Made by a program: the position numbers and the translations under genes
In this document: piece after piece, positions 1 through 64,000 of the stretch
Position numbering within the stretch: the stretch's first letter is position 1
Layout: every line of letters starts with the position of its first letter
Notes under the pieces: model-generated
Databases searched by the model: none
Seen by the model: only the letters and a program-made list of their open reading frames with translations
Told to the model about the DNA's origin: nothing
From: Rhizophagus irregularis
Lineage: Eukaryota
Assembly: GCF_026210795.1 (NCBI RefSeq)
Contig: NC_089433.1
Coordinates: 3,410,001-3,474,000 of the forward strand
Length of the DNA stretch: 64,000 nt
Reading direction: 5' to 3'

Positions 1-582
1 TAATAAAATTGTTTGCTATAATTTATGGCATATTATTGTTAAAGTATCATCAAAATTAATGAAATGATTAGAAAATTGTGCACATTTAGCTGGCATTTGC
101 TGATCATTTGTAGATCATCACCAAATTATTTACCAAATTTTAGCGTTAACTAATGCATTGAATTTGGCCAAATTTTTTTTCCAAAAATATTTGAAGTTAC
201 AGCTATTTATCTTAAATTTTTTTATCATAATAAAATTCAAGATTATAATTTACTCTTTAACTTGATAATTTATTAATAATAGATAGGTGTAAAATATGTT
301 TGTAAAATATATGTAACTTATCAATTATTTTATTGATTTTAATAATACTTTATAATAATGTACTAAAAATCATGGTAGACGATTTTATTCAAAAAAAAAA
401 CTATGATAAAACAAATTATTTTAATGCTATGATAATACCTAAAGATTTCTGTTGAAATCTTAAATTTTCTGATAAAATTTAAAATATAATGGCCAATTCT
501 TATTAAAATTACACATAATTTTTAGAGTAAATGTAATTCAACTTGATGACCAACTTTACTTATATGATAAAAGGCAGGTTCA

Positions 583-912
583 TTATTTAAAAAAAAGTTT
601 ACATATAACCATATTTGCGCAATAGTTATACAAATTTAAAGGTGACCGGTGACTTATTGGAGGGCACTGTACTTTATTGATAAATGTAAAATTTGACAAC
701 GATTCCTCCAGATCAAAATATATACGACCTTCATTTTTTTTATATGACATTCTTACTCTATCTTGCTCAAAAGTATACGAATCAATTTTTTTATCCGTTT
801 TTGTCCAAACAAGAGAAAGTGCTGTTGAAATTAAGCTTTCATCGTCGTCAGGTAAATAAACTTTTTTCCCGTGAATTTTTGAATTGAGAACTGAACAGGG
901 TGTTTTTGACAT
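583..912 (-). CDS. Hypothetical ORF (109 aa), function unknown, possibly transposon-derived
   Basis: ATG-initiated ORF with protein-like composition in locally higher-GC DNA; no motif recognised. Confidence 0.25.
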   Translation of the reverse strand: MSKTPCSVLNSKIHGKKVYLPDDDESLISTALSLVWTKTDKKIDSYTFEQDRVRMSYKKNEGRIYFDLEESLSNFTFINKVQCPPISHRSPLNLYNYCANMVICKLFFK

Positions 913-1307
913 TTCTAATATATTTATTCAATATTTTAAAAGCCGATACTTTATTTTTTATTTTTAAAATGAAGAGGGAAGAAAGCAATTGGGGTACTAA
1001 AAACTGTAAAAACTGATATTTATTTAATTGATCAAATAATAACATTTGATAACACGATTGTTTTGATACGTAATTGTATATTGTGATACGTTTGATAGAA
1101 TGAGTTTTGATACAATAATATATATAATTGTTAAAATAATGTATTGATTATGGCTGAATAATCTGATATATTATTATTATTTTAATTGGATTTTGGAAAT
1201 AATATTCCCGTATTCTGGCGAGAAAATTTTTTTTTCACTTCGGTGGGAATATTTTACAAAAAAAAATGATCATGTGAAGATGATCTACAGTCAATCATAA
1301 TTTTTGA

Positions 1308-1455
1308 GATTATTTGCGGATTTGCGGATTATTTGCGGATTATTTGCGAGTTTGCGGCTTATTTGCGGATTTGCAGATTATTTGCGATTGCAGATTTGCG
1401 AATAATTATTCTTCAAAATCTGCAATGTTCCGCAATATCGCAAATTGCAATTAAT
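1308..1455. repeat. Short tandem/inverted (A)TTTGCGGATT repeats, probably subterminal repeats of a DNA transposon
   Basis: About 8 copies of tttgcg(g/a)att followed by inverted ccgcaa copies; adjacent to a transposase fragment. Confidence 0.55.
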
Positions 1456-1519
1456 CCGCAATTAGGGTATTGCGGACACATCTTTATATGCAACTATTTT
1501 CTGAAACTGTGAAGCAGAA

Positions 1520-2048
1520 TCTGTCTCATAAAGCTAAATATAATGAGGTTTTGGGTATGCAAAAAAAGCAATTGGAATGTCTCTTGAATTGGGTTGTGAA
1601 AACGAAATAAATGAGATTTTGCAAAGCTGGATAAGAAAAAAAGAAAGAGAAATTCGTGATAAGCAGCAGGGATGTACAATTGGGTTTAAAGAGAATCTTC
1701 CAAATATTAGCAGCCCTCATCAGGCGCGTACAAAAGGTGCTCCAAAGAAGCGTGTAAAGAACGCATTGGAAAACACTACTATTAAATACAATAATAATAA
1801 GAATAGACAAGATATGATGAAGTAAGTAAAAACTTATCTAATAAGTATTAATTTATTGAACTTAAGTAATCAATTAATTATTATGTAGATTGAATGTTAA
1901 AGCGCCAAACAAGCAATCTAGAAGCGAATTACAACCTGAAATTCCTATTCGTCAAACTAAATACATATGTAGTTATTGTAAAGGTAACGGACATAATGCC
2001 CGTAGTTGTGAACTTAAAAAGAAAGGTGTTAGAGCAAGAACTAAATAA
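1520..2048 (+). mobile_element. C-terminal fragment of a MULE/FAR1-type transposase
   Basis: ISSPHQARTKGAPKKR motif, GTAAGT..TAG intron at ~1821-1888, then a CCHC zinc knuckle YICSYCKGNGHNARSC at ~1963-2010. Confidence 0.6.
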
Positions 2049-3200
2049 CCGAATGTTCTTAGTTTATGCTTACAAATATGCAACTAATTTGTAAATTTTG
2101 AAATAATTAAAGACTTAAATTTTGCATTTATTCAATTTTTTTGTTTATAATTCGATACTTTTTGCACATTATTTTGTTAAATCATTTAAGTATATTAATT
2201 CTGGCCGAAGTTATAATTCGGTGAAAATCACCGCCGGTGAGCTTTAGCAATACTCAATTATTAATAGCGAGGTTATTGGTGATAAAGCACGCAAAATCAA
2301 ATTGAAGCATGTGTTGATACAAATAGAGGTCAAACCAAATATTTATCAAATAATAAAATATATGTATTTTTGACCCTTCTACTCGAAAATAAAAAAAGAT
2401 TTCATAGCTTCATTATAAAATTTATGTGCTATATTAAAAAAACTGACCGCCATTACTTTTGCTGGGGTCTGTATACTCCATCTTTGCCCTAAAGCCAGTG
2501 TGAGTCAATTTAGTGCCAATTTTTGTAAAAATCTTTAAGATAGTAAATTGAAAAATCCGATTGATGGTAAAAAATTTATAATCATTTTCCATTATTTTGA
2601 GATTGTCATCTGTCCGAGTAAGAGTGTTGTTAATAATAAAAAAAGAGAGAAATTCGAATTTTTTATCCGATCGGATGGATTTTCAATCTGAGTTGAATTT
2701 CTTCTCCATTTTATAATTGAACTGGATTTTAATTTTACTATATTGCGCATTGGAGTAGAATCTGAAGATATCTCAAAAAAATTCTAGACTTTAATTAATT
2801 AAATCTATGTATAATCGTCAAAATGTGTCCATCCGTCGATCCTCGGATTGGAACTCTGACAAAAACGTGGGTGTGATCAGTGAAAATCACCACCAATAAT
2901 AAAATTATAATAAATCCATAATACGTAAAAGAAAAATAGTCTAAAAATCATACAATAATTTTAAATACTATAATATGAATTCGAATGAATTATATTCATC
3001 TAAACGCAAATATTACAATTAGTGTAATTTTTTATAATTTAAAATATATTCAATCGGAAGTCCGTGTTTCCATTTTTTTTTGTCCCTTAATAAATTTATC
3101 CGAATTTTCCGTAATAGTACAAATGAAATAAATTTATCCTTCGTAATAAAATCGCTGATCAATAATAGCTTAATTTATCTTAACTATAGAGAGGTAGATT

Positions 3201-3395
3201 AGGATTTAGGACCCACGAGCTATATAGTATATATAGGTCAGGGGAGATCGGCACACATTTACTATTAGCTCTACGAATTTCTTCAGGGCCGGCACCATGT
3301 AATGCTGGTCGGCATTATCCACAAATGGAAGTGATCTACTTGATTTTGGCTCATTCTAAGCAAATAACCAGGACCTATGCATAGCTCTGGGTTCT
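3201..3395. mobile_element. hAT-like MITE, same family as 35065-35257
   Basis: 8-bp direct repeat GGTAGATT at 3193-3200 and 3396-3403; imperfect TIRs AGGACCCACGAGCTAT / ATAGCTC-TGGGTTCT; internal sequence aligns with the copy at 35 kb. Confidence 0.75.
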
Positions 3396-3521
3396 GGTAG
3401 ATTGTTCTTATTTTGGAAGTAAACCGTCATCATTTGCAGTTGGCGTACGTACTGCTTAACCATATATGATATCTGAAATAACTATAAATAATTCTTTTTT
3501 TTTTTAAAAAAAAAAGAAAAA

Positions 3522-5031
3522 ATGGTTACTCAATTTTTTTCGAAATTAAGTCAAAATTATATTGAATTATTAAAAGACGATGAATATTATGATGTCACAA
3601 TTGAAGTTGGTGAAGACCCTAACGTAAAAATATTTTGTGCTCATATGAATATTTTGTGTTACCGTTCTCCATATTTACGACGAATATTAAAGTCTAACAA
3701 AAAGAACAATGATAACGTTTTAACCCATATTAAATTATCAAACACATCACCGGAAATCTTTCAAATTGTATTAGAGTAAGTTAATTATCATGTTATATAT
3801 AACTTTGAATATTCAAATTATAACTTTTATTTTTATAATTAGGTATATTTATGGAGGTATTCTTTCATTGGATGAAAAAGACACTTCAGACCTTCTTAAA
3901 GTTTTGGCTACTGCAGATAAACTTAGTCTTCAAGAGCTAGTTGATTATTTACAAGGATATTTAATTGAAAATAAGTCTGAACAGCTAGAACAATATTTTG
4001 AATTTGCTCAACAAATTAGCTCAAATTCTAATAATTTATTAAAACTTCAAGAATTTTGTACAAATTTAATGGTTCAGTCTCCCGAGAAAGTTCTTAAATC
4101 ATTAAATTTCACTTCATTTCCTGAAAAATCTTTAATTTCACTTATTAAAAGTGATGATTTACAAATGAAAGAAATTGAAATATGGGAACATGTATTAAAA
4201 TGGGGACTTGCACAAAATCCAACTCTCATTCCAGATCCTAAAACTTGGTCTGATGATGATTTTAAAACAATGAAGAATACTCTACAACATTGTTTACCCT
4301 TCGTTAGATTTTTTTGTTTATCACCAAAAGAATTTTCACAAAAAGTTCGTCCATATCAAAAACTCCTAAATCAACAACTTTATGAAGATTTATTAAACTT
4401 TTATTTAGATCCTGAAAGTGTATCATCTCATAACATTCAACTTCCTAGAAAAATTAAAATTAATGAAAACATTGAAGTTATTTGTTCACTAATCGTTAAT
4501 TCTGGTATTGTTTCAACAATTTCAAGATGGATAGATAAAATAGTTATTAATGATAATAATTTTAATGAATCATATTTACCATATAAATTTGAATTATTGT
4601 TAAGAGGAAGTCGAGATGGATTTACTCCTAAAAAATTTCATGAATTGTGTGATAATAAACCTAATACTGTTACATTCATTAAAATAAAAGGAACAGAAGA
4701 AATTATTGGTGGGTATAATCCAGTAATATGGGAAACCCCCCAAACGAGTTCTTGGGGTAAAACCGAAGATAGTTTTATTTTTTCTTTTAAAAATAAGAAT
4801 AATTTTAAAGATGCAATTTTGAGCAAAGTAATAAATTCTAATTATGCACTATTATTTGGTTCTATATCTGGTCCATATTTTGGTGGTGATATTAATATAA
4901 ATGCTTCAAATGAATTTGTAAATTATGACACCACTGAATATTATAATAGTTTTTATGAAAAAAAGATAAGAGATATTGAAGGTAAATTTATTGTAGAAGA
5001 TTACGAAGTGTTTCAAATAATAAAAAAATAA
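3522..5031 (+). CDS. BTB/POZ-BACK-TLDc domain protein (exons 3522-3775 and 3843-5031)
   Basis: BTB motif DVTIEVG..F.AH..IL..RSPY; GTAAG..AG intron restores E-YIYGG; BACK motif EIEIWEHVLKW; TLDc motifs LLLRGSRDGF, IIGGYNP, DSFIFSF, DYEVFQI. Confidence 0.9.
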
Positions 5032-6199
5032 ATGTATTTTAAAGGATGAATTTTATTTAAGACAAAAATATAATAAATATTGTATTGATACGCATTATAT
5101 GTAACAAAGAAATAAATAAATTATTGCTATATTTACGTTACAAACTTTCAGTTATTAAATAGATTCCGTTTGAAATTATGATATTCAAATGTTCATTTAT
5201 AAATCAAGTAAATTAGAATATTCGATCATAGAATTTTGAGATCGAAATATACTATGAGATTTGAATATAAATTGCAATCTTAAGATATAATGCAAAATGC
5301 TTTTGTTAATTTTTGAACTATTACTTTGATTTTTATAATAATTGAGATCCTAATAAAGTTCATAACACGTAAAAGGAAAAAATACTAGTCTAAAACGCAC
5401 ATACTGTATCCATTGAGATATTATACGAATTATATTAGAATTTACATCTCACATATTTTCAAATATTCGAATTTCAAGACTTTAAGTGGAAGATCTACCA
5501 TAAAAAATATATCTAAATGTAACTTTGCTATGCAATGTCAAAAATTTACATATAAATTGTAAGGGAATTAACTAAACGCAAACGTTACAATCAGTGTAAT
5601 TTGTTAAAATTAATGCATTAAATTGGAAGTCAGTGTTTCAGTAGTGTTTCTATCTTAAAACTGTGTTATCAATGCCAACGTTTTTTTGCCCTTAATAATT
5701 TATCAGAATATTCTGTAAATGAAATAGTTTATTTCCACTCGTTTAATTTGCATAAAAAAGTCCTTCGTAATAAATTTATCACCGATCAATAATTAATTGC
5801 AATAGCTTATGAACAATGGTCTGTCTTAATCTTATGATTGTAAGAAAAACTTATTGTTCATTAAATTCATTATAATATTATAATTCACAATATAAATATC
5901 GTCATTAGAATTTATTAATATGAAAATTAATTACTGCATATTAAAAAATTGAGAAAAATCAATTTTCAAAACTAAGAAATTTTGAATTTAATTTATATAA
6001 ATTTATGATTTTACTTTAAATAAAAAGCTTTGCAATTAGTATAATTAAGAATTCATTAGATTAATTGAAGTAAGCAAGATTTGTGATAGGATGATTAAAA
6101 GCATAATTTCATAGTTAACTTTCCAAGTTAGAGGCGATATTATTATAGTAACAGGTAATACTTATAGTAATTGTTAATTTAATTATATTAAATTGATAG

Positions 6200-6865
6200 T
6201 TGCTCAAGTAATTAGTATGTTTATTAAATTATCCAATTTTTATCGGAATCTTGAACAAAATTTGAATTTTGTATAAGATCCCATTTAATACATGCTTCCA
6301 TTCAGATTTTAATTTCTTTCGTCTGTAAATCATCTCTTTTAATTAATTTAACTAAAGATTTTTCAGTAAGTGAAATAAAATATTTTCTTTGGAGATTTAG
6401 CCTTTAAATTGGTAAAAATTATTGAATTCCTAATAAATGTTATTCTAATATTACCGATTTATAAACAATCAACTAGTTCTTGAAGATGAAGCCATCTGCG
6501 ACAACCAAAACTCTAAAAATTTCTGAAATATCTTGCTTATTCAATAAAAGACTGCCACCATAAATTATAAAGATTTATTAACTGAAAAGTAATTTTAAAC
6601 ATTTAATCATTTTTGCATAACTTTAAGGTAAACTGAAATATCTCTGGTAGAAATTTGGTAACCTGATTTGGGCCAAAGCATCATTTTGATTAGAAGCAAA
6701 AGTTCGTCTTAAATATGGAGAACGTTAACAAGAAAATATTCATATATGTGCGCACTAATATTTTTACATTATGGTCTTTTATTACCAACATCAATAGCAA
6801 TATTAATCATCCTTTAATATTTCACTATAACGTTGATTTAGTGCTGAAAACAATTTTGTTGACAT
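6200..6865 (-). pseudogene. Degraded BTB-BACK gene
   Basis: MSTKLFSALNQRYSEILKDD* start, RSPYLRR and YGGS remnants and EWEAC..WDL, with stops and frameshifts. Confidence 0.75.
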
Positions 6866-7727
6866 AATATAAAATAATTTTTTTTTTGAAATCAAATATG
6901 TTCGTAGTTCAAATGGAAATGAATTTACAATATTTATGTGTTGATGTAGATTTAAAATACGTACTGTACATTGGATTACGTATACAGTTTGATTACTATA
7001 AAACATTTAAAATAAAAACAATGTATAATCTCTAAGAATATTTATGTCCAATAAATAAATATGGCTACGATACAATATTTTATATAGTATTAAATTATTT
7101 TTTGAAAAATTCAATAAAGGTCACTAGTATACTCGTCCGGCGATTCATTTCGGAATTACCGAATTGAAATTGTAACGAATCACTCATTCGACAAAATTTT
7201 GAGTATTATTTATTATGACACGATATCGAGCTACTAAGTTAAAAACTTTTTACTTTTATAATTACGCTTAAAACAGAAAAAAAAGAAAAATTTGGTTTAT
7301 TTAATATTATCTTTGTGAAGTAACTTGCTAATTTAAATTATTGGGTGCATCGTACTAGATTATTAACATTAGGATAAGGTCTTGTATTATAATTCAGTAA
7401 CAAAATATCATACAAATTACATTGAATACTAAATATTTTATTTTATTTTATTTTAATTTTTTTTTTTAAAAAAAAAAATTAGCCACATACAAATAAAATA
7501 TAACCCAAAAAAAATCAAATTCAGCTCGGATTCCCAAGTTAATCTATGATTGACCCTTTAATACAGGATATTCGGGTCGAGTTAAACGTTTCGTAAACCC
7601 GACCTGATTCGTCTCGTGAGGAATCTTCGTGTTGAAATATTAATATTTACAGAGTGATATTAGTCTAACATTACTTCATAAACTGTGCATATAATTCATA
7701 ATATTACAGAATTTATTAACGCTTACC

Positions 7728-9222
7728 CTATTTTCTAATAATACGAAATATTTCATAATCTTTAATAGCAAATTTACCATTTTTTCTTATATTTTTTTCA
7801 TAATGTTTACATTGATGATAACTTTCATCATAATTTGCGAATTCATTGGAAGAATATACGACAATGTCATCTCCAAAACATGGTCCACCTAAATAGTCAA
7901 ACCATACTGCACGATCACTATGATCTACATTACTAATAATTGCATCTTTAAAAAAGATATCATTATCATTGAAAGAAAAAATAAAACTATCTCTTGCGAA
8001 TCCCCATTTACTAGAAGATTCCCATTTTAATGGATTATATCCACCAATAATTTCATTCGTTCCCTGTATTTTAATAAATGTTATAGTATTAGCCTTACCG
8101 TCACATAATTCATGAAATTTTCTAGGTGTAAATCCATCCTGGCTTCCTCTTAACAATAATTCAAATTCATAAGGTAAATATAAATCTCTAATATAAGCGA
8201 ATTTATTATCGATAACCTTATTATCGATCCATCTTGAAATAGCTGAAACAATTCTCAAATCCACAATCTCTGAATCGATTTTGACATTTCTCGGGAGTAA
8301 GATGTTTTCATTTGGTTCATTATCGGGATCCATATAAGAATTTACTAAATCTTCATAAAGTTGATGATTTAATAGTTGTTTATATGGACGAACTTTTTGT
8401 ACAAATTCTTTGGACGATAAACAATAAAATCTGATTAAAGGTAAACAATTTTGTAAAGTATTTTTCATTGTATCGAAATCATTATCTGCCCAAGTATCAG
8501 GATCTGGAATAAGAGTTGGATTTTGCGCAAGACCCCATTTTAATACATGTTCCCATACTTCAACTTCTTTCATTTGTAAATTATCCCTTTTAAGAAGTTT
8601 AATTAAAGATTGTTCAGGAAGTGAAGTAAAATCAAATGACCCAAATATTTTTTCTGGAGATTTAGCCATTAAATTTGTACAAAATTTCTGAATTCCTAAT
8701 AAATTATTAGATTGAAAACTTATTCGATGAGCAAGTTCAAAATTTTGAACTATCCATTCCGATTTATTTTCAATTAAATAACTTTGTAAATAATAAACTA
8801 ACTCTTGAAGACAGAGTTCATCAGCAGCAACCAATACTTTAAGGATGTCTGAAGTAACTTGCTCATTAAACGAAAGAATGCCACCATAAATATACCTAAA
8901 TTATAAAAAAATTATAAAATTAAATCGAAAAGTAATTTAAACGTTTAATTTATTTCTTCATAACTTACATTAAAATAATCTCAAATGTATCTGGTGAAAT
9001 ATTTGGAAATTTAATATGAGACAAGGTACCATCATTCTTTTTTTTATTAGAAGCCAAAACTTTTCGAAAATATGGAGAACGATAACATAAAATATTCATG
9101 TGGGTACGGAATATTTTTACATAAGGATCTTCACCAACTTCAATCGTAGTATCGTAATATTCATCGTCTTCTAACAGTTCAATATAATTTTGACTGAGTG
9201 TCGCAAAAAAATGTGCTGCCAT
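7728..9222 (-). CDS. BTB/POZ-BACK-TLDc domain protein (exons 9222-8969 and 8895-7728)
   Basis: Same motifs and intron position as the 3522 gene; GTAAGT..TAG intron at 8968-8896. Confidence 0.9.
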
Positions 9223-10519
9223 GATATATAAATTTTTTTTTTCTTGAAAAAGAAAAGGTATAATTTAGAAACAATGGGACAATGAATCTATTTTTATAAT
9301 TGATGTAGATAGTAGATACCTTCTAAAAAGAAAAATGATGATCATTTTCAATGCGGGGCGAACGGGGACCTTATATTCACATGATCAACAATAATATTTA
9401 ACGTCATAATTTGATATAATAGTCAATTAGTCATACACCCGAATAGACATGGTCTTGAGTGTCTTCCGCTGCGCTTACATAATATGATAAAAGATGTTCG
9501 TTAAAAATATCTTGGGGAGTAGGGGCTTATAATAAAAAAAGAATATTCCCCTAAAGATAACAAAGTTAAGTTTTTTAATATCAACTTTGTTTTTCTAAAT
9601 ATTATTTATCAAGTTATATCTATGAAATTGATTTTCAAACTTTAAAAATGACAAATAGTGTAAAAAGTAAATTGTTATTCTTACAATAACTTGATAAGCA
9701 TTTTTCACATTTCCACTTTTGGCAATTGATTATGAAATAAAATCATGTGCACATAACTAATAGATCGAAATTTCGTATAATCATCTATTTTATCATAAAA
9801 AATGCGGCATGAATAATTTATAACAATACGAACACTACTTTTTTAATTTATTTTTGAAAAAAATTTGCTTTATTTCATTAAACTTTGTCATTTAAAATTT
9901 TCAAAAAAATTAATTTCAAAGCTTTATACTCGCTTTTTTTCTTACCAATATTCTACTTCAAAGAGCAAAATATATAAATGAAAACCCTCCAAGCTATTCA
10001 TTGATGCTATTTTAACAACTACTATATAAATCATTTAAATGACACGCCAACTGATCATATTAGTAAATAACCCGATCCAATTTATCATCACACTACTATT
10101 ATGGCACTACCAAAAAATTAATAATCCAATCCGCTCAATAAAGTTTAAAATTAATCTAACCAGTTAAATCAACGAACTTTAAATTATAATAATTTTGGCT
10201 AAAATTTTTTTAATTCTAGCCAAAATCGTAGTTCTACTAAATTTGGTTAAAATTGACCATTTTCATCGGAAAAAGTATGGTCCGAAAAAAAATTATAGAA
10301 CAAAGTAATTCTACTTTTGGTTAAAGTAAATTAACTATTGGTTAGAAGATATAAATAACGTCAAAAAAATAAAAAAATAAAAAAAATATTCTAGTATGTT
10401 TCGAAAATAATCAAAATAATCTAAAATGGGAACCAAATTTAGTAAATTAAAAATCTCAAGTAGTAGAAAATTTTATAGTAGCGTTTATTGTACTCCATCA
10501 CTGTCTTTATTGCCAATTT

Positions 10520-11170
10520 CTCGAATTTACAAGAACTTAAATTATCATTTGGTCTTGAAGAATGCTTTGTTGATTTTGAAAAGTTACAATATGTTTTTTT
10601 TCACAATTACAAGTTTTAAAAATTTGGAATGAATTTCCAAGTGATGGGTTGCAAATAAAATTCTTGGAAGATAATAGGAAAAATCTAAAAGAAATTTATA
10701 GGTGGGATTGAATGTTGTAATGATAATTCATTAAATTTAGCTATTTCTAAGTTTTGTCTAATACTTAGAAAACTTTCCACTGGAATTAAAAATAATGAAT
10801 CGGAAACATTAAAAATAATTTTTAATAGTTGCAAATATTTAGGAAGTATTAAAATTTGGTGTGGAGGTAAATTTTTGAGCATTAGAAATGATTGTGAAAT
10901 ATTCACAAAATATTAATGAACTAATATTATATAATTTATTTGCCGTATGATTTAATTTATTTTACTTCTGGAAAAATTAGAGTCCTTTTTCGTAAATTGG
11001 ACAAATTGTGTACCACAAAAATCACTTTCTTTAGTAATTGTTATATGTGATGAAGAAAATAGCTTAGATAAAAATAATGAAAATATTGAAATAATTAATA
11101 AATATACAATTAAGCATTATTAAGAAATTTGAAGTTACAGATTTTGATGATGATGAATATGTACTCGTAA
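10520..11170 (+). pseudogene. Relic of an F-box-like/LRR family gene (C-terminal part)
   Basis: Broken frames resembling the 26883 protein (..IFNSCKYLGSIKIWC.., ESFFVNW, IIKKFEVTDFDDDEY), with many stops. Confidence 0.55.
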
Positions 11171-12368
11171 AAAAATTTTTTTAATTTTATTAATAAGAAT
11201 ATATGTTCATATAATTGTTTAATTTGCAGTTTTTTGTTGATGTAATCTATTTGAGATATTAGCTCTTTATCAAACATGTAAATACAGGAAATAAAAATCA
11301 AATTTAAAAATTTTCCTAGCGTTGCAATAAATTTTTGTAGTTAAACGCATGGGTAATGATAAGAATCTTATTATGATGATAAAGATAGGGGTAACAATAA
11401 TGAATCTGATTATGATGATGAGAATTGAGATAATATAATCAAGAGAATTATTTGCTGGAATTTAATTACGGTGATATCTTTTGAATTCAAAATAATTATG
11501 ACAGATTTCAAAATACAACTTCTTAACTTGGCGAAAAGAACTATTATCAATTATAATTGTTTTTGCAAAATTAATTAATGAAAGAAATATAGAAAATTAG
11601 AAATTTTGCTGTAAAATTGATGATTAATTCAAAAGTACTATATTTACTATGTAAATTACAAAATTCAAATAATGACAGGATGAACAAGTATCCAGCATGC
11701 AGAGATGCAACCTGTTTCCTCACATAGTTATTAGCTTATTTAATAATTTATTTTCATCTTTAAATATCATTTAAATACATACTATCACTTATGATTTTAA
11801 TGTATGATAATTTACTTCATCAGGAATAATCATATTTAGTGCAAAAAGTGATTTATAGCTTTATTATCATGAATTGGTTCGCATTAGAGAAAAGCTATGT
11901 ACATTCACGTGTACAGGTTTGGTATATAAATAGTTTTATCTGCAAAGTTGCCATTATTTCCATAGCTACATATGCATTTTTTTATGTGATAAATGTAAAT
12001 AAATAATATGATGTTAAAATTATAGCAAATAGTGAGAATTTAAGATTTACAATTTAGACGTAATTACAATATTTATTTCAACAAATAGTAATTGTAATAA
12101 TAAATAAATAAAGAAAAATAAATAAATAACTTAATAAAAGCAGAACATGATTACAAAAGTTTCTATTCATAAGATTCTGTGTTAACATTGTTACTAACTT
12201 TAATACGCTTAAAAAAAAAAGAAAAAAGTAAAATAGAATAGAATAAAATGATTTAGTAAAATCTTTAGTTGCATCTTGTTTTCTTGGATTTATTGGATTA
12301 CTTCTCTTGATACTGAATTGGCCAAAACAATTATTAAAAGCAATAATAGAAAACTTTAAATTGTACCT

Positions 12369-15300
12369 TTAAATTTCATTTATATCAAACTCATATTCTT
12401 TTGTAATATATTCTAAAGAAAAAGAACCAAGTAATTAATAAACTCCTTTACATACTGATTAAAAAAAATAACTTAATACCTTTATTGTTGATTGATTCTT
12501 CAACGAGTTTATTATCTAAGATAATAATAATTATTAAATATGTTAAAATGTAGTAATTATTGTCCAAATTTATATAAAAATAATGTTTACATACTTGGTT
12601 TCGTATTAAACGTTATTGATCTGCTTGTATAAATTGCATTTGGATGAGGTTTTTCATTAAAATCTGGTCCAAGCATTTTTAATTTTATTAATTCTAATCT
12701 TATTTCTTCAGCTTGATTAAAATATTTGGCATCCATTCCCATATTTGACCACGAATTAAAAATTTCACAAACATCCGTTGCCAAAGGTCTCTTTTTAGGA
12801 TCAGGATTCCAACATTTTTTCATTAAATTAACAAAATCTTCAGGAGTGTCGTAAGTAATATTAGGTCGTTTTCCATCAATAATTTTGTAAATCAAATCAA
12901 CATCATGTTCAACATCAGCAAAAGGTTTACAACCAGTTGTTAATTCCCACATAATCATGCCCATACAATAAATATCAGATGATTTAGAAAATTTGGCGCC
13001 TTTAAATATTTCTGGTGCAATATAAGGTATAACTCCATATATACTGCTATCGTGTGGAATGTCATTTGCGGGCTGTGATAATCCTAAATCTCCAATTAAA
13101 TATTGATCTATTTTACATGAATCATTTTCAATTATTTCAACCAATATATTTCCACTATGAAAATCTCGATGTACGAAATCTTTTTCATGAATAGTTTGAA
13201 GTCTAAAATAAAAAATTGGTTATTAATAAAATTTTATTTAAATAATTTTAAAATCATTATTAATTAACGTAAAGTTATAAATACCCATCTGAAATTCGCC
13301 ACAAAATGTGCAATTTTTTCTTCCATGTAATCTCTGCAAAATTCTTTTGTAAATAATTATGTAAATCTCCTCCATTTGCATATTTCATTATAAACATAAA
13401 TTCTTTTGTTATAGGATCTTTTGCGATACCATGGCATTTAATAATATATTCAAATTTACTATCATAACATTGATAAAGTGATTTTAACTAAAATTTTATA
13501 GTTTAAGTTAGTATATTAAATGTTTTTAAAAAAAACAAATTTTGAAAATTAATTACCTCATTTAAAAAATATTTATTTGGTTCTTGAGAATTTAAAACTT
13601 TTTTTATAGCAACAACGTTTCCATTAATTAAAGCTTTATAAATAATACCAAATCCTCCTTCTGCTATTTTTTTAAAAATTTTAATTTGTGAATATGAAAC
13701 CCATTTTATTTTCGGTTTTGTAGAATGATAATCAAACTCATTTTGAGAACTTTGATATTTTTGTTTCAAAGATTTAAGAAATCCTTGAGAATCTTCTAGA
13801 ATTTCATTTAATTCATCACTGGTAAAAACAAGTAAATGACTTGTATAACATGCTTTTGGATGAGATTTTACAATAAGATTATTATGCTCAATTGGTGCAT
13901 TTATAAATTCCATAATATTACTTTTTAATTCTTCATTAATATCTTCAATTTTCTTATTCTCAGGGCGAAAAATCCAATTTTCAATGATATTTAAAACTTC
14001 TTTAGAAGATGGCCTTTTTAATGAATCTTGATCCCAGCATTTTTTCATTAAATTTATATAACATTGTGGAGTATTTTCAATAATTTCAGGACGTTCACCT
14101 TTACAAATACTTAAAGCAAGTTGAAGATCATGTGCTTTATCATTAAATGGTGGAATTTTAGATATAAATTCCCACATAATTATAGAAAAACTATATATAT
14201 CACTAGCTTGAGTATAAGGCTGACCTCTTAAAATTTCGGGTGCTATAAATGGTAAAACTCCATAGATATCATTTTCTTTTAAAAAAGATTTTGCAAGTTG
14301 ATATAATCCTAAATAATCACTAATAAAAATTCCATATATATCTTCATATTTGCTACATAAAATATTACCATTATGAAAGTTATAATGAATAAGATCTTTT
14401 TCATGAATATCATTAAGACCCTTAATAATTTGATATAAATGAAATAATTTTTGTTCCCAATTTTTTGTTATTTCTATTAAACAACTTTTTAAACTATCCT
14501 TATTTGTATACTCCATTATTAATGCATAATTCAAAGTATCTGGATCTTTTGTAAATCCATATATTTTAATAATTTCACATGAATTAATAATTTTCAACTA
14601 TAAAAAAAAATAATATTTAATTAATTACATAAATAAATTATAATATTAAAAAATAATAATAATATTATTATATCATACTTCATTTAAAAATTCATTTAAA
14701 CTTTCATCTGAATTTTTAAGATAATCAAAATATTTAAAAATTACTTCAACACTATTATATTTAGCTTTATATATAGAACCAAATCCTCCTTTATCAAGAT
14801 ATTCAATATTTTCAAATTTATCATAAGGAACCCATTTTAATTTATTTTTAGAAATAAATTGATCCACAATTTCACTTCCACTATTACCAAATCTTTAAAT
14901 ACAAAAATGAAATTATATTAAAAATTAAATTTAAAATCAAATTTACAATTAAAAATTTAAATATTAAATAATAATAATTATACTTACTCTAAATAAATTA
15001 TAAAATTTTAATATAATAAATAATTAATTAATTTAAATTTTAAATAAATAGTATATAATAACTTATAACTTACCAACTAAAATAAATTATCAAAATTTTT
15101 AAAAAAATTATATATTATAATAAATTAAATATAAAAAAGGATTATTATAATAAAAAAAATGCAATACTTACAGGCTAAATTATTTTAAATTATTTTAAAT
15201 GATTTTAGTTTAAATAATTTAGTTAGTTTAAATTATATGTAAATATTATATAAATATAATAGTATTACTTACGATCTAAAATATTTGAATAATTTTTTAA

Positions 15301-18300
15301 ATAAAGAATTTAGTTAGTTTAAATTATATGTAAATACAATAGAATTAAATAAATAACTTTTAACTTACCAACTAAAAGAAAAAAAGAAATTAAAAACAAT
15401 TTTTTAAATAAAGAATTTAGTTAGTTTAAATTATATGTAAATACAATAGAATTAAATAAATAACTTATAACTTACTAACTAAAAGAAATTACAAAATAAT
15501 TTTTAAATAAAGAATTTAGTTAGTTTAAATTATATGTAAATATTATATAAATATAATAGAATTACTTACATTCTAAAATATTTGAATAATTTTTTAAATA
15601 AAGAATTTAGTTAGTTTAAATTATATGTAAATACAATAGAATTAAATAAATAACTTTTAACTTGCCAACTAAAAGAAATTAAAAACAATTTTTTAAATAA
15701 AGAATTTAGTTAGTTTAAATTATATGTAAATATTATTAAATATAATAGTAGAATTACTTACAATCTAGAATATTTGGATAATTTTTTAAATAAAGAAATT
15801 AGTTAGTTTAAATTATATGTAAATATTATATAAATATAATAGAATTAAATAAATAAATAACATACTCCCTATATTATTAAGTAAATAATTAAATAAAGAA
15901 TTTAGTTAGTTTAAATTATATGTATATAAATATAATAGAATTACTTACATTCTAAAATATTTGGATAATTTTTTAAATAAAGAATTTAGTTAGTTTAAAT
16001 TATATGTAAATATTATATAAATATAATAAGATTACTTACGATCTAAAATATTTGAATATTTTTTTAAATAAAGAAATTAGTTAGTTTAAATTATATGTAA
16101 ATATTATATAAATATAATAGAATTACTTACGATCTAAAATATTTAAATATTTTTTTAAATAAAGAAATTAGTTAGTTTAAATTATATGTAAATATTATAT
16201 AAATATAATAGAATTACTTACGATCTAAAATATTTAAATATTTTTTTAAATAAAGAATTTAGTTAGTTTAAATTATATGTATATAAATATAATAGAATTA
16301 CTTACGATCTAAAATATTTGGATAATTTTTTAAATAAAGAATTTAGTTAGTTTAAATTATATGTAAATACAATAGAATTAAATAAATAACTTTTAACTTG
16401 CCAACTAAAATAAATTAAAAACAATTTTTTAAATAAAGAATTTAGTTAGTTTAAATTATATGTAAATATTATTAAATATAATAGTAGAATTACTTACAAT
16501 CTAAAATATTTGGATAATTTTTTAAATAAAGAATTTAGTTAGTTTAAATTATATGTAAATATTATATAAATATAATAGAATTACTTACTATCTAAAATAT
16601 TTGGGTAATTTTTTAAATAAAAAAATTAGTTAGTTTAAATTAGTATATGTAAATATTATATAAATATAATAGAATTAAATAAATAAAAAGTAAATAATTA
16701 AATAAAGAATTTAGTTAGTTTAAATTATATGTAAATATTATATAAATATAATAGAATTAAATAAATAAATAACATACTCCCTATATTATTAAGTAAATAA
16801 TTAAATAAAGAATTTAGTTAGTTTAAATTATATGTAAATATTATATAAATATAATAGAATTAAATAAATAAATAACATACTCCCTATATTATTAAGTAAA
16901 TAATTAAATAAAGAATTTAGTTAGTAAATTATATGTAAATATTATATAAATATAATAGAATTACTTACGATCTAAAATATTTGGATAATTTTTTAAATAA
17001 AGAATTTAGTTAGTTTAAATTATATGTAAATATTATATAAATATAATAGAATTACTTACTATCTAAAATATTTGGGTAATTTTTTAAATAAAAAAATTAG
17101 TTAGTTTAAATTAGTATATGTAAATATTATATAAATATAATAGAATTAAATAAATAAAAAGTAAATAATTAAATAAAGAATTTAGTTAGTTTAAATTATA
17201 TGTAAATATTATATAAATATAATAGAATTAAATAAATAAATAACATACTCCCTATATTATTAAGTAAATAATTAAATAAAGAATTTAGTTAGTTTAAATT
17301 ATATGTATATAAATATAATAGAATTACTTACATTCTAAAACATTTGGATAATTTTTTAAATAAAGAATTTAGTTAGTTTAATTATATGTAAATATTATAT
17401 AAATATAATAGAATTACTTACGATCTAAAATATTTGAATAATTTTTTAAATAAAGAATTTAGTTAGTTTAAATTATATGTAAATATTATATAAATATAAT
17501 AGAATTACTTACGATCTAAAATATTTGGGTAATTTTTTAAATAAAAAAATTATTTAGTTTAAATTAGTATATGTAAATATTATATAAATATAATAGAATT
17601 AAATAAATAAAAAGTAAATAATTAAATAAAGAATTTAGTTAGTTTAAATTATATGTAAATATTATATAAATATAATAGAATTAAATAAATAAATAACATA
17701 CTCCCTATATTATTAAGTAAATAATTAAATAAAAAATTTAGTTAGTTTAAATTATATGTAAATATTATATAAATATAATAGAATTACTTACAATCTAAAA
17801 TATTTGGATAATTTTTTAAATAAAGAAATTAGTTAGTTTAAATTATATGTAAATATTATATAAATATAATAGAATTAAATAAATAAATAACATACTCCCT
17901 ATATTATTAAGTAAATAATTAAATAAAGAATTTAGTTAGTTTAAATTATATGTAAATATTATATAAATATAATAGAATTACTTACAATCTAAAATATTTG
18001 GATAATTTTTTAAATAAAAAAATTAGTTAGTTTAAATTACATGTAAATATTATATAAATATAATAGAATTAAATAAATAAATAACATACTCCCTATATTA
18101 TTAAGTAAATAATTAAATAAAGAATTTAGTTAGTTTAAATTATATGTAAATATTATATAAATATAATAGAATTAAATAAATAAATAACATACTCCCTATA
18201 TTATTAAGTAAATAATTTAGTTAGTTTAAATTATATGTAAATATTATATAAATATAATAGAATTACTTACAATCTAAAATATTTGGATAATTTTTTAAAT

Positions 18301-19826
18301 AAAGAAATTAGTTAGTTTAAATTATATGTAAATATTATATAAATATAATAGAATTAAATAAATAAATAACATACTCCCTATATTATTAAGTAAATAATTA
18401 AATAAAGAATTTAGTTAGTAAATTATATGTAAATATTATATAAATATAATAGAATTAAATAACATACTCCCTATATTATTAAGTAAATAATTAAATAAAG
18501 AATTTAGTTAGTTTAAATTATATGTAAATATTATATAAATATAATAAAATTAAATAAATAAATAACATACTCCCTATATTATTAAGTAAATAATTAAATA
18601 AAGAATTTAGTTAGTTTAAATTATATGTATATAAATATAATAGAATTACTTACATTCTAAAACATTTGGATAATTTTTTAAATAAAGAATTTAGTTAGTT
18701 TAATTATATGTAAATATTATATAAATACAATAGAATTAAATAAATAACATACTCCCTATATTATTAAATAAATAATTTTAATTAAAGAATTTAGTTAGTT
18801 TAAATTATATGTAAATATTATATAAATATAATAGAATTACTTACGATCTAAAATATTTGGATAATTTTTTAAATAACGAATTTAGTTAGTTTAAATTATA
18901 TGTAAATATTATATAAATATAATAGAATTACTTACGATCTAAAATATTTAAATAATTTTTTAAATAAAGAATTTAGTTAGTTTAAATTATATGTAAATAT
19001 CATACAATAGAGTTAAATAAATAACTTACAACTTACCAACTAAAAGAAATTACAAAATAATTTTTTGAATAATGAATTTAGTTAGTTTAAATTATATGTA
19101 AATATTATATAAATACAATAGAATTAAATAAATAACATACTCCCTATATTATTAAATAAATAATTTTAATTAAAGAATTTAGTTAGTTTAAATTATATGT
19201 AAATATTATATAAATATAATAGAATTACTTACGATCTAAAATATTTGAATAATTTTTTAAATAAAGAATTTAGTTAGTTTAAATTAAATGTAAATATTAT
19301 ATAAATATAATAGATTAAATAAATAACTTACACCCTGTAGCATTATTAATTAATAATAATTATAAAGTAAAGTAATTATAATCAATAATTGTATTTAAAA
19401 TTAAGTATATACAGTAACTTACAATCTAATTATTTAAATAAATATTATTAGTTTAAATTATATATAAATACTTTTAAATTAATATAAAATTAAATACTTA
19501 CTTTCTATAATATTAGTACCATAATTATTAAACAATTATATTAATAGTAAATTTGGTTATTTAAAATCTCAGGCAAAATACAATGAAAAAAAATTAGCTA
19601 TTAACTTACCAACTATAATAATAAAATAAATTATTTGGTTATATAAAATAATAGAAATAAGTAATTTAATTATCATTCCGATTATAAGATAACCTATTAC
19701 TTACGAGCTAATATAGTAAATAATTTTTAGAAATAGTTTAAAAATTTAAATTATACGCTTATAATTTACAAGCTGTTAAATAATTTTCTTACCTTTATCT
19801 TTTTCTATTTTTGAAACTAGTTTCAT
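12369..19826 (-). CDS. Tandem pseudokinase + TKL protein kinase with a microexon-encoded N-terminus. Exons: 19826-19793, 47 x 3-nt exons, 1-nt exon at 14988, 14892-14679, 14597-13557, 13487-13285, 13202-12595, 12515-12480, 12412-12369
   Basis: Canonical splice sites join the track ORFs in frame. Domain 1 has GGFG, VIFK, HYNFHNGN, SDYLG, APE. Domain 2 has GGFG, VAIK, HRDFHSGN, GDLG, APE, SDIY. The C-terminus reads EYITKEYEFDINEI*. The kinase body is high confidence; the 5' microexon model is predicted from sequence only. Confidence 0.8.
14893..19792 (-). repeat. Tandem array of ~80-110 bp intron + microexon units
   Basis: About 50 units sharing the core AAAGAATTTAGTTAGTTTAAATTATATGTAAAT; all but three contain, on the minus strand, TAG/CAG-NNN-GTAAGT/GTATGT/GCAAGT. 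Confidence 0.92.
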
Positions 19827-20777
19827 TATGTTGCAAATTTGGTTTGAAAAAAATTTTAGAGCAATTTCAATTTGTATTAGATATCTATACTCATATTATA
19901 TGCTTTTACCTTCGTCGTTACTTTGAGCCATTACTAAATAATTTTATTGGAATTCTTCCTAAAAATAGGGTAAATACAATTAAACGCCTTTATTCGAATA
20001 TATATAGTTGTTTGTGTAATATTATCTATGCAAAATGCAGATACCAATTTTCAGCCAGATATATTTAATTAGGTAACAAGAACCGTTAGAGTATCCGAAA
20101 TGTTGATGACATCACTAAATTAAAAACGCAACTTTCTTGTCGATCATTAGCTACAAAAGAGTTAAAAGTCAAAACTAATATAGTAATTAGTGCTCTTTGA
20201 AAATTTTGTTGTGAAGTAAGAAGGTGGGCATATCAAAAGTCTGAGTAATTTGTGACTTTGAAGACGGCTGAGGGTGGCGGCGTGGCACAAGAAATAAATA
20301 GTTTTTAGTTTCTGTATTTTTTTTTAGTTATTAGATTTTTTTGATTTTTTATCGATACAAGCATACAGTTTAGTCTAGCATCATATCTGATATGTATTTT
20401 GGTAGTTAGCAGTTAGGTTTAGAGTTTTGTTTTGTCTTCTAGTTTAACAAAAATTCAGTAGTTAAACGAAAAATAGAACATGTATTAGGTCATGTGACGC
20501 GGTGTTTTGTTGTAAGATGTACAGTACATTCTAGTCCTCGATGATTGAAAAGAAAAAGAGATTCTATTTATTTTTTGTGAACCATTTTTTTTTAAAAAAA
20601 AATTATAATTATCTGTACTATACTCCAGAGCGAAGAGTGGAGACTATATGTGATTTATAAATCATTTATTGTCCGGAGGACTATATATGTTTGTGAACTT
20701 TAATTGCATATTGGATCACGTGGCGAAGTCTGTTTGAAATGGATTATCAAAATCGATATATAACCTTAAGCTTATAT

Positions 20778-21221
20778 AAGGTTTGTATACTGTCCACCTC
20801 GAAGGATTTGGAAAATAGTTCGTCTGTTCGTACTAATTAAGTACTTGTTAGTTTATTTTATTTTTTAGTTATATAGATTTATATATATAGTTTCTATTTG
20901 TACATGCTTATTAGCATTTTGGTTCTTTTATTTTTTCGTTCAATTTTAACAACTTAAAATAGTGTAAATCATTCCACCTCTTACAGTATTTACAGGTGGC
21001 AGCCCTATGGGTTGAAAGAAAAATACGGATTAAAGCTTGTCATTTAATTGTTTTTTCTCGTAACGCTCTTATGTTGTTCGTAGCACAGGAGACCTCTGGT
21101 TACCAAGAAGTTCGGGTCTGTTCTAGAATAGATGATAGTAAGAAGTAGGATCAATTTCCCTTTCGAGGGTATATATCCTGATTAATTGTCTATCCAGACT
21201 TCACATAAAATAAAATAATAA
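20778..21221 (+). mobile_element. Short retroposed insertion (SINE or LINE 3' end)
   Basis: 18-bp direct repeat ATAACCTTAAGCTTATAT at 20760-20777 and 21222-21239; A-rich tail AAAATAAAATAATAAA before the second copy. Confidence 0.65.
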
Positions 21222-21338
21222 ATAACCTTAAGCTTATATCTATTATTAAGCCTATTTTTCTAGGAAAATTCTTTAAATAAAAGAATAATATAAAGAACAA
21301 TATACTTAAAAAGGTAGAAGTATAGAATAATTATGTAC

Positions 21339-23968
21339 CGGGCTTGGCGAAAACTACACCTAATTTTATAATTTACGAAAAAGATATATTAAATGCAAAA
21401 CACATTTATGACTTACAGATGGAAATGCTATGTAAGAATTTGCTGTATCAGGCGAACGGCAATAATAAATTGAAAACATTATTTGCGATAAAAAATGTCA
21501 CAAGAACAGAAAAATATTTGGACGTCAAAATGCCCAGGAGAGATAAAAATAGAAAGTAAATATCATCATAATTGGATATTAGCAGCAATTAAGATGTTAA
21601 ACAAAGAAAATATAAAATTATATAACCATGAGAGCAGAAATAATAACGATAAACACAGAATAAAAGAAGGGAAAATCGATATTTTAGAATTAATAGACAA
21701 AAAGAGATTGTAGAAGACATTCTTGAAGCAGATGGAGTTAAATTGTTAAAATGGAAACACTTATGTAAGGAAAAAGGATTAAATACGAAAGGAAAGACAC
21801 CGAAATGGTTTAAAGATATAGAAAAAAAGGTTTTAGAAGATGAAAATGGAAATTTAAGAAAAATAAAAAGAGAATATATAGGACAAGTAGATAAAATAAA
21901 ATACATATTAATTATTTCGATGAAAATGAAAAACAAGGGAAAAATTGTATGAACGACGAACATGATTTCCCAATTTTTGGCGAAGATAAAAAAAGATCAC
22001 AAAGTAAAAATCACAAAAGAATAGGAATACATTTAGAATTGGTAGGAGAGGAATATGATTTAAACAATTCATCTTATCTGAAAAAATGCGAAGGATGTAG
22101 TAGAAATATTAGTAAGAAAAAAGGAAATAAAGAATGTTTGATATATTTAGAAAATGAATACAGTAGGAAAATTGAAAGACGAAAAGATGATGGTTTAATT
22201 AAACCATATGAGACTTTAAACAATATAATTAAGAAAAATAATTGGTTAAGAAAATTTACGCAAGAAGAAAGAAGAGATGAAATTTACAACGAAAGAATAG
22301 GAAAAATAGATAGCATAATTAAAGCCGATGAAGAATTTATTATGTTAATTAAAAATAGTATTTTCGAAAATGATGAAAACTTTTCGAGAGAAAAAAGAAG
22401 ATTTTTCCTAATAATTGATGCAGTCAAAACAAGATCTACAGTTAACGAAAAAGGGAAAAGAATTTATAAATACAATATTATATGGAAAATTATAAATTTT
22501 AATGAAGAAGGAAATAAAGAATCGGAAATAATTTTCTTAGCCAAACACATGTAATAACGAGAACGAATAAAATGAAAAAATTCAAAGACTAATATTCGAA
22601 TTTAATAATAAAATTAGTAATAGAAGGAAGATAGATAGCGATTATAATTTAGAATTATTATTTATAGAAAATTTTTTAGAATATAATGAAATTAGGATCA
22701 TAGATAGTAATGAAAAAGAATATAGATTATTAAAAGGGTTAAGGAAAGAATTGAGAAATATGTTAAAGGATAAAAATTTAATTCAAACGATAAAATATAA
22801 TTTTGAAATAGTAGACGAAGGCTTACTGACGAATGAATACAATTTGATTTAGAATGATAGGATAATTACAGGAGGTTACAGGGGTTGGAAAAAAAAGTTA
22901 CGAACGCAATTTGGAAAAACGAAATACTTAATAGCGAAAAGCTAAATGATTTATTTATGTACAATCACAAAAAAGAATTCGATTGGCAAACTACTTTAGA
23001 ATTTGTGAGTAATAGAATTAATTTTTCACAAAGACAATGCAGCAACAAGGATACGAAAGAAAGATCCTACAGAATTAAAATTTATTGAAAGAACAATCGA
23101 CCTATAAAATTTTACATAAAAGAAATGCTAATAAAATAGAAGACGACAAATGTATAAGATGTGGAAAAAATGAAATAGAAAGTTGGGAACACATCTGGAT
23201 ATGTGAAGTTAACGAATTCTCGATCGATGAAATTGTACAAGAACCGATATATCGTTTTGAACAACAATTAAAGAACTGTAACCAAGACGAAGATATAAAT
23301 ATTCTGAGGAACTACAATATCGAATTTATAAGTATATTAGAAAGTCCTTCGATAATTTTGAGAGGAAAAAGTAAAAAATGGGAATTAATTAGAGGTGTAT
23401 ATAACGAACATTTCAATAGTCTATCAAATAAGAAAGAAGAGAAAATGCTGATAAAAAGACTTTGGATGTTTGTTTATGACGAAATTAAAAATCGTTTATG
23501 GATACCAAGATGCGAGGAAATTAAACGATTAGAAGAAAAAGCTAATATTCAAAAATTGGATTTAAGGAAAAAAAGAGAAAGTAGAAGAAAATTCGGAGGA
23601 AGGCAAGGAAGAAAAAATAAAAAATAATAGAAAAAAAATAAAAACAGAAGAAAAATTAGAAAAAGCAAATAAAAATAAATTTAACAAAAAAATTAGTATA
23701 GTAAACGTTAGAAAGATTAACAGGTTCAATTGTGGACGGGAATAGTGTTGCAAAAACTTGGGATACATCGGTAAAAATGACAAATTATTTAGATTAGACA
23801 TAATTTAGCATAGTTTTCAGTAATAGAATTTTGTTCAAATATTACTTAGTTATAGAGTTTTGAGAATTTTATTTCGAAAAGCTCTAAGTATTTTTATAAT
23901 TAATTATGTAATCTGTATCAAATTTAAATAATTAATAAAATGCGTCACTATTTAAAAAAAAAAAAAAA
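21339..23968 (+). mobile_element. 5'-truncated, degenerate non-LTR retrotransposon (LINE)
   Basis: Purine-rich broken ORFs; C-terminal zinc motif CIRCGKNEIESWEHIWIC; AATAAA plus poly(A) at 23954-23969; 15-bp TSD AGAATAATTATGTAC at 21324-21338 and 23969-23983. Confidence 0.85.
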
Positions 23969-25492
23969 AGAATAATTATGTACAAATATAAAAGAATATA
24001 AGAAAGAAAGGTAATATAAAAGAATGTTTGATATACTTAGAAAAGGAAGTTAAAAGAAGAACAGAGGAATCATGTATAAAGCCACACGAGACGTTAAGAA
24101 ATATAATTGTTAAAAATAATTGCGTGAAAAATTATAATGAAGAAGAGGAAAGAGATAAAATTTATAATGAAAGGATAGAATTAATAGACAATTTAATTAA
24201 AATAGAAATAGATTTTATAGAAATATTAAAGTATAGTATAATATAAAGGGAAAAGAATGATAAAAAGGCGATTTTTGATTATAGATTGTATAAAAGTTAA
24301 AAGTAAAATAACGAATAATGGGAAGAGAAACTTTGAATATATAGTAATGTGGTTAATTAGAGAAAATGAATATAAAGTTGAACATAATAATGAGTTGAGA
24401 TTTAGCGTGAAATATAATTCTATTAATGAAAATGAGTATAAAATTCTTATTAGAAGTTTAATTATAGGAATTTTACTTTTAGGGAAATAAGTGATATAAT
24501 TCTAGGAATTAATGATAATGTCTTAAAACTATTACACGAATTTATGGGAAATTTAAGTAATAATTATTGTTTATAGAAAATTTTTTAGAAAAGAACAAGA
24601 TGGAAATAATTGAATATGCTCATAATGAAATGAAAATGATAGATGAAATGAAAAAGAGATTAGGTTGATGTTAAAAGAGCGAAAAGATAAAAATGAAGAA
24701 AAGTATAATTTAGAATTAATAGACGAGGCTTTATTCAATAGTTCACTCTTCCAAATCGCCTCTGTATAATCTCCTAATATCATTTTCTTTTTCCAAAACA
24801 TATTAAATTCATTAATTATTAGTGTTAAATTAGTAGATTTATTTTTTCTATAATTTTGGAACGAGTTTGATTGGAATGCAACGTTAAAATTTATAAGTAA
24901 TCGCAACAATTTCTCTTTTTGGCAATGTAATCAAAATGATACAAAGGATAGATTTTACAAAATTAAAAATCTAATCAAAGAATTGCAAGTCCTTTATAAA
25001 AGAGAAGTAAATGGAACTATAGAAGATAATGTCCGAGATGTAAAAAGTTTAGTGAGGATTGAGAACATGTTTGGATTTGTGAAGCAAATGATATAGAAGT
25101 AAATGTTTTGATAAAAAATTCCGTTTACGATTACGAGTTAAAATTGCTAGAAGAAAAGAAAAATGAATAAGCTGAAATAGTAAGAGATATTAATTTTGAG
25201 TTTATTAGAACAACCAGCAAAAATACTTTGGGAAAATAAAAAAATTAATTAGAAATATTAGGATAGTAACGAATGATCGGCGAAATAACAGAAGGGAATT
25301 GGATGATAGTTAAAGTGATTTAATAATTTAGTCTAAAATAGATTATATTTATCTTTATTAGATTTAGATTGAACTTAGTTATAGAGAATATTATAATGTA
25401 AATTATTATATTTTCTAGGCGTTTAAATAATTATGTAAACAATTGTATAATTGTTCTTAATTAATAAACGCGTTACTATTTTAAAAAAAAAA
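23969..25492 (+). mobile_element. Older related LINE fragment (its 5' stub lies at ~21260-21338)
   Basis: Paralogous peptides (ECLIYLE, KPHETL, IYNERI, FDWNAT, CPRCKK..EHVWICE); similar 3' end AATAAACGCGTTACTATTTT-poly(A). Confidence 0.8.
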
Positions 25493-26882
25493 TTATATAT
25501 AATTATATTTTCATATCAGAGTTTTAATAATTTGGCGTAATCGAAATATATTGCTCGCCACATTACTAGAGTCTCGCCCGTGGAATTACTACACCATATT
25601 ATCACTTTTCATTGGTTCGTCTATTATAATCGTGGATTAATTTAATTTTTTATGCATGTCAAAAAATAAAATAATCGATATTATCCGGCCTAACCTTGTC
25701 AAACCCATTTACTTAAATCATTTTTTAAGCTTTTTAATAAATTGTTTCAAAATAAAATGTTTAGGTGAAATTATTTTTTTCATTGTACAAATGAAATTTA
25801 ACAAGCAATATAACCCATATACAGTACGTAACAGTAATTCTTTCAACAAGCAATATTTATACTTATTAATTTAAAAAACGATAAATATTAAACTTTAACG
25901 AAATATATCCTATTATTTTCTATATATAACTTGAACGGTGTATTTATAAATAAAAGATCGTATGTACTAAAAACGTGAATATAAAAAGATCTTTATAATA
26001 TATTCATTTTACAAGAAACTCCCACGCAGACAACATCCAATCATATTTATAATAAAGTATAATCAAGGTAAATTGATTTTTAAGTTCTAAATTTTAATTA
26101 TACTTCCTTAGAACTCCCAAGTCGCTTCAGAATTGACGAATCAACTTGAAAGGTATTTAAAAAGATGGTGTGTTTTTTTAATTAAAGATGTTAATTAACT
26201 TCATTAACATTCCATTTATTTTCTTTGTAGAAAATTGGCTTTCGTGGGAACGCAGTGTAAAACGTTGACGGCTGACGACTTATAAATATAAATGTACAAG
26301 TGAAAAATAAATAATCAGTTGTAAATATATTACACGATAACAGAAAATTTTTCATAGCTCATTCAAACTAAGTTCTACAAAATTCTATTAATTGATTTAT
26401 ATTTATTATATCTTTTATTTATTTTTTTTTTCTACTGTATAATTAATAAATAATTAAATTGAGGCGGCCAAAACCTAAAAATTATATAAATTGTGTACTT
26501 TTGGGTTAAGCGATATAAATTATTTTATGTCATACTTAACATTTTTAAAATTAATATAATCAACAACTATTTTTTGTGGGTTACGTCGAATTTGCGTAAT
26601 TTACTAATCCTTTTTTGGTAAAGATTTATTTTGAAATCATTTAATAGCTGTGATCCAGTCTCACATTCTCACGTTTAGATCTTTCCTTTTTTGATTTATC
26701 ATACGATCATACGATGAATTTATTACGTAAATATTGTAAATATTGTATAATTTGATAAACGTCACATAACTATATAAAGTATAGAGTAGATCATTCCAGT
26801 ACCACACAAAATACCTATCAGCTTGAATAAAATCACTCCGCAACCTTTTTCACTTTTTCCAATATTCAAAATAAAAATAAAA

Positions 26883-28277
26883 ATGTCCAAATTAAATAGA
26901 GATATTCTTTATTTAATATTCAAAGAGTTACGTAATGATAAAAAAACTTTTTATTCTTGTCTATCAGTTAATAAAACTTGGTGTGAAATAATTATTCCAA
27001 TTCTATGGAATAATCCATGGAAATATTTAAATGATGATAATAATACAAATGAGAAAATTCTATTGGATAAAATCATTTCACATTTATCAGATGAATCAAG
27101 AAATAATATAAAGAAATTAGGTATTGATTTACCAACAAACTTATATAAAAAACCTTTATTTAATTATATTAGTTTTTGTAGACATTTAAATTTAAATGCA
27201 ATTAAAAGGATAATTATAAATTCTAGAAAAAAAATTATTTTAAAAGAAATTATTCATCTTTTTATTAATGAAAATACAAAATTTACACATCTTTATATAC
27301 CTCAACAATTTAATCATCAAATACATCTTATTCCAGGGGCTGAAATTTGTTTCTCAGAAATTGAATTTCTTAGTTGTAATACAAGTATTAATGATAATGT
27401 TTTAATTGGTTTAATTAAAATGTGTAAACCAATTAAAGAATTGGAACTTTATATTAATATAATTAATAATAATTATAAAATTTCTGAATTAATTGAAACT
27501 CCTAAAAAATTATTTAATGTTCGATTATTAAATAATTATGCTCTTTATTTAAATCATGATGAATCATTTTGTAAAATTATTGAAAATTCTTTAATTAAAC
27601 ATTCAAATACTATAAAATATTTTAAGATAACTAAACAACCTATCACAGGAATTTTATCATATTTTATTAATTTAAAATGTTTAGAATTGAATGGTAATTA
27701 TCATAAATTAGCATGGGATTGTTTAGAAAATGTTTCTTTACCTTTTTTACAAATTTTAAAAACCATTTATGTTTCAACTAAACCTTTAACAAGTTTAATT
27801 GAAAATACTAATGGTTATCTTAATGAAATAATTATTAATGATATACCTCATGATGATATTGATAATAAAAGAATTATTCAAGTTATTTATAAAAAATGTC
27901 CAAAACTTAAATATCTTAAATTAGAATTTAAAAATAGTAATATTTTAGAATTAAATAATTTATTAATTAATTGTCATTATTTAAATGGTTTATTTTTTAT
28001 TAATTCAAAATTTGATTGGAATAATTTATTTGAAATTTTAATTAAATCTTCTCCAATTAATTTATTTAAATTTAAATTTGATACTATTTATGATAATATT
28101 GAAAAAGATTCTTTAAAATACTTTTTTAATAATTGGAAAGGTAAACATCCTTTATTATTACAATTTAATCAAAAAAATTTGGAACAATATAGTGATCTGA
28201 TAGAAAAATATAAAGAAGAAGGAATAATTAAAAAATTTGATTATAATTTATGTAATGAAGATTTTAAGTGGATTTGA
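26883..28277 (+). CDS. F-box-like / LRR (RNI-like) protein of the expanded Glomeromycota family, intronless, ~464 aa
   Basis: Long ORF; N-terminus MSKLNRDILYLIFKEL..FYSCLSVNKTWCEIIIPILWNNPW; LxxLxL repeats (CPKLKYLKL). Confidence 0.8.
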   Translation: MSKLNRDILYLIFKELRNDKKTFYSCLSVNKTWCEIIIPILWNNPWKYLNDDNNTNEKILLDKIISHLSDESRNNIKKLGIDLPTNLYKKPLFNYISFCRHLNLNAIKRIIINSRKKIILKEIIHLFINENTKFTHLYIPQQFNHQIHLIPGAEICFSEIEFLSCNTSINDNVLIGLIKMCKPIKELELYINIINNNYKISELIETPKKLFNVRLLNNYALYLNHDESFCKIIENSLIKHSNTIKYFKITKQPITGILSYFINLKCLELNGNYHKLAWDCLENVSLPFLQILKTIYVSTKPLTSLIENTNGYLNEIIINDIPHDDIDNKRIIQVIYKKCPKLKYLKLEFKNSNILELNNLLINCHYLNGLFFINSKFDWNNLFEILIKSSPINLFKFKFDTIYDNIEKDSLKYFFNNWKGKHPLLLQFNQKNLEQYSDLIEKYKEEGIIKKFDYNLCNEDFKWI

Positions 28278-29183
28278 TTTTTTTCGTTAGTATACAAGGC
28301 TTGATTTTTAGCTATTTTATTATAGTAAGGTAGTAGTAAAGGTACCAAAATTAACAAAGTAACAATTTAAGATTTATCATTGTAATAATTATTCCGTATT
28401 ATTTTTTTATTTACATAATAAATTTATTTAAAGGCAATTATATCTTATTTTTTATTAGAACAGTTGTACACATACCAGATAGTGATCATTAAATTACTTG
28501 TTCGCTCGATAGTCAAAATTACATGATGCTCTTTAAAATTAATGGAGGAAAATTATTTTATTAAAATTACGCGATTACGCGATTGAAGCTGATTGTGGAA
28601 AGATCAGACATCTAAATATCTATCTTTTTGAGTTACCATCTCATCTGCCGTCCTCATACCTACCAACATGTACAGTAAATAACATCAAAATGATACTAAA
28701 ACTCCTCTTCTTAATGTTTGTACGAAAATCTTTGTAAAATTTGGGTAATTTGATAATACGACCAACGTCCACCCGAGAATATAGACGATCACTTGACCAA
28801 ATCAATCATTGGAGTGAGTGACAAAGTTCATCATATTACGCATGGTTCGGAAAATTTTTACAATACTGTATTATAGTCATAGTCACAAAAAGAAATATCC
28901 CTGTCCAAAAAAAAAGTATTAGATTGAACCATTTTTATCAGTAATACACCTGTGATACCCTAATAATTTCAGCCATTTTCAATGTGGTAACAAGTTTGTT
29001 AATTTATTAATTCAAAATATTATCGTCAAATCTTTACCTTTATCGTATCAAGCGCAGAAAATAAACGCTAATCAACATGGTTAATTATATTAATATGGCG
29101 CGCACAAAAACTTTAATAAATGGAATTACCACATATATATGTATATATTTTTATAACCCACATATAAAATAAAAAGCAATATT

Positions 29184-30692
29184 TTATTCCCTAATAATTT
29201 GGTATACTTCATAATCTTCCATAAAAAATTCACCATCATCTCTTATTCTTTTTTCATAATAATATCTCTTTTGATAATGAATTTCATCATAATTTGTAAA
29301 TTCATAGGAAGCGTATATATTGATATCATCTCCAAAGCATGGGCCAGCTGTAGTACTAAACCATAATGCACAATCCGCAACTTCTATATTACTAATAATT
29401 CCATCTTTAAAAAAGATATCATTACTTTTAAGAGAAAAAATAAAACTATCTTTAGCTTCACCCCAATCATAATTAGACTCCCATTTTATAGGATTATATC
29501 CACCAATAATCTCATCCGTTCCTCTTACTTTAATAAAAGTAACAGTATTTGATTTACCATCACATAATTCATGGAATTTTTTAGGAGTTAACCCATCTCG
29601 ACTTCCTCTTAATAATAATTTAAATTTATAAGGTAAATATAAATCTCTAATATAAGCGAATTTGTTATCGGTAACATTATTATCAATCCATCTTGAAATA
29701 ATTGAAATAATTCTTAAATCTACAATCCTTGAATTAATTTTGATATTTCTAGGGAATAAGATGTTTTCATTTTGTCCATTATCAGGATCCATATAAGAAT
29801 TTACTAAATTTTCATAAAGTTGATGTTTTAAAAGTTTCTTATATGGACGAACTTTTCGTACAAATTCTTGAGATGATAAACAATAAAATCTGATTAAAGG
29901 TAAACAATTTTGTAAAGTATTTTTCATTGTATTGAAATCATCATCTGTCCAAGTATCAGGATCTGGAATAAAAGTTGAATTTTTTGCGAGACCCCATTCT
30001 AATACATGTTCCCAAACCTCAACTTCTTTCATTTGTAAATCATCTCTTTCAATGAGCTTAATCAAAGATGTTTCAGGAAGTGAAGTAAAATCAAATGAAT
30101 CGAATATTTTTTCAGGAGATTTAGCCATTAAATTTGTACAAAATTGTTGAATTACTAATAAATTAGTAGATTGAAAACTTATTCGATGAGTAAGTTCAAA
30201 ATTTTGTTCTATCCATTCCGATTTATTTTCAATTAAATACCCTTGTAAATAATCAATTAATTCTTGAAGACAAAGTTCATCTGCAGCGGCTAAAATTTTA
30301 AGGATATCGGAAGTATCTTGTTCATTTAATGAAAGAAAACCACCATAAATATATCTAAATTATGAAATTCATAAATTAAATTAGAAATTTAATCATGTAT
30401 TAAAATTATTTCTTTATATATCAGATATAACTTACTTTAAGATAATCTGAAATATTTCTGGTGATATATTTGGTAATCTGATATGAACTAAATTATTAGT
30501 ATTATTGCTCCTGTTATTGGAAGCTATAATTCGTCGTAAATTTGGAGAACGGTAACATAAAATATTCTTGTGAGCACGGAATATTCTTACATAAGGATCT
30601 TCACCAGCTTCTATCTTAATATCGTAATATTCGTCATCTTCTAATAGTTTAATATAATTTTGACTTAATTTTGAAAAAAACTTTTTTAACAT
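29184..30692 (-). CDS. BTB/POZ-BACK-TLDc domain protein (exons 30692-30436 and 30354-29184)
   Basis: BTB, BACK and TLDc motifs; conserved phase-2 intron before YIYGG. Confidence 0.9.
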
Positions 30693-30913
30693 AGTATATT
30701 ATTTTTTCCTTGAGAAAAAAAATTTTTATTTTCGAATAATTTAAACGGGACAATGTGCTTATTTATTAGTCCTTCGTTACACTTCTGACTAATAATTATT
30801 CGTATAGGTTTCACAAGTGTCCTGTTGTCCGTCCGGCACGTGATGATGCGCAATGATAATGTGCTTCGGACTTGATAACGGTTTCCGCTTCCTAGTTTAC
30901 CTAGTTTATATTA

Positions 30914-31970
30914 GGCCTGTTCAATTTTGATCGTTCGAATTTTTGATCGGGGTTTTGAGTTGATGATTATTGGCTAACAGGATTGTGTAACTTGATCAGT
31001 GACTCGATTTTCATGAACTACTGTAACCTATGCGGCTACGCCCGTAGTAAACTACGTTGCCACCGCAGTCTTAACAAAAATGTAATAATATAATATAGTA
31101 CTAAAAATTATAAAAGTAAAAATCAAAATAAACCCCTTTTTCCTAAGTCAAATTATCTTGCCTTTTATAATAAAATGATTTCATCAAAATAAATTCTAAG
31201 TCCTCCTAAGATTTTTCCCTTGTTCCTTTCTGATGTTTTTCAATTTTGACATTTAACCTTTTTCCTGTCATCATTAGAATTTCAAAAATATCGTTTCCCC
31301 CCTTTTCATTAATATTCAACTTTTCAAAATTTCCTTTTTTTGATCTTCATTTCTATTTCCTTATTCAGTAATTCTCTGACCCTAGTTTCCATTCTCAAAT
31401 AATAGTTTTTTATCACCTGGCTACTAATTGGTATTTAGGATTTTTCCGCCAGTTATAAACTGGCGGACCAATTAGTATATCTAGGATGATAAAAAAGTTA
31501 TTTACTGATCTAGTTTAGTATATAAATGGGCCATCATCCTTCGGATGATAACCCATTTATGTACTACTAGATTAGTAAATAACTAATACTTATCGTTGCG
31601 GATGCTACATTTGTAACATTCCACAATTATAATACTTTGTACACTTAAATTAAATATAATACTGCGCCCACAATTAATAAATTACTCGGTAATTTCTGGC
31701 ATTACACTATTAAAAAGTAGATTTTTTTTTATCGTTTTAACAGAAAATTAAAAACGCGCTTTTGAACGAATCCAAAAAAAAAGAAAAATTTACATGAAAC
31801 AAGTACAAATTAGCGGAAAAAACTACTAACTGACTCAAGAAAAATATGAAAAAAAAATTTATTAATTTTTGAATAAAAAAATTTCGATCAATACGACCTT
31901 TGATTCTGATCACATGTTGTGATCAAAAATCCGAACAATCAAAATCAAAATTGAACAAATTGAACAGGCC
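30914..31970. mobile_element. Non-autonomous TIR element with TA flanks and internal hairpins
   Basis: TIRs GGCCTGTTCAATTTTGATCGTTCG..TTTTTGATC / GATCAAAAATCCGAAC..AATTGAACAGGCC, flanked by TA. Confidence 0.7.
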
Positions 31971-32250
31971 TATTGATATATTGTAGATTCCTTCTAAAAA
32001 AATTTACGTACATTAAAATGATTAGATTATTAGATTACGTATACTGGTGTACAGTTTGAATGTTGATCAAAACATTGTGAGCAACATACTATACTTTGCT
32101 TCGCTATAAAATTCGATATGATCATAAACTGAATATTGGATTTTATTTTTTTAAAAAAACAATTCAGAGACAATTTAATACTAAAGAATATAAAAATAAA
32201 ATAAGAAATACAGTAACCATGCACTACAAATAAAATAAAAAATAATACTC

Positions 32251-33754
32251 TTAATTTTTCACAATTTGAAATATTTCATAATCTTCCATAGAAAATTTGC
32301 CTTCTTGATCTCTTATCTTTTTTTCATAAGAAGTATTTATACAAAAGAACTTACAAAAATTTTCATTTTCATTTAATGAACCTATTGCAAGATCACGATT
32401 AAAACATGGTCCATTTCTTGGGTGATTTGCCATTGCGCAATTAATATTTTTTACATTACTAATGATTGCGGTTTTAAAATTACTTTTAAATGAAAAAATA
32501 AAACTATCTTTAGTTTTAATCCAATTATTAGAAGTTGACCATGTTAAAGGATTATATCCACCAATGATTTCTTCCGCTCCTTCGATTTTAATAAAAGTGA
32601 CAGTAATGAGTTTATCATCACATAATGTATGAAACTGTTTAGCAGTAAAACCATCTCGACTTCCTCTTAGTAATAATTTAAATTTATATGGTAAATATAA
32701 TTCTCTCAAATAAGAAAATTTACGATTAACATCCACTTTATCAATCCATCTTGAAATAATTGAAACAATATTTAAACTAACAATTGTTGAATCAATTACT
32801 TCGTCAATATGAATATTTCTAGGAAGTGAAATATTATCATTTGGTATACTATCAGGATTCATGTAAGAATTTAATAAATCTTTATAAAGTTGAGAGTTTA
32901 AAAGTTTTTTATATGGATCAATATTTTGTAAAAATTCTTTAGATGATAAACTAAAGAATCTGATTAAAGGTAAACAACGTTGTAAAGTATTTTCCATCAT
33001 TCTATAATCATCATCAGTCCAAGTATCAGGATCTGAAATAAGAGTTGAATTTTGCGCGAGACCCCATTCTAATACACGGTCCCAAACCTCAACTTCTTTC
33101 ATTTGTAAATCATCTCTTTCAATGAGCTTAATCAAAGATGTTTCAGGAAGTGAAGTAAAATCAAATGAATCGAATATTATTTCAGGAGATTTAGCCATTA
33201 AATTTGTACAAAATTGTTGAATTTCTAATAAATTATTAGATTGAAAACTTATTCGATGAGTAAGTTCAAAATTTTGTTCTATCCATTCCGATTTATTTTC
33301 AATTAAATACCCTTGTAAATAATCAATTAATTCTTGAAGACAAAGTTCATCTGCAGCGGCTAAAATTTTAAGGATATCGGAAGTATCTTGTTCATTTAAT
33401 GAAAGAATACCACCATAAATATATCTAAATTATGAAATGCATAAATTAAATTAGAAATTTAATCATTTTTTAAAATTATTTCCTCACAACCCACCTTAAG
33501 ATAATTTGAAATATTTCTGGTGATATATTTGGTAATCTAATATGAACTAAATCATTAGTATTACTGCTCCTGTTATTGGAAGCTAAAATTCGTCGTAAAT
33601 ATGGAGAACGGTAACACAAAATATTCGTGTGAGCACGGAATATTCTTACATAAGGATCTTCACCAACTTCAATTGTAATATCGTAATAATTTTCGTCATT
33701 ATCCAATAATTCTAAAAAATTTTGGCTTAATTTTGAAAAAAATTTTACTGACAT
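32251..33754 (-). CDS. BTB/POZ-BACK-TLDc domain protein (exons 33754-33495 and 33424-32251)
   Basis: Same motifs; the in-frame donor is the weak AG|GTGGGT. Confidence 0.85.
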
Positions 33755-35064
33755 TTTATAGAATTTTTCCTTTTTTTAAAAAAAAAGAGAGAAAGAGAGG
33801 TAAATTTTTAATGCGTGTTTATATATCTGGTATGTAGATCTCTAAACAAACTTTAAACCAGTTTTAATCTAGTTTGATATTTTTTATGATCATGTGATTA
33901 TATTATAAATAATGTATTTTGCATGTATGAAATGCGAAATAACAATATATTGTTTTTACAGGAAAATATAATGATAATAACTCAGGAGAGGATTGTGAAA
34001 CTGACACGTAGTTAGTATCACATTAACAAAGGCATAAAAATTTGAGATCTATAATTTTTTTATTAAAATAATATTTTATAAATTATTTACACAATTTAGA
34101 ATAATCATAAGTGCAAACTTACTAGTATATTTATAGTTTGATCAACAACTAAAAGTATAAAAGTTTACTAATTAATAATATTAGGAATGTAAATAAATCT
34201 GAAGTTAACTGTTCAATTACAAAACTGATTTTATTTATGTAAAAAAAAAAATTTTACATGTACTCTACAATCAGTGTTGAACATAGATATGTATATATGA
34301 TAAAATAAAAATAATTAACTAATATAATGTTATAAAATAATAACTTAAACTAAAAATAAAATTTGATTCATTTTATTCATTTGTATCATCTTCGATTGAT
34401 AATCTGTAAGAATTGATTTTGGATTAGATAACTGAAATTCAATTATAATATTTATTAAAAATAAAAAATTATAAGACTTAATTTCTACTGTATTATTATC
34501 AATATTATCAAATTTTGGGATATTTTTTGTAAAAGGATTTAGTAACCGAGATTTATAAATAGCTTGTGTGGATGAGCCAGAGCAGTACTTTCATCAAAAG
34601 AAGTAGGATGTGATCTTCTGTATTTTTCTGCTTTCTCAATTTGTTTTTGAATTTCAAAATGTATTTGTTCTTTTTCAAACCCATATTTACTTTCAAGGCA
34701 TGATTAGAATCACTTGCCGAATATAAGAACATAAATAAATTAAAAATTTCAGCTGCTTTTGGTCTATTATTCGGATTTGAATCCCAACACTGTTTCATTA
34801 AGTCAATGTAACATTTTGGTGCTTCTGGCTCATTAATTTCAGGTCTAATTCCACTGCAGATATTTAATACTAATAACTCATCATGTGCACAATTGAAAAA
34901 GGGGTTGTCTTCCAGTTGCCACAAAATACATAATCATGCCAAAACTATATATATCTGCTGCTTGAGTATAAATTTCCCCTTTTAATACTTCAGGAGCTAC
35001 ATAAGGCATAACTCCATAAATATTATTATGATCATTATTACTAACATCTCCACATAATCCCATA

Positions 35065-35257
35065 AGGACCCCGAGCAATATATAAATAGGTAACAAGAGA
35101 TCGGCACAAATTTACTAATAGCTCTACGCATCTCTTCAGGGCCGGCACTATGTAATTCTGGTCAGAATTATCCAAAAAAGGAAATGATCTACATACTTTT
35201 GGGCTCATTCTACGCAAACTCTCTATTTTTACCTTTTCATGTATTGTTCGGGGTCCT
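35065..35257. mobile_element. hAT-like MITE (193 bp) inserted in the kinase DMG motif
   Basis: TIRs AGGACCCCGAGCAATA / TATTGTTCGGGGTCCT; perfect 8-bp TSD ATCCCATA at 35057-35064 and 35258-35265. Confidence 0.9.
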
Positions 35258-37009
35258 ATCCCATATCTGAAATATAAAATATACTACTACTATTAGTTGC
35301 ACCAGCAATATTTGATAATATATTCCTGTATGAAAATCATGGTGAACCATCTTTTTTTGATGAATTTCTTTAAGACCCGTACTAATATTAAGTAGCATTG
35401 ATATTTTATTGTACCAGTTAAGGTTTCTATAATTTTTGTTCATCCAATTCTTTAAATTTCCGCCCTTTGCATATTCAAGAACTATAATGTAATCCTTTGT
35501 ATCTGGATTTTGAGATATTCCATATATTTTAAGTATTCCTCCATTATCAATTGAATATGATTTAACCTATTAAATATAAAAGAAATTTATTATTAAAATA
35601 TATAACTAAATTAAATTTACAGAAAAATCCTGTACCTCATTAAGAAATTCACTTGTGATATGTTGGGAATTATATAAACATTTTAATGCAACTTTTTTAT
35701 TCTGATTGATTTATTACATTATATTGTAATGGGCCATCTTTCCATATTGCTAAATACACTTTAGCAAATCCACCTTCACCTATTTCTTTAATATTGATAA
35801 ACTGATTATATGGTATCCATTCAAATACTATATCATTATAAGTATTAATTTTTGACTGCATTTCCTGAATTAAATTATTAATTCTTTCATATTTACTGGT
35901 CCAGTTCATAGAACTTTTTCTTGATAAAGCATTTTTTTGACATGGTTTGCACCATTTATAGAAATAGAAATATCTGTAAGTCTTTTACATTTTTCACAAT
36001 AATATTTATTTGGAAAAACTATAATATAATCTCTTGTATTAGGATTTTGAGATATACCATATATTCTATGTTCATTACTAGTACTATTAACCTATAAAAT
36101 AAAGAAGTTTTTTATTATATTAAAGTATTTAATTTAAAAAGAAAATCTTATACCTCATTCAGAAATTCATCGGTAGTAGTATTTTGCGAATTATATAATT
36201 TTAGAATGACTTTTGTATTCTTTCTTCTTATATATTTGTTGTCACAATAATTAACATAATTATAAAACAATCGATCATCATTCCATATTGCTGAATAAAT
36301 CATAGTAAATTCATCTTTTTCTAACTCTTTAATATTATTAAACTGATTATATGGTATCCATTCAACTATAATATCATTAAACCCATTAATATTTAATTGT
36401 TTTTCCTGAACTAAATTATCAATTTTTTCATTTCCGCTGGTCCAATTTTTTTCTAAATCATTAATTTGACATGATTTACACCATTTATAAGTTTTCTTTG
36501 TAAATTTCTTACCACACTTATTACAATATAAATTTCGGAGAATTAAAATATAATCTTTTGTTTCTGGATTTTGAGATATTCCGTATAAATACTTCCCATC
36601 AAAAAATTTAACCTGTAAAATATAAGAAAATTATTATTATTACACTTTACTAAATATTTATTAATAGTGAAAATATATACGTACCTCATTTAGAAATTCA
36701 TTGGTAATACTTTGAGAGTTGTGTAGATATTTACAATTGGCTTTTATATTCTGTTTTCTCGTATATTCATATTTATTTGTATCATATTTTAATAGACCAT
36801 TCTTCAATATTGCTGAATATATTGTAGAAAATTCATCTTTTCCTAATTCTTTGATATAATTGAACTGATTATATGTTATCCATTCAACTATAATATCATT
36901 AGAGTTATTAATTTCTAATTGCATTTCCTGAATTAAATTATCAATTTTTTCATTTCCACTGGTCCAATTTGTAAAATTATTTTTTAGATTATTTATCTGG
37001 CACGGTTTG

Positions 37010-38873
37010 ATAATGGTGTAGTTAGCCGAAAAATTCAGCCGAAGGCGCAGTAAATTTTCGGATAACAACACCCAGCCGAAAAAAATTCATGTTGATCTAG
37101 AATATTTTATTGAATGTTTTATTGGTTCAACATCTACTATTTTCGGCTGAATATTTTCGTCTAACTACACTTTTTTTAAATAATAGTGTAGTTAGCCGAA
37201 AATATCCAACCAGAGGCGCAAGAAACGCCAATATATAATATTCCAGGAGACCAAAGCGAACCAGCAAGACAAGGAGGCAACATCAAAATGTGATGATTTT
37301 ATATATATTTAATATATTTAACTTATTTAATTATAAAATATATAAAATTTTATAATCATTTATATTTTATTAAGCTATAATAAATGTTCAAACAAAATTT
37401 ATTTTAATTATATTATTATTCAATTTAATCATACCACAAATGCCTTACTTTCAGTTTGTTTCTCAATCCATAATTTAATAGCATTTCTCATCAATGCATT
37501 AGCAGATAATTCAGATCTTTTAACAATTTTAGAAACAGCTGATTGTCCAAATCCAATTTGTGATTTAGCTAATTCACAAATTTCATCAGCAGCAATTTGT
37601 TGTGTAATACCTTTAAAAGAATTTTACACTTTTGAAATGCTTCAACAAATCCATTTGCTATTATTTGATCCTCTAGTGATACTTTTGTTTATTTCCATTG
37701 TTCAATGGGATCATCATCTTTAATTTTGTTTAACCTTTTTTTTTATTTGGCTGAGAGCTTTTTACATATTTTCGTGATCTAATATTTAACTGAGGCTAAA
37801 CCATATAGAGCACCTAATGGACTCCATGCTCCTATACGACACATTTCCATAATCTCAGCAACAAATGGTGCAATATTTCTATATTCTATTTGCTAATATT
37901 TCTTATTATTTGCTTTTAAAAATGCTCTATCTAAATACAAATAATCTTTTTCAAAGACTTCTAAGACAAGATATTCATCAGCATATGCCATCAACTCTAA
38001 TATTGTAAATAGACGAAGTTGTGTTGATAAAGAGTTTTTGTGAATAAAAAAATAGGATACTGCATTATATAAGCAATTTCCATCAGCAGTTGTATCAGCA
38101 TATATATAACCATTAAATTCATCTGGTAATAATAAACATGCACCTTCATCTATAACTATACCCTCAGATATACAAACATCTACATATGAAAGATCACAAG
38201 ATAAAATTTGAATTTTTTTATGCTTTTGTCCATAAGACATTATTTCACTTAAACTTGGTAATTTGGCAAGGAATTTTCTAGTTTTAATTAAAAGTTGTTT
38301 AAATAGAATCCATAATTAAGTGAAGTATTTCAGTAAATTTAGCAAATTTTATAACAAAGAAAAAAAGTTTATTAAAAAAAAAATTATCTTTGATTATATT
38401 TAAATCCATTTTATTGAATATTTTCCAAGAATTTAAAAATTATTTACAAGCAAATATTAAAATTAAACATTTTAAAGAAACAATTTTACACCAAACAATA
38501 CCATTTAATAATTAACGATTCTGTATTACATAGATTAATATTATCAAGAAAAGTATATAATTATTATTATTGTAATAATTACATAATATTTACCATTAAA
38601 TAATAATGGTAAATATTATAATATGAACAATCAGGATTTTCATTACCTGTTACCACTTAAATTATTGTATTGCATTTGATATTTACGGCTAACTACACTT
38701 TTTTAAAATAATAATGTAGTTAGCCGTAAATATCTAGCCGAAAATAGTAGATGTTGAACCAATAAAATATTCAAAAAATATTCAAGATCAACATGAATTT
38801 TTTTCGGCTGGGTGTTGTTAGCCGAAAATTTACTGCGCCTTCGGCTGAATTTTTCGGCTAACTACACCATTAT
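37010..38873. mobile_element. MULE-like element with ~195-bp TIRs
   Basis: Long TIRs ATAATGGTGTAGTTAGCCGAAAAATTCAGCCGAAGGCGCAG...; 9-bp TSD CACGGTTTG/CACGGTATG; removing it restores the kinase WCKPCQ codons. Confidence 0.9.
37440..38300 (-). pseudogene. OTU/vertnin-like cysteine protease fragment carried inside the MULE-like element
   Basis: TTADGNCLYNAVSYF..STQLRLFTILEL matches the OTU DGNCL catalytic-Cys motif; continues after a break as EIMEMCRIGAWSPLGALYGLASV. Confidence 0.6.
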
Positions 38874-41387
38874 CACGGTATGCACCATTTAGAATATGTA
38901 TCTAAATATTTGCTAACACATTTATCACAATATATATCTTGAAGAATTATAATATAATCCTTATCAGGATTTTGAGATATTCCATATAGGTGATCATTCT
39001 CAAAATATGGCTTAACCTATTGAAACATAAAATTTTATTATAAAATAATTTATAAATTAAATTAAAGGCATACATAACTTATTCAGAAATTCACTGGTAA
39101 TATTTTGTGAGTTATATAATTTTAAATTGACTTTTGTACTCTGATAGAAATAAATATGAATATATAAGAAAACATACTTTAATGGACCATCCTTCCATAT
39201 TGCTGAATATATTGTAGCAAATTCATCTTTTCCTAACTCTTTAATATCATCGAACTGATCATATGGCATCCATTCAACTATAATATCACGATCATCAATT
39301 ATTAATTGCATTTCCTGAATTGAATTATCAATTTTTTCATTTCCGCTGGTCCAATTTGTAAAATTTTTTTCAAAATCATTTATCTGGCATGATTTACACC
39401 ATAAACTAAATTCATCTATAAAACATTTGCTACATTCATTACAATATTTATTTCGAAGAACTAAAATATAATCTTTTGTGTCTGAATTTTGCGATATACC
39501 ATATAGATCATCACGCGCCTATCAAAACAAGAGAAATTTATTATTATTAGGATCATGCCGATCTTGATGGACCGTTATTTTTATCAGTAAAAAGGGTGGG
39601 ATAAAAATATTGGTTATGTATAAAAATAACACGTTAATTAATTAAAAAACTAGGCTTTTATATAAAAACTGCTAAAATTAGGCATGATCTTGGGTGGCAT
39701 GCATAATAATACAGCTATTGAATGGGAGGGTAACATATAAAATCACCCCTATAGAGTGACCAATATTTTTACCCATCCAATAACTATATTTAAAGTATTT
39801 AAATTAAATAGTATAATTCATACCTCATTTAGAAATTCATCAGTAATATTTCGGGGGTTGTGTAAACATTTTAAATTAACTCTTGTATCCTGGTTTCTTG
39901 AATATTTTCGTTATATTTTAATGGACCATCCTTCCATATTGCCGAATAAATTGTAGAACATTCATCTTTATCTAACTCTTTAATATCATTAAACTGATCA
40001 TATGGTATCCATTCAGTTATATTATCAGAACTTCGAAGGATTTCTAATTGCATTTCCTGAATTAAATTGTCAATTTTTTCATTTCCACTAGTCCAATTTG
40101 TAAAATTATTTTGTAGATTATTTATCTGACATGATTTGCACCATTCAAAACGTAAATACTTTCCACATCTTTCACATTTCATTGTAATAATAATATGGTT
40201 TATACTATTTTAAAATTTTTCAACGTTTACAAGAAATGAAAATCTTGGAACGTCCAACAAGTTTCTTATCTATTGATTTGTTGGCGTAACGTCACATTTG
40301 CCACAAGTCCCATTAATTGATTAAATATTGTTGTGAATAATCATTTGGGTGACACGTGTGACGATTAATTCCATAAATGTTTATTATGTATTTTATAAAA
40401 TATATTAATAAAAATAAATTCAGTTCAAAACTAGCAGTTACCCGCTGCTACCAATGAGTTTGTTTAAGAATTAAGTAGAACAATTTAGTATTATAATGTA
40501 AATCATATCGACAATTAGTAGATTGATATAAATTATATTTACAGTATTAGAATAATATAAATTAGTATATTTAGAATACAATATTAGAATTATATGAATT
40601 ATATTTACAATAATGTCAATAATGTAAATGATATAAATTACAGTGCATTAGGGTAATTTAAATTATATTTACCATTAATAGGTATATGTAATATGAGAAT
40701 TTAATACGTTGATATGATTAATGATTATATGGCGTTTATGCAATTATGATCTATAAAATTTATGCCTGCTCTATACTTGGTTTTTGTTCTCTACACTTGG
40801 CTTTTGATTTTTTCTGTGACGGGCTTGACTTTCATTATTTAATCTTTTTTTACGTTGTTCAGATATTTCACTTTCAAATAATTAAGCCATATGGATTTAG
40901 TATTAACAAAATATTACATATTATATTGATGGAAATTTTTGATACTTAATATATCATTTATGAAATATAAAAAAAAAATTCTCAATAATATATACAATAC
41001 ATGTGGTTCATCGTTCAACAATATATTTGTACAGTATATTATTTAAAAAAAAAATATTTAAAAAAATTTCTTACTGCTTTTTATTATATATTAAAAAAAC
41101 CTACAATAAAAAAGAAATTAACAATTATGTCTGCAATTTATTATTGTTAAAAAAAAATTCTCAAAAAAGAGATATTATCTTAACACGTCCATTTATTATT
41201 ATCTTTGGTAAAATAAATCAAATTATTCTACAGCCAAATAGGATCATGCTTTTTTCATCATGCTGATATTTTTTTATTAAGCTATAAATAAACTACCATT
41301 GCATAATTATTATTGATATTTTTGACGTTGATTAATCAATAGTTTATTGTATTTATAAGATGATCATTGGCGGCTGCAGAATAACAC

Positions 41388-41467
41388 AGTTATTTGATAG
41401 GGGGGTTAAAATATCATCCGAACTGCTTCGCAGTTCGGTGATATTCTAACCCCCCTATCAAATAACT
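41388..41467. repeat. Long near-perfect hairpin (~80 nt)
   Basis: AGTTATTTGATAGGGGGGTTAAAATATCA-TCCGAACTGC-TTC-GCAGTTCGG-TGATATTCTAACCCCCCTATCAAATAACT. Confidence 0.85.
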
Positions 41468-42634
41468 AATATTTAAAAAAAAATCTCTAAAAAAAATATC
41501 TAACCAAAAAAAAATTCTCGGTAAATCTAACCAAAAAAATTTAACAAAATTAACAACATGTACCGGTCAAATACATCACATGTTAAACAATTCGAAATGA
41601 GGGTAATCTAAATATCTAAATATGACATGTTACACAGATTCCGCTAATTAGAAAATCAAACAATCAAACTATCCTTAAAATTGATAGATCTGAATGATAT
41701 TCTTTTTATTAAAAAAAATATTACATCTTTTTTACGTATTTTTATTATTATTATTATTCATTTGATCATAATGTAATGCTGCACATTACATTTTCTTATT
41801 TGAATTACTACTAACCAACCCATTTATCTATTTTAAGTAAGGAACTGATCAAAATGGAATATTTTTTTTCATTTTATTTTATTTTTCCATAAATTACTAA
41901 TCGACCCATTTTTTTCTTCATTGCTATTTTAGAGCTTCGGAACGGAAGGTAGAAACAATGTAATTTTTTTAATTTTTTTTTTCATTTCTAATTCCCCTGT
42001 CTTTTGCTTCATTTCTATTTAGATTCGGTCTTGGAACTTCAGAACAGAAGATACTGATCGAAATGGAACAATACGGGTAGATTATAAATATTCCGTTTAA
42101 TAATTATTTTTTTTTCTCCATTTCGAATATTACTAATCGACCTATTTCTTTTAGAACAGAAGATACCGATTGAAACAGAACAATACGTGTAGGTGACAAA
42201 TGTTCTGTTTAACCTTTTGAATGATATCTTTAAATTCGTACTTAACGCTAGTTTTAATAACTAAAAAGTTGTGCGACCTATATGACGATCATTTATCATT
42301 GTCTTATAGGTCAATTACCTTGTGTTATTGAAAAAATTATATTGAAAAAATTATTTTTGATATATTACTAAGCATACAGTATATTATCCGAGTTGAATAT
42401 ATTCTCCAAACCTGACAAAACCCGACCCGATAGGAGGATTATCACAATTTCTGGACATTCTTTTTCATAGGGAGTAAATTGAGGAAAAACATAACCAATT
42501 ATGAATTATCAATGCTAGACAAAATCATAATCCTAATTAATATTGGTTATAACTTATAACCAAATATTCTACTAGTTTAAAAGGATGATATTTATTATAA
42601 AAAGCAGATGAAAATGATAAAGGAATCAAGCAAA

Positions 42635-44145
42635 CCCTATAAGAAATATGTATACGGAAAGGATACGTTTTGTATACATTTTATGTACGTTTCTATAGAT
42701 TCCGTATACAAATTCCGTATATTTAATAAGCAATTCATTTTTGAACATTTTTTAAAAAAACTAATGTATACGAAATGTATACGGAAAAAATTAATCATAC
42801 GGAATGTATACGGAATTTTTAAACTTAATATTTTTAGAAGATAATTTTACAAAAATTCCGTATCATAACACGAGATCACATGATTGTTTATTGTTTGTTA
42901 TGATACGTTTTTTGTTTTTTTTATAAACCCTTACTTTGATGAGTTTGATCTTCCGATCTTCCTTTCTGTCTTTCCCTTCCTTCTCTTTTCTCTTGTCTTA
43001 TTTTTGTTATTTTTTCTAAATTTTTCTTCTTTTTTCATCACCCCCCCTTTTAAAAAAAAATTTTTTTTTTTCGTACCTCACTTTAAAAATTTTTTTTTTC
43101 ATCACTCTCCTTTTTATTCCCACTCTTCTTTTTTTTTTAAAAAAAAATTTTTCTTTCTATTTCTATTTCCTCTTTATAAAAAATTTTTTATTTTTCTAAC
43201 TTTGACGTCCTCCCTTTAAAAAAAAAATTTTTTTTTAACTTTCCTAACTTCGTTACTCTCTTTTTAAAAAAATATTTTTTTTTTGATTTATTCTTTATTC
43301 CCCTTTCTTTTTTATTTATATTTATCCCTTTTTTTATTTCATAGGCCAGCAGATTTTTTTTTGTGAGAAGATTCAGTTTCTTTTTTCTTTTTTGTAGATC
43401 AGTTTGGGAGTCCTTTCCTTTTTGTAGGATTGTTTAGGATTTTTTTCTTTTTTTAGGTCAGTTCAAATTTTCTTTTTTTTTTTTTTTGTAAGTTGGGTTC
43501 AGATTCTTTTCTTTTGTAGGTTGTTTCAGTTTTGTTGCTTCAGAGTCTTGGATTTTTTTGTTGTTTTGGTTTCTTTTTCATCAGATGCTTCATAATTCTT
43601 TTCATTTATGTAGGTCAGAAATTCTGGAGTTCTCTTTCTTTTTTTGTAGGAATGCTGACCTTTGGTGACTTGGACGATTGCAGATACTATATGAAGGGGG
43701 GTTTTGTTTCCAATTAAGTTAGACGTTCTTATGTTTCTTTTTTTTTTTTTAGGTTGTTTGACTCCAAATGAACCTGAACTTATAGATAATTTTTGTTGAA
43801 ATAGGTGGTTTTAATAAGGAGGGAATTTTCATAATGTATTTGTATTTTGTTTATTTTTTATTTTTTATTTAATTTAATAAAGTAAAATTAGATTTATGTA
43901 AATATAATTATAGTAAACTGTAATATAAATAGTAAATTCAGTGACCAAATCGTATAAATTTCGTGATAAAATCAGTGATCAAATCATGTAAATTCCATAT
44001 GAATTCCATGCAAATTTCGTATCCAACCCATATTTTTAGTGATACGGAATTGTGCATTTTTCCGTATCCTATTATGATACGTTATTTCTAAGGAAAAAAA
44101 TCGTATAAAAACTTTATAAAAAACGTATCCAATATTTTTATAGGG
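42635..44145. mobile_element. Probable non-autonomous DNA transposon with a T-rich core
   Basis: Termini CCCTATAA / TTATAGGG; many subterminal (G/T)ATACG / CGTAT(A/C) repeats; strongly T-skewed centre. Confidence 0.5.
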
Positions 44146-44175
44146 AAATAATAAATTATAATTATGATAACTTTG

Positions 44176-46393
44176 TTAACTTTCAACTTTAGAAACAGAT
44201 AATCCAAGGTATGGATCAAGCTTATTAAAAAGGAAAATTTTTCTTTTAATATGAAATCCTTCAATTGGTTTAAAAACAAAATTCCTAATTAACATAGCTA
44301 ATAATATTTTAATTTCAATTAAGGATACTTTAATGCCTATACAAGTTCTTGTACCAGTAAGGAAAGGCAAATAGTTTAGATTTGATACATTCTTAATTAA
44401 GGAAGGATCCAACCATCTTTTTGGATCAAATTCAGCAGCTGATGGACCCCAAATTTCGGGCAGTCTATGAAGTTCTGCAATTGAAATTTTCATTATAGTA
44501 TCCTATTTTAAAACAATAAAAAAAAAAATCAAATTAATAATTTTGAATTTTTTAGCAAAAAATATATAAACGGTAAATATACCTTTGGAACATGATATCC
44601 TCCCAAAACTTCATCTTTAGTACTAAGTCGACCAGTAGTAGGAACTAAAATAAAATTACATAGTTAATAAGATGATACAAAAAAGAATTAAAAATTTAAT
44701 TTATACCTGGAGAATGTAATCTCAAAGTTTCTTTAACTACGCAATTTAAATATTCCAAAGAATTAATTTCATCAAATGTAGGATTGAATTTTGATTTATC
44801 GGGAAAAGCTTGTAATAATTCTTCACGCAATAAGTCTTGCTCATGCGGATCTTGTGCAAGAGAATATAAGGCCCAACAAATTGCTGTAGCTACTGTTTCA
44901 TGTCCCGCTAATAAAAATGTCATAACCTAAAATATTCAAAAAAAGTGATGAGATAATATGTTTGATGAATAAGCAATATATTAATAAGAAAATTGTGATA
45001 TCGCTGGTAGGATTTGTCACATTATATTGGATCCATTCCCTGTAAAAAGTATTTTATATTTCCATGTTTTTTCCATGAATGTATCATTATCATGGAATTT
45101 ATAGTCGTCTTAAATCATAAAAATTTTATCCCTCTAACACGGATATCCGTCAATGTATTATATTCACGGAATTTTTTACGAAAACCATGGAGAAATAATG
45201 GAAATAATTGGATAAAAATTTTTTATAGGGATGGCGACAAATTACAAAATTCTTTTATTTACCTGATATTTTAATTCTTTGTCAGTTATTTTCTCTTCAA
45301 TGGGTAATGAATTATTGATATTAATTAAATGAGATAAGAGATCTTTTCCTTCCAATTCACCAATTTCTGCTGCTTTACATTTTTCTTCAATCAACTTCTT
45401 TGACATGTGATCAATAATTTCACATGCATTTCTAAACTTTCTGTTTATATCTATTGGAACATTTCTAATAAATGGCACATAAGCTGATAAAAAACTAATG
45501 GCAAGGCGTAAAGAAGGTTGTGAGTCATTTGTAAAAATATTGAGAGCTTCTGTTAATTCATTTGAAGACGTTAATGAATTAAATTCGTAATTAAATCCTA
45601 AAAAAAAAATTTTTTCTTTAGAAATTTTTCTTATTATAATGTGAAAACATCAACATTGAAAAAAATTATCATCTTCTCACCAAATGAGCCAAGCGCATCT
45701 AACGCAGCTTTTGAGATATATGGAGTAAGATTGAATTTAGATTCTCCTAAGTTCACTTTATCTTCGATTAAACATTTTAAGGTAAAAGCTACTCGAATAA
45801 TTGTTGGAACCGTTTCCTAAAATTGAATGAACATATTAATTTAATTCAATTAACTTTATATTATACTACCTACAATGAATTATAATTACTTTGATATTAT
45901 TATGAATGAAAGCCAGATTCATCATTTTTCTTTGTCTCATATGATCTTCACCTTCTGAAAATATAAGACCTTTACCGCCCATTGCAAGAGCATCAGACAT
46001 CATACGAAGAGGTTTAATAAAATCATAAACATGTTTTGACGTAATGTCTTGAATTATTTTTGTATCTGAAATAAGAAGCATTGGTTGATTAAATATTCCA
46101 TGATATCTAATAATATTCCCGTATTCTTGTACCCATTTAAGTTGCGTGTCCTATATAAAAAGAAAGAAATGTATAAATGAGAATTATGACTAACGATTTA
46201 ATATTATTATTTATTAATTAATAACCTCTTTTGTAAAAATTGTTTTAAGATTTCCGTAAAGTAGACTTTCAGATGGTGGACCAGGAATTTTTCTCAAAGG
46301 AGTAATATAAATTGGCCAAATATATATTTTATAAGTGATCCATCCTATAACTCCTAACACAAAAAGACTAACAAAAGAAGTCAAATCAAGCAT
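44176..46393 (-). CDS. Cytochrome P450 monooxygenase (7 exons)
   Basis: N-terminal hydrophobic anchor plus IPGPP; EGEDHMRQRKMM; I-helix LLAGHETVA; ETLR; FDPKRW; heme motif FLTGTRTCIG; GT-AG introns. Confidence 0.92.
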
Positions 46394-47189
46394 TTTGTTT
46401 TTTGTTGTAAATAAATAATTTTCGTGAGGAGAAAATTATCGCAAGATACAGTGCCCGGAAAAAAGTATAAATGACGATAATCGTTATGATAATCCCTTCT
46501 ATATAGAGGTTTTTATTAATAATTAACGTTTATTATGAACTGCACCATCTCTAAAAATTTCGTGCAAGTGCGACCCTCACCCCTAAGGAATCGGTTTTCG
46601 CAAATGTGGAAAACCCGAAATTTTTCAGAATAACTTTGTAGAAAAGGTTCGATTGCTAGTGTTACCGGTGTTGACGGTAATTAAGGGACGTATTGTAGAT
46701 AACTTATATCGTATAGACACACGAATACCAACGGGATTCTTACTCAATACTACCTTTCCTGGTATTTCTGGTATTGTTTGTTAAGAATCGTCAAGGTAAA
46801 CAATTAATAAATACGATTAGTAATAATACATGATGGGTATAAGACAAATCTTATGTGAATATACAAAAACAACGTGTAAAATTAACTGAAATATAACGAT
46901 TTTATTTAATAGAGGTAGAATTTCGGATTTACAACAAGGTGATGAAAGGGTGTTGGGAAATATATCTCAAAGATAACTAACTAGAGGGGTAACTACTCTA
47001 TCATGAATTTGGCAAAGGCGTATTTATGGCTAATTTTATCTTACTGCCATCTCTTTTTCTGACATCAATGGCGGAATCTAATCTAATCGTTAATGTTTCA
47101 TCACAATATTACAATAGCGATAATTTTCATTGTAAGCCACTTTTTAATAGAACACAAATGATAAATTTTGGACAATTAATACTATTAAA

Positions 47190-47660
47190 TTAATTTCCAT
47201 ATAATAACTTCTAATAAAATTGTATACACATAAATAATACAAATAAAGAAAATAAATAAATATATAAATAATAATAAATTGAATAAATTGAATAAATATA
47301 ATAATGATATATATGTAAATTGAATAAATATAATAATGATATATATGTAAATTGAATAAATATAATAATGATATATATGTAAATTGAATAAATATAATAA
47401 TGATATATATGTAAATTGAATAAAGCGATATAATAATGATATATATGTAAATTAAATAAATATAATAATGATATATATGTAAATTTATCACATAAAATCA
47501 ATATCTTTAATATAGTTAACTTCTAATAAAATTGTATACACATTAATAATACAAATAAAGAAAATAAATAAATAAATAAATAATAATAAATTGAATAAAT
47601 TGAATAATGATATATATGTAAATTTATCATATAAAATCAATATCTTTAATATAGTTAACT
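47190..47660. repeat. Minisatellite (32-bp unit AATTGAATAAATATAATAATGATATATATGTA, ~6 copies) inside a larger direct duplication
   Basis: Tandem copies at 47286-47483; flanking block repeated at 47515-47660. Confidence 0.85.
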
Positions 47661-47779
47661 GATATACACAACTATGTATCGGCGTAAATCGGCTCGTAAC
47701 ATCGGAAATCGACATGTACACAAATGTACTGAAATCTCATCGGATCACCATACAATATCGGAAATTACGTGCGCAAGAA

Positions 47780-47938
47780 ATCGCGTGATTTCCGGAGGAA
47801 ATCTCGGGAAATTTTCAATTATTCAAATAGTTTGCTTATAAAGTGAGTGATAAAACTTTGTGTAACATAAACACTTTTTTATAAGCAAAATATCTTTTTA
47901 TAACTGAGAATTTCCCAAGATTTTCTCTAGAAATCGCT
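47780..47938. mobile_element. Small foldback/MITE-like inverted repeat
   Basis: GATTTCCGGAGGAAATCTCGGGAAATT..TTTGCTTATAAA versus TTTATAAGCAAA..AATTTCCCAAGATTTTCTCTAGAAATC. Confidence 0.45.
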
Positions 47939-48409
47939 AATAATTGACCTTTTCCCACATAGTTATTCAGGAAAATTCCGGGTTTTCGCAAATTTTTGGA
48001 AATCTATTTCCTTAATCGCACTAATTTGAAAACGGCGATAATCAATAAAAATAATTAATTTTGTGCACGTAAGATTTTACTTAACTCCCACCCTTAAAAT
48101 ATGATTACCCATACTATACAGCCAGTTCAGTTTGATGATATTAGTATGAGTAGGTTATATGGAAAGGTGATCCATTACTATAATTATGACATTTCATAAG
48201 CCTGACACTTCAATAAGCTCAAAATCAAAATACCGAAATGAAAATCTTGAATTTATCAGTATTATGGGGTGTCGGGATTTTGACATTTCAGATTTAGAGT
48301 GTCGGGATAATGTACCTTCGGGATTTCGAGTTTCGGGATTTTGGACGGGATCCTATAAAATGGTTAATTTTTTTTATGACTTAATAGATCAAATCTTATT
48401 CAATTGAAA

Positions 48410-49110
48410 ATAATATTTGGGGTAATAAAATATTCGGGATATCTCAAAATCAAGAAACAAATTATTATATTTTTGTTCTTAGAGTTGAATATTGTATAAA
48501 ATGTAACCAACAATATGCAAGTATATATTATAAAGGGTGTTCAACACAATATAGTAAGAATGCAACAATTGATAATATAATACAAATGGTAATATTAAAG
48601 AAATGGATGAAGAATTGAAGATGGTTCTGCTAAAGAATACTAAACATTATGGAAGGAAGGTTCATTGCATTATGATAATAATAAAAATGAATATATAAGA
48701 ATTTAGACGAAAAGGTTGCTTTAAAATTTATTTATGGTAGTTCACAAAATATTATTAATGAATTTAATGAGTTATGAAATACTTATACTGTAAGTTTAAA
48801 TTAGATACTTATTAAAAATAACCTATTATATATTTCAATAGATAAAAAATAATTCAGATCGTAAAATATACGAAATTTCTCAAAATTCATATACAAAAGA
48901 TTGACTATATATACGTGGTGTAACTGATGTATTATGTGAACTATGCCAAATAAATTATTTTAAAAAGAATTTTACAGATTGTGCTAATGAAAATGAAAAA
49001 ATTGACAATCTACTAATTCGAAAAATACAATCAAAAATCATTTACATGATGGTATAGTATTCGAATGGATACCATATAATCAATTAAATAATATTAACAA
49101 ATACTATTAC
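48410..49110 (+). pseudogene. Highly degraded relic of the modular TKL kinase family
   Basis: Remnants KIFGISQNQETNYYIFVL..CIKC, VALKFIY.SSQNIINEF, NEKID, FEWIPYNQ, with stops. Confidence 0.7.
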
Positions 49111-49573
49111 TATAATTTAACCACACATTTTCTGTATTAAAAACATATCGCTGCATCAAATTTAACATAAATAGCCATATTAAATGGCAGCTATATAGAT
49201 ACTACATAGTCCTGATTTCGCAGGTTTCAGCAAAGTAATAGCAAAAAGTACTAATTGTATATTACAGTAAAGTATTACAATAAAATATTAAGTCTATAAA
49301 CAGTGATAATATAAAATCAAAAAAAAAAATGTATCGGGATAGTAAGTTCGAGATAATGAGTGTCAAGATTCAGGTTAAGTCGGGAATATCATTTGTCAGG
49401 ATTCCTGTGAACGTCGGGTATTATAACGGGATTCTGATCGTAGGGATTTTAAACGGGCTCTCCCTTTTGATTATTTTACTTTAGTTTTCGTAGCAAATTT
49501 TTTTTGAAATTTCTATAATAATTTTTTTTTTAATATTATATGATCGTTTTTCATTATAAAATTCAGAAGCTTG

Positions 49574-49840
49574 CACGACTAACACAAGATCGACAACAAA
49601 ATCTCGGCAATCCAAAATCTTGACAATCCAAAATCCCGACAAGTCATTGTATCGACAATTTTATTTGTAAATCTAATGATGTGTGATTCTAATACAATAA
49701 TTTTTTGCAATGTGTAATATTTATAATTTTGTTCTGAAATTGTCGGGATAATCAACTTGTTAGTATAATGATTTGTCAGAATTTTGATTTGTCAAGATTT
49801 TGGATTGTCGAGATTTTGTTGTCGTCTTGTGTCGGTCGTT
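49574..49840. mobile_element. MITE/foldback element
   Basis: ~75-bp imperfect TIRs with internal CAATCCAAAATC repeats (ACGAC..ACACAAGA..CGACAACAAAATCTCG / CGAGATTTTGTTGTCG.TCTTGTGT..GTCGT). Confidence 0.7.
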
Positions 49841-52800
49841 CAGATGATTTTCGAGATTTCGTACCAAAACGTGTCGACTAGTGTCGACTTGCAAATTGCA
49901 ATTCCATTATCATGGAATTAATCGTGATTTTAAATTAAAAGATGTATCATCATTACTGAAAGAGACGACATTTATAATAAGAGGAACTAAATTATCAAAT
50001 TATGGAGATTATCTAATATTTTTTAAAAAAAATTTAATATGCAAAAATTTCGTATTAATTTCATCAGCCATTCCGCCATAATATATTCTAATTATAGTAA
50101 AGAAAACAACTAAATTATTGTTGATAAATCCATAAATAAAGTCTTTGTTGGCGGTCTAATCAGCTACACAAATAAATTTGGTAGCGTAAAATCACGATAT
50201 TTATATTTACTGTGAAATAATTGGTTTGATACTTTTTTGATCTATCCTTCTCAGATTTACATACGTACTGTAGGTAGGATGAATTTTATTCAAAAATTTC
50301 GATGTTAGTAATCTGATGATGAATTTCTATGTAGAATCTAAAATACATACGATACATATAAGTTTATTAATAAATCGGTCATAGACGTAAATGAACATTA
50401 ATTTACATATATCAAGAAAAAAAAATCGGAATAAATGAGTCGTCACTTTATTAATCTATTTATCCACGCCATGTTATCATTGACCAAAACGGGATCACTA
50501 TTAATTTGCTGCGCCATGTAAGACGCAAAAAAAAACTATATTTATAATAACAAGCAAATATTTAACATAACGGGAAGCTAATAATTAATGATAAATCGCA
50601 AATTTAAATATATTATTTTTATTAAATAAATAAATTCTTTATTTCTTTGCAGAAATCTGTGATTTATTACTATGTGGTTAAGTAATCACCGTTAAATCAT
50701 TATCCAATACGTGTATTATGAATGTTACAGTTTTCAAAAAATTTACTACAAAAAACTACAATGAATATGATCCATAAAAAAAAATATTAATTGTTAAAAT
50801 AACTTTTAAACCCTTTCGTTCCTATATAATGAAAAATAAAATTCAATAGTTTCAAATTTGTTAGAATTTCATAATAATAATTTCAACTTCTTTTCTTTCA
50901 AAACATTAATGTTTACTATTTAATAAGATATATTTATAGTATAATGTAAGTACAGTTATAAAACATATACAATATGATAACAACAGTGAAGCCAGCTTAA
51001 TTTTTTAGCATAGTAAATAAAAAAGAATTGGCAGTGTAATTAAATTTAAATTGCTGCAAAATGATATGAACATTTTCGAAGCCTATTCATTTATTTAGAA
51101 TGTACATATACAGTCTAAAATAAACTTTTAAACTTTAAATAAACTTTAAGGAACTTACTTTTTTTTTGTTTCAAAAATAAATTGACAGAGTATATTTTGA
51201 TTATTTTTATTTAATAATTTTTTTAACAGTTTGTTTGATAATTTTTTTTTTGATAGGCTTATTTGATAATCTCTCCGACAGATCCACCCGAAATTTTGAT
51301 AGTGTATGTTTGATAATTTTTTGATCCTGTATGTCCATTTGATATTTTTGTTTGATAGAAATAGAGTCCATTTGATATTTTTTTTTTTAAAGGGTACATT
51401 TGATAATGATTTTGATAGGGTTCATTTAATAAGTCTTTAGATAAGATCTGGAATATCTGAAAGTTTGTGTGAGCAAAGAAAAAAATTCGATTAACAACGT
51501 TTTTAAAATGTGATTTTATTATTCATTGACCTATTAACTGTTAACATTCAACATTTAATAGCAAAATTTCAGTGAAAAAGTTTCCGTAATGATTTTTTAT
51601 TTGTTTAAATCTCTATTTATTGTTCATTGTCCATTGTCCCATCACAATTTTATTTTTATGAAGGGTCTGTCGTACAAAATTGAACGGACTTTTTTTTTAC
51701 CGAAAGAGAATTAGAGAAGATCAATGATAATTAAGAAATGATTGTCAATGGAAAATTTTTTTCCGGAATTTAAAATTTGACAATGATCAACAAATGATTG
51801 ACGTAAAAAATATCTATTTTTGCAGAAAACGCTCAACAAAATGATATCATTGATGAAGCGGATATTTTAATTGTTGCAACAATATAAATACAAATGCAGT
51901 TTGCAGATCTCAACAAGGTTCTTTCCTCCTGGTTTCTGAATTTTTTTTTATTTCTATAAACGTTGAAAATTTTTTAAACCATATAATGTCATATTATAGT
52001 GAATGTGTTTACAAATGTGAAAGATGCGGTAATTATGCTCCTTCCGGATGGTGCAAATCATGTCAAATAAATGATTTAGAAAAAAATTCTACAATTAGAA
52101 TGAGTGGAAACGAGCAAATTGATAATTTCATTCAAAAAGCGCAATTAGAAATTAATAATTATAATAACATAGTTGAATGGATACCATATGATCAGTTCAA
52201 TAATATTAAAGAGTTAGGAAAAGATGAACTTACTACAATATACTCAGCTATATGGAAGAATGGTCCATTACAATACGATTATAATAAATGTGAATATTCA
52301 AGACAACAGAATAATAAAGTCAATTTAAAGTCATATAACTCGAAATATTATACATATGAATTTTTAAGTCAGGTATGAATTTTTCTTTTAACTTAAACAT
52401 TATAAATATAGTAAACAAAAATTTTTTTATTTAATAGGTTTACGTTGCATATTCTACTGGTAACGTTCGTGAATTTGGACCTAATATATATGGAATATCT
52501 CAAAATCCTCATGCAGAAAGTTACATTATAGTTTTTCCAAATGGTTATCATTGTGATAAATGTGGTAAAAAATTTACAGTTGAAAAATGGTGTAGATCAT
52601 GCCAAATTAGTGATTTAGAAAAAAAATTTACAAATTGGACCAGTGGAAATGAAAAAATTGATAATTTAATTCAGGAAAGGCAATTAAGGATTAATTTTTA
52701 TACTGATTTTATAGTTGAATGGATACCATATGATCAATTTAAAAATATAGAAAAAGTTAACTTTACTGATGGAATATATTCAACTATATGGAAAGATGGT

Positions 52801-54000
52801 CCATTATATTATGATAATAGTAAATGTAGCTATCTAAGAAAACAGAATAAAACAGTCAATTTAAAATATTTGCATAACTCTCAAAATATCATTGATGAAT
52901 TTCTAAATGAGGTATAAATTTTTATTATTTTTTCACAATCAATGGATGATTCATAATATTGAAATTAAATTTTAAAATTTCTATTTTAATAGATTAAAAC
53001 ATACTCAATTAGTAAAAGTTTTTGTGGGATGTCTCAAAAATTGGATACAAAAGATTATATTTTAGTTTTCCTTCAAAACGAAACTTGTGATAAGTGTGGT
53101 AGACAATTTACATATGAAAATACTAAATATTGTAAACCATGTCAAATTGATGATTCAGGAAAAATATCTACAAATCGGATTAGTGGAAATAAGGAAATTG
53201 ATAATTTAATTCAAGAAATGCAATTAAATATTAATAACCATGGTACCGTAGTTGAGTGGATACCATATACTCAATTCAATATTATTAAAGAATTAGGAAA
53301 AGATAAACTTATTACAATATAATTTAGCAAGATGGAAGGATGGTCCATTAGAATACAATAATAGTGAATGGAAATATTTAAGAAAACAAAATAATATAGT
53401 CAATTTAAAGGTATATAATTCACAAAGTATTTCCAATGAATTTATAAATGAGGTATGAATTTCATTATTTGATTTAAATATTATATATATAATAAGTAAT
53501 TTTTTTTTTATCTTGATAGATTAAAGCATATTTAAATGATATTTATAGTGATAATATTAAAATATATGGAATATCTCAGAATTTAAATACAAAGGATTAT
53601 ATTTTAGTTCTTGAAAATATATACTGTAATAAATGTTGCGAATATTCTAGATCGATGTGGTGCCAGCTATGTAACATAAATAATCTAAAAAAAAATCTTA
53701 TTAAATGGACTAGTGGAAATAAAAAAATTGATAATTTAATTCAGAAAATGCAATCAAATAATGATAACCATGATTTCATAGTTGAATGGATACCTTATAA
53801 TCGCTTCAGTGATATTGAAGAGTTAGGAAAAAATAAATTTGATACAATATATTCAGCAATATGGGAAGATGGTTTATTAAAATATGACAGTGATAAATAT
53901 GAATATACAAGAAGGCAGAATACAAAAGTCAATTTAAAACAGTTATATAATTCACAGAATATTTCTAATAAATTTCTAAATGAGGTATGAAATCTTTATT

Positions 54001-54244
54001 TTTATTTTTTATTTTTATTTAACAGTAATAGTTAGCGGATACAAATTTTATAAACATATCAAAAATGAAAAAGTAAAATAAAAAAATGAACTAAACTATC
54101 AGAAGAATCTACTTCGACGGTGGGGCAATTAAACACGAAACTATTAAAGATATAACCAACTACACCTAAAAACCATTTCTTTAATTAACCCACTACCTCC
54201 CATACGCTAGCCGAAACTTGGTAAGTTGAAGCCCGCCCTGCAGA
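54001..54244 (-). mobile_element. Short retroposed insertion at a splice donor
   Basis: 18-bp TSD AGGTATGAAATCTTTATT at 53983-54000 and 54245-54262; T-rich tract at the left end is an A-rich tail on the minus strand. Confidence 0.75.
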
Positions 54245-54629
54245 AGGTATGAAATCTTTATTAACACCCAAGTAGGATTTTAAGGCGATTTTTTACTTTA
54301 AAAGGCAAAAATTTTGGTTGATCATTTCATTTTTCACCAAAATTTTCTATTCCGTTTTTGAAAATCATCCACATGCATAGTTGCCATGGATACAAAAAAA
54401 ATTGCCTTTTTCGTAAAAAACTCTCAATTTAATCTTAAGTATTAGTACAGTACTGTACATGTACATGTACAAGTACAAGAACATGTACATGTACATGTAC
54501 AGAGAAAGTGAACATTCACTATGGAAACTTTTTGCACTGAGTTTAACTGTGCTGCTCAAAAAGAATGTTAACTTGACAGATCATGAATAAATCAACATTT
54601 TTTAATAATATGTCGATCATTTTATTAAA

Positions 54630-57055
54630 ATATAAAAAAAATTAATTTTTTTAATTAAAAACATCCAGCTTGACGTTTTTGTGATTAAAAAATCAAAAAA
54701 ATTAATTTTTTTTTAATTAAAAACGTCCAGCTTGACATTTTTGTAATTAAAAAAAATCAAAAATATTAATTTTTTAATTAAAAACGTCAGGCTTGACATT
54801 TTTGTGATTAAAAAATAAAAAAAAATCAATTTTAAAAACGTCAGGTTTAGCTTGGCATTAGTTCAGGTTGTAACATCAATATAACCTGAATGACTAATAT
54901 TATTATTTTATTAAAAAAACGTTGCAAAAACGTTTTTTCTATAAGATTGTATTAGAAAAAAACGTTTCGTAACGTTTTTTTTGATATTTTATTAAAAAAC
55001 GTTGCGAAAACGTTTTTCTATAAGGTTATATTAGAAAAAACATTTCGCAACTTTTTTTTTGAAAAACGTTGCGAAAATATTTTTTCTATAAGATTGTATT
55101 AGAAAAAAACGTTTTGCACCGTTTTTTTGATATTTTATTGAAAAATGTTGCAAAAACGTTTTTTCTATAATTTTATATTAGAAAAAACGTTTTGCAACGT
55201 TTTTCTTGATATTTTATTGAAAAACGTTGCAAAAACGTTTTTTTCTATAACACTATATTAGAAAAAAACGTTTTGCATCATTTTTTTTGATATTTCATTG
55301 AAAAACATTGCAAAAACGTTTTTTCTATAACGTTATATTAGAAAAAAAAACGTTTTGCAACGTTTTTTTTGATATTTTATTGAAAAACGTTGCAAAAACG
55401 TTTTTTCATAATGTTATATTAGAAAAACGTTGCGAAAACGTTTTTTCATAATGTTGCATTAAAAAAAACACTTCGCCAATTGATTATTAAGCAATTTGAT
55501 AATAAATAATGGGTTCATTCCTGTTTTAAATTGATTTAATAAAAAAATGTGTGAACCTGTTTGCCATTAAAAAATTTAATAATAAATAACAGGTTTGCAC
55601 AGTTTTTAATTGATTTAATAATTAAATGGTGCGAACCTGTTTTTTATTATCTAATCACTTAACAAGAAATGGGTCACGCCATTTCTTTATTAAACCATTG
55701 TGCATAGTACCCATTATTTGTTATCAAATTACTAATCAAAAATAATGGATTCTCACCATATTTTTTATCAAATTGCTAATAATTTAATATGTAATAATGT
55801 GAACTCTTAAAACTTCAAAAATTATTAAAATTAATTTTAACCCTCACAATTTAAGGGATAGTTAGTAAATAATTTATATTAGAAAAAAACGTTTTACAAC
55901 GTTTTTTTTGTCATTCTATTGAAAAACGTTGCAAAAACGTTTTTTCTATAACATCTATATTAGAAAAAAACGTTTTGCAACGTTTTTTTTGATATTTTAT
56001 TGAAAAACGTTGCAAAAACGTTTTTTCTATAACATTATATTAGAAAAAACGTTTTGCACCGTTTTTTTTTGATATTTTACTGAAAAACGTTGCGAAAACG
56101 TTTTTTCTATAATTTTATATTAGAAAAAAACGTTTTGCAACGTTTTTTTGTCATTCTATTGAAAAACGTTGCAAAAACGTTTTTTCTATAACGTTATATT
56201 AGAAAAAACGTTTTGCAACGTTTTTCTTGATATTTTATTGAAAAACGTTGCAAAAACGTTTTTTTCTATAACATTATATTAGAAAAAAACGTTTTGCAAC
56301 GTTTTTTTTGATATTTCATTGAAAAACGTTGCAAAAACGTTTTTTCTATAACGTTATATTAGAAAAAAAACGTTTTGCAACGTTTTTTTTTGATATTTTA
56401 TTGAAAAACGTTGCAAAAACGTTTTTTCTATAACGTTATATTAGAAAAAAAAACGTTTTGCAACGTTTTTTTGATATTTTATTGAAAAACGTTGCAAAAA
56501 CGTTTTTTCTATAACGTTATATTAGAAAAAAAAACGTTTTGCAACGTTTTTTTTGATATTTTATTGAAAAACGTTGCAAAAACGTTTTTTCATAATGTTA
56601 TATTAGAAAAACGTTGCGAAAACGTTTTTTCATAATGTTGCATTAAAAAAAACACTTCGCCAATTTGTTATTAAGCAATTTGATAATAAATAATGGGTTC
56701 ATTCCTGTTTTAAATTGATTTAATAAAAAAATGTGTGAACCTGTTTGCCATTAAAAAATTTAATAATAAATAACAGGTTTGCACAGTTTTTAATTGATTT
56801 AATAATTAAATGGTGCGAACCTGTTTTTTATTATCTAATCACTTAACAAGAAATGGGTCATGCCATTTCTTTATTAAACCATTGTGCATACCCATTATTT
56901 GTTATCAAATTACTAATCAAAAATAATGGATTCTCACCATATTTATTATCAAATTGCTAATAATTTAATATGTAATAATGTGAACTCTTAAAACTTCAAA
57001 GATTATTAAAATTAATTTTAACCCTCACAATTTAAGGGATAGTTAGTAAATAAAT
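54630..57055. repeat. Intronic satellite: ~62-bp repeats, then ~80-bp palindromic AAAACGTTGCAAAAACGTTTT units, plus a duplicated ~430-bp block
   Basis: Arrays at 54910-55450 and 55875-56630; block 55440-55872 repeated at 56622-57052. Confidence 0.9.
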
Positions 57056-60000
57056 TATAATGCTTAAAAGCTCACTAACTTGTACTTAATTACCCTAGTT
57101 TAATTTAAATATTAAAAATATAATGAGTAATTTTTTCTTTTAATAGGTCAAAACATATTTTAATAATAATCAAATATATGGAATATCTCAAAATACAAAT
57201 ACGAGAGATTATATTCTAATTCTTCAAAATATATATTGTAGTCGGTGTTGTAAACTTTATACAGGTTCAGGTAGATTTAATGAATGTATATCATGTCAAA
57301 TAATTGGTTTAAAAAAAAATTTTAAATTCTGGACCAGTGGAAATAAAAAAATTAATAATTTTATTCGGAAAATGCAATCAAAAATTGATCCCCATAGAGT
57401 AGTATTTAAATGGATACCATATGATCAGTTTAATGATATTAAAGAGTTAGGAAAAGATGAATTTACTACCGTATATTCAGCAATATGGAAGGATGGTCCA
57501 TTACAATACGATTATAAAGAATATGTATATTCAAGAAATAAGAATATAAAAGTCAATTTAAAATTATATAATTCACGAAATAATATCAATAATGTTTTAA
57601 ATAAGGTATGAATTTTCTCTATTTAATTTAAATGTTATAAATATAATGAAGTAATATTTTTTATTTAATAGGTTACATATTTATTTGATAACAAGTATGA
57701 CGAAATTATATATGGATTATCTCAATATCCTCATACAAAAAATTATGTTATAGTTTTTCCAGATGGATATCATTGTGATAAATGTGGTAAAGAATTTGAA
57801 TATAAACGTTATAAATGGTGCAAACCATGTCAAATAAATAATCTAGAAAAAAATTTTACAAACTGGAGTAGTGGAAATGAAAATATTGATAATTTAATTC
57901 AGGAAATGCAATCAAAGATTAGTTCATATGAAGATATCGTATTTGAATGGATACCATATGATCAGTTTTGTAATATTAAAGAAATAGGTAAAGGTGGCTT
58001 TTCTAAAATATATTCAGCAACATGGATTAATGGTCGATTAATGTATGATATTAGTAGATGTGAATACATAAGATGCTCTATAACAATTGCTTTGAAATGT
58101 TTAAATAACTCTCAAAATATTTCAAATGAATTTCTGAATGAGGTACGAGATTTTTCTGTAAATTTTTATATAAATTAATGTACATGTAATAACGATCTTT
58201 TATATTTTGATAGGTCAAAGCGTATTCAGTTGAATTGGATATTTATAATTTCCGAAATAAAAGACTTCATACGTATGGAATATCTCAAAATCCAGATACA
58301 AAGGAATACATTATGGTACTTAAGTATGCAAAAGGTGGAGATTTTAATTGTTGGATGAAAAAAAATTATAAAAATTTAAATTGGTCAAATAAGTTGGATG
58401 TATTATCTAACATTATTATTGGACTTGAAGAGATTCATCAAAATAAGATGGTTCATCGTGATTTTCATACAGGAAATATACTGTTAAATAAATCCCATTT
58501 GAAAGATATACTTTTATTCAATGATATTATAAAACATTTCAGATATGGGATTATGTGGATATGTCAATAATATTGATCAAAATAGTATTTATGGAGTTAT
58601 GCCTTATGTAGCTCCTGAAGTATTAAAAGGAAAACCTTATACTCGAGCAGCAGATATATATAGTTTTGGCATGATTATGTATTTTGTAGCCACTGGAAAA
58701 CAACCCTTTGTCAATTATGCGCATGATGAGGTTTTAGTATTAAATATTTGTAATGGAAATAGACCTGAAATTAATGTACCGGAAGCACCAAAATGCTATA
58801 TTGATTTAATGAAACAGTGCTGGGATTCAAATCCAAATAATCGACCAATAGCAACTAAAGTTTTAGAATTTATTGATTTTTTTATTGGCTCATATAAAAA
58901 TGTTGTTAATGATGCATTAGACTTTAAAAAAGTACGACTTTCTGAAATTGAAAAACAATTCAAAGCAGCAGAAGAATACAGAAAATCACGTCTCATATTA
59001 TATAATGAAAATGAACGATCAACTATTCATCCACAAGCTTTTTATACATCACGATTACTTAATCAATTTACAAAAGATCTCCCAAAAAATGATAATATTA
59101 ATAATAATTCAGTAGAAGTGATTGACTTTACAAAGTGAGTACAATGAGTACAATTAAATTATTTGTTTAACAATATATGATTATATAAATTAATTATATT
59201 TTTCTTTTGTAGTTTATAATTAAAGAAGCAAGAAAGATTAAAATATGATTTTGATATAACTCGTGAATGACGTTATTTAAGGAAGCCTCTCAATATTGGA
59301 TAAAAGTTTATCAGTATTAGAATAAAATTGTATTAGTTAAAAGATATATTAAGAAGTTTTATGGTCGGAACTGTGATACAAGTTAGTTATTTTAAGGTCG
59401 TGTGGATTGTAGAATACTAAGATTTTCACTGTGCAACAGTTCAGTTCACCGTGAATTACTATTATATATTTTATAATTCATTAAACATTTAATAATTTTA
59501 TCAAATATTTTTTATTTATTTTATAATTTTATATATTACTATTGTTCAATATCGATTACAGATTATTTGTAAACTTTATTTTTTATATTAATAAAGCCTA
59601 TTTATAATTTTCGGTCGTTTGATCAAGTTATAAATATCATGTTGGCTGTATCCTTTCTATCTAATAAACTTCATAATATGAAACATTTATATTTCACAGG
59701 TATCATAGACAACTATTTTGGTAAAAAATTAATACAAATTAAAATTGCAAGTCGCAGCTAACATTGGATATATTTGTCTTTTTTTTTTATTAACCTATTA
59801 TTACTTGAAAGATTAAACGAGTAATCAAGATCTTACGGCTGGCCGCGAATTTACTGTATCTGTCACCAAATTTTGTAGCAAGCTACATCATAATGAAATA
59901 AACAATTTTAAATTCCTTATCTTTTACGATCCAATATTTTCACTGCCATTAATTATCATATTCATATATATAATATATTCGATTCGATTGACGAAACTTT

Positions 60001-60137
60001 TTCCACCTCATAATGGGTAATACGGCAATGGTGGCTTACAATGAACTATTCGATACAAAGATATTCAACAATATTTTTTTAAGTAATTACCATATTTGAA
60101 TTCCTTCGGAATTTTTTTAAAAAAAGGTTATGCCTTA

Positions 60138-60697
60138 CGGTGTCCAGTCCGATGATCTTCCTGAGTCCAATCATGTTAATTTTTAGCACAGTCATGTGAA
60201 TTTGGGTCCGGATCATTGGACCTTGCGGTCCAGTGATTCACTTAAAATTACTTGGGTCCGATTGATTATAGAGCACGACTTTTTTTTTTTACTGTTCGCT
60301 TTATAATGAAAGTTATTATAAAAAAATTTTTTTACTATTAAATATTTAATGAGATAATAGTTTTAGTAATGATATAGTATAAATTGCTAGGACCTCTTGC
60401 TTCAATAAATTAAGATGCAATTAATTTTGTTAAAGTTTTTAATCATTTTATTGTATAAAAAATGCTTATTTAAATCTAAACTAATAATTATTAAATACAA
60501 GAGAAAAAATAAAATGTAGATCGGTCATGTAAATTTGTTCGATCTGATTGATCAAAATCACAGGACTCAGCACAGTTAATTCAGTCCGATGTTAGCGAAG
60601 TCCAATCAAAGTTTAAATTCGGTTTGCATCAAAATTCACATGACTGTGCTAAAAATTTACATGACTGGACTCAGAAAGATCATCGGACCGGACTCAG
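60138..60697. mobile_element. Tc1/mariner-like MITE
   Basis: ~65-bp TIRs CGGTGTCCAGTCCGATGATCTTCCTGAGTCCA.. / ..TGGACTCAGAAAGATCATCGGACCGGACTCAG, flanked by TA. Confidence 0.8.
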
Positions 60698-61309
60698 TAA
60701 AGATATACTCAAAAAAAAATATTATCATCCTATGTTACAAAAAAAAGTGAATTTTTTAAAAGCTTTTATACAAAAAAGTAGTATCAGACTAGTATCAGCT
60801 TGTTTTTTTAAATATATCAAGTTTAGAGTTTTCATATTTTGCTAACAATATCTCAGTATGAAAATTTACTATTTTGTCAAATGTTTAATATGAAACAAAA
60901 TTCAGTTGATAACTCTTTGTATAGACAAACCTTGTTAAAATTTACGTACAGGGGAGCAGTATTCATTTTAATATTATAAAATTTTTGAAAATAATTACAC
61001 CATAAATACTTCGTGATAACATTTATTATTAGAAACATTAAATATGAATGAATTTCTTCTTTTGTATTTCTTAGGAATTCATAATTTTATCATAAGTTCT
61101 GTCAAACAAAATTCATAAATTTAAATAATATGATAGTAATCTTTAATTCTTTGAAGCGCATTGTCAATACGAGATAATTATTTTTCTCTTCGCGTTTATG
61201 TCAAGTAATTTCCATTTTAAATAATAACTATTTTTAATTTTTTTTCTCTCCTAATTCAAAAATACATTATTTTTTTTGTTTCAAATATCGTAATTATTAA
61301 AATATCAAT

Positions 61310-61830
61310 TCAATTTTTACAAATTAATAAGGAATTATTGGAAAATGATGAACAATTGAATTTTATGATATTATAACTAAAGTTGGTGAAGAATCTAACG
61401 TAAAAATCATTTGTTAACTTGGGTTTTTGTAATAGGTATATTTATGGCGGTATTCTTTCGTTGGATGTACAGGATACTTCAAGTGAAAGTTTTTGCTGTT
61501 GCAGATAAAGTAAGAAAATCTTGGATATATTTAATAAATTAGTTTAAAATCTGATAAACTCATTAAGACTTCGACAATTTTGTACTGATTTTATTACTAA
61601 CTGAAATCACCTTTAAATCATTTGATTTTACTAAAAAATCTCTAGTTCTAGTTATTAAAATAGACGATTTACAAATGAGAGAAATTGAAATTTGGATACA
61701 TGTAATAAAATGGGGAACTGCACAAAATACTTGGTTGTTTGCTGTTAATTAGATTCTTTAACTTCATCCCAAGAATTCTTACAAAAACTGGTTACTGCTG
61801 GTTCATATAAAAAACTTTTTAATGATTTAC
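61310..61830 (+). pseudogene. Degraded BTB-BACK relic
   Basis: ELLENDE..YDII.KVGEESNVK, YIYGGILSLD, DDLQMREIEIWIHVIKWG fragments with deletions. Confidence 0.75.
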
Positions 61831-63739
61831 TTTATAAATAATGAACCATTATTGAAATTGATAATTAAAATCAAATTACATAAAAATTTGTTAATATAAT
61901 AATTTTTTTATTAAATGCAATTTATAAAATGGTTATCTATACATATATATTATGGTTAGTATTCGGTTTAATTAAATATTTCATTGATCGCAGAGTTTGA
62001 ATTTTAAATTGATTGATATATCAAAAGCTGTATAAAACAATTCCATAAAATCAATTTAAAAAATATTCTCAGAAGTAACAGGGCCTGGTATTGATTTTAT
62101 AATCAATTAATCACTTTAATTCGAAAATGTACTAATAAACGTGGCTATATAATTAGAAATGTATAATCATTTTGCTAAAAAATAATTCGTAAATTTAAAG
62201 TGTTCTTTATTCATCTACTAACGCTATGATTAGACATAATTAATCTCTATGAGGAGTATTTACAAAAATCAAACTACCATTACCGATAATAGAACAACAA
62301 GTCATGATGTCACGATCTATAATTCTGACGTTTCATATCGCTTTGTTATTATTACTACCGTTGTGATGCGTAGCGTTATAATCACATGATACTCACTGTG
62401 TTCAACATGTTACACATGATCTTAAAAATTGATTGGTCATTCACGCGGCGTGAAAGAACTTTGATATGGACTCTACTGTACAGTCCTTTGCTACGCTTCC
62501 ATATTTCTTTTTATTAATTCAATTTTTGTGTTGATATTGGAAATAAGCTGTGTTTAATAATATTTTGTCTTAATAATTTACCTCAATCATTTAATATACA
62601 TAATAATTTGCCATGGTTGGTTCTTATGCTAAGTAATTACACGTTGATAATACTGTAATCAAAAAGCACTATAATCTATGTACAGTAAGACTTTTTTGCA
62701 TATTTGAAATAAACTTTTAAATATGATACCTACTTCGAGATAGAGTGTACCTTCTTTTGGTGGATTTACATCCATAATATGAGGGAAATTAACGTCGTTA
62801 ATGGCGCAAATTCTTTAAATGGTATTGTTATTGTTGAATCATATCTTTGATTATTGTATAGGTTTATATTTTGCAACATCATTTACCAAATGGCGTTATT
62901 GAATAGATTATAATTATTTAAATTCAAAATATTGAATTTATATAATGTGTTAAAAACACTTGCGTATATTGGCCAAAGATTAATATCCTGTATGTAGTGT
63001 ATTTTTCCCATTTATGCGCTGCTCTACATCGCTAATATTCTATTCACTACGTTTTATTCGCTCAGATATAGCGAGTTAAACATTGCGCAGAAAAATCGGT
63101 ATAAAAACAAAGGTCAATTGGCTGATCAGAAGCCGTCTTCAGGTGTCTGGATATTATGCCGGCTGATGTCTGGACCTCATGTTGGATACTTGGATAATTT
63201 TTAGACACCATATCAGATATATGTAGGATGATATTGATATTCGACATGATTTGAAAACATTTTCCTCTGCTAATCATATTACCAAATATATTAAATTTTA
63301 TTTTATAGTAAATTTGCCAATTTCCTATAACTATGTTAGTGATAATTATATCAATTGATCATTGAAAGATAAAATAAAATTGAGCCAGAAAATTATTATA
63401 TTTATGAAGAATTAAAAATTCACCCAGAAATTATAAACAAAATCAATTATATTTAGTAATTATGATCTAGGTATCATCATATGCATGATGCAACCATTAA
63501 AAAATATTAGTCATAATTGTGTAAAGTTTAATATTAATATATGATTATATTTTCCCTTACTATATATTATCAATATCTTATGACCCAAATTAATTAATTA
63601 AATTTTACAAAGCAATAAATTTGTCTTATACAGATTATGTCCTGATAAAACAGTTACTCAACACAAAGTGCCAAGTATAAATATTAAAAGTTCGCCTTAA
63701 AAAAACAAAATCCAAATTTTTTTAAATATTAAAAAAAAA

Positions 63740-64000
63740 ATGTCAAAACTCTCACAAGATTGTCTTATAATTATTTTTGAAGAATTAGAATATGATGTCA
63801 AATCATTATATTCCTGTCTTTTGATAAATAAACTTTGGTGTGAAACGGTTGTACCAGTTCTTTGGAAAAATCCTTGGAAGTTTCTTAAGAATAATATCTT
63901 TACATAGAACTATAACCTCATTTTTACCACCCGAAATTAAACTTCATTTAATAAATAAGGATATCAATACTCATAAACCTTTATTCAAATATATTAGTTA
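63740..64000 (+). pseudogene. F-box-like family gene start with a premature stop; runs off the window
   Basis: MSKLSQDCLIIIFEELEYDVKSLYSCLLINKLWCETVVPVLWKNPWKFL, then TAG at ~63905; KPLFKYIS further on. Confidence 0.7.

Follow-up and report, generated by a model that had tools for sequence, protein, structure and literature searches.

A satellite-like array of three-nucleotide exons that probably encodes the N-terminal tip of a Rhizophagus irregularis kinase

A tandem repeat on the minus strand of a 64-kb stretch of Rhizophagus irregularis DNA (the whole stretch analysed, hereafter the window) is probably a chain of 3-nt exons spliced into the message of a likely pseudokinase-kinase, where it would encode a 48-residue, likely fast-evolving variable N-terminal tip. 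The last eleven junctions of this chain were seen in an RNA-derived assembly, and the remaining junctions are predicted. The existence of the array, with 47 three-base exons and a 1-nt exon as described in an earlier note on this DNA, is confirmed, and the core reading of that note is supported.

Layout of the array and the gene model

A search for an acceptor, three bases and a donor (YAG-NNN-(GTAAGT/GTATGT/GCAAGT)) returned 48 minus-strand sites in the window, 47 of them inside 14893-19826, with coordinates and letters exactly as the earlier note had listed. No three-base acceptor-NNN-donor site occurs on the plus strand of the window. Control spacers of 0, 2 and 4-9 nt gave no minus-strand site in the window, and a 1-nt spacer gave a single one, the exon at 14988, where a 1-nt exon had been claimed. 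For YAGNNNGTAWGT, 46 matches were counted against 0.83 +/- 0.95 in 100 dinucleotide shuffles. As in codon-sized mini-exon arrays, the 3-nt exons (47 sites) follow one another by the dozen between short introns. The copies cannot be counted as independent, since 15211-19314 forms a tandem repeat with a 91-bp unit and 43.6 copies; the first five triplets, the last two and the 1-nt exon, however, lie outside this repeat and retain their signals despite diverged introns. To the eye, the array looks like 4.6 kb of repetitive DNA.

Array introns are 75-105 nt long, with the exception of three of 186 nt, in which, by unit comparison, acceptor, exon and donor were lost together in one block. The branch-point-like motif proposed earlier was recovered as CTAAC in 40 of the 46 introns between triplets, with its A 26-50 nt from the intron end (38-43 nt in 37 of these 40), and the last 45 nt before the acceptor are AG-free in every array intron. 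The description of the exons as codon-length holds for their 3-nt size; it does not hold for codon alignment, as each residue is composed of one base of one exon and two of the next. The gene model, in transcript order, is as follows.

19910..19931, minus strand: probable first coding exon part, 22 nt, ATG at 19931, ending in phase 1 (open frame; paralogous RNA joins in X3 and X24; locus L078; MA.SN.K starts)
19793..19816, minus strand: 24-nt phase-1 exon (CTAG acceptor, GTAAGA donor; counterpart exon in paralogous RNA)
19332..19707, minus strand: predicted microexons 1-5, 3 nt each, diverged non-repeat introns (splice-signal pattern)
15273..19235, minus strand: microexons 6-45, 3 nt each, homogenised ~91-bp repeat with three unit classes (signals; exons 38-45 joined in the X1 contig, exon 38 being seen by two-thirds of its bases)
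17516..17701, minus strand: 186-nt intron, two repeat units fused; further copies at 17063-17248 and 16592-16777
15074..15174, minus strand: microexons 46-47, diverged introns (joined in the X1 and X2 contigs)
14988, minus strand: single-nucleotide exon A, after which the frame is in phase 2 instead of phase 1 (X1 and X2 loose ends; homologue L067 has a 1-nt exon in the corresponding place)
14679..14892, minus strand: first long exon, start of kinase domain 1 with glycine-rich loop (X1 record 7, 0 mismatches; homologues up to 89% identical)
13557..14597, minus strand: remainder of kinase domain 1, followed by a linker and the beginning of kinase domain 2 (Pfam Pkinase and PK_Tyr_Ser-Thr)
13285..13487, minus strand: middle exon of kinase domain 2 (predicted GT-AG junctions, frame kept)
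12595..13202, minus strand: kinase domain 2 with intact HRDFHSGN catalytic loop (Pfam; predicted junctions)
12480..12515, minus strand: predicted 36-nt exon near the C-terminus
12369..12412, minus strand: predicted last coding exon with stop codon

The earlier note had begun the gene with an exon at 19826-19793. Paralogous transcripts (one contig in X3, 8 reads in X24) join a 19931-type exon to the counterpart of the 24-nt exon, the sister kinases P0163, P0170 and P0135 begin with a matching MA.SN.K motif, and L078 carries a 22-nt ATG exon of the same design. Paralogous RNA and these starts favour ATG 19931 as the probable start codon, with ATG 19826 probably intronic; the first coding exon may begin near 19958. 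The 22-nt (19931-19910) and 24-nt (19816-19793) exons keep the same frame as the earlier model.

The joined gene forms one open frame of 777 residues, of which the array encodes a 48-residue N-terminal segment if all exons are joined; the microexons (47 triplets plus the 1-nt exon) supply 142 of 2334 coding nt. About 4.8 kb of DNA would be devoted to these 48 residues. The spliced translation offered earlier was reproduced, stop-free into the kinase. Such openness is weak evidence, because 17% of shuffled triplet orders are also open, and the frame would be open by chance in 6-89% of cases in four loci with tested phase.

In kinase domain 1, HYNFHNGN replaces the catalytic HRD loop and the catalytic Asp is absent, whereas domain 2 (HRDFHSGN) has the catalytic-loop Asp, a motif of active protein kinases. 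Judged from these motifs, domain 1 is likely a pseudokinase and the gene likely a Rhizophagus-type TKL pseudokinase-kinase tandem. The kinase domain is close to the R. irregularis expansion: the four best database matches are all R. irregularis proteins (80-84% identity), and the nearest solved structures are the TKL kinases ZAK/MLT, CTR1, RIPK4, TAK1 and IRAK4. A Pfam scan of three long coding stretches returned kinase families or nothing. The microexon-encoded segment was present in no database protein among the N-termini inspected (62 of 120; 21 pattern-matched; 43 selected; 25), and in sister kinases its place is taken by acidic repeats that differ in length.

Evidence from RNA-derived assemblies

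The most direct evidence for joining comes from record 7 of run X1, a 905-nt assembly in which 728 nt match the kinase exons with 0 mismatches. A 177-nt overhang extends beyond the first long exon, and 30 of its 30 shown letters equal the predicted join, whereas the genomic letters adjoining this exon are wholly different. The contig reproduces 11 predicted junctions in a row, among them those of the 1-nt exon and of a GC-AG intron, and 10 of the 47 triplets can be read directly in its letters. In X2, from a second study, the last 13 joined letters (5 junctions) are seen, possibly common to a paralogue branching off the same contig (records 13-15). X1, X2 and 2 reads of X24 all lack the intron at 14598-14678. 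The RNA origin of X1 and X2 is presumed, and missing introns and zero intron depth fit RNA. X24, the sole run on record as RNA, has no loose end at 14892 among the matches listed, and X5 contains no joint in support of array splicing. A search across runs listed none with an RNA label among those that contain the sequence, which weighs neither for nor against splicing. Over the last eleven junctions the predicted spliced cDNA agrees with the intron-free X1 assembly, which supports the central proposal of the earlier note: a satellite made of 3-nt exons that are spliced onto a kinase message.

The length of the overhang bears on the rest of the array. Record 7 has no match to 19335-20700, where records with as few as 36 matched letters did align; therefore, its long-exon part is at most about 41 nt and its array part at least 136 nt (45 triplets). 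This suggests that at least 45 triplets are included in the X1 transcript, an argument that covers 37 unread triplets and holds if allele and 5' exons are those of the model and the transcript retains none of the repeat introns. The dominant X1 transcript likely includes nearly all array exons.

Related arrays, variation and rival readings

A metagenome scan for the array pattern returned at least 108 loci. Most of those inspected, among the matches listed, are TAAG-type microsatellites that mimic the pattern, and the pattern alone is therefore no proof of exons. A spacing and triplet-diversity filter kept 21 loci. L008, with a 99-bp period, is probably an ordinary coding repeat and was dropped, as were L082 and L085, the same arrays as L042 and L073; L105, a repeat of L044, had failed the filter. 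At least 18 further distinct candidate arrays were left, several predicted to be joined to kinases, as read from metagenome DNA, and viral contigs yielded no match to the pattern. The homologue L067 shares the repeat unit, triplets, 1-nt exon and kinase, its frame being open only with its second acceptor. In L032 (42 phase-0 exons) and L044 (21 phase-2 exons), no stop occurs before the kinase in the frame set by the flanking exon. Related arrays were found on kinase, SPRY-TPR and MLKL_N-kinase genes.

Exon bases vary more than the intron bases around them. Across 41 units, heterozygosity is 0.63 in exon columns and 0.13 in intron columns, and none of 54 three-column intron windows is as variable as the exon; the exon mean exceeds the intron mean in 8 of 8 arrays tested. 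In the commonest unit class alone, the excess is modest (0.30 vs 0.07; 3 of 68 windows as variable), and it is weak in L059 (6 of 66 windows). These values should be read with the shared ancestry of units in mind, and gapped alignment of AT-rich introns lowers apparent intron variability. The column test was preferred because the pairwise exon-versus-flank test is biased, its pairs being chosen on flank similarity.

Fungal splicing generally proceeds by intron definition, and each 75-105-nt intron would be recognised on its own. With donors close to consensus, CTAAC as branch point and a 3' stretch free of AG, the introns would supply every signal, and the exons themselves would need no particular sequence. 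The intron-plus-exon unit may be duplicated or deleted by unequal crossing-over; every unit gain or loss keeps the frame, and therefore peptide length and order would change freely. Base changes would build up mainly in the three positions of the exon. With the exons in phase 1, two adjacent exons together specify each residue; loss of a single exon removes one residue and can alter the one beside it. Most likely, the segment would give a signalling kinase from an expanded family a variable part for binding or regulation, for instance in nonself sensing, and exon skipping may add isoforms.

A further possibility, which we regard as doubtful, is that the array is a splicing-based diversity generator, its exons being skipped combinatorially within one mycelium so that many isoforms arise, as the accounts cited below report for Tuber nank. 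Besides this precedent, a stop results from only 2 of 47 simulated skips of one exon and from 38 of 1128 skips of a block, the number of distinct triplet subsequences is about 10^12, and the related arrays sit on kinase-type and SPRY-TPR genes. However, the X1 contig follows a single path through the 177-nt overhang at depth 17, and no skipped form is seen in assembled contigs, which drop rare variants; the raw reads of X24 are thin.

Somewhat less probable is a near-neutral linker, spread by tandem duplication with the frame kept and no selection on the peptide. The recently homogenised core with its higher-order repeat would fit such an origin, as would the unrelated low-complexity sequence in the same slot of sister kinases, and exon bases that evolve neutrally might seem hypervariable next to intron signals under constraint. 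Yet the exon bases outvary all or nearly all intron windows, beyond the splice signals; L044, L052 and L031 keep exact 3-nt spacing although their introns have drifted; and arrays of this kind turn up again next to signalling genes whose base-composition backgrounds are unrelated. That the repeat is an intronic satellite and contributes nothing to the mRNA, the gene starting at a downstream Met as in public family annotations (12 of the 21 homologues matched by the first kinase exon are annotated from its Met, and the 9 others mostly have short, unrelated N-termini), is most improbable and already contradicted by the 30 of 30 RNA letters that equal joined exons, repeat-embedded triplets among them.

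Reading the repeat as a spliced exon chain has wider consequences. Satellite-masked repeats in mycorrhizal-fungus genomes can be coding, models of this Rhizophagus TKL kinase family are probably truncated at the N-terminus, and the array offers an extreme, testable case of spliceosome action on consecutive exons of 3 nt and 1 nt. It also provides fungi that have long been considered clonal with a tangible means of varying a protein rapidly. As a bolder and rather unlikely extension, 3-nt exon arrays might be, beyond a peculiarity of truffles, a widespread, repeatedly evolved diversity generator of microbial eukaryotes, forming in mycorrhizal fungi a combinatorial sensor peptide on pseudokinase-kinase receptors, diversified in DNA (unit shuffling, exon-focused change) and RNA (exon skipping). 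If true, with each residue a function of two exons, a single gene could produce a Dscam-like repertoire that varies residue by residue and that every current annotation misses.

Comparison with known systems

Schistosoma micro-exon genes (MEGs) contain runs of short symmetric exons, mostly 6-36 nt, which make up most of a secreted protein and form no tandem repeat. The present gene resembles them in its runs of short symmetric exons and differs in that its microexons are a small part of the coding sequence and lie in a tandem repeat.

An expanded tyrosine-kinase-like family (PMC4219462) and 2,533 kinase genes (PMC10234402) are reported for R. irregularis in the portions consulted. The present gene is of the same kinase type, but its microexon-encoded segment is in no database model inspected and its domain 1 lacks the catalytic Asp. 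The text of PMC10234402 on exons and splicing mentions no such array in the portion consulted, and a search of literature listings and openly readable papers turned up none described from arbuscular mycorrhizal fungi. In the portion of PMC4674806 consulted, Arabidopsis APC11 likewise has an internal single-nucleotide exon needed for the reading frame; it is isolated there, whereas here the 1-nt exon closes a chain of 47 triplets.

The earlier note knew of no gene with dozens of consecutive 3-nt exons, a view overturned by the nank genes of Tuber melanosporum, which, according to passages in later papers, have tens of codon-sized exons that are alternatively spliced (Iotti 2012 via PMC4986451, PMC3689799, PMC10197012, PMC13449251). 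As described there, both systems have 3-nt exons by the tens, in a gene that belongs to an expanded family of a mycorrhizal fungus. They differ in that the array here sits on a TKL-type kinase tandem instead of an NLR, and in a Glomeromycota-type organism instead of an ascomycete; the full model leaves no room for the NACHT or ankyrin domains of the nank family. The present array also splits its codons in phase 1, ends in a 1-nt exon and has introns that resemble a satellite, Tuber nank being compared by description only. In the printed accounts consulted, such variable tips have so far been described for truffle immune-receptor genes only, and a device in print from one truffle gene family is now widened to kinases and other signalling genes in several lineages. 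New are the host gene, a kinase of a mycorrhizal fungus, the sharing of each codon between two exons, a final exon of 1 nt that also occurs in a homologue, and exon bases more variable than the surrounding introns.

Splice signals and transcript evidence

The DNA of the window is eukaryotic and AT-rich. A 91-bp tandem repeat with 43.6 copies occupies positions 15211-19314 (Tandem Repeats Finder), and 48 minus-strand sites fit the pattern YAG-NNN followed by GTAAGT, GTATGT or GCAAGT. The sites of the 47 three-nucleotide exons proposed in the earlier note are borne out, as 47 of these 48 sites fall within the array (14893-19826, minus strand) and the 1-nt exon at 14988 was confirmed. When spacers of 0-9 nt between acceptor and donor were scanned, lengths other than three gave zero sites, the single exception being the 1-nt exon. 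YAGNNNGTAWGT was observed 46 times versus 0.83 expected from shuffles, such site counts being qualified by the mutual dependence of the repeat copies. The repeat does not include the 1-nt exon or seven of the triplets, which are set in diverged introns. Array introns measure 75-105 nt, apart from three of 186 nt; CTAAC is located 26-50 nt from the intron end in 40 of the 46 inter-triplet introns, and AG is absent from the final 45 nt ahead of the acceptor in all of them. Two other tandem repeats in the window, at 54904-56615 (79-81 bp) and 47284-47485 (32 bp), contain no acceptor-NNN-donor sites.

The run search returned 24 sequencing runs, with no holder recorded as RNA; the 3' flank (13400-15200) was compared with four of them (X1, X2, X5 and X24) and the 5' flank (19335-20700) with X1, X3, X4 and X24. 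The key contig, record 7 of X1 (905 nt, depth 17), matches 14084-14597 and 14679-14892 with 0 mismatches, lacks the 81-nt intron, and continues from 14892 into a 177-nt loose end. All 30 displayed letters of this end agree with the predicted exon join, and as a stretch they are unlike the genomic neighbours; they cover the 1-nt exon, nine complete triplets and 2 bases of the tenth, crossing 11 junctions, one of which is a GC-AG intron. The triplets are thus spliced onto the kinase message, as had been claimed, at the 11 junctions next to the kinase, and joining of the flanking exons without any triplets is contradicted by the 1-nt exon and triplets in this contig. Run X2, from a separate study, contains the first 13 of the 30 letters, which may be paralogue-shared, since a paralogue with 11 mismatches branches off the same contig. 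In X1 and X2, depth is near zero in intron bins, as RNA would give. Among the raw polyA reads of X24, two span the ordinary 81-nt intron, and the rows displayed include no loose end at 14892; no supporting joint was found in X5 at the 3' flank, and X4 added nothing at the 5' flank. The array is real and spliced, its splicing being partly proven: splice signals, 11 junctions and an open frame were directly observed.

Record 7 was not placed on the 5' flank, although records with two 18-nt pieces were. Since a record carrying the 24-nt exon and at least 18 nt of the exon above should have been placed, the array is left with 136 nt or more of the 177-nt end. This tool behavior suggests that at least 45 triplets are included in the message, provided that the allele is the same and that no repeat intron was retained; full inclusion (142 + 24 + 11) would give exactly the 177-nt overhang.

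Gene model and kinase family

Scripted exon joining left one open frame, 777 residues long when read from ATG 19931 and 773 residues long from the previously proposed start at ATG 19826, so that the claimed stop-free frame from the spliced array into the kinase holds. ATG 19931 is favored because an X3 contig and eight X24 reads, which stem from paralogues or alleles, connect a 19931-type exon with a counterpart of the 24-nt exon, the database proteins P0163, P0170 and P0135 start with MA.SN.K, and the metagenome locus L078 has an ATG exon of 22 nt. An upstream ATG exon feeding the array in the same frame is retained in the model, with 19826 probably giving way to 19931.

The long exons contain the coding sequence of two kinase domains, and the closest solved structures are TKL kinases. 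The top four database matches are Rhizophagus irregularis proteins with 80-84% identity, which makes an arbuscular mycorrhizal fungus of Rhizophagus type the likely source. The gene is likely a pseudokinase-kinase tandem, judging from the catalytic-loop position, where HYNFHNGN is found in domain 1 and HRDFHSGN in domain 2; the degenerate first loop is common to many homologues. The start of database models coincides with the first long exon or lies slightly upstream of it; other models open with short unrelated stretches. In the sister Rhizophagus kinases or kinase fragments P0163, P0170, P0295 and P0307, acidic Glu-Phe-Glu-Gly-Ser repeats occupy the slot filled by microexons in the window gene. 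The differing lengths of these repeats among sister kinases indicate that this slot is variable across the family. Elsewhere in the window (3492-5031, 7728-9264, 29184-30359, 32251-33775; 34553-40209; 51857-59138), clusters of BTB/BACK/TLD-like genes, and clusters of kinases in which Cys-pair and WTSGN modules recur, were labelled by eye from the ORF list.

Phase, unit turnover and predicted product

The array exons are phase 1, so each codon combines one base from one exon with two bases of the exon after it. The frame depends on the 1-nt exon, which moves the phase to 2. Computed stops arise in 2/47 single-exon skips and 38/1128 block skips. Combinatorial exon skipping is possible, if rather doubtful, and would be compatible with the best reading. 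Three unit classes, ordered as higher-order repeats, make up the repeat core. The introns of 186 nt, three in all, come from units in which a single ~21-nt deletion removed the acceptor along with the exon and the donor. Copies of this exon-less unit (17516-17701, 17063-17248 and 16592-16777) represent natural frame-keeping exon loss.

Across 41 units, heterozygosity is 0.63 in exon columns versus 0.13 in intron columns; in the commonest class it is 0.30 versus 0.07, with 3 of 68 intron windows equally variable. Exon columns are also on average more variable in all seven other arrays tested (weakly in L059). A neutral linker is an unlikely reading of the encoded stretch, and an intronic satellite, set beside the 11 spliced junctions, is extremely improbable.

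Most likely, the array product is a variable 48-residue tip with abundant Trp, Asn, Arg and His, carried by a signalling kinase. Each short intron would be recognised separately, unequal crossing-over could add or remove units with the frame intact, and sequence change would be concentrated in exon bases. By analogy with Tuber receptors and the domains beside other arrays, the tip may serve recognition.

Related arrays and known cases

One pattern scan of metagenome contigs gave at least 108 loci, most of them microsatellite mimics. At many loci in L001-L103, TAAG-type microsatellites imitate the acceptor-NNN-donor pattern; genome-wide scans must therefore filter them. Spacing and triplet-diversity filtering passed 21 of the 108 loci listed, and 18 distinct arrays, known here from DNA alone, were analysed. 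Three are located as follows:

L064, 176-2016, plus strand: array with the window's repeat unit, 3' of a SPRY-TPR gene
L032, 6849-10400, plus strand: 48% GC, a 76-nt repeat carrying 42 three-base exons in phase 0
L059, 96-3510, oriented on the minus strand: 56% GC, 3' of an MLKL_N-kinase gene

Locus L067 aligns with the window at 75% over repeat and kinase. It has triplets as well as a 1-nt exon and shares the kinase exon, its frame being open only with its second acceptor. The window's repeat unit is common to L031, L038, L053, L064 and L078 at 65-71%, and it is not confined to kinases, given the SPRY-TPR gene preceding the L064 array. L044 has 21 phase-2 exons, diverged introns and a frame open into a downstream kinase; with L052 and L105 it forms a second AT-rich type, in which GTGAGT donors are numerous, the introns have diverged strongly and the phase-2 frame is open. 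In L032, an ATG is followed by the 42 exons, open into a protein kinase, with stops in both other frames; the exon-encoded stretch is hydrophobic. L059, L012, L042, L047, L057, L073 and L106 (54-58% GC) carry three-base exon arrays with a different repeat unit.

No report of such arrays in arbuscular mycorrhizal fungi or in kinases was found in searches of largely open-access literature. A 1-nt exon such as that at 14988 has a precedent in Arabidopsis APC11 (PMC4674806). Codon-sized exon arrays are a known kind because of the nank receptors of Tuber melanosporum, which have alternatively spliced codon-sized or 3-bp exons (Iotti et al. 2012, as cited in excerpts of PMC4986451, PMC3689799, PMC10197012 and PMC13449251), numbering in the tens according to two of these four citing works. 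As far as these excerpts describe it, this precedent overturns the earlier view that no gene of dozens of consecutive 3-nt exons was known. The window gene differs in not being a nank member. Its array belongs to a known but rarely reported kind, here in a new variant; precedent exists for the kind, and the spread of three-base exon arrays across lineages appears to be the new aspect.

Follow-up and report, generated by a model that had tools for sequence, protein, structure and literature searches.

The 64,000-nucleotide window of the Rhizophagus irregularis genome analyzed here (contig NC_089433.1, positions 3,410,001 to 3,474,000) carries on its minus strand a kinase gene with a run of 48 consecutive microexons, 47 of three bases and one of a single base. 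The reading we consider probable is that of an intact, transcribed kinase gene in which the microexon-encoded segment is mostly or fully included and is varied chiefly by duplication and loss of cassettes at the DNA level.

The three-base exons lie between window positions 19707 and 15074 (these and all features below are on the minus strand) and follow the pattern YAG/NNN/GTAAG, GTATG or GCAAG, each microexon being flanked by its own introns. Between 19790 and 14900, 47 of 50 strong donors had an AG exactly three bases upstream, and the spectrum of AG-to-donor spacings from 0 to 12 nt comprised these 47 cases at 3 nt, one at 1 nt, one at 10 nt and none at other lengths. In a scan of 123,100 bases elsewhere, the AG-NNN-donor motif turned up twice. 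Both splice sites are kept in all 48 microexons, including those within unique, older introns. Rejected as exons were CTT at 19772, whose intron would be 20 nt long, and TT (19031) and TAA (17058 and 16587), which overlap real sites.

From 5′ to 3′, the array begins with an older run of five three-base exons (CTC, TTG, AAA, ATT and GGT; 19332..19707) with canonical sites and mostly unique introns, called from splice sites and lying outside the visible RNA bases. It continues in a young tandem core of 40 three-base exons (19235 to 15273, within 15211..19314), delimited by TRF, cassette classes and exact repeats, and an older 3′ run of CCT and TTG with unique introns (15074..15174), present in the loose ends of transcript contigs X1 and X2. 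Core exons with a GC donor lie at 15666..15668, included in X1, and at 16402..16404, a splice-site call outside the visible RNA bases. The one-base exon (A, 14988) turns phase 1 into phase 2 and is present in both X1 and X2. Its omission produces a stop at codon 34 and misses the kinase frame, so it is needed for the 56-exon gene model, which gives an intact frame of 777 aa. A sequence-only reading had set the array at 15074..19707, an interval that does hold the 47 three-base exons but leaves the one-base exon outside and missed.

Two predicted exons precede the array. Exon 1 (19910..19931) supplies an ATG and 22 coding nucleotides, and exon 2 (24 nt, 19793..19816) is bounded by AG and GTAAG sites, its boundary being inferred. 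Exon 1 is matched by paralog transcripts, which then run on into exon-2-like sequence, and the start of exon 2 is resembled by loose ends of paralog reads and of a paralog contig; the splicing evidence for exon 1 thus comes from paralogs and not from this gene copy. Reads over the upstream region are mostly from paralogs; X24 contributed a handful over intron 1 and close to 19335, too small a number to interpret. Another in-frame ATG ahead of exon 2 could be an alternative start. Both exons end in phase 1 (exon 2 runs from phase 1 to phase 1), which bears out the earlier statement that array codons are split between neighboring exons. The recoding that follows was also confirmed by computation: GG reads as W when the preceding exon ends in T and as R when it ends in C or A, and AT-starting exons give N, H, D or Y depending on the exon upstream. 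As had been described, TAA is the only reachable stop, with none of the five AA-starting exons placed after a T-ending exon. The 48 residues of the peptide include 10 N, 7 each of W and R, 5 H, 4 F and 3 each of E and D.

Downstream of the array, the kinase-1 N-lobe exon (14679..14892) is covered by X1 with 0 mismatches and is up to 89% identical to Rhizophagus homologs. The next exon (13557..14597; Pfam PF00069/PF07714, motifs, with its joint in contig X3) encodes the rest of kinase 1 and the start of kinase 2, followed by a kinase-2 exon from the gene model, partly covered by X3 (13285..13487), and by a kinase-2 C-lobe exon assigned by Pfam and motifs, with HRD, DLG and APE intact (12595..13202). 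A short tail exon (12480..12515; GT/AG sites and frame) and a last coding exon with the stop (12368..12412; gene model) are predicted. Kinase 1 has HYN in place of HRD and is without DFG, while kinase 2 contains VAIK, HRD, DLG and APE; judged by these motifs, the product is a tandem of a predicted pseudokinase and a predicted active kinase. In the large exons Pfam detected kinase domains alone, and no NACHT-ankyrin NLR. The best protein matches are from R. irregularis and R. diaphanus (83-90%), and the gene belongs with the Rhizophagus-type kinases, membership in the TKL family proper being putative. Expansion of tyrosine-kinase-like kinases in Rhizophagus is described in the accessible text of PMC4219462.

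Public transcript data were used to assess splicing. Contigs were taken as RNA from their intron-less joints, none of their sources being recorded as RNA and the run type being a guess. The joint 14597/14679 was found in X1, X2 and X4, and the joint 13487/13557 in X3. X1 (905 nt, depth 17) matches the window with 0 mismatches over 728 nt, lacks intron 14598-14678 and extends 177 nt upstream of 14892. The 30 visible bases of this extension match the joined-exon model at 30/30, showing the last ten three-base exons, the last eight core exons among them, and the one-base exon in genomic order with none skipped. X2, from another study, shows the last four three-base exons and the one-base exon (13/13 bases) and stops there, which could reflect a branch point due to skipping, a paralog or low coverage. 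At 14892, none of the displayed rows for X3 or X4 had an informative loose end. No skipped form was observed in any displayed row, although contigs drop rare variants and cannot show absence.

The X1 run had no alignment on 19335-20500, a kind of blank that can be false, and X4 was likewise blank on the upstream region. Since matches of 34-44 bases were detectable there, the X1 contig would include at least 37-40 of the 47 exons. Full inclusion of all 47 fits the 177 nt, leaving 11 nt of exon 1. The same length could also be filled by an unspliced array intron or by the allele of another strain. In simulations at depth 17, the 30 bases were spanned by an unbroken path in 0/150 runs at 50% skipping per exon and in 7-8% of runs at 30%, and all 177 bases in 0/150 runs at 20%. 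Skipping near 50% per exon is therefore excluded and skipping at 30% unlikely, while rates of 2-10% may be compatible with the X1 contig; at these rates, computed full-length messages fall from 39% to 0.7%.

The core is built from three types of cassette (AT-type, GGA-type and TT-type), each an intron plus its exon, with a TRF period of ~91 bp and a higher-order repeat of 471 bp across 15211..19314. Intron identity is 94-100% for most core units and exact repeats reach 338 bp, while the introns before array exons 1-5 have a best identity of 0.69-0.84 to any other intron. Three exon-less cassettes of 186 nt (17516..17701, 17063..17248 and 16592..16777), recognized by intron identity comparison and 99-100% identical to each other, each represent a fusion of two units from which acceptor, exon and donor were deleted; exon losses are clean removals of all three elements together. 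The GGA exon is invariant in 13/13 GGA-class cassettes. On this repeat structure, the core appears to have arisen recently by tandem duplication of the three intron-plus-exon cassettes. The suggestion of unequal crossover at the DNA level made in the sequence-only reading fits the cassette classes, higher-order repeat and exact repeats, DNA-level polymorphism being inferred from the one sequence, a single allele, in which the array was read.

Following this reasoning, three cassettes may have been derived from an older run of ~8-12 microexons and then multiplied through unequal crossover or slippage. Whenever a cassette is gained, lost or reordered, one residue would be added or removed and, because the introns split codons, its neighbor possibly recoded. 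The product would be an N/W/R/H-rich segment of 48 residues ahead of the predicted pseudokinase and active kinase, and could plausibly serve as a variable element in binding or specificity. Some additional variants may come from occasional skipping, which is likely not their main source.

A possible but unlikely alternative is that an AT-rich minisatellite grew neutrally, or under weak selection, in an old microexon run within a tolerant N-terminal linker, yielding a peptide without a specific role and leaving selection to act on frame and splice sites only. The repeats are very recent and homogeneous, and no significant excess of change on exon bases was found (P=0.10 for the AT class; P=0.44 for all classes). 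The commonest change, ATC to ATT, would be a C-to-T change at the CpG that the exon end forms with the G of the donor, and CpGs are known hotspots of mutation. CpG methylation occurs in Rhizophagus. Furthermore, the family is large, with repetitive N-termini in paralog models, and the W/R/N/H richness would be a direct consequence of the chance expansion of GGA and ATx cassettes. Conversely, splice sites are kept in 48/48 exons, losses are clean, and the gene is transcribed with its frame unbroken. Such upkeep is a constraint on splicing rather than on the peptide, so neutral expansion is still compatible with it. A further point against this alternative is the published occurrence of similar arrays at recognition-type genes, the Tuber NLRs.

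Improbable, in our judgment, is combinatorial splicing as the main function, with modest skipping of each exon generating thousands of junction-recoded peptides, as for the Tuber nank genes. Codon-sized exons that are alternatively spliced have precedent in that fungal receptor family, 37 distinct peptides could arise from single skips and 668 from double skips, and the early end of X2 could be accommodated. Skipping at 5% per exon would leave 9% full-length messages, with a stop in ~9%, and is fully compatible with X1. It was claimed previously that skipping any subset of exons keeps the frame, which it does, but a stop results from 2/47 single and 88/1081 double skips. Frequent skipping (30-50%) is disfavored and would introduce stops into 35-42% of messages, in part because any T-ending exon before the one-base exon makes TAA. 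The absence of T+AA junctions was not significant under exon shuffling (P=0.17), and such junctions have to be absent anyway if all exons are included. The in-order X1 contig, too, lends no support to the split-codon layout as a design for combinatorial skipping, and the phase is that of the upstream exons, whose exon 1/exon 2 arrangement also occurs in paralog transcripts.

Quite doubtful, too, is a generator acting at two levels, in which unequal crossover would make the array differ from one isolate or nucleus to another, and skipping of a few percent per exon, with recoding at each junction according to its context, would make most transcripts different, together producing a hypervariable segment for sensing nonself or partners in a multinucleate fungus. 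That the array is an artefact, either of mis-assembly or of a minisatellite within an intron whose motifs resemble splice sites by chance, is very improbable and for the 3′ part of the array is refuted: tandem repeats are prone to assembly error and the direct transcript view, from runs of guessed type, is limited to the 3′ fifth of the microexons, but these contigs lack introns at canonical sites, the loose end equals the predicted joined exons in exact order, in-repeat exons and one GC donor included, and the motif is nearly absent elsewhere.

The array of this kinase gene resembles several known systems. The closest relevant description concerns the nank (NACHT-ankyrin) genes of Tuber melanosporum, with arrays of codon-sized microexons and extensive alternative splicing (Iotti et al. 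2012, via PMC10197012, PMC4986451, PMC13449251, PMC3689799, PMC9815663). As far as the accessible text of these sources goes, both cases involve tens of 3-bp exons in an expanded signaling family of a mycorrhizal fungus. In contrast to nank, the host gene here is a Glomeromycotina pseudokinase-kinase rather than an NLR, the array is N-terminal with phase-1 introns that split codons and a one-base exon at its end, and the contigs show in-order inclusion only. Near-identical tandem units that are reshuffled by unequal crossing-over and vary a protein segment are also found in the high-internal-conservation repeats of fungal NLRs, according to the accessible text of PMC9815663 and PMC10197012; there the unit is a whole coding repeat, whereas here it is a ~90 bp intron with three coding bases.

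An operational rule for the micro-exon genes (MEGs) of flatworms calls for seven or more exons, of which half or more are short with a length divisible by three, in a run of at least four (accessible text of bioRxiv 10.1101/2020.04.08.031872). By this rule at least 48 of the 56 modeled exons qualify, and these are consecutive (exon 2 and the 47). MEGs belong to a different kingdom and their products are mostly secreted, whereas the host protein here is an intracellular kinase. Moreover, MEGs vary by exon skipping, while here no skipped isoform was seen in contigs that drop rare variants, and the array exons are all at the 3-nt minimum and derive from recent tandem duplication. In plants, isolated coding microexons of 1-15 nt are described, among them single-nucleotide exons in APC11 and VPS55 (PMC8831610). 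Judging from the available part of that report, the likeness is a frame-essential one-base exon whose omission from annotation leads to wrong N-termini, and the difference is that plant microexons are single or paired conserved exons rather than a run of 48. Dscam also contains tandemly duplicated exons in one gene, one exon being picked per cluster; such mutually exclusive choice is at odds with the ten consecutive three-base exons joined serially in X1.

Among related sequences, a close homolog (L001, one short contig that looks disrupted) shares the one-base exon with both splice sites, preceded by unrelated sequence without a three-base exon in ~480 nt. The pattern scan of metagenome contigs came down to a single 1,330-nt contig. 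None of 386 retrieved proteins carries a similar segment (best local blastp E=0.16), although gene predictors would miss such exons. In public models of this kinase subfamily the N-terminus is arbitrary and falls just ahead of the same exon border, so that annotation may be concealing a variable segment shared across the family. The search listings of openly accessible literature gave no report of such arrays in Glomeromycotina.

Overall, 48 consecutive exons of one to three bases, the last eleven of them transcript-backed, form an extreme spliceosomal substrate, offering a direct test of exon definition far below the spliceosome footprint. The array extends codon-sized exon arrays beyond the NLRs of Tuber into the expanded kinase repertoire of arbuscular mycorrhizal fungi and, if it is polymorphic or lightly skipped, would provide a concrete candidate, testable by PCR, for the way in which signaling specificity is varied in these fungi.

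Between 19707 and 15074 on the minus strand, forty-seven exons of three bases were located in a tandem repeat of 10-11% GC upstream of a minus-strand kinase gene, within AT-rich eukaryotic DNA. Array acceptors read YAG and donors GTAAG, GTATG or, twice, GCAAG, and the introns measure 75-105 nt apart from three of 186 nt. An AG lies exactly 3 bases upstream of 47 of the 50 strong donors between 19790 and 14900, and a scan of a further 123,100 bases gave two occurrences of the microexon splice motif. The microexon array described by the sequence-only reading was confirmed, its junction-codon rules and peptide composition were correct on recomputation, and it was extended by a 1-nt exon, absent from the earlier list, at 14988 (minus), which shifts the phase from 1 to 2. 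The resulting 56-exon model encodes 777 aa without a stop. With every microexon removed, translation ran into a stop at codon 34; restoring the 1-nt exon but none of the 3-nt exons left the frame intact. Motif inspection and Pfam indicated a first kinase lacking the catalytic Asp and DFG, followed by a second with canonical motifs. In protein searches the nearest homologs were R. irregularis, R. diaphanus and R. clarus proteins (at most 83-90% identity); as these are all Rhizophagus, the gene was assigned as a Glomeromycotina kinase, a family described as expanded in R. irregularis in the available part of PMC4219462.

Splicing was assessed in four public sequencing runs labelled as possibly RNA (X1-X4), which contain 71-79% of the kinase words and all of which yielded reads or contigs aligned to 13400-15200. 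The intron between 14597 and 14679 was removed at canonical sites in X1, X2 and X4, as was that between 13487 and 13557 in X3, so these sequences are spliced transcripts. Contigs from X1, X3 and X4 also carried a joint omitting 608 bases (14197-14806), with non-canonical ends and mismatches nearby, which is probably a paralog. One X1 contig, 905 nt long at a depth of 17 and free of mismatches over 728 nt, extends 177 letters past the exon at 14892, and the 30 letters displayed matched the predicted exon join at 30/30 positions. They comprise the 1-nt exon and, in genomic order, the ten 3-nt exons that come before it (nine whole, the tenth with two bases visible), including one with a GC donor. 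In an X2 contig, from another study, the last 13 letters of the same join were identical before the contig ended; among the rows displayed, which left out 17 loose-end rows, X3 and X4 had no informative row at the 14892 border. In a second alignment of X1, X3, X4 and a further public run, X24, to 19335-20500, X1 gave no match, though other runs yielded alignments as short as 34-44 letters and the blank is possibly false. If it is true, the share of the 177 letters that exon 1 supplies is below about 34-44, and at least 37-40 of the 47 three-base exons would be included in the X1 contig; inclusion of all 47 would leave room for 11 letters from exon 1. Alternatively, these letters could come from an intron that was retained or from another allele. 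Reads matching exon 1 carried mismatches and ran on into exon-2-like sequence, and thus represent paralogs sharing the exon 1/exon 2 layout.

Cassettes were classified by flanking intron sequence into an AT class of 22 units (ATC 11, ATT 5, AAT 4, ATA 2), a GGA class of 13 units (exon invariant in 13/13) and a TT class of seven, two of them in old flanks, leaving five 3-nt exons unclassified. Most core introns share 94-100% identity with another array intron, with exact repeats of up to 338 bp and a higher-order period of 471 bp. The outer introns are each unique, with best identities of 0.68-0.84, and still keep their splice sites; the three 186-nt introns represent one cassette whose acceptor, exon and donor had been lost before it was copied. 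From this pattern we infer an older short microexon run, recently expanded via unequal crossover or slippage. Changes showed no significant concentration on exon bases (P=0.10 in the AT class, 0.44 overall). In nearly all core introns (15276-19331, minus) a match to the CTAAC branch point lies 35-43 nt from the acceptor; in one ordinary kinase intron the distance is 21 nt. Such remote branch points might favor inclusion of tiny exons, although the units descend from a single ancestor and the feature is not consistent in the old flanking introns. Our favored reading, held at somewhat better than even confidence, is that the array is a serially spliced kinase segment that would vary mainly at the DNA level, by gain, loss and reordering of cassettes, with junction recoding as a by-product enlarging the effect of each change. 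Neutral expansion within a tolerant linker is an unlikely explanation.

The sequence-only reading had proposed that the split codons could be a design for combinatorial peptide diversity. This was not supported: both exons upstream of the array end in phase 1, a phase merely carried on, and the absence of stops in genomic exon order had P=0.17 under shuffling of units that are not independent. Full inclusion moreover requires an open frame anyway. Skipping was simulated with 150 runs per setting at depth 17, using an unbroken path as criterion. Over the 30 visible letters, a per-exon skipping rate of 50% gave such a path in 0% of runs, a rate of 30% in 7-8% and a rate of 20% in 39-58%. Over all 177 letters the share of runs was 0% with 20% skipping, 5-9% with 15%, about 50% with 10% and 95% with 5%. 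Set against the X1 contig, heavy combinatorial skipping is excluded or unlikely, whereas light skipping is compatible, so that the earlier interpretation stands in part, for the spliced exons, the codon rules and reshuffling at the DNA level, with combinatorial skipping surviving only in a light form. Light skipping would matter because it cuts the share of complete 47-exon messages (to 39% at 2%, 9% at 5% and 0.7% at 10%). Under random skipping, stops would appear in 4% of messages at 2% per exon, 9% at 5%, 16% at 10%, 35% at 30% and 42% at 50%, partly because any T-ending exon before the 1-nt exon makes TAA; stops arose in 2/47 single and 88/1081 double skips. Light skipping as the main function is distinctly improbable. 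It can overlap with neutral expansion and the favored reading. That the array is an artefact is very hard to credit.

Several other loci were recorded in the window. A gene with BACK and TLDc domains (Pfam) lies at 3775-5031 (plus), and those at 7728-8900, 29184-30359 and 32251-33429 (all minus) resemble it by translation. Two kinase-like loci, 34553-40209 (minus) and 51857-59138 (plus), have N-terminal parts made up of many repeated CxxC-containing modules, with a separate exon-sized frame for every repeat; no 3-nt exon arrays were found at either. A satellite at 54904-56615 has a 79-81 bp unit, a 160 bp higher order and self-complementary AACGTT motifs. Broken lysine-rich frames at 21895-23627 (plus) look by eye like a decayed retroelement, with no Pfam match. 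Exon-sized frames at 44176-45649 (minus) carry a cytochrome P450-like haem motif, and a 495-aa frame at 26790-28277 (plus), with no Pfam match at E<=0.001, resembles F-box/LRR-like proteins common in these fungi.

According to the available excerpts, nank NLR genes of Tuber melanosporum contain tens of alternatively spliced codon-sized exons (Iotti 2012, via PMC10197012, PMC4986451, PMC13449251, PMC3689799, PMC9815663). The Rhizophagus array is alike in anatomy but lies outside that family: its host is a kinase and not an NLR, it is N-terminal with split codons and a terminal 1-nt exon, and only in-order joining was seen. The gene also fits the operational MEG rule in the accessible text of a tapeworm genome paper (bioRxiv 10.1101/2020.04.08.031872), and 1-nt exons are known in plants from the accessible text of PMC8831610. 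The literature search, as far as its sources were accessible, returned no report of microexons in Rhizophagus, arbuscular mycorrhizal fungi or Glomeromycotina.

The sole match of a metagenome pattern scan, the 1,330-nt contig L001, is a close homolog (497-1330, minus) in which the 1-nt exon and most of its preceding intron are conserved, with an abrupt divergence about 75 nt upstream. No 3-nt exons were found in the next ~480 nt upstream, and one 18-nt exon-like candidate would, in phase 1, run into a stop. The copy on this single short contig is thus probably disrupted; it shows that the region upstream of the 1-nt exon is not fixed among copies. The motif opening the exon at 14892 occurs in 50 of 386 fetched proteins, whose modelled N-termini are heterogeneous and often begin at or just before it, as expected if gene predictors miss microexons; none of the 386 contained an array-like peptide. 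Four Rhizophagus models of the same kinase subfamily (P0150, P0157, P0312, P0352) have tandem acidic repeats of ~7 residues in their N-terminal segment, which, judged from sequence, may be a second way to vary the same region. If the array is a serially spliced segment varying by cassette change, it would plausibly serve in binding or specificity, ahead of the predicted pseudokinase.

Follow-up and report, generated by a model that had tools for sequence, protein, structure and literature searches.

The window analysed here is a stretch of 64,000 nucleotides of Rhizophagus irregularis DNA (contig NC_089433.1); it is very AT-rich and contains kinase and BTB-type frames. The subject of this account is a kinase gene on its minus strand, whose parts are collected, in window positions, in Table 1. 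On the exons that were scanned Pfam finds kinase domains and nothing else, so no NACHT-ankyrin NLR; the gene belongs to the expanded protein kinases of Rhizophagus (PF07714 / PF00069), and the best protein relatives of its first kinase exon (87% and 86% identical) come from R. diaphanus and R. irregularis. In domain 1 the Asp of the HRD motif is absent and the DFG-region motif is altered, features common to several Rhizophagus homologs and to the metagenome locus L001 that is discussed below. In domain 2 the HRD motif is kept. Domain 1 is predicted to be a pseudokinase and the gene, in turn, a pseudokinase-kinase pair. Splicing of the kinase part is documented by CT..AC joints at 13487/13557, 13202/13285 and 12515/12595, which are present in all four runs of the first alignment (X1-X4), and by a joint at 14597/14679 in three of the four (X1, X2 and X4). 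The 79-nt intron at 12594-12516 is spliced out in RNA contigs, which means that additional short exons follow 3' of the stop in the model.

Table 1. Parts of the kinase gene and of the microexon array that precedes it
Feature	Position	Strand	Evidence
Exon 1, predicted coding portion (22 nt from ATG 19931, ending in phase 1)	19910..19931	-	Sequence model; first residues resemble starts of annotated Rhizophagus paralogs P0070, P0077, P0025
Exon 2, predicted (24 nt; enters and leaves in phase 1)	19793..19816	-	Sequence model only
Other 37 predicted 3-nt microexons (model exons 3-39)	16040..19707	-	Splice motifs only; mostly within tandem array of ~91-nt intron-plus-codon units
Last ten 3-nt microexons (model exons 40-49)	15074..15951	-	X16 loose end, 30/30 letters: nine whole and two of three bases of the tenth, in genomic order
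GT-AG intron 5' of the 1-nt exon (85 nt)	14989..15073	-	Sequence; missing from spliced contig X16
1-nt exon (A)	14988..14988	-	TAG acceptor and GTAAGT donor, both canonical; read in contig X16 and in the X24 consensus (7 reads); L001 keeps the motif
GT-AG intron 3' of the 1-nt exon (95 nt, AAG acceptor)	14893..14987	-	Contigs X1 and X16: 0 differences to 14892, where they depart from the genome
First kinase exon (requires phase 2; carries the Gly-rich loop of domain 1)	14679..14892	-	Spliced to 14597 in X1, X2, X4; 87% identity to Rhizophagus kinase proteins
Remainder of kinase domain 1, the linker and the beginning of domain 2	13557..14597	-	Pfam PF00069 2e-30, PF07714 3.2e-28; catalytic-loop motif; RNA joints
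Two exons (13487-13285, 13202-12595) finishing kinase domain 2	12595..13487	-	Pfam PF07714 5.6e-25; RNA joints
79-nt intron near 3' end	12594-12516	-	RNA contigs

The kinase exons are preceded by 47 consecutive sites of the form YAG-NNN-G[TC]A[AT]GT, running from 19707 to 15074 and separated by introns of 75-105 nt, plus three of 186 nt. (These three look like units whose exon was lost.) In the entire window, both strands included, there are 48 such sites, just one of which lies beyond the array; simulations of the size of the array give an expectation of ~0.01. A tandem repeat with a unit of ~91 nt and 43.6 copies spans 15211-19314. The array uses 11 triplet types, has GC donors at 16404 and 15668, and carries a CTAAY motif in 43 of its 48 introns; that motif is absent from both introns adjoining the 1-nt exon. 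In the A-type units the third base of the exon is highly variable, yet this is matched at some positions within the introns and could stem from C-to-T change at CpG, so that no selection on the exon is claimed. Exons 1-39 are a prediction, the RNA letters covering exons 40-49 and the 1-nt exon; the lengths of contig sequence upstream of 14892 (177 nt and 213 nt) are, as lengths only, compatible with full inclusion of exons 3-39. A second tandem array, of ~80-nt units with inverted AAAACGTTTT-like motifs, lies at 54904-56615 within a cluster of kinase genes.

The first-pass annotation of this DNA proposed a single-nucleotide exon between the array and the kinase. Its reading of the plus-strand letters 14981-14994 is right: on the minus strand they are a TAG acceptor, the A at 14988 and a GTAAGT donor, and the flanking introns, which it put at ~85 and ~95 nt, measure 85 nt (15073-14989) and 95 nt (14987-14893). 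Scanning from 15073 to 14893 finds AG, A and GT in direct succession solely at 14988. The motif YAG-N-G[TC]A[AT]GT arises by chance in a fraction of 0.001 of 5000 local 181-nt Markov simulations, and there are three such sites in the whole window, both strands included. The phase argument was that the upstream exons deliver phase 1, the kinase exon demands phase 2 and one base bridges the two. Both candidate starts (ATG 19931 by way of the 22-nt and 24-nt exons, or an ATG just 5' of exon 2) do leave phase 1, all 47 upstream microexons are 3 nt long, and the kinase exon opens with three possible AG acceptors (14892, 14880 and 14874), each of which needs phase 2, as read from the sequence. That fit had also been taken as independent support for the whole model. 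A look-alike AG-A-GTAAGT on the plus strand at 3775, serving here as a chance control, is simply the place where the first exon of a BTB-type gene ends; motif and phase could thus mislead and are no proof by themselves. The stop-free chain of exons is likewise left uncounted as evidence, because 17.6% of 20000 shuffled exon orders are equally free of stops. (Two isolated splice-like motifs outside visible frames, for a 3-nt exon at 50267 on the minus strand and for a 1-nt exon at 51303 on the plus strand, are probably due to chance.)

What proves the one-base exon is a spliced contig. The search for runs listed 24, with no holder on record as RNA; X24, which is on record as polyA RNA-seq, was added by its species label. 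The first alignment used contigs X1-X4, from two studies, and the second X1, X4, X16 and X24. The 325-nt contig from X16 shows 0 differences from the window over 14781-14892 (112 nt identical) and continues into a loose end of 213 letters. The 30 letters of that end that are displayed agree with the inclusion model at 30/30 positions, with a model that skips the A at 14/30 and with the genomic continuation at 8/30; their longest contiguous genomic match in the window is 13 nt. They take in the single base, nine complete 3-nt exons and two letters of the next one upstream, 11 introns having been removed. The A and the nine exons before it are thus joined in genomic order in one spliced molecule, in a gene whose ordinary kinase introns are also spliced, and the phase argument and the proposed Glu codon, drawn from three exons with the A at 14988 as its middle base and standing before Phe-Gly, are both borne out. 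The clean match is that of a single contig from one run. X16 has zero depth over 14900-15205 (14911-14994 being masked as repeat).

Other transcript material points the same way. A contig from X1, which belongs to a different study from X16, has 0 differences and departs from the genome at 14892 with 177 letters upstream that are known by length only; at the same junction X4 provides a paralog piece only. About a quarter of the X24 run was used and gave 24 reads, seven of them with loose ends at 14892. The consensus of these ends matches the model in its first 16 letters and in 25 of 30 overall, with a consensus agreement of 0.72. Since 17 of the 24 reads are just 90-95% alike, seven of nine differ at 14884 and the agreement is no higher than that, most of the X24 reads represent a paralog or allele in which this junction, extra A included, is the same. 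In another paralog Glu-Phe-Gly is kept in five X24 reads. The first-pass annotation had suggested comparing joints with and without the extra A, and the A is there both in the X16 contig and in the X24 polyA reads. A skipped form lacking it is absent from the listed loose ends of the four runs, a sample of 24 raw reads plus contigs, the depth of which is too low to speak against minor skipping. (A spliced form is listed only if it has at least 3 reads, and contigs lose rare variants.) The A at 14988, then, is a single base between canonical AG and GT sites with a full-length intron on either side; it is present in the spliced transcript and unexplained by any shifted splice site. Donors at 15069 or 14946 were considered as another source of phase 2 and rejected, as they would insert letters that the X16 contig does not have.

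Assembled from ATG 19931, the model (22 nt, 24 nt, 47 triplets, the A and four kinase exons) is an open frame of 753 residues, the final few of which are wrong, RNA showing an extra intron between 12595 and 12515. Without the A the predicted frame runs into a stop after 80 residues, 5' of several introns; the A is required for the frame. The 3-nt exons are more forgiving: 45 of the 47 can be skipped singly with the frame staying stop-free, so that combinatorial skipping would be possible, while skipping exon 49 or exon 43 brings in a stop. A restart downstream of the junction is rejected for this copy of the gene, in which the first Met past the junction is residue 99. At 14868 on the minus strand (residue 9 of the first kinase exon) this copy has Val, where many homologs have a Met that predictors use as start. 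Homolog copies that have this Met might conceivably restart translation 3' of the array.

A scan of metagenomes returned three loci from 296 candidate stretches, of which only L001 is close; L002 and L003 are distant (47%). L001 lies on a metagenome contig, has 90% protein identity over the kinase exon and carries the same 1-nt motif, with a single A at the acceptor. This independent assembly agrees with the window, and the idea of a missing A or an assembly slip in the latter is rejected. As to conservation of AG-N-GT in relatives, the one close locus keeps the motif (1/1), but its flanking introns are highly similar too. In positions 1-450 of L001 the similarity stops just before the donor 5' of the 1-nt exon, and that 450 nt has no microexon array; L001 is possibly a truncated or rearranged copy. 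With its introns so alike and the array lost, L001 may keep the motif because of recent descent, and it speaks for descent rather more than for selection.

The proteins on record bear on a different point, the N-terminus of the family. Among 46 aligned homologs, 33 start at or inside the first kinase exon, seven have 1-10 residues upstream of it and six have more; in close homologs the upstream residues are mutually unrelated up to a common Phe-Gly boundary. Because homologs either start at or past that boundary or carry unrelated residues up to it, it looks as though gene predictors fail at the Phe-Gly acceptor, leaving the N-terminus of the family widely mis-annotated. A protein with the array-coded N-terminus of this gene was found neither among the 46 aligned homologs nor among 33 of the 150 listed, nor by a motif scan of all stored proteins. 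The more distant Rhizophagus paralogs P0070, P0077, P0089 and P0025 have starts like predicted exon 1. Two of these four have a repetitive acidic peptide, differing in length, and all four have Lys before Phe-Gly, which fits a shared phase-2 intron. Judged by these sequences, a variable N-terminal peptide ahead of the first kinase exon is likely to be a trait of the subfamily.

We consider it very probable that 14988 holds a spliceosomal exon of a single base, the A, whose likely role is to adapt the frame, in a fixed and constitutive way, from the codon-sized exons of the phase-1 array to a phase-2 kinase acceptor. A real exon could instead be a regulated frame switch, its skipping coupling splicing to premature stop and decay and turning the kinase off in some conditions; the first-pass annotation inclined that way, holding that inclusion or skipping would switch kinase translation on or off. 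The stop that skipping brings, after 80 residues and with several introns downstream, is what such a switch would use, both adjoining introns are without the CTAAY of most array introns, and the 1-nt exon of plant VPS55 is alternatively used, through intron retention (PMC8831610). The suggestion nevertheless goes unsupported: a skipped loose end or joint is not listed in the four runs, at low depth, the splice sites on either side of the A match the consensus, the first Met 3' of the junction comes past the Gly-rich loop and offers this copy no simple alternative product, and the stops that follow skipping of exon 49 or 43 deprive the 1-nt exon of any claim to be a unique control point. We judge regulation of this kind unlikely.

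That the gene is a decaying pseudogene, with an array that persists as a selfish or neutral tandem repeat and simply retains its splice sites, would fit a domain 1 without its catalytic Asp, 186-nt introns that resemble exon-less units, and the loss of the upstream array in L001. Against this stand a frame that stays open from the ATG across the two kinase domains, a domain-1 change shared by several homologs beside an intact domain 2, and spliced transcript contigs from two studies that are identical to the window; decay seems quite unlikely. The extra A might, finally, have come from elsewhere, that is, from a strain with a two-A acceptor, a DNA retrocopy or an error in assembly of the window. 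This draws on the library type of X16 not being on record. It has to contend with the single A that the window and L001 both have at the acceptor, with a full AG|A|GTAAGT at array-like spacing, with reads on record as polyA (X24) that carry the A, and with the zero depth of X16 over the intervening DNA, and it is highly improbable.

For the one-base exon as constitutive adaptor a simple course of splicing can be proposed. An exon of 1 nt is too small for both of its sites to be bound simultaneously, so its flanking introns would each be defined across the intron and removed one by one; sequential, intron-defined removal has been proposed for APC11 of Arabidopsis (PMC4674806). The array may have grown by tandem duplication of an intron-plus-codon unit, which would leave the N-terminal peptide free to vary in length and sequence while the last exons hold the kinase frame. 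Skipping of the A, with its predicted stop after 80 residues and a transcript that would be a substrate for decay, would on this account be an error rather than a designed isoform. A bolder proposal is possible, although we rather doubt it: that the array encodes a hidden, hypervariable N-terminal sensor peptide, one codon per exon, in a subfamily of kinases of arbuscular mycorrhizal fungi. Expansion and contraction of units might vary such a peptide between copies or nuclei, and exon skipping might vary it within cells, with the terminal 1-nt exon as the shared adaptor that locks any version to the kinase frame; it would be a separate-lineage kinase counterpart of the truffle NLR diversifier, invisible in current annotations.

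The RNA-supported part of the gene is an extreme of exon size, 11 introns (~1 kb) being removed to make 30 nt of mRNA that has the one-base exon at its end, and it makes a compact test case for sequential, intron-defined splicing. The one-base exon and the array together suggest why database models of the subfamily are cut, or acquire unrelated N-termini, at one boundary (33/46). Should the array differ between gene copies or between nuclei, the large kinase repertoire of these long-asexual symbionts would have in it a source of protein diversity that can be tested.

Taken alone, the one-base exon is a further example of a published kind; the unusually long codon-sized array is in a lineage and gene family for which a report was not found. 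Among the literature matches listed, which do not extend to subscription journals, none reports microexons in arbuscular mycorrhizal fungi or Rhizophagus, and the word 'microexon' is absent from the main text of a long-read R. irregularis annotation paper (PMC10234402). The first-pass remark that 1-nt exons are very rare has to be tempered, 13 being annotated in Coprinopsis cinerea alone (PMC12230235). A close parallel is the 1-nt exon of Fusarium CYP621A P450 genes, described as common to 20 orthologs (Nelson and Syed 2026, PMC12940212). Like the kinase exon it is fungal, confirmed by RNA reads and missed by annotation, and it too bridges a phase-1 donor and a phase-2 acceptor with one mid-codon base, splitting the codon over three exons. 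As described, however, it has exons of normal size on either side and encodes part of a conserved enzyme motif, whereas the kinase exon comes after 47 predicted 3-nt exons and has its genomic conservation seen in one other locus. The 1-nt exons of plant APC11 (PMC4674806) and VPS55 (PMC8831610) and of Coprinopsis resemble it in their canonical splice sites, in being essential to the frame and in usually going unannotated, which yields a short or wrong N-terminus; these accounts are of single microexons in plants or a basidiomycete, while the kinase exon ends a long tandem array. For the array itself the precedent is the nank (NACHT-ankyrin) genes of Tuber melanosporum, in which codon-sized microexon arrays with extensive alternative splicing are described (PMC4986451 and PMC13449251, citing Iotti et al. 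2012). In each case the genes belong to a fungal family that has expanded, and their codon-sized exons number in the tens (here 47 predicted, with nine whole and one part seen spliced). The Tuber host gene is an NLR, whereas the present array sits in a Glomeromycotina-type pseudokinase-kinase; and next to the extensive alternative splicing described for the Tuber arrays, X16, the one informative contig, includes ten of ten consecutive exons, the consensus of X24, whose reads are mostly from another copy, departing after 16 letters.

Follow-up and report, generated by a model that had tools for sequence, protein, structure and literature searches.

Tandem three-nucleotide exons ahead of the kinase domains of a predicted Rhizophagus irregularis tandem-kinase gene

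Codon-sized exons in fungi and in the Rhizophagus locus

Codon-sized mini-exons of 3 bp have been reported from the nank (NACHT-ankyrin) family of Tuber melanosporum, and the available text of the sources describes these arrays as alternatively spliced (PMC4986451, PMC3689799, PMC9815663, PMC13449251). Fungal NLRs carry highly internally conserved repeats that, in the accessible portions of two of these papers, are reshuffled by unequal crossing-over (PMC9815663, PMC13449251). In Coprinopsis cinerea, the available part of the source counts 89 gene models containing an exon no longer than 3 nt, with 13 exons of 1 nt and 27 of 3 nt (PMC12230235).

Here we analysed a 64,000-nt window of the Rhizophagus irregularis genome (NC_089433.1, positions 3,410,001 to 3,474,000). 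A pattern scan of both strands found 47 units of the form YAG-NNN-donor (GTAAGT, GTATGT or GCAAGT) on the minus strand, running from 19707 to 15074; outside this array the pattern occurred at one further minus-strand site and nowhere on the plus strand. A three-donor form of the pattern had 13 matches in the window versus 0 in 100 shuffles. Spacers of 0, 2, 4, 5, 6 or 7 nt were absent from the array, and the sole other spacer length was a single 1-nt exon, so that the tandem run comprises 47 3-nt exons and one 1-nt exon between two short 5' exons and a tandem kinase gene. Among the 47 triplets we counted GGA 13 times, ATC 11, TTG and ATT 6 each, AAT 4 and ATA 2; TTA was present once, as were CTC, AAA, GGT and CCT, the four exons at the array ends that the initial annotation had already singled out as unique. 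The host gene, the exon phase and the 1-nt exon did not figure in that annotation.

To the extent that the Tuber sources describe them, the nank arrays share with this locus dozens of tandem 3-nt exons, here 47 between canonical introns, an expanded fungal signalling family and a frame that skipping would keep. Unlike the nank NLRs of those texts, the host here is a predicted Glomeromycota tandem pseudokinase-kinase with two kinase domains, and its array is N-terminal rather than in a C-terminal recognition domain. The array also lies in phase 1 and is closed by a 1-nt exon. As in the accessible Coprinopsis account, internal exons of 1 and 3 nt would be spliced in a fungus and gene models break when they are missed, but that account has about one microexon per gene, against 48 in a row here. 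We found no description of arrays of this kind in Rhizophagus in the literature searched, subscription papers (including Iotti 2012) and supplements aside; what is new relative to the Tuber case is the Glomeromycota kinase host, the N-terminal position and the split codons. Our preferred reading, to which we assign a probability of about 0.72, is that the 47 3-nt units and the 1-nt unit are spliced into a Rhizophagus tandem-kinase mRNA and specify a variable peptide, at most 48 residues long, at the N-terminus.

The host gene and its reading frame

The predicted first coding exon (19910..19931, minus strand, as for all features below) spans 22 nt from the ATG and ends in phase 1, and its start agrees with an N-terminal motif of 13 kinase models of the family (for example P0103, P0111 and P0156). 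It is followed by a predicted 24-nt second exon (19793..19816; phase 1 to phase 1) with the donor GTAAGA at 19792, and the public model P0155 begins with the residues of this exon and reaches the same kinase exon. A start at the ATG just before exon 2 was considered and dropped, as the upstream ATG with a 93-nt intron suits the family better. Beyond the array lie the exon for the N-lobe of kinase domain 1 (14679..14892), the rest of that domain with the linker and the start of kinase domain 2 (13557..14597; flanking introns observed spliced in X1, X2 and X24), and kinase domain 2 with the last exons (12369..13487), namely 13487-13285, 13202-12595, 12515-12480 and 12412-12369, the final two read by eye.

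The two domains scored 109 and 83 bits against PF00069, compared with a curated Pfam cut-off of 31.7, and the N-lobe exons alone matched no Pfam family at cut-off. Domain 2 has AIK, HRD, DLG and APE motifs; in domain 1 HYN replaces HRD, so that the catalytic Asp, apparently present in domain 2, appears to be replaced, and domain 1 is likely a pseudokinase, as judged from these residues. A protein search with the gene returned 883 matches at E<=0.001 in a PF00069/PF07714 kinase-like family, with Rhizophagus names on nearly all kinase matches among those listed. The downstream part of the gene is 100% identical to R. irregularis OCT59_025265 (P0035), which agrees with its C-terminus and whose best alignment, at 100% identity, spans 47% of the query; this public model begins at an internal Met, without the array and most of kinase domain 1. 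Likewise, in 87 of 146 public models the start falls inside the exon after the array or no more than 12 residues from it. No transcript-derived N-terminus was present among 29 matches, the best 120 of 883, the best 150 of 329 and the cluster look-ups. The array occupies the position at which other family members carry a Cys-rich segment before a WTSGN motif.

From the ATG to the kinase, the reading frame stays open across all units in phase 1, and every codon is therefore common to two neighbouring exons. The 1-nt exon at 14988, between TAG and GTAAGT, moves the phase from 1 to 2. Only with it does the frame stay open, stops being met otherwise, and its inclusion yields a Glu-Phe pair, as at the same place in the metagenome locus L062. 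Phase 2 was discarded, with seven stops in the window, and phase 0, although equally stop-free, was rejected because both flanks demand phase 1. Stops were absent among adjacent exons and arose at 26 of 1081 possible skip junctions, and this array could yield about 10^12 distinct exon strings. Asn (10), Trp (7), Arg (7) and His (5) are abundant in the peptide predicted under full inclusion. Random exon orders were stop-free in 24% of cases (order shuffles, P=0.29), so exon order itself gives no sign of selection. When the window was pooled with eight low-GC metagenome loci (115 exons), phase 1 contained one stop versus 8.3 expected from letter shuffles, and phase 2 contained 19, in statistics that treat related copies as independent.

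Diverged ends, a homogenised core and cassette turnover

The 5' end of the array (19335..19792) contains five introns, of which four are no more similar than background; its 3-nt exons are at 19707, 19612, 19504 and 19425, and a fifth exon follows at 19334. The homogenised core (15175..19331) holds 41 introns of 75-104 nt, apart from three of 186 nt, and, as had been claimed from the sequence, is built from three unit types, which we counted as 22 ATx/AAT, 13 GGA and 5 TTG/TTA cassettes; a 20-nt mid-intron block containing CTAAC is common to all three. The 3' end (14893..15174) comprises the exons CCT (15174) and TTG (15076) and three diverged introns. For the seven terminal introns (the last three, and all but one of the first five), best-hit identity to any other intron was 0.68-0.73, compared with 0.64-0.70 for their own shuffles, whereas it was 0.83-1.00 for the 41 core introns. 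Nevertheless, YAG and GTAAGT were kept in 7/7 terminal 3-nt exons, where 0.002 YAG-NNN-GTAAGT sites would be expected in those 794 nt. This bears out the earlier observation that terminal introns have diverged to background while keeping canonical splice sites, but not the accompanying statement that all end units keep a 3-nt length, since the last microexon is 1 nt long. Nor did we recover an age gradient along the array: the identity profile is a plateau with short shoulders (0.82-0.87), a step that may rather reflect end units beyond the reach of homogenisation by unequal crossing-over.

A predicted conservation peak at CTAAC was found in the core and in one shoulder intron but failed at the diverged ends, where none of the seven introns had a consensus branch point (CTAAC, CTAAT, CTGAC or TTAAC) 15-50 nt from its 3' end. 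Within the core, splice signals varied at 1 of 27 sites (the permitted GC donor) versus 18 of 69 flanking sites (Fisher p=0.011, an optimistic value given the non-independence of copies and a choice of units based on their own splice motif). Exon sites were no more variable than these flanks (3 of 9, p=0.70); diversifying selection on codons is therefore not shown. A per-position conservation profile is circular at splice sites and was given no weight as proof. The persistence of splice signals at background-divergent ends and the lower variation of core splice sites agree with the purifying selection on splicing proposed initially, and the sequence comparisons support selection acting on splicing across the array.

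Two block duplications named in the initial annotation were recovered, at 100% identity (16560-16800 versus 17031-17271) and 99.3% identity (18720-18870 versus 19108-19258). In 40 of 40 cassettes each exon type went with flanks of its own on both the upstream and the downstream side, and eight of nine ordered cassette-type pairs occur as neighbours; turnover in whole units thus stands, except that the unit of exchange is exon-centred (3' half intron, exon, 5' half intron) rather than an intron plus its exon. The core therefore resembles a set of exon-centred cassettes that would recombine in the common mid-intron block. Three units had been described as losing acceptor, exon and donor together, and all three are present (16592..17701), each lacking a stretch with the acceptor, the GGA exon and the donor, 21 nt long when compared by eye with an intact GGA cassette. 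The resulting 186-nt introns (fused at 16687/8, 17158/9 and 17611/2) are 99-100% identical with the same junction, which indicates one deletion copied rather than three events. Similarly, both TTG cassettes with GC donors exist (15660..16401; donors starting at 16401 and 15665, 736 nt apart) but probably derive from one duplicated event, because the introns before them are 99% identical. As in the available accounts of fungal NLR repeats, we thus see near-identical tandem units, a homogenised core and block duplications of 99-100%, for which crossing-over would be the cause; in contrast to WD40, ANK or TPR repeats as treated there, the unit is about 97% intron, with 3 coding nt and no repeat fold.

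An unlikely alternative sees the core as a neutral satellite of intronic sequence, expanded from a single intron-exon unit, with the end exons and the 1-nt exon used and the core skipped as one long intron. Core splice sites might be intact merely through recent copying, given identities of 0.83-1.00, a splice-signal deletion spread to three copies, and the RNA-derived alignment ends at the array edge, with no core junctions seen. However, core splice sites are less variable than their flanks, the spread deletion took both splice sites and kept the frame, and two metagenome loci (L006 and L062) keep 17-18 consecutive 3-nt exons despite mutually diverged introns. We consider it highly improbable that core copy number and block structure are an assembly artefact. 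Perfect repeats as long as 338 nt, at an offset of 471, and the absence of reads aligned to the core would speak for such an error. Against it, 42 of the 49 introns differ from one another and include nested variants, independent assemblies contain comparable arrays, and an artefact could change the unit count but not create the array.

Splicing, related loci and a proposed mechanism

Spliced joints in the alignments led us to take X1 and X2 as RNA-derived. The X1 contig aligned with 0 differences, stopped exactly at 14892 and continued, unbroken across the array edge at a depth of 17, into 177 letters beyond the aligned stretch. From the ATG to 14892 would be 188 nt if all units were included, and under near-complete inclusion the 177 letters correspond to 142 of array, 24 of exon 2 and 11 of exon 1; they could also contain fewer exons and more 5' UTR. 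Had exon 2 been joined directly to 14892, five letters common to the acceptor should have extended the alignment, and none did. In addition, 19-20 X5 contigs matched one cassette only, diverging on both sides. A spliced contig reaches the array edge, and inclusion and skipping of the microexons are what we infer beyond it; alternative splicing, reported in the available Tuber text, may apply to the kinase array as well.

These data also suit a realistic competitor, constitutive inclusion of all 48 microexons with diversity at the DNA level only (among paralogs and isolates) and no regulated or stochastic skipping, which departs from our preferred reading in its last step alone. The 177 letters and the single unbroken contig fit it, and fungi whose introns are short seldom skip exons. 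On the other hand, contigs omit rare variants, the Tuber arrays are described as alternatively spliced in the text available, and the fused 186-nt introns suggest that a donor may pair with the next-but-one acceptor. We regard as improbable a regulatory role in which the array is spliced but some 50 extra introns throttle expression through retention or decay, or act as stepwise splicing points, with the peptide a tolerated linker. Exon variation is not in excess and apparent expression in X24 is low (2-6 reads at matching joints), as such a role would allow. A recursive-splicing ratchet point is a zero-length exon, in which AG is directly followed by a donor, yet the array contains no such site; its exon length is fixed at exactly 3 nt, its stop-free phase equals that of the flanking exons, and it sits where other family members have the Cys-rich segment before WTSGN.

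Similar arrays were found elsewhere. Metagenome searches gave at least 105 loci (at least 107 stretches), of which 26 were kept by eye and 79, mostly GTAA-type microsatellites or short perfect repeats, were set aside. In the eight low-GC loci, YAG-N-GTAAGT spacers measured 3 nt 63 times (16 of them forced by the search pattern), 12 nt twice and any other length from 1 to 11 nt never, and introns bear a version of the window's mid-intron block. Arrays precede a kinase exon in L006, L062, L018 and L043, running into the family kinase exon in phase 1 in the first three, and L006 also has a phase-1 first exon; array layout and phase thus recur in other mycorrhizal-like kinase loci. L054 appeared decayed. 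The public R. diaphanus model P0034 threads a tip of 25 residues, in which Lys close to the start and Pro close to the end match the rare end residues found here and the core between them differs and is shorter. Microexon-like tips occur in several public models, several in phase 0, and such threaded microexons may stem from ab initio prediction. As in Tuber, 3-nt exons are spread over an expanded paralog family, represented by the four kinase loci, these tips and the X5 contigs. Beyond kinases, seven GTPase-like arrays (136 exons) had 0 phase-0 and 18 phase-1 stops, the opposite of the kinase arrays, in hosts that matched no Pfam family at cut-off and gave weak P-loop matches only. L024 shows the Tuber-type architecture, as far as that is described, of NACHT-like and ankyrin regions followed by an array, here with a diverged start and a homogenised core.

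In our preferred reading, the short introns would be removed one after another by intron definition, while unequal crossing-over in the mid-intron block would duplicate, reorder and delete cassettes, and end units, anchored to unique DNA, would drift with their splice sites kept under selection. Since every codon combines a single base of one exon with two of the exon after it, gain, loss or skipping of a cassette keeps the frame and may recode a neighbour. Least certain is that cassettes are also variably skipped at the RNA level and that the peptide forms a recognition surface gating the kinase. More doubtfully, the locus may exemplify a split-codon cassette system across a large AM-fungal kinase family, in which DNA shuffling and combinatorial RNA skipping would generate receptor diversity through a hypervariable aromatic/polar sensor peptide on a pseudokinase-kinase, the device being reused in kinases, NLRs, GTPases and small secreted proteins. 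If so, each new skip junction would write a new residue, a fungal analogue of junctional diversity.

In the main mycorrhizal-fungus model, our analysis corrects the predicted 5' structure of this gene and probably that of numerous paralogs; public models there mostly begin downstream of the array. It points to a candidate origin for protein diversity in a symbiont whose very large kinase family has an unclear role, and would carry a mechanism that has so far been cited for truffle NLRs over to a further fungal lineage and protein class. As the codons are split, skipping would recode as well as shorten the peptide, and about 50 consecutive introns 1-3 nt apart offer a natural test case for how spliceosomes act at overlapping sites.

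Architecture of the microexon array and its host gene

On the minus strand, parsing between 19900 and 14500 revealed a chain of donors spaced by ~90 nt, each following YAG and three bases. The array contains 47 such YAG-NNN-donor units, and a scan of the window found one further site on the minus strand outside the array, at 50270, and none on the plus strand. Spacers of 0, 2, 4, 5, 6 or 7 nt are absent from the array; a single unit with a 1-nt spacer, at 14988, was overlooked by the initial annotation, which had described only 3-nt exons. Tandem Repeats Finder described 15211-19314 as a 91-nt repeat present in ~44 copies, and gave 194 and 471 as higher periods.

Two kinase domains lie 3' of the array, the first with HYN replacing HRD and the second with the usual motifs. 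The public Rhizophagus irregularis protein OCT59_025265, 100% identical over the best alignment, starts at an internal Met. Predicted exons 1 (22 nt, 19931-19910) and 2 (24 nt, 19816-19793), both on the minus strand, match the family N-terminus and end in phase 1; in this phase each codon of the array is split across adjacent exons. The frame reads through into kinase 1 when the 1-nt exon is included along with all 47 units, and is closed when the 1-nt exon is left out. By hand sum, the predicted gene comprises about 777 codons distributed over 56 exons; Asn, Trp, Arg, His, Phe, Asp and Glu make up most of the 48 predicted residues. Of the 1081 possible skip junctions, 26 create a stop, as do 2 of 47 single skips.

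Elsewhere in the window, kinase-family genes at 36148-39518 and 51857-59138 carry repeated N-lobe-like exons with a Cys-rich segment before a WTSGN motif, the position occupied by the microexon array in the studied gene. Just upstream of the kinase gene, at 21589-25100, the plus strand carries ORFs in fragments, with pronounced skew of both GC and AT; the two ORFs tested had no Pfam match, and the region is probably a decayed mobile element. We also observed four similar BTB-BACK-TLDc-type genes (3775-5031, 7728-9264, 29184-30359 and 32251-33429; Pfam was run on the 7728-9264 copy) and, at 54904-56615, an AT-rich repeat of ~80 nt that contains palindromic arms; it forms two blocks, and after each comes a non-repetitive tail that is similar in both cases.

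Diverged ends and turnover of the core

The initial annotation had proposed an age gradient in which diverged end units keep their splice sites. The best similarity of the seven terminal introns to any other intron was 0.68-0.73, compared with 0.64-0.70 for their own shuffles against the core, and the 41 core introns reached 0.83-1.00. The ends are indeed diverged and the core alike, but similarity follows a plateau with short shoulders. Retention of the splice sites was confirmed, with YAG and GTAAGT intact at all seven terminal 3-nt exons against 0.002 sites expected by composition. Within the core, splice-signal sites were more conserved than the flanks (1/27 versus 18/69 variable, p=0.011) and exon sites were no more variable than the flanks (3/9, p=0.70), values that serve as a guide only, the copies being related and picked by motif. 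The anticipated peak at CTAAC was seen in part: almost every core intron has a motif of this type 37-49 nt upstream of its acceptor, whereas none of the seven diverged introns has one at a plausible place. The array is a real, selected gene structure.

The block duplications noted previously were found in the sequence. The three fused introns, previously regarded as separate losses, share the same junction and are 99-100% identical, and therefore represent one 21-nt deletion of the acceptor, exon and donor of a GGA cassette that was copied afterwards. Both GC donors are present and, their contexts being near-identical, count as one event. Whole-unit turnover also held, with a different unit from the intron plus exon first suggested: because each of the three exon types comes with characteristic flanks on both sides in 40/40 cassettes, 8/9 ordered combinations of neighbouring types occur and a 20-nt mid-intron block is common to 42/49 introns, the mobile unit is, as judged from sequence, centred on the exon. 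The shared block is likely the site of unequal crossing-over, and end units, which border unique DNA on one side, would be spared homogenisation.

Spliced joints in putative transcript sequences

In a comparison covering 12400-15205, joints at three predicted introns were present in contigs of sets X1 and X2 and in raw polyA reads of set X24. The source index lists none of the sets as RNA, and X1 and X2 were taken as RNA-derived from these joints. One X1 contig (record 6, 905 letters) spans 14084-14597 and 14679-14892 with 0 differences and carries 177 additional upstream letters not matching 12400-15205. Since full inclusion of the units needs a computed 188 nt from the ATG, the 177 letters fit near-complete inclusion, as constitutive inclusion of all microexons, the main rival reading, would have it; they are also compatible with fewer exons and more UTR. 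Exon 2 and the 14892 acceptor have identical last five letters, and that the X1 piece stops at 14892 despite this shared stretch would argue against a direct join of exon 2 to the 14892 exon. RNA-level skipping and a sensing role would be plausible by analogy with Tuber, in which NACHT-ankyrin genes contain tens of alternatively spliced 3-bp mini-exons (Iotti et al. 2012, as described in the citing papers PMC4986451, PMC3689799, PMC9815663 and PMC13449251). In addition, 19-20 contigs of set X5 share with the array only the cassette at 15057-15089 and differ beyond it, an indication that the organism has other arrays.

Related arrays and their hosts

A metagenome search with two consecutive units matched at least 107 stretches; 105 loci were examined, of which 79 were set aside and 26 retained by eye. 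Eight low-GC loci resemble the window array, with spacers of 3 nt (n=63) or 12 nt (n=2) and no other length from 1 to 11 nt, and their introns are mutually diverged while retaining a version of the mid-intron block. Kinase sequence lies downstream in 4/8, with phase-1 entry to the family N-lobe exon in three. Across the 115 exons of the window and these loci, phase 2 contained 19 stops, phase 0 none and phase 1 a single one, against the 8.3 predicted by shuffling the letters; order-only shuffling of these exons gave no signal.

Seven long one-codon arrays behind a GTPase-like gene (L038:5300-9100, L076, L034, L010, L101, L102 and L003, the last three assigned by resemblance judged by eye) are open in phase 0, with 18 stops in phase 1. 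The L038 array yielded 45 units with mutually diverged introns, and the host family is P-loop GTPase-like, with Pfam matches below cut-off. Another array (L024:3190-7974), 3' of a NACHT-like and ankyrin gene, has ~36 three-nt units with a diverged start and homogenised core, and in L033 the units stand directly 5' of ankyrin repeats; both are likely Tuber-type arrays in other fungi. The window array works like the Tuber array, as known from citing papers, but does not belong to the NACHT-ankyrin family. Two short genes (L086:190-785 and L100:120-560) start with an exon that is signal-peptide-like by eye, followed directly by 3-nt exons; in L086 this exon ends in Lys-Arg and three of the 3-nt exons are Cys codons. 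Small secreted proteins may be further hosts of one-codon arrays.

Among public protein models, which are gene predictions and not transcripts, 87/146 begin at or within the exon that follows the array. Several have Ile/Gly/Leu-rich tips resembling microexons read in phase 0. The odd Ile/Gly/Leu/Met-rich N-terminal tips of the Rhizophagus kinase models P0034, P0064, P0078, P0092, P0133, P0080, P0023, P0031 and P0202 resemble strings of microexons that gene predictors joined in the wrong phase. P0034, from R. diaphanus, shows the rare end residues of the window array with a shorter core. In Coprinopsis, 1-nt and 3-nt exons are known as isolated cases (PMC12230235), and the literature searched contained no account of such arrays in Rhizophagus.

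Taken together, we put at roughly 70% the probability that splicing removes the introns one by one to give a variable N-terminal peptide, and that cassette duplication, reordering or loss alters the array with the frame always maintained. Plants possess tandem-kinase immune receptors, and a pseudokinase-kinase pair with such a variable front end recalls, by analogy, these proteins.
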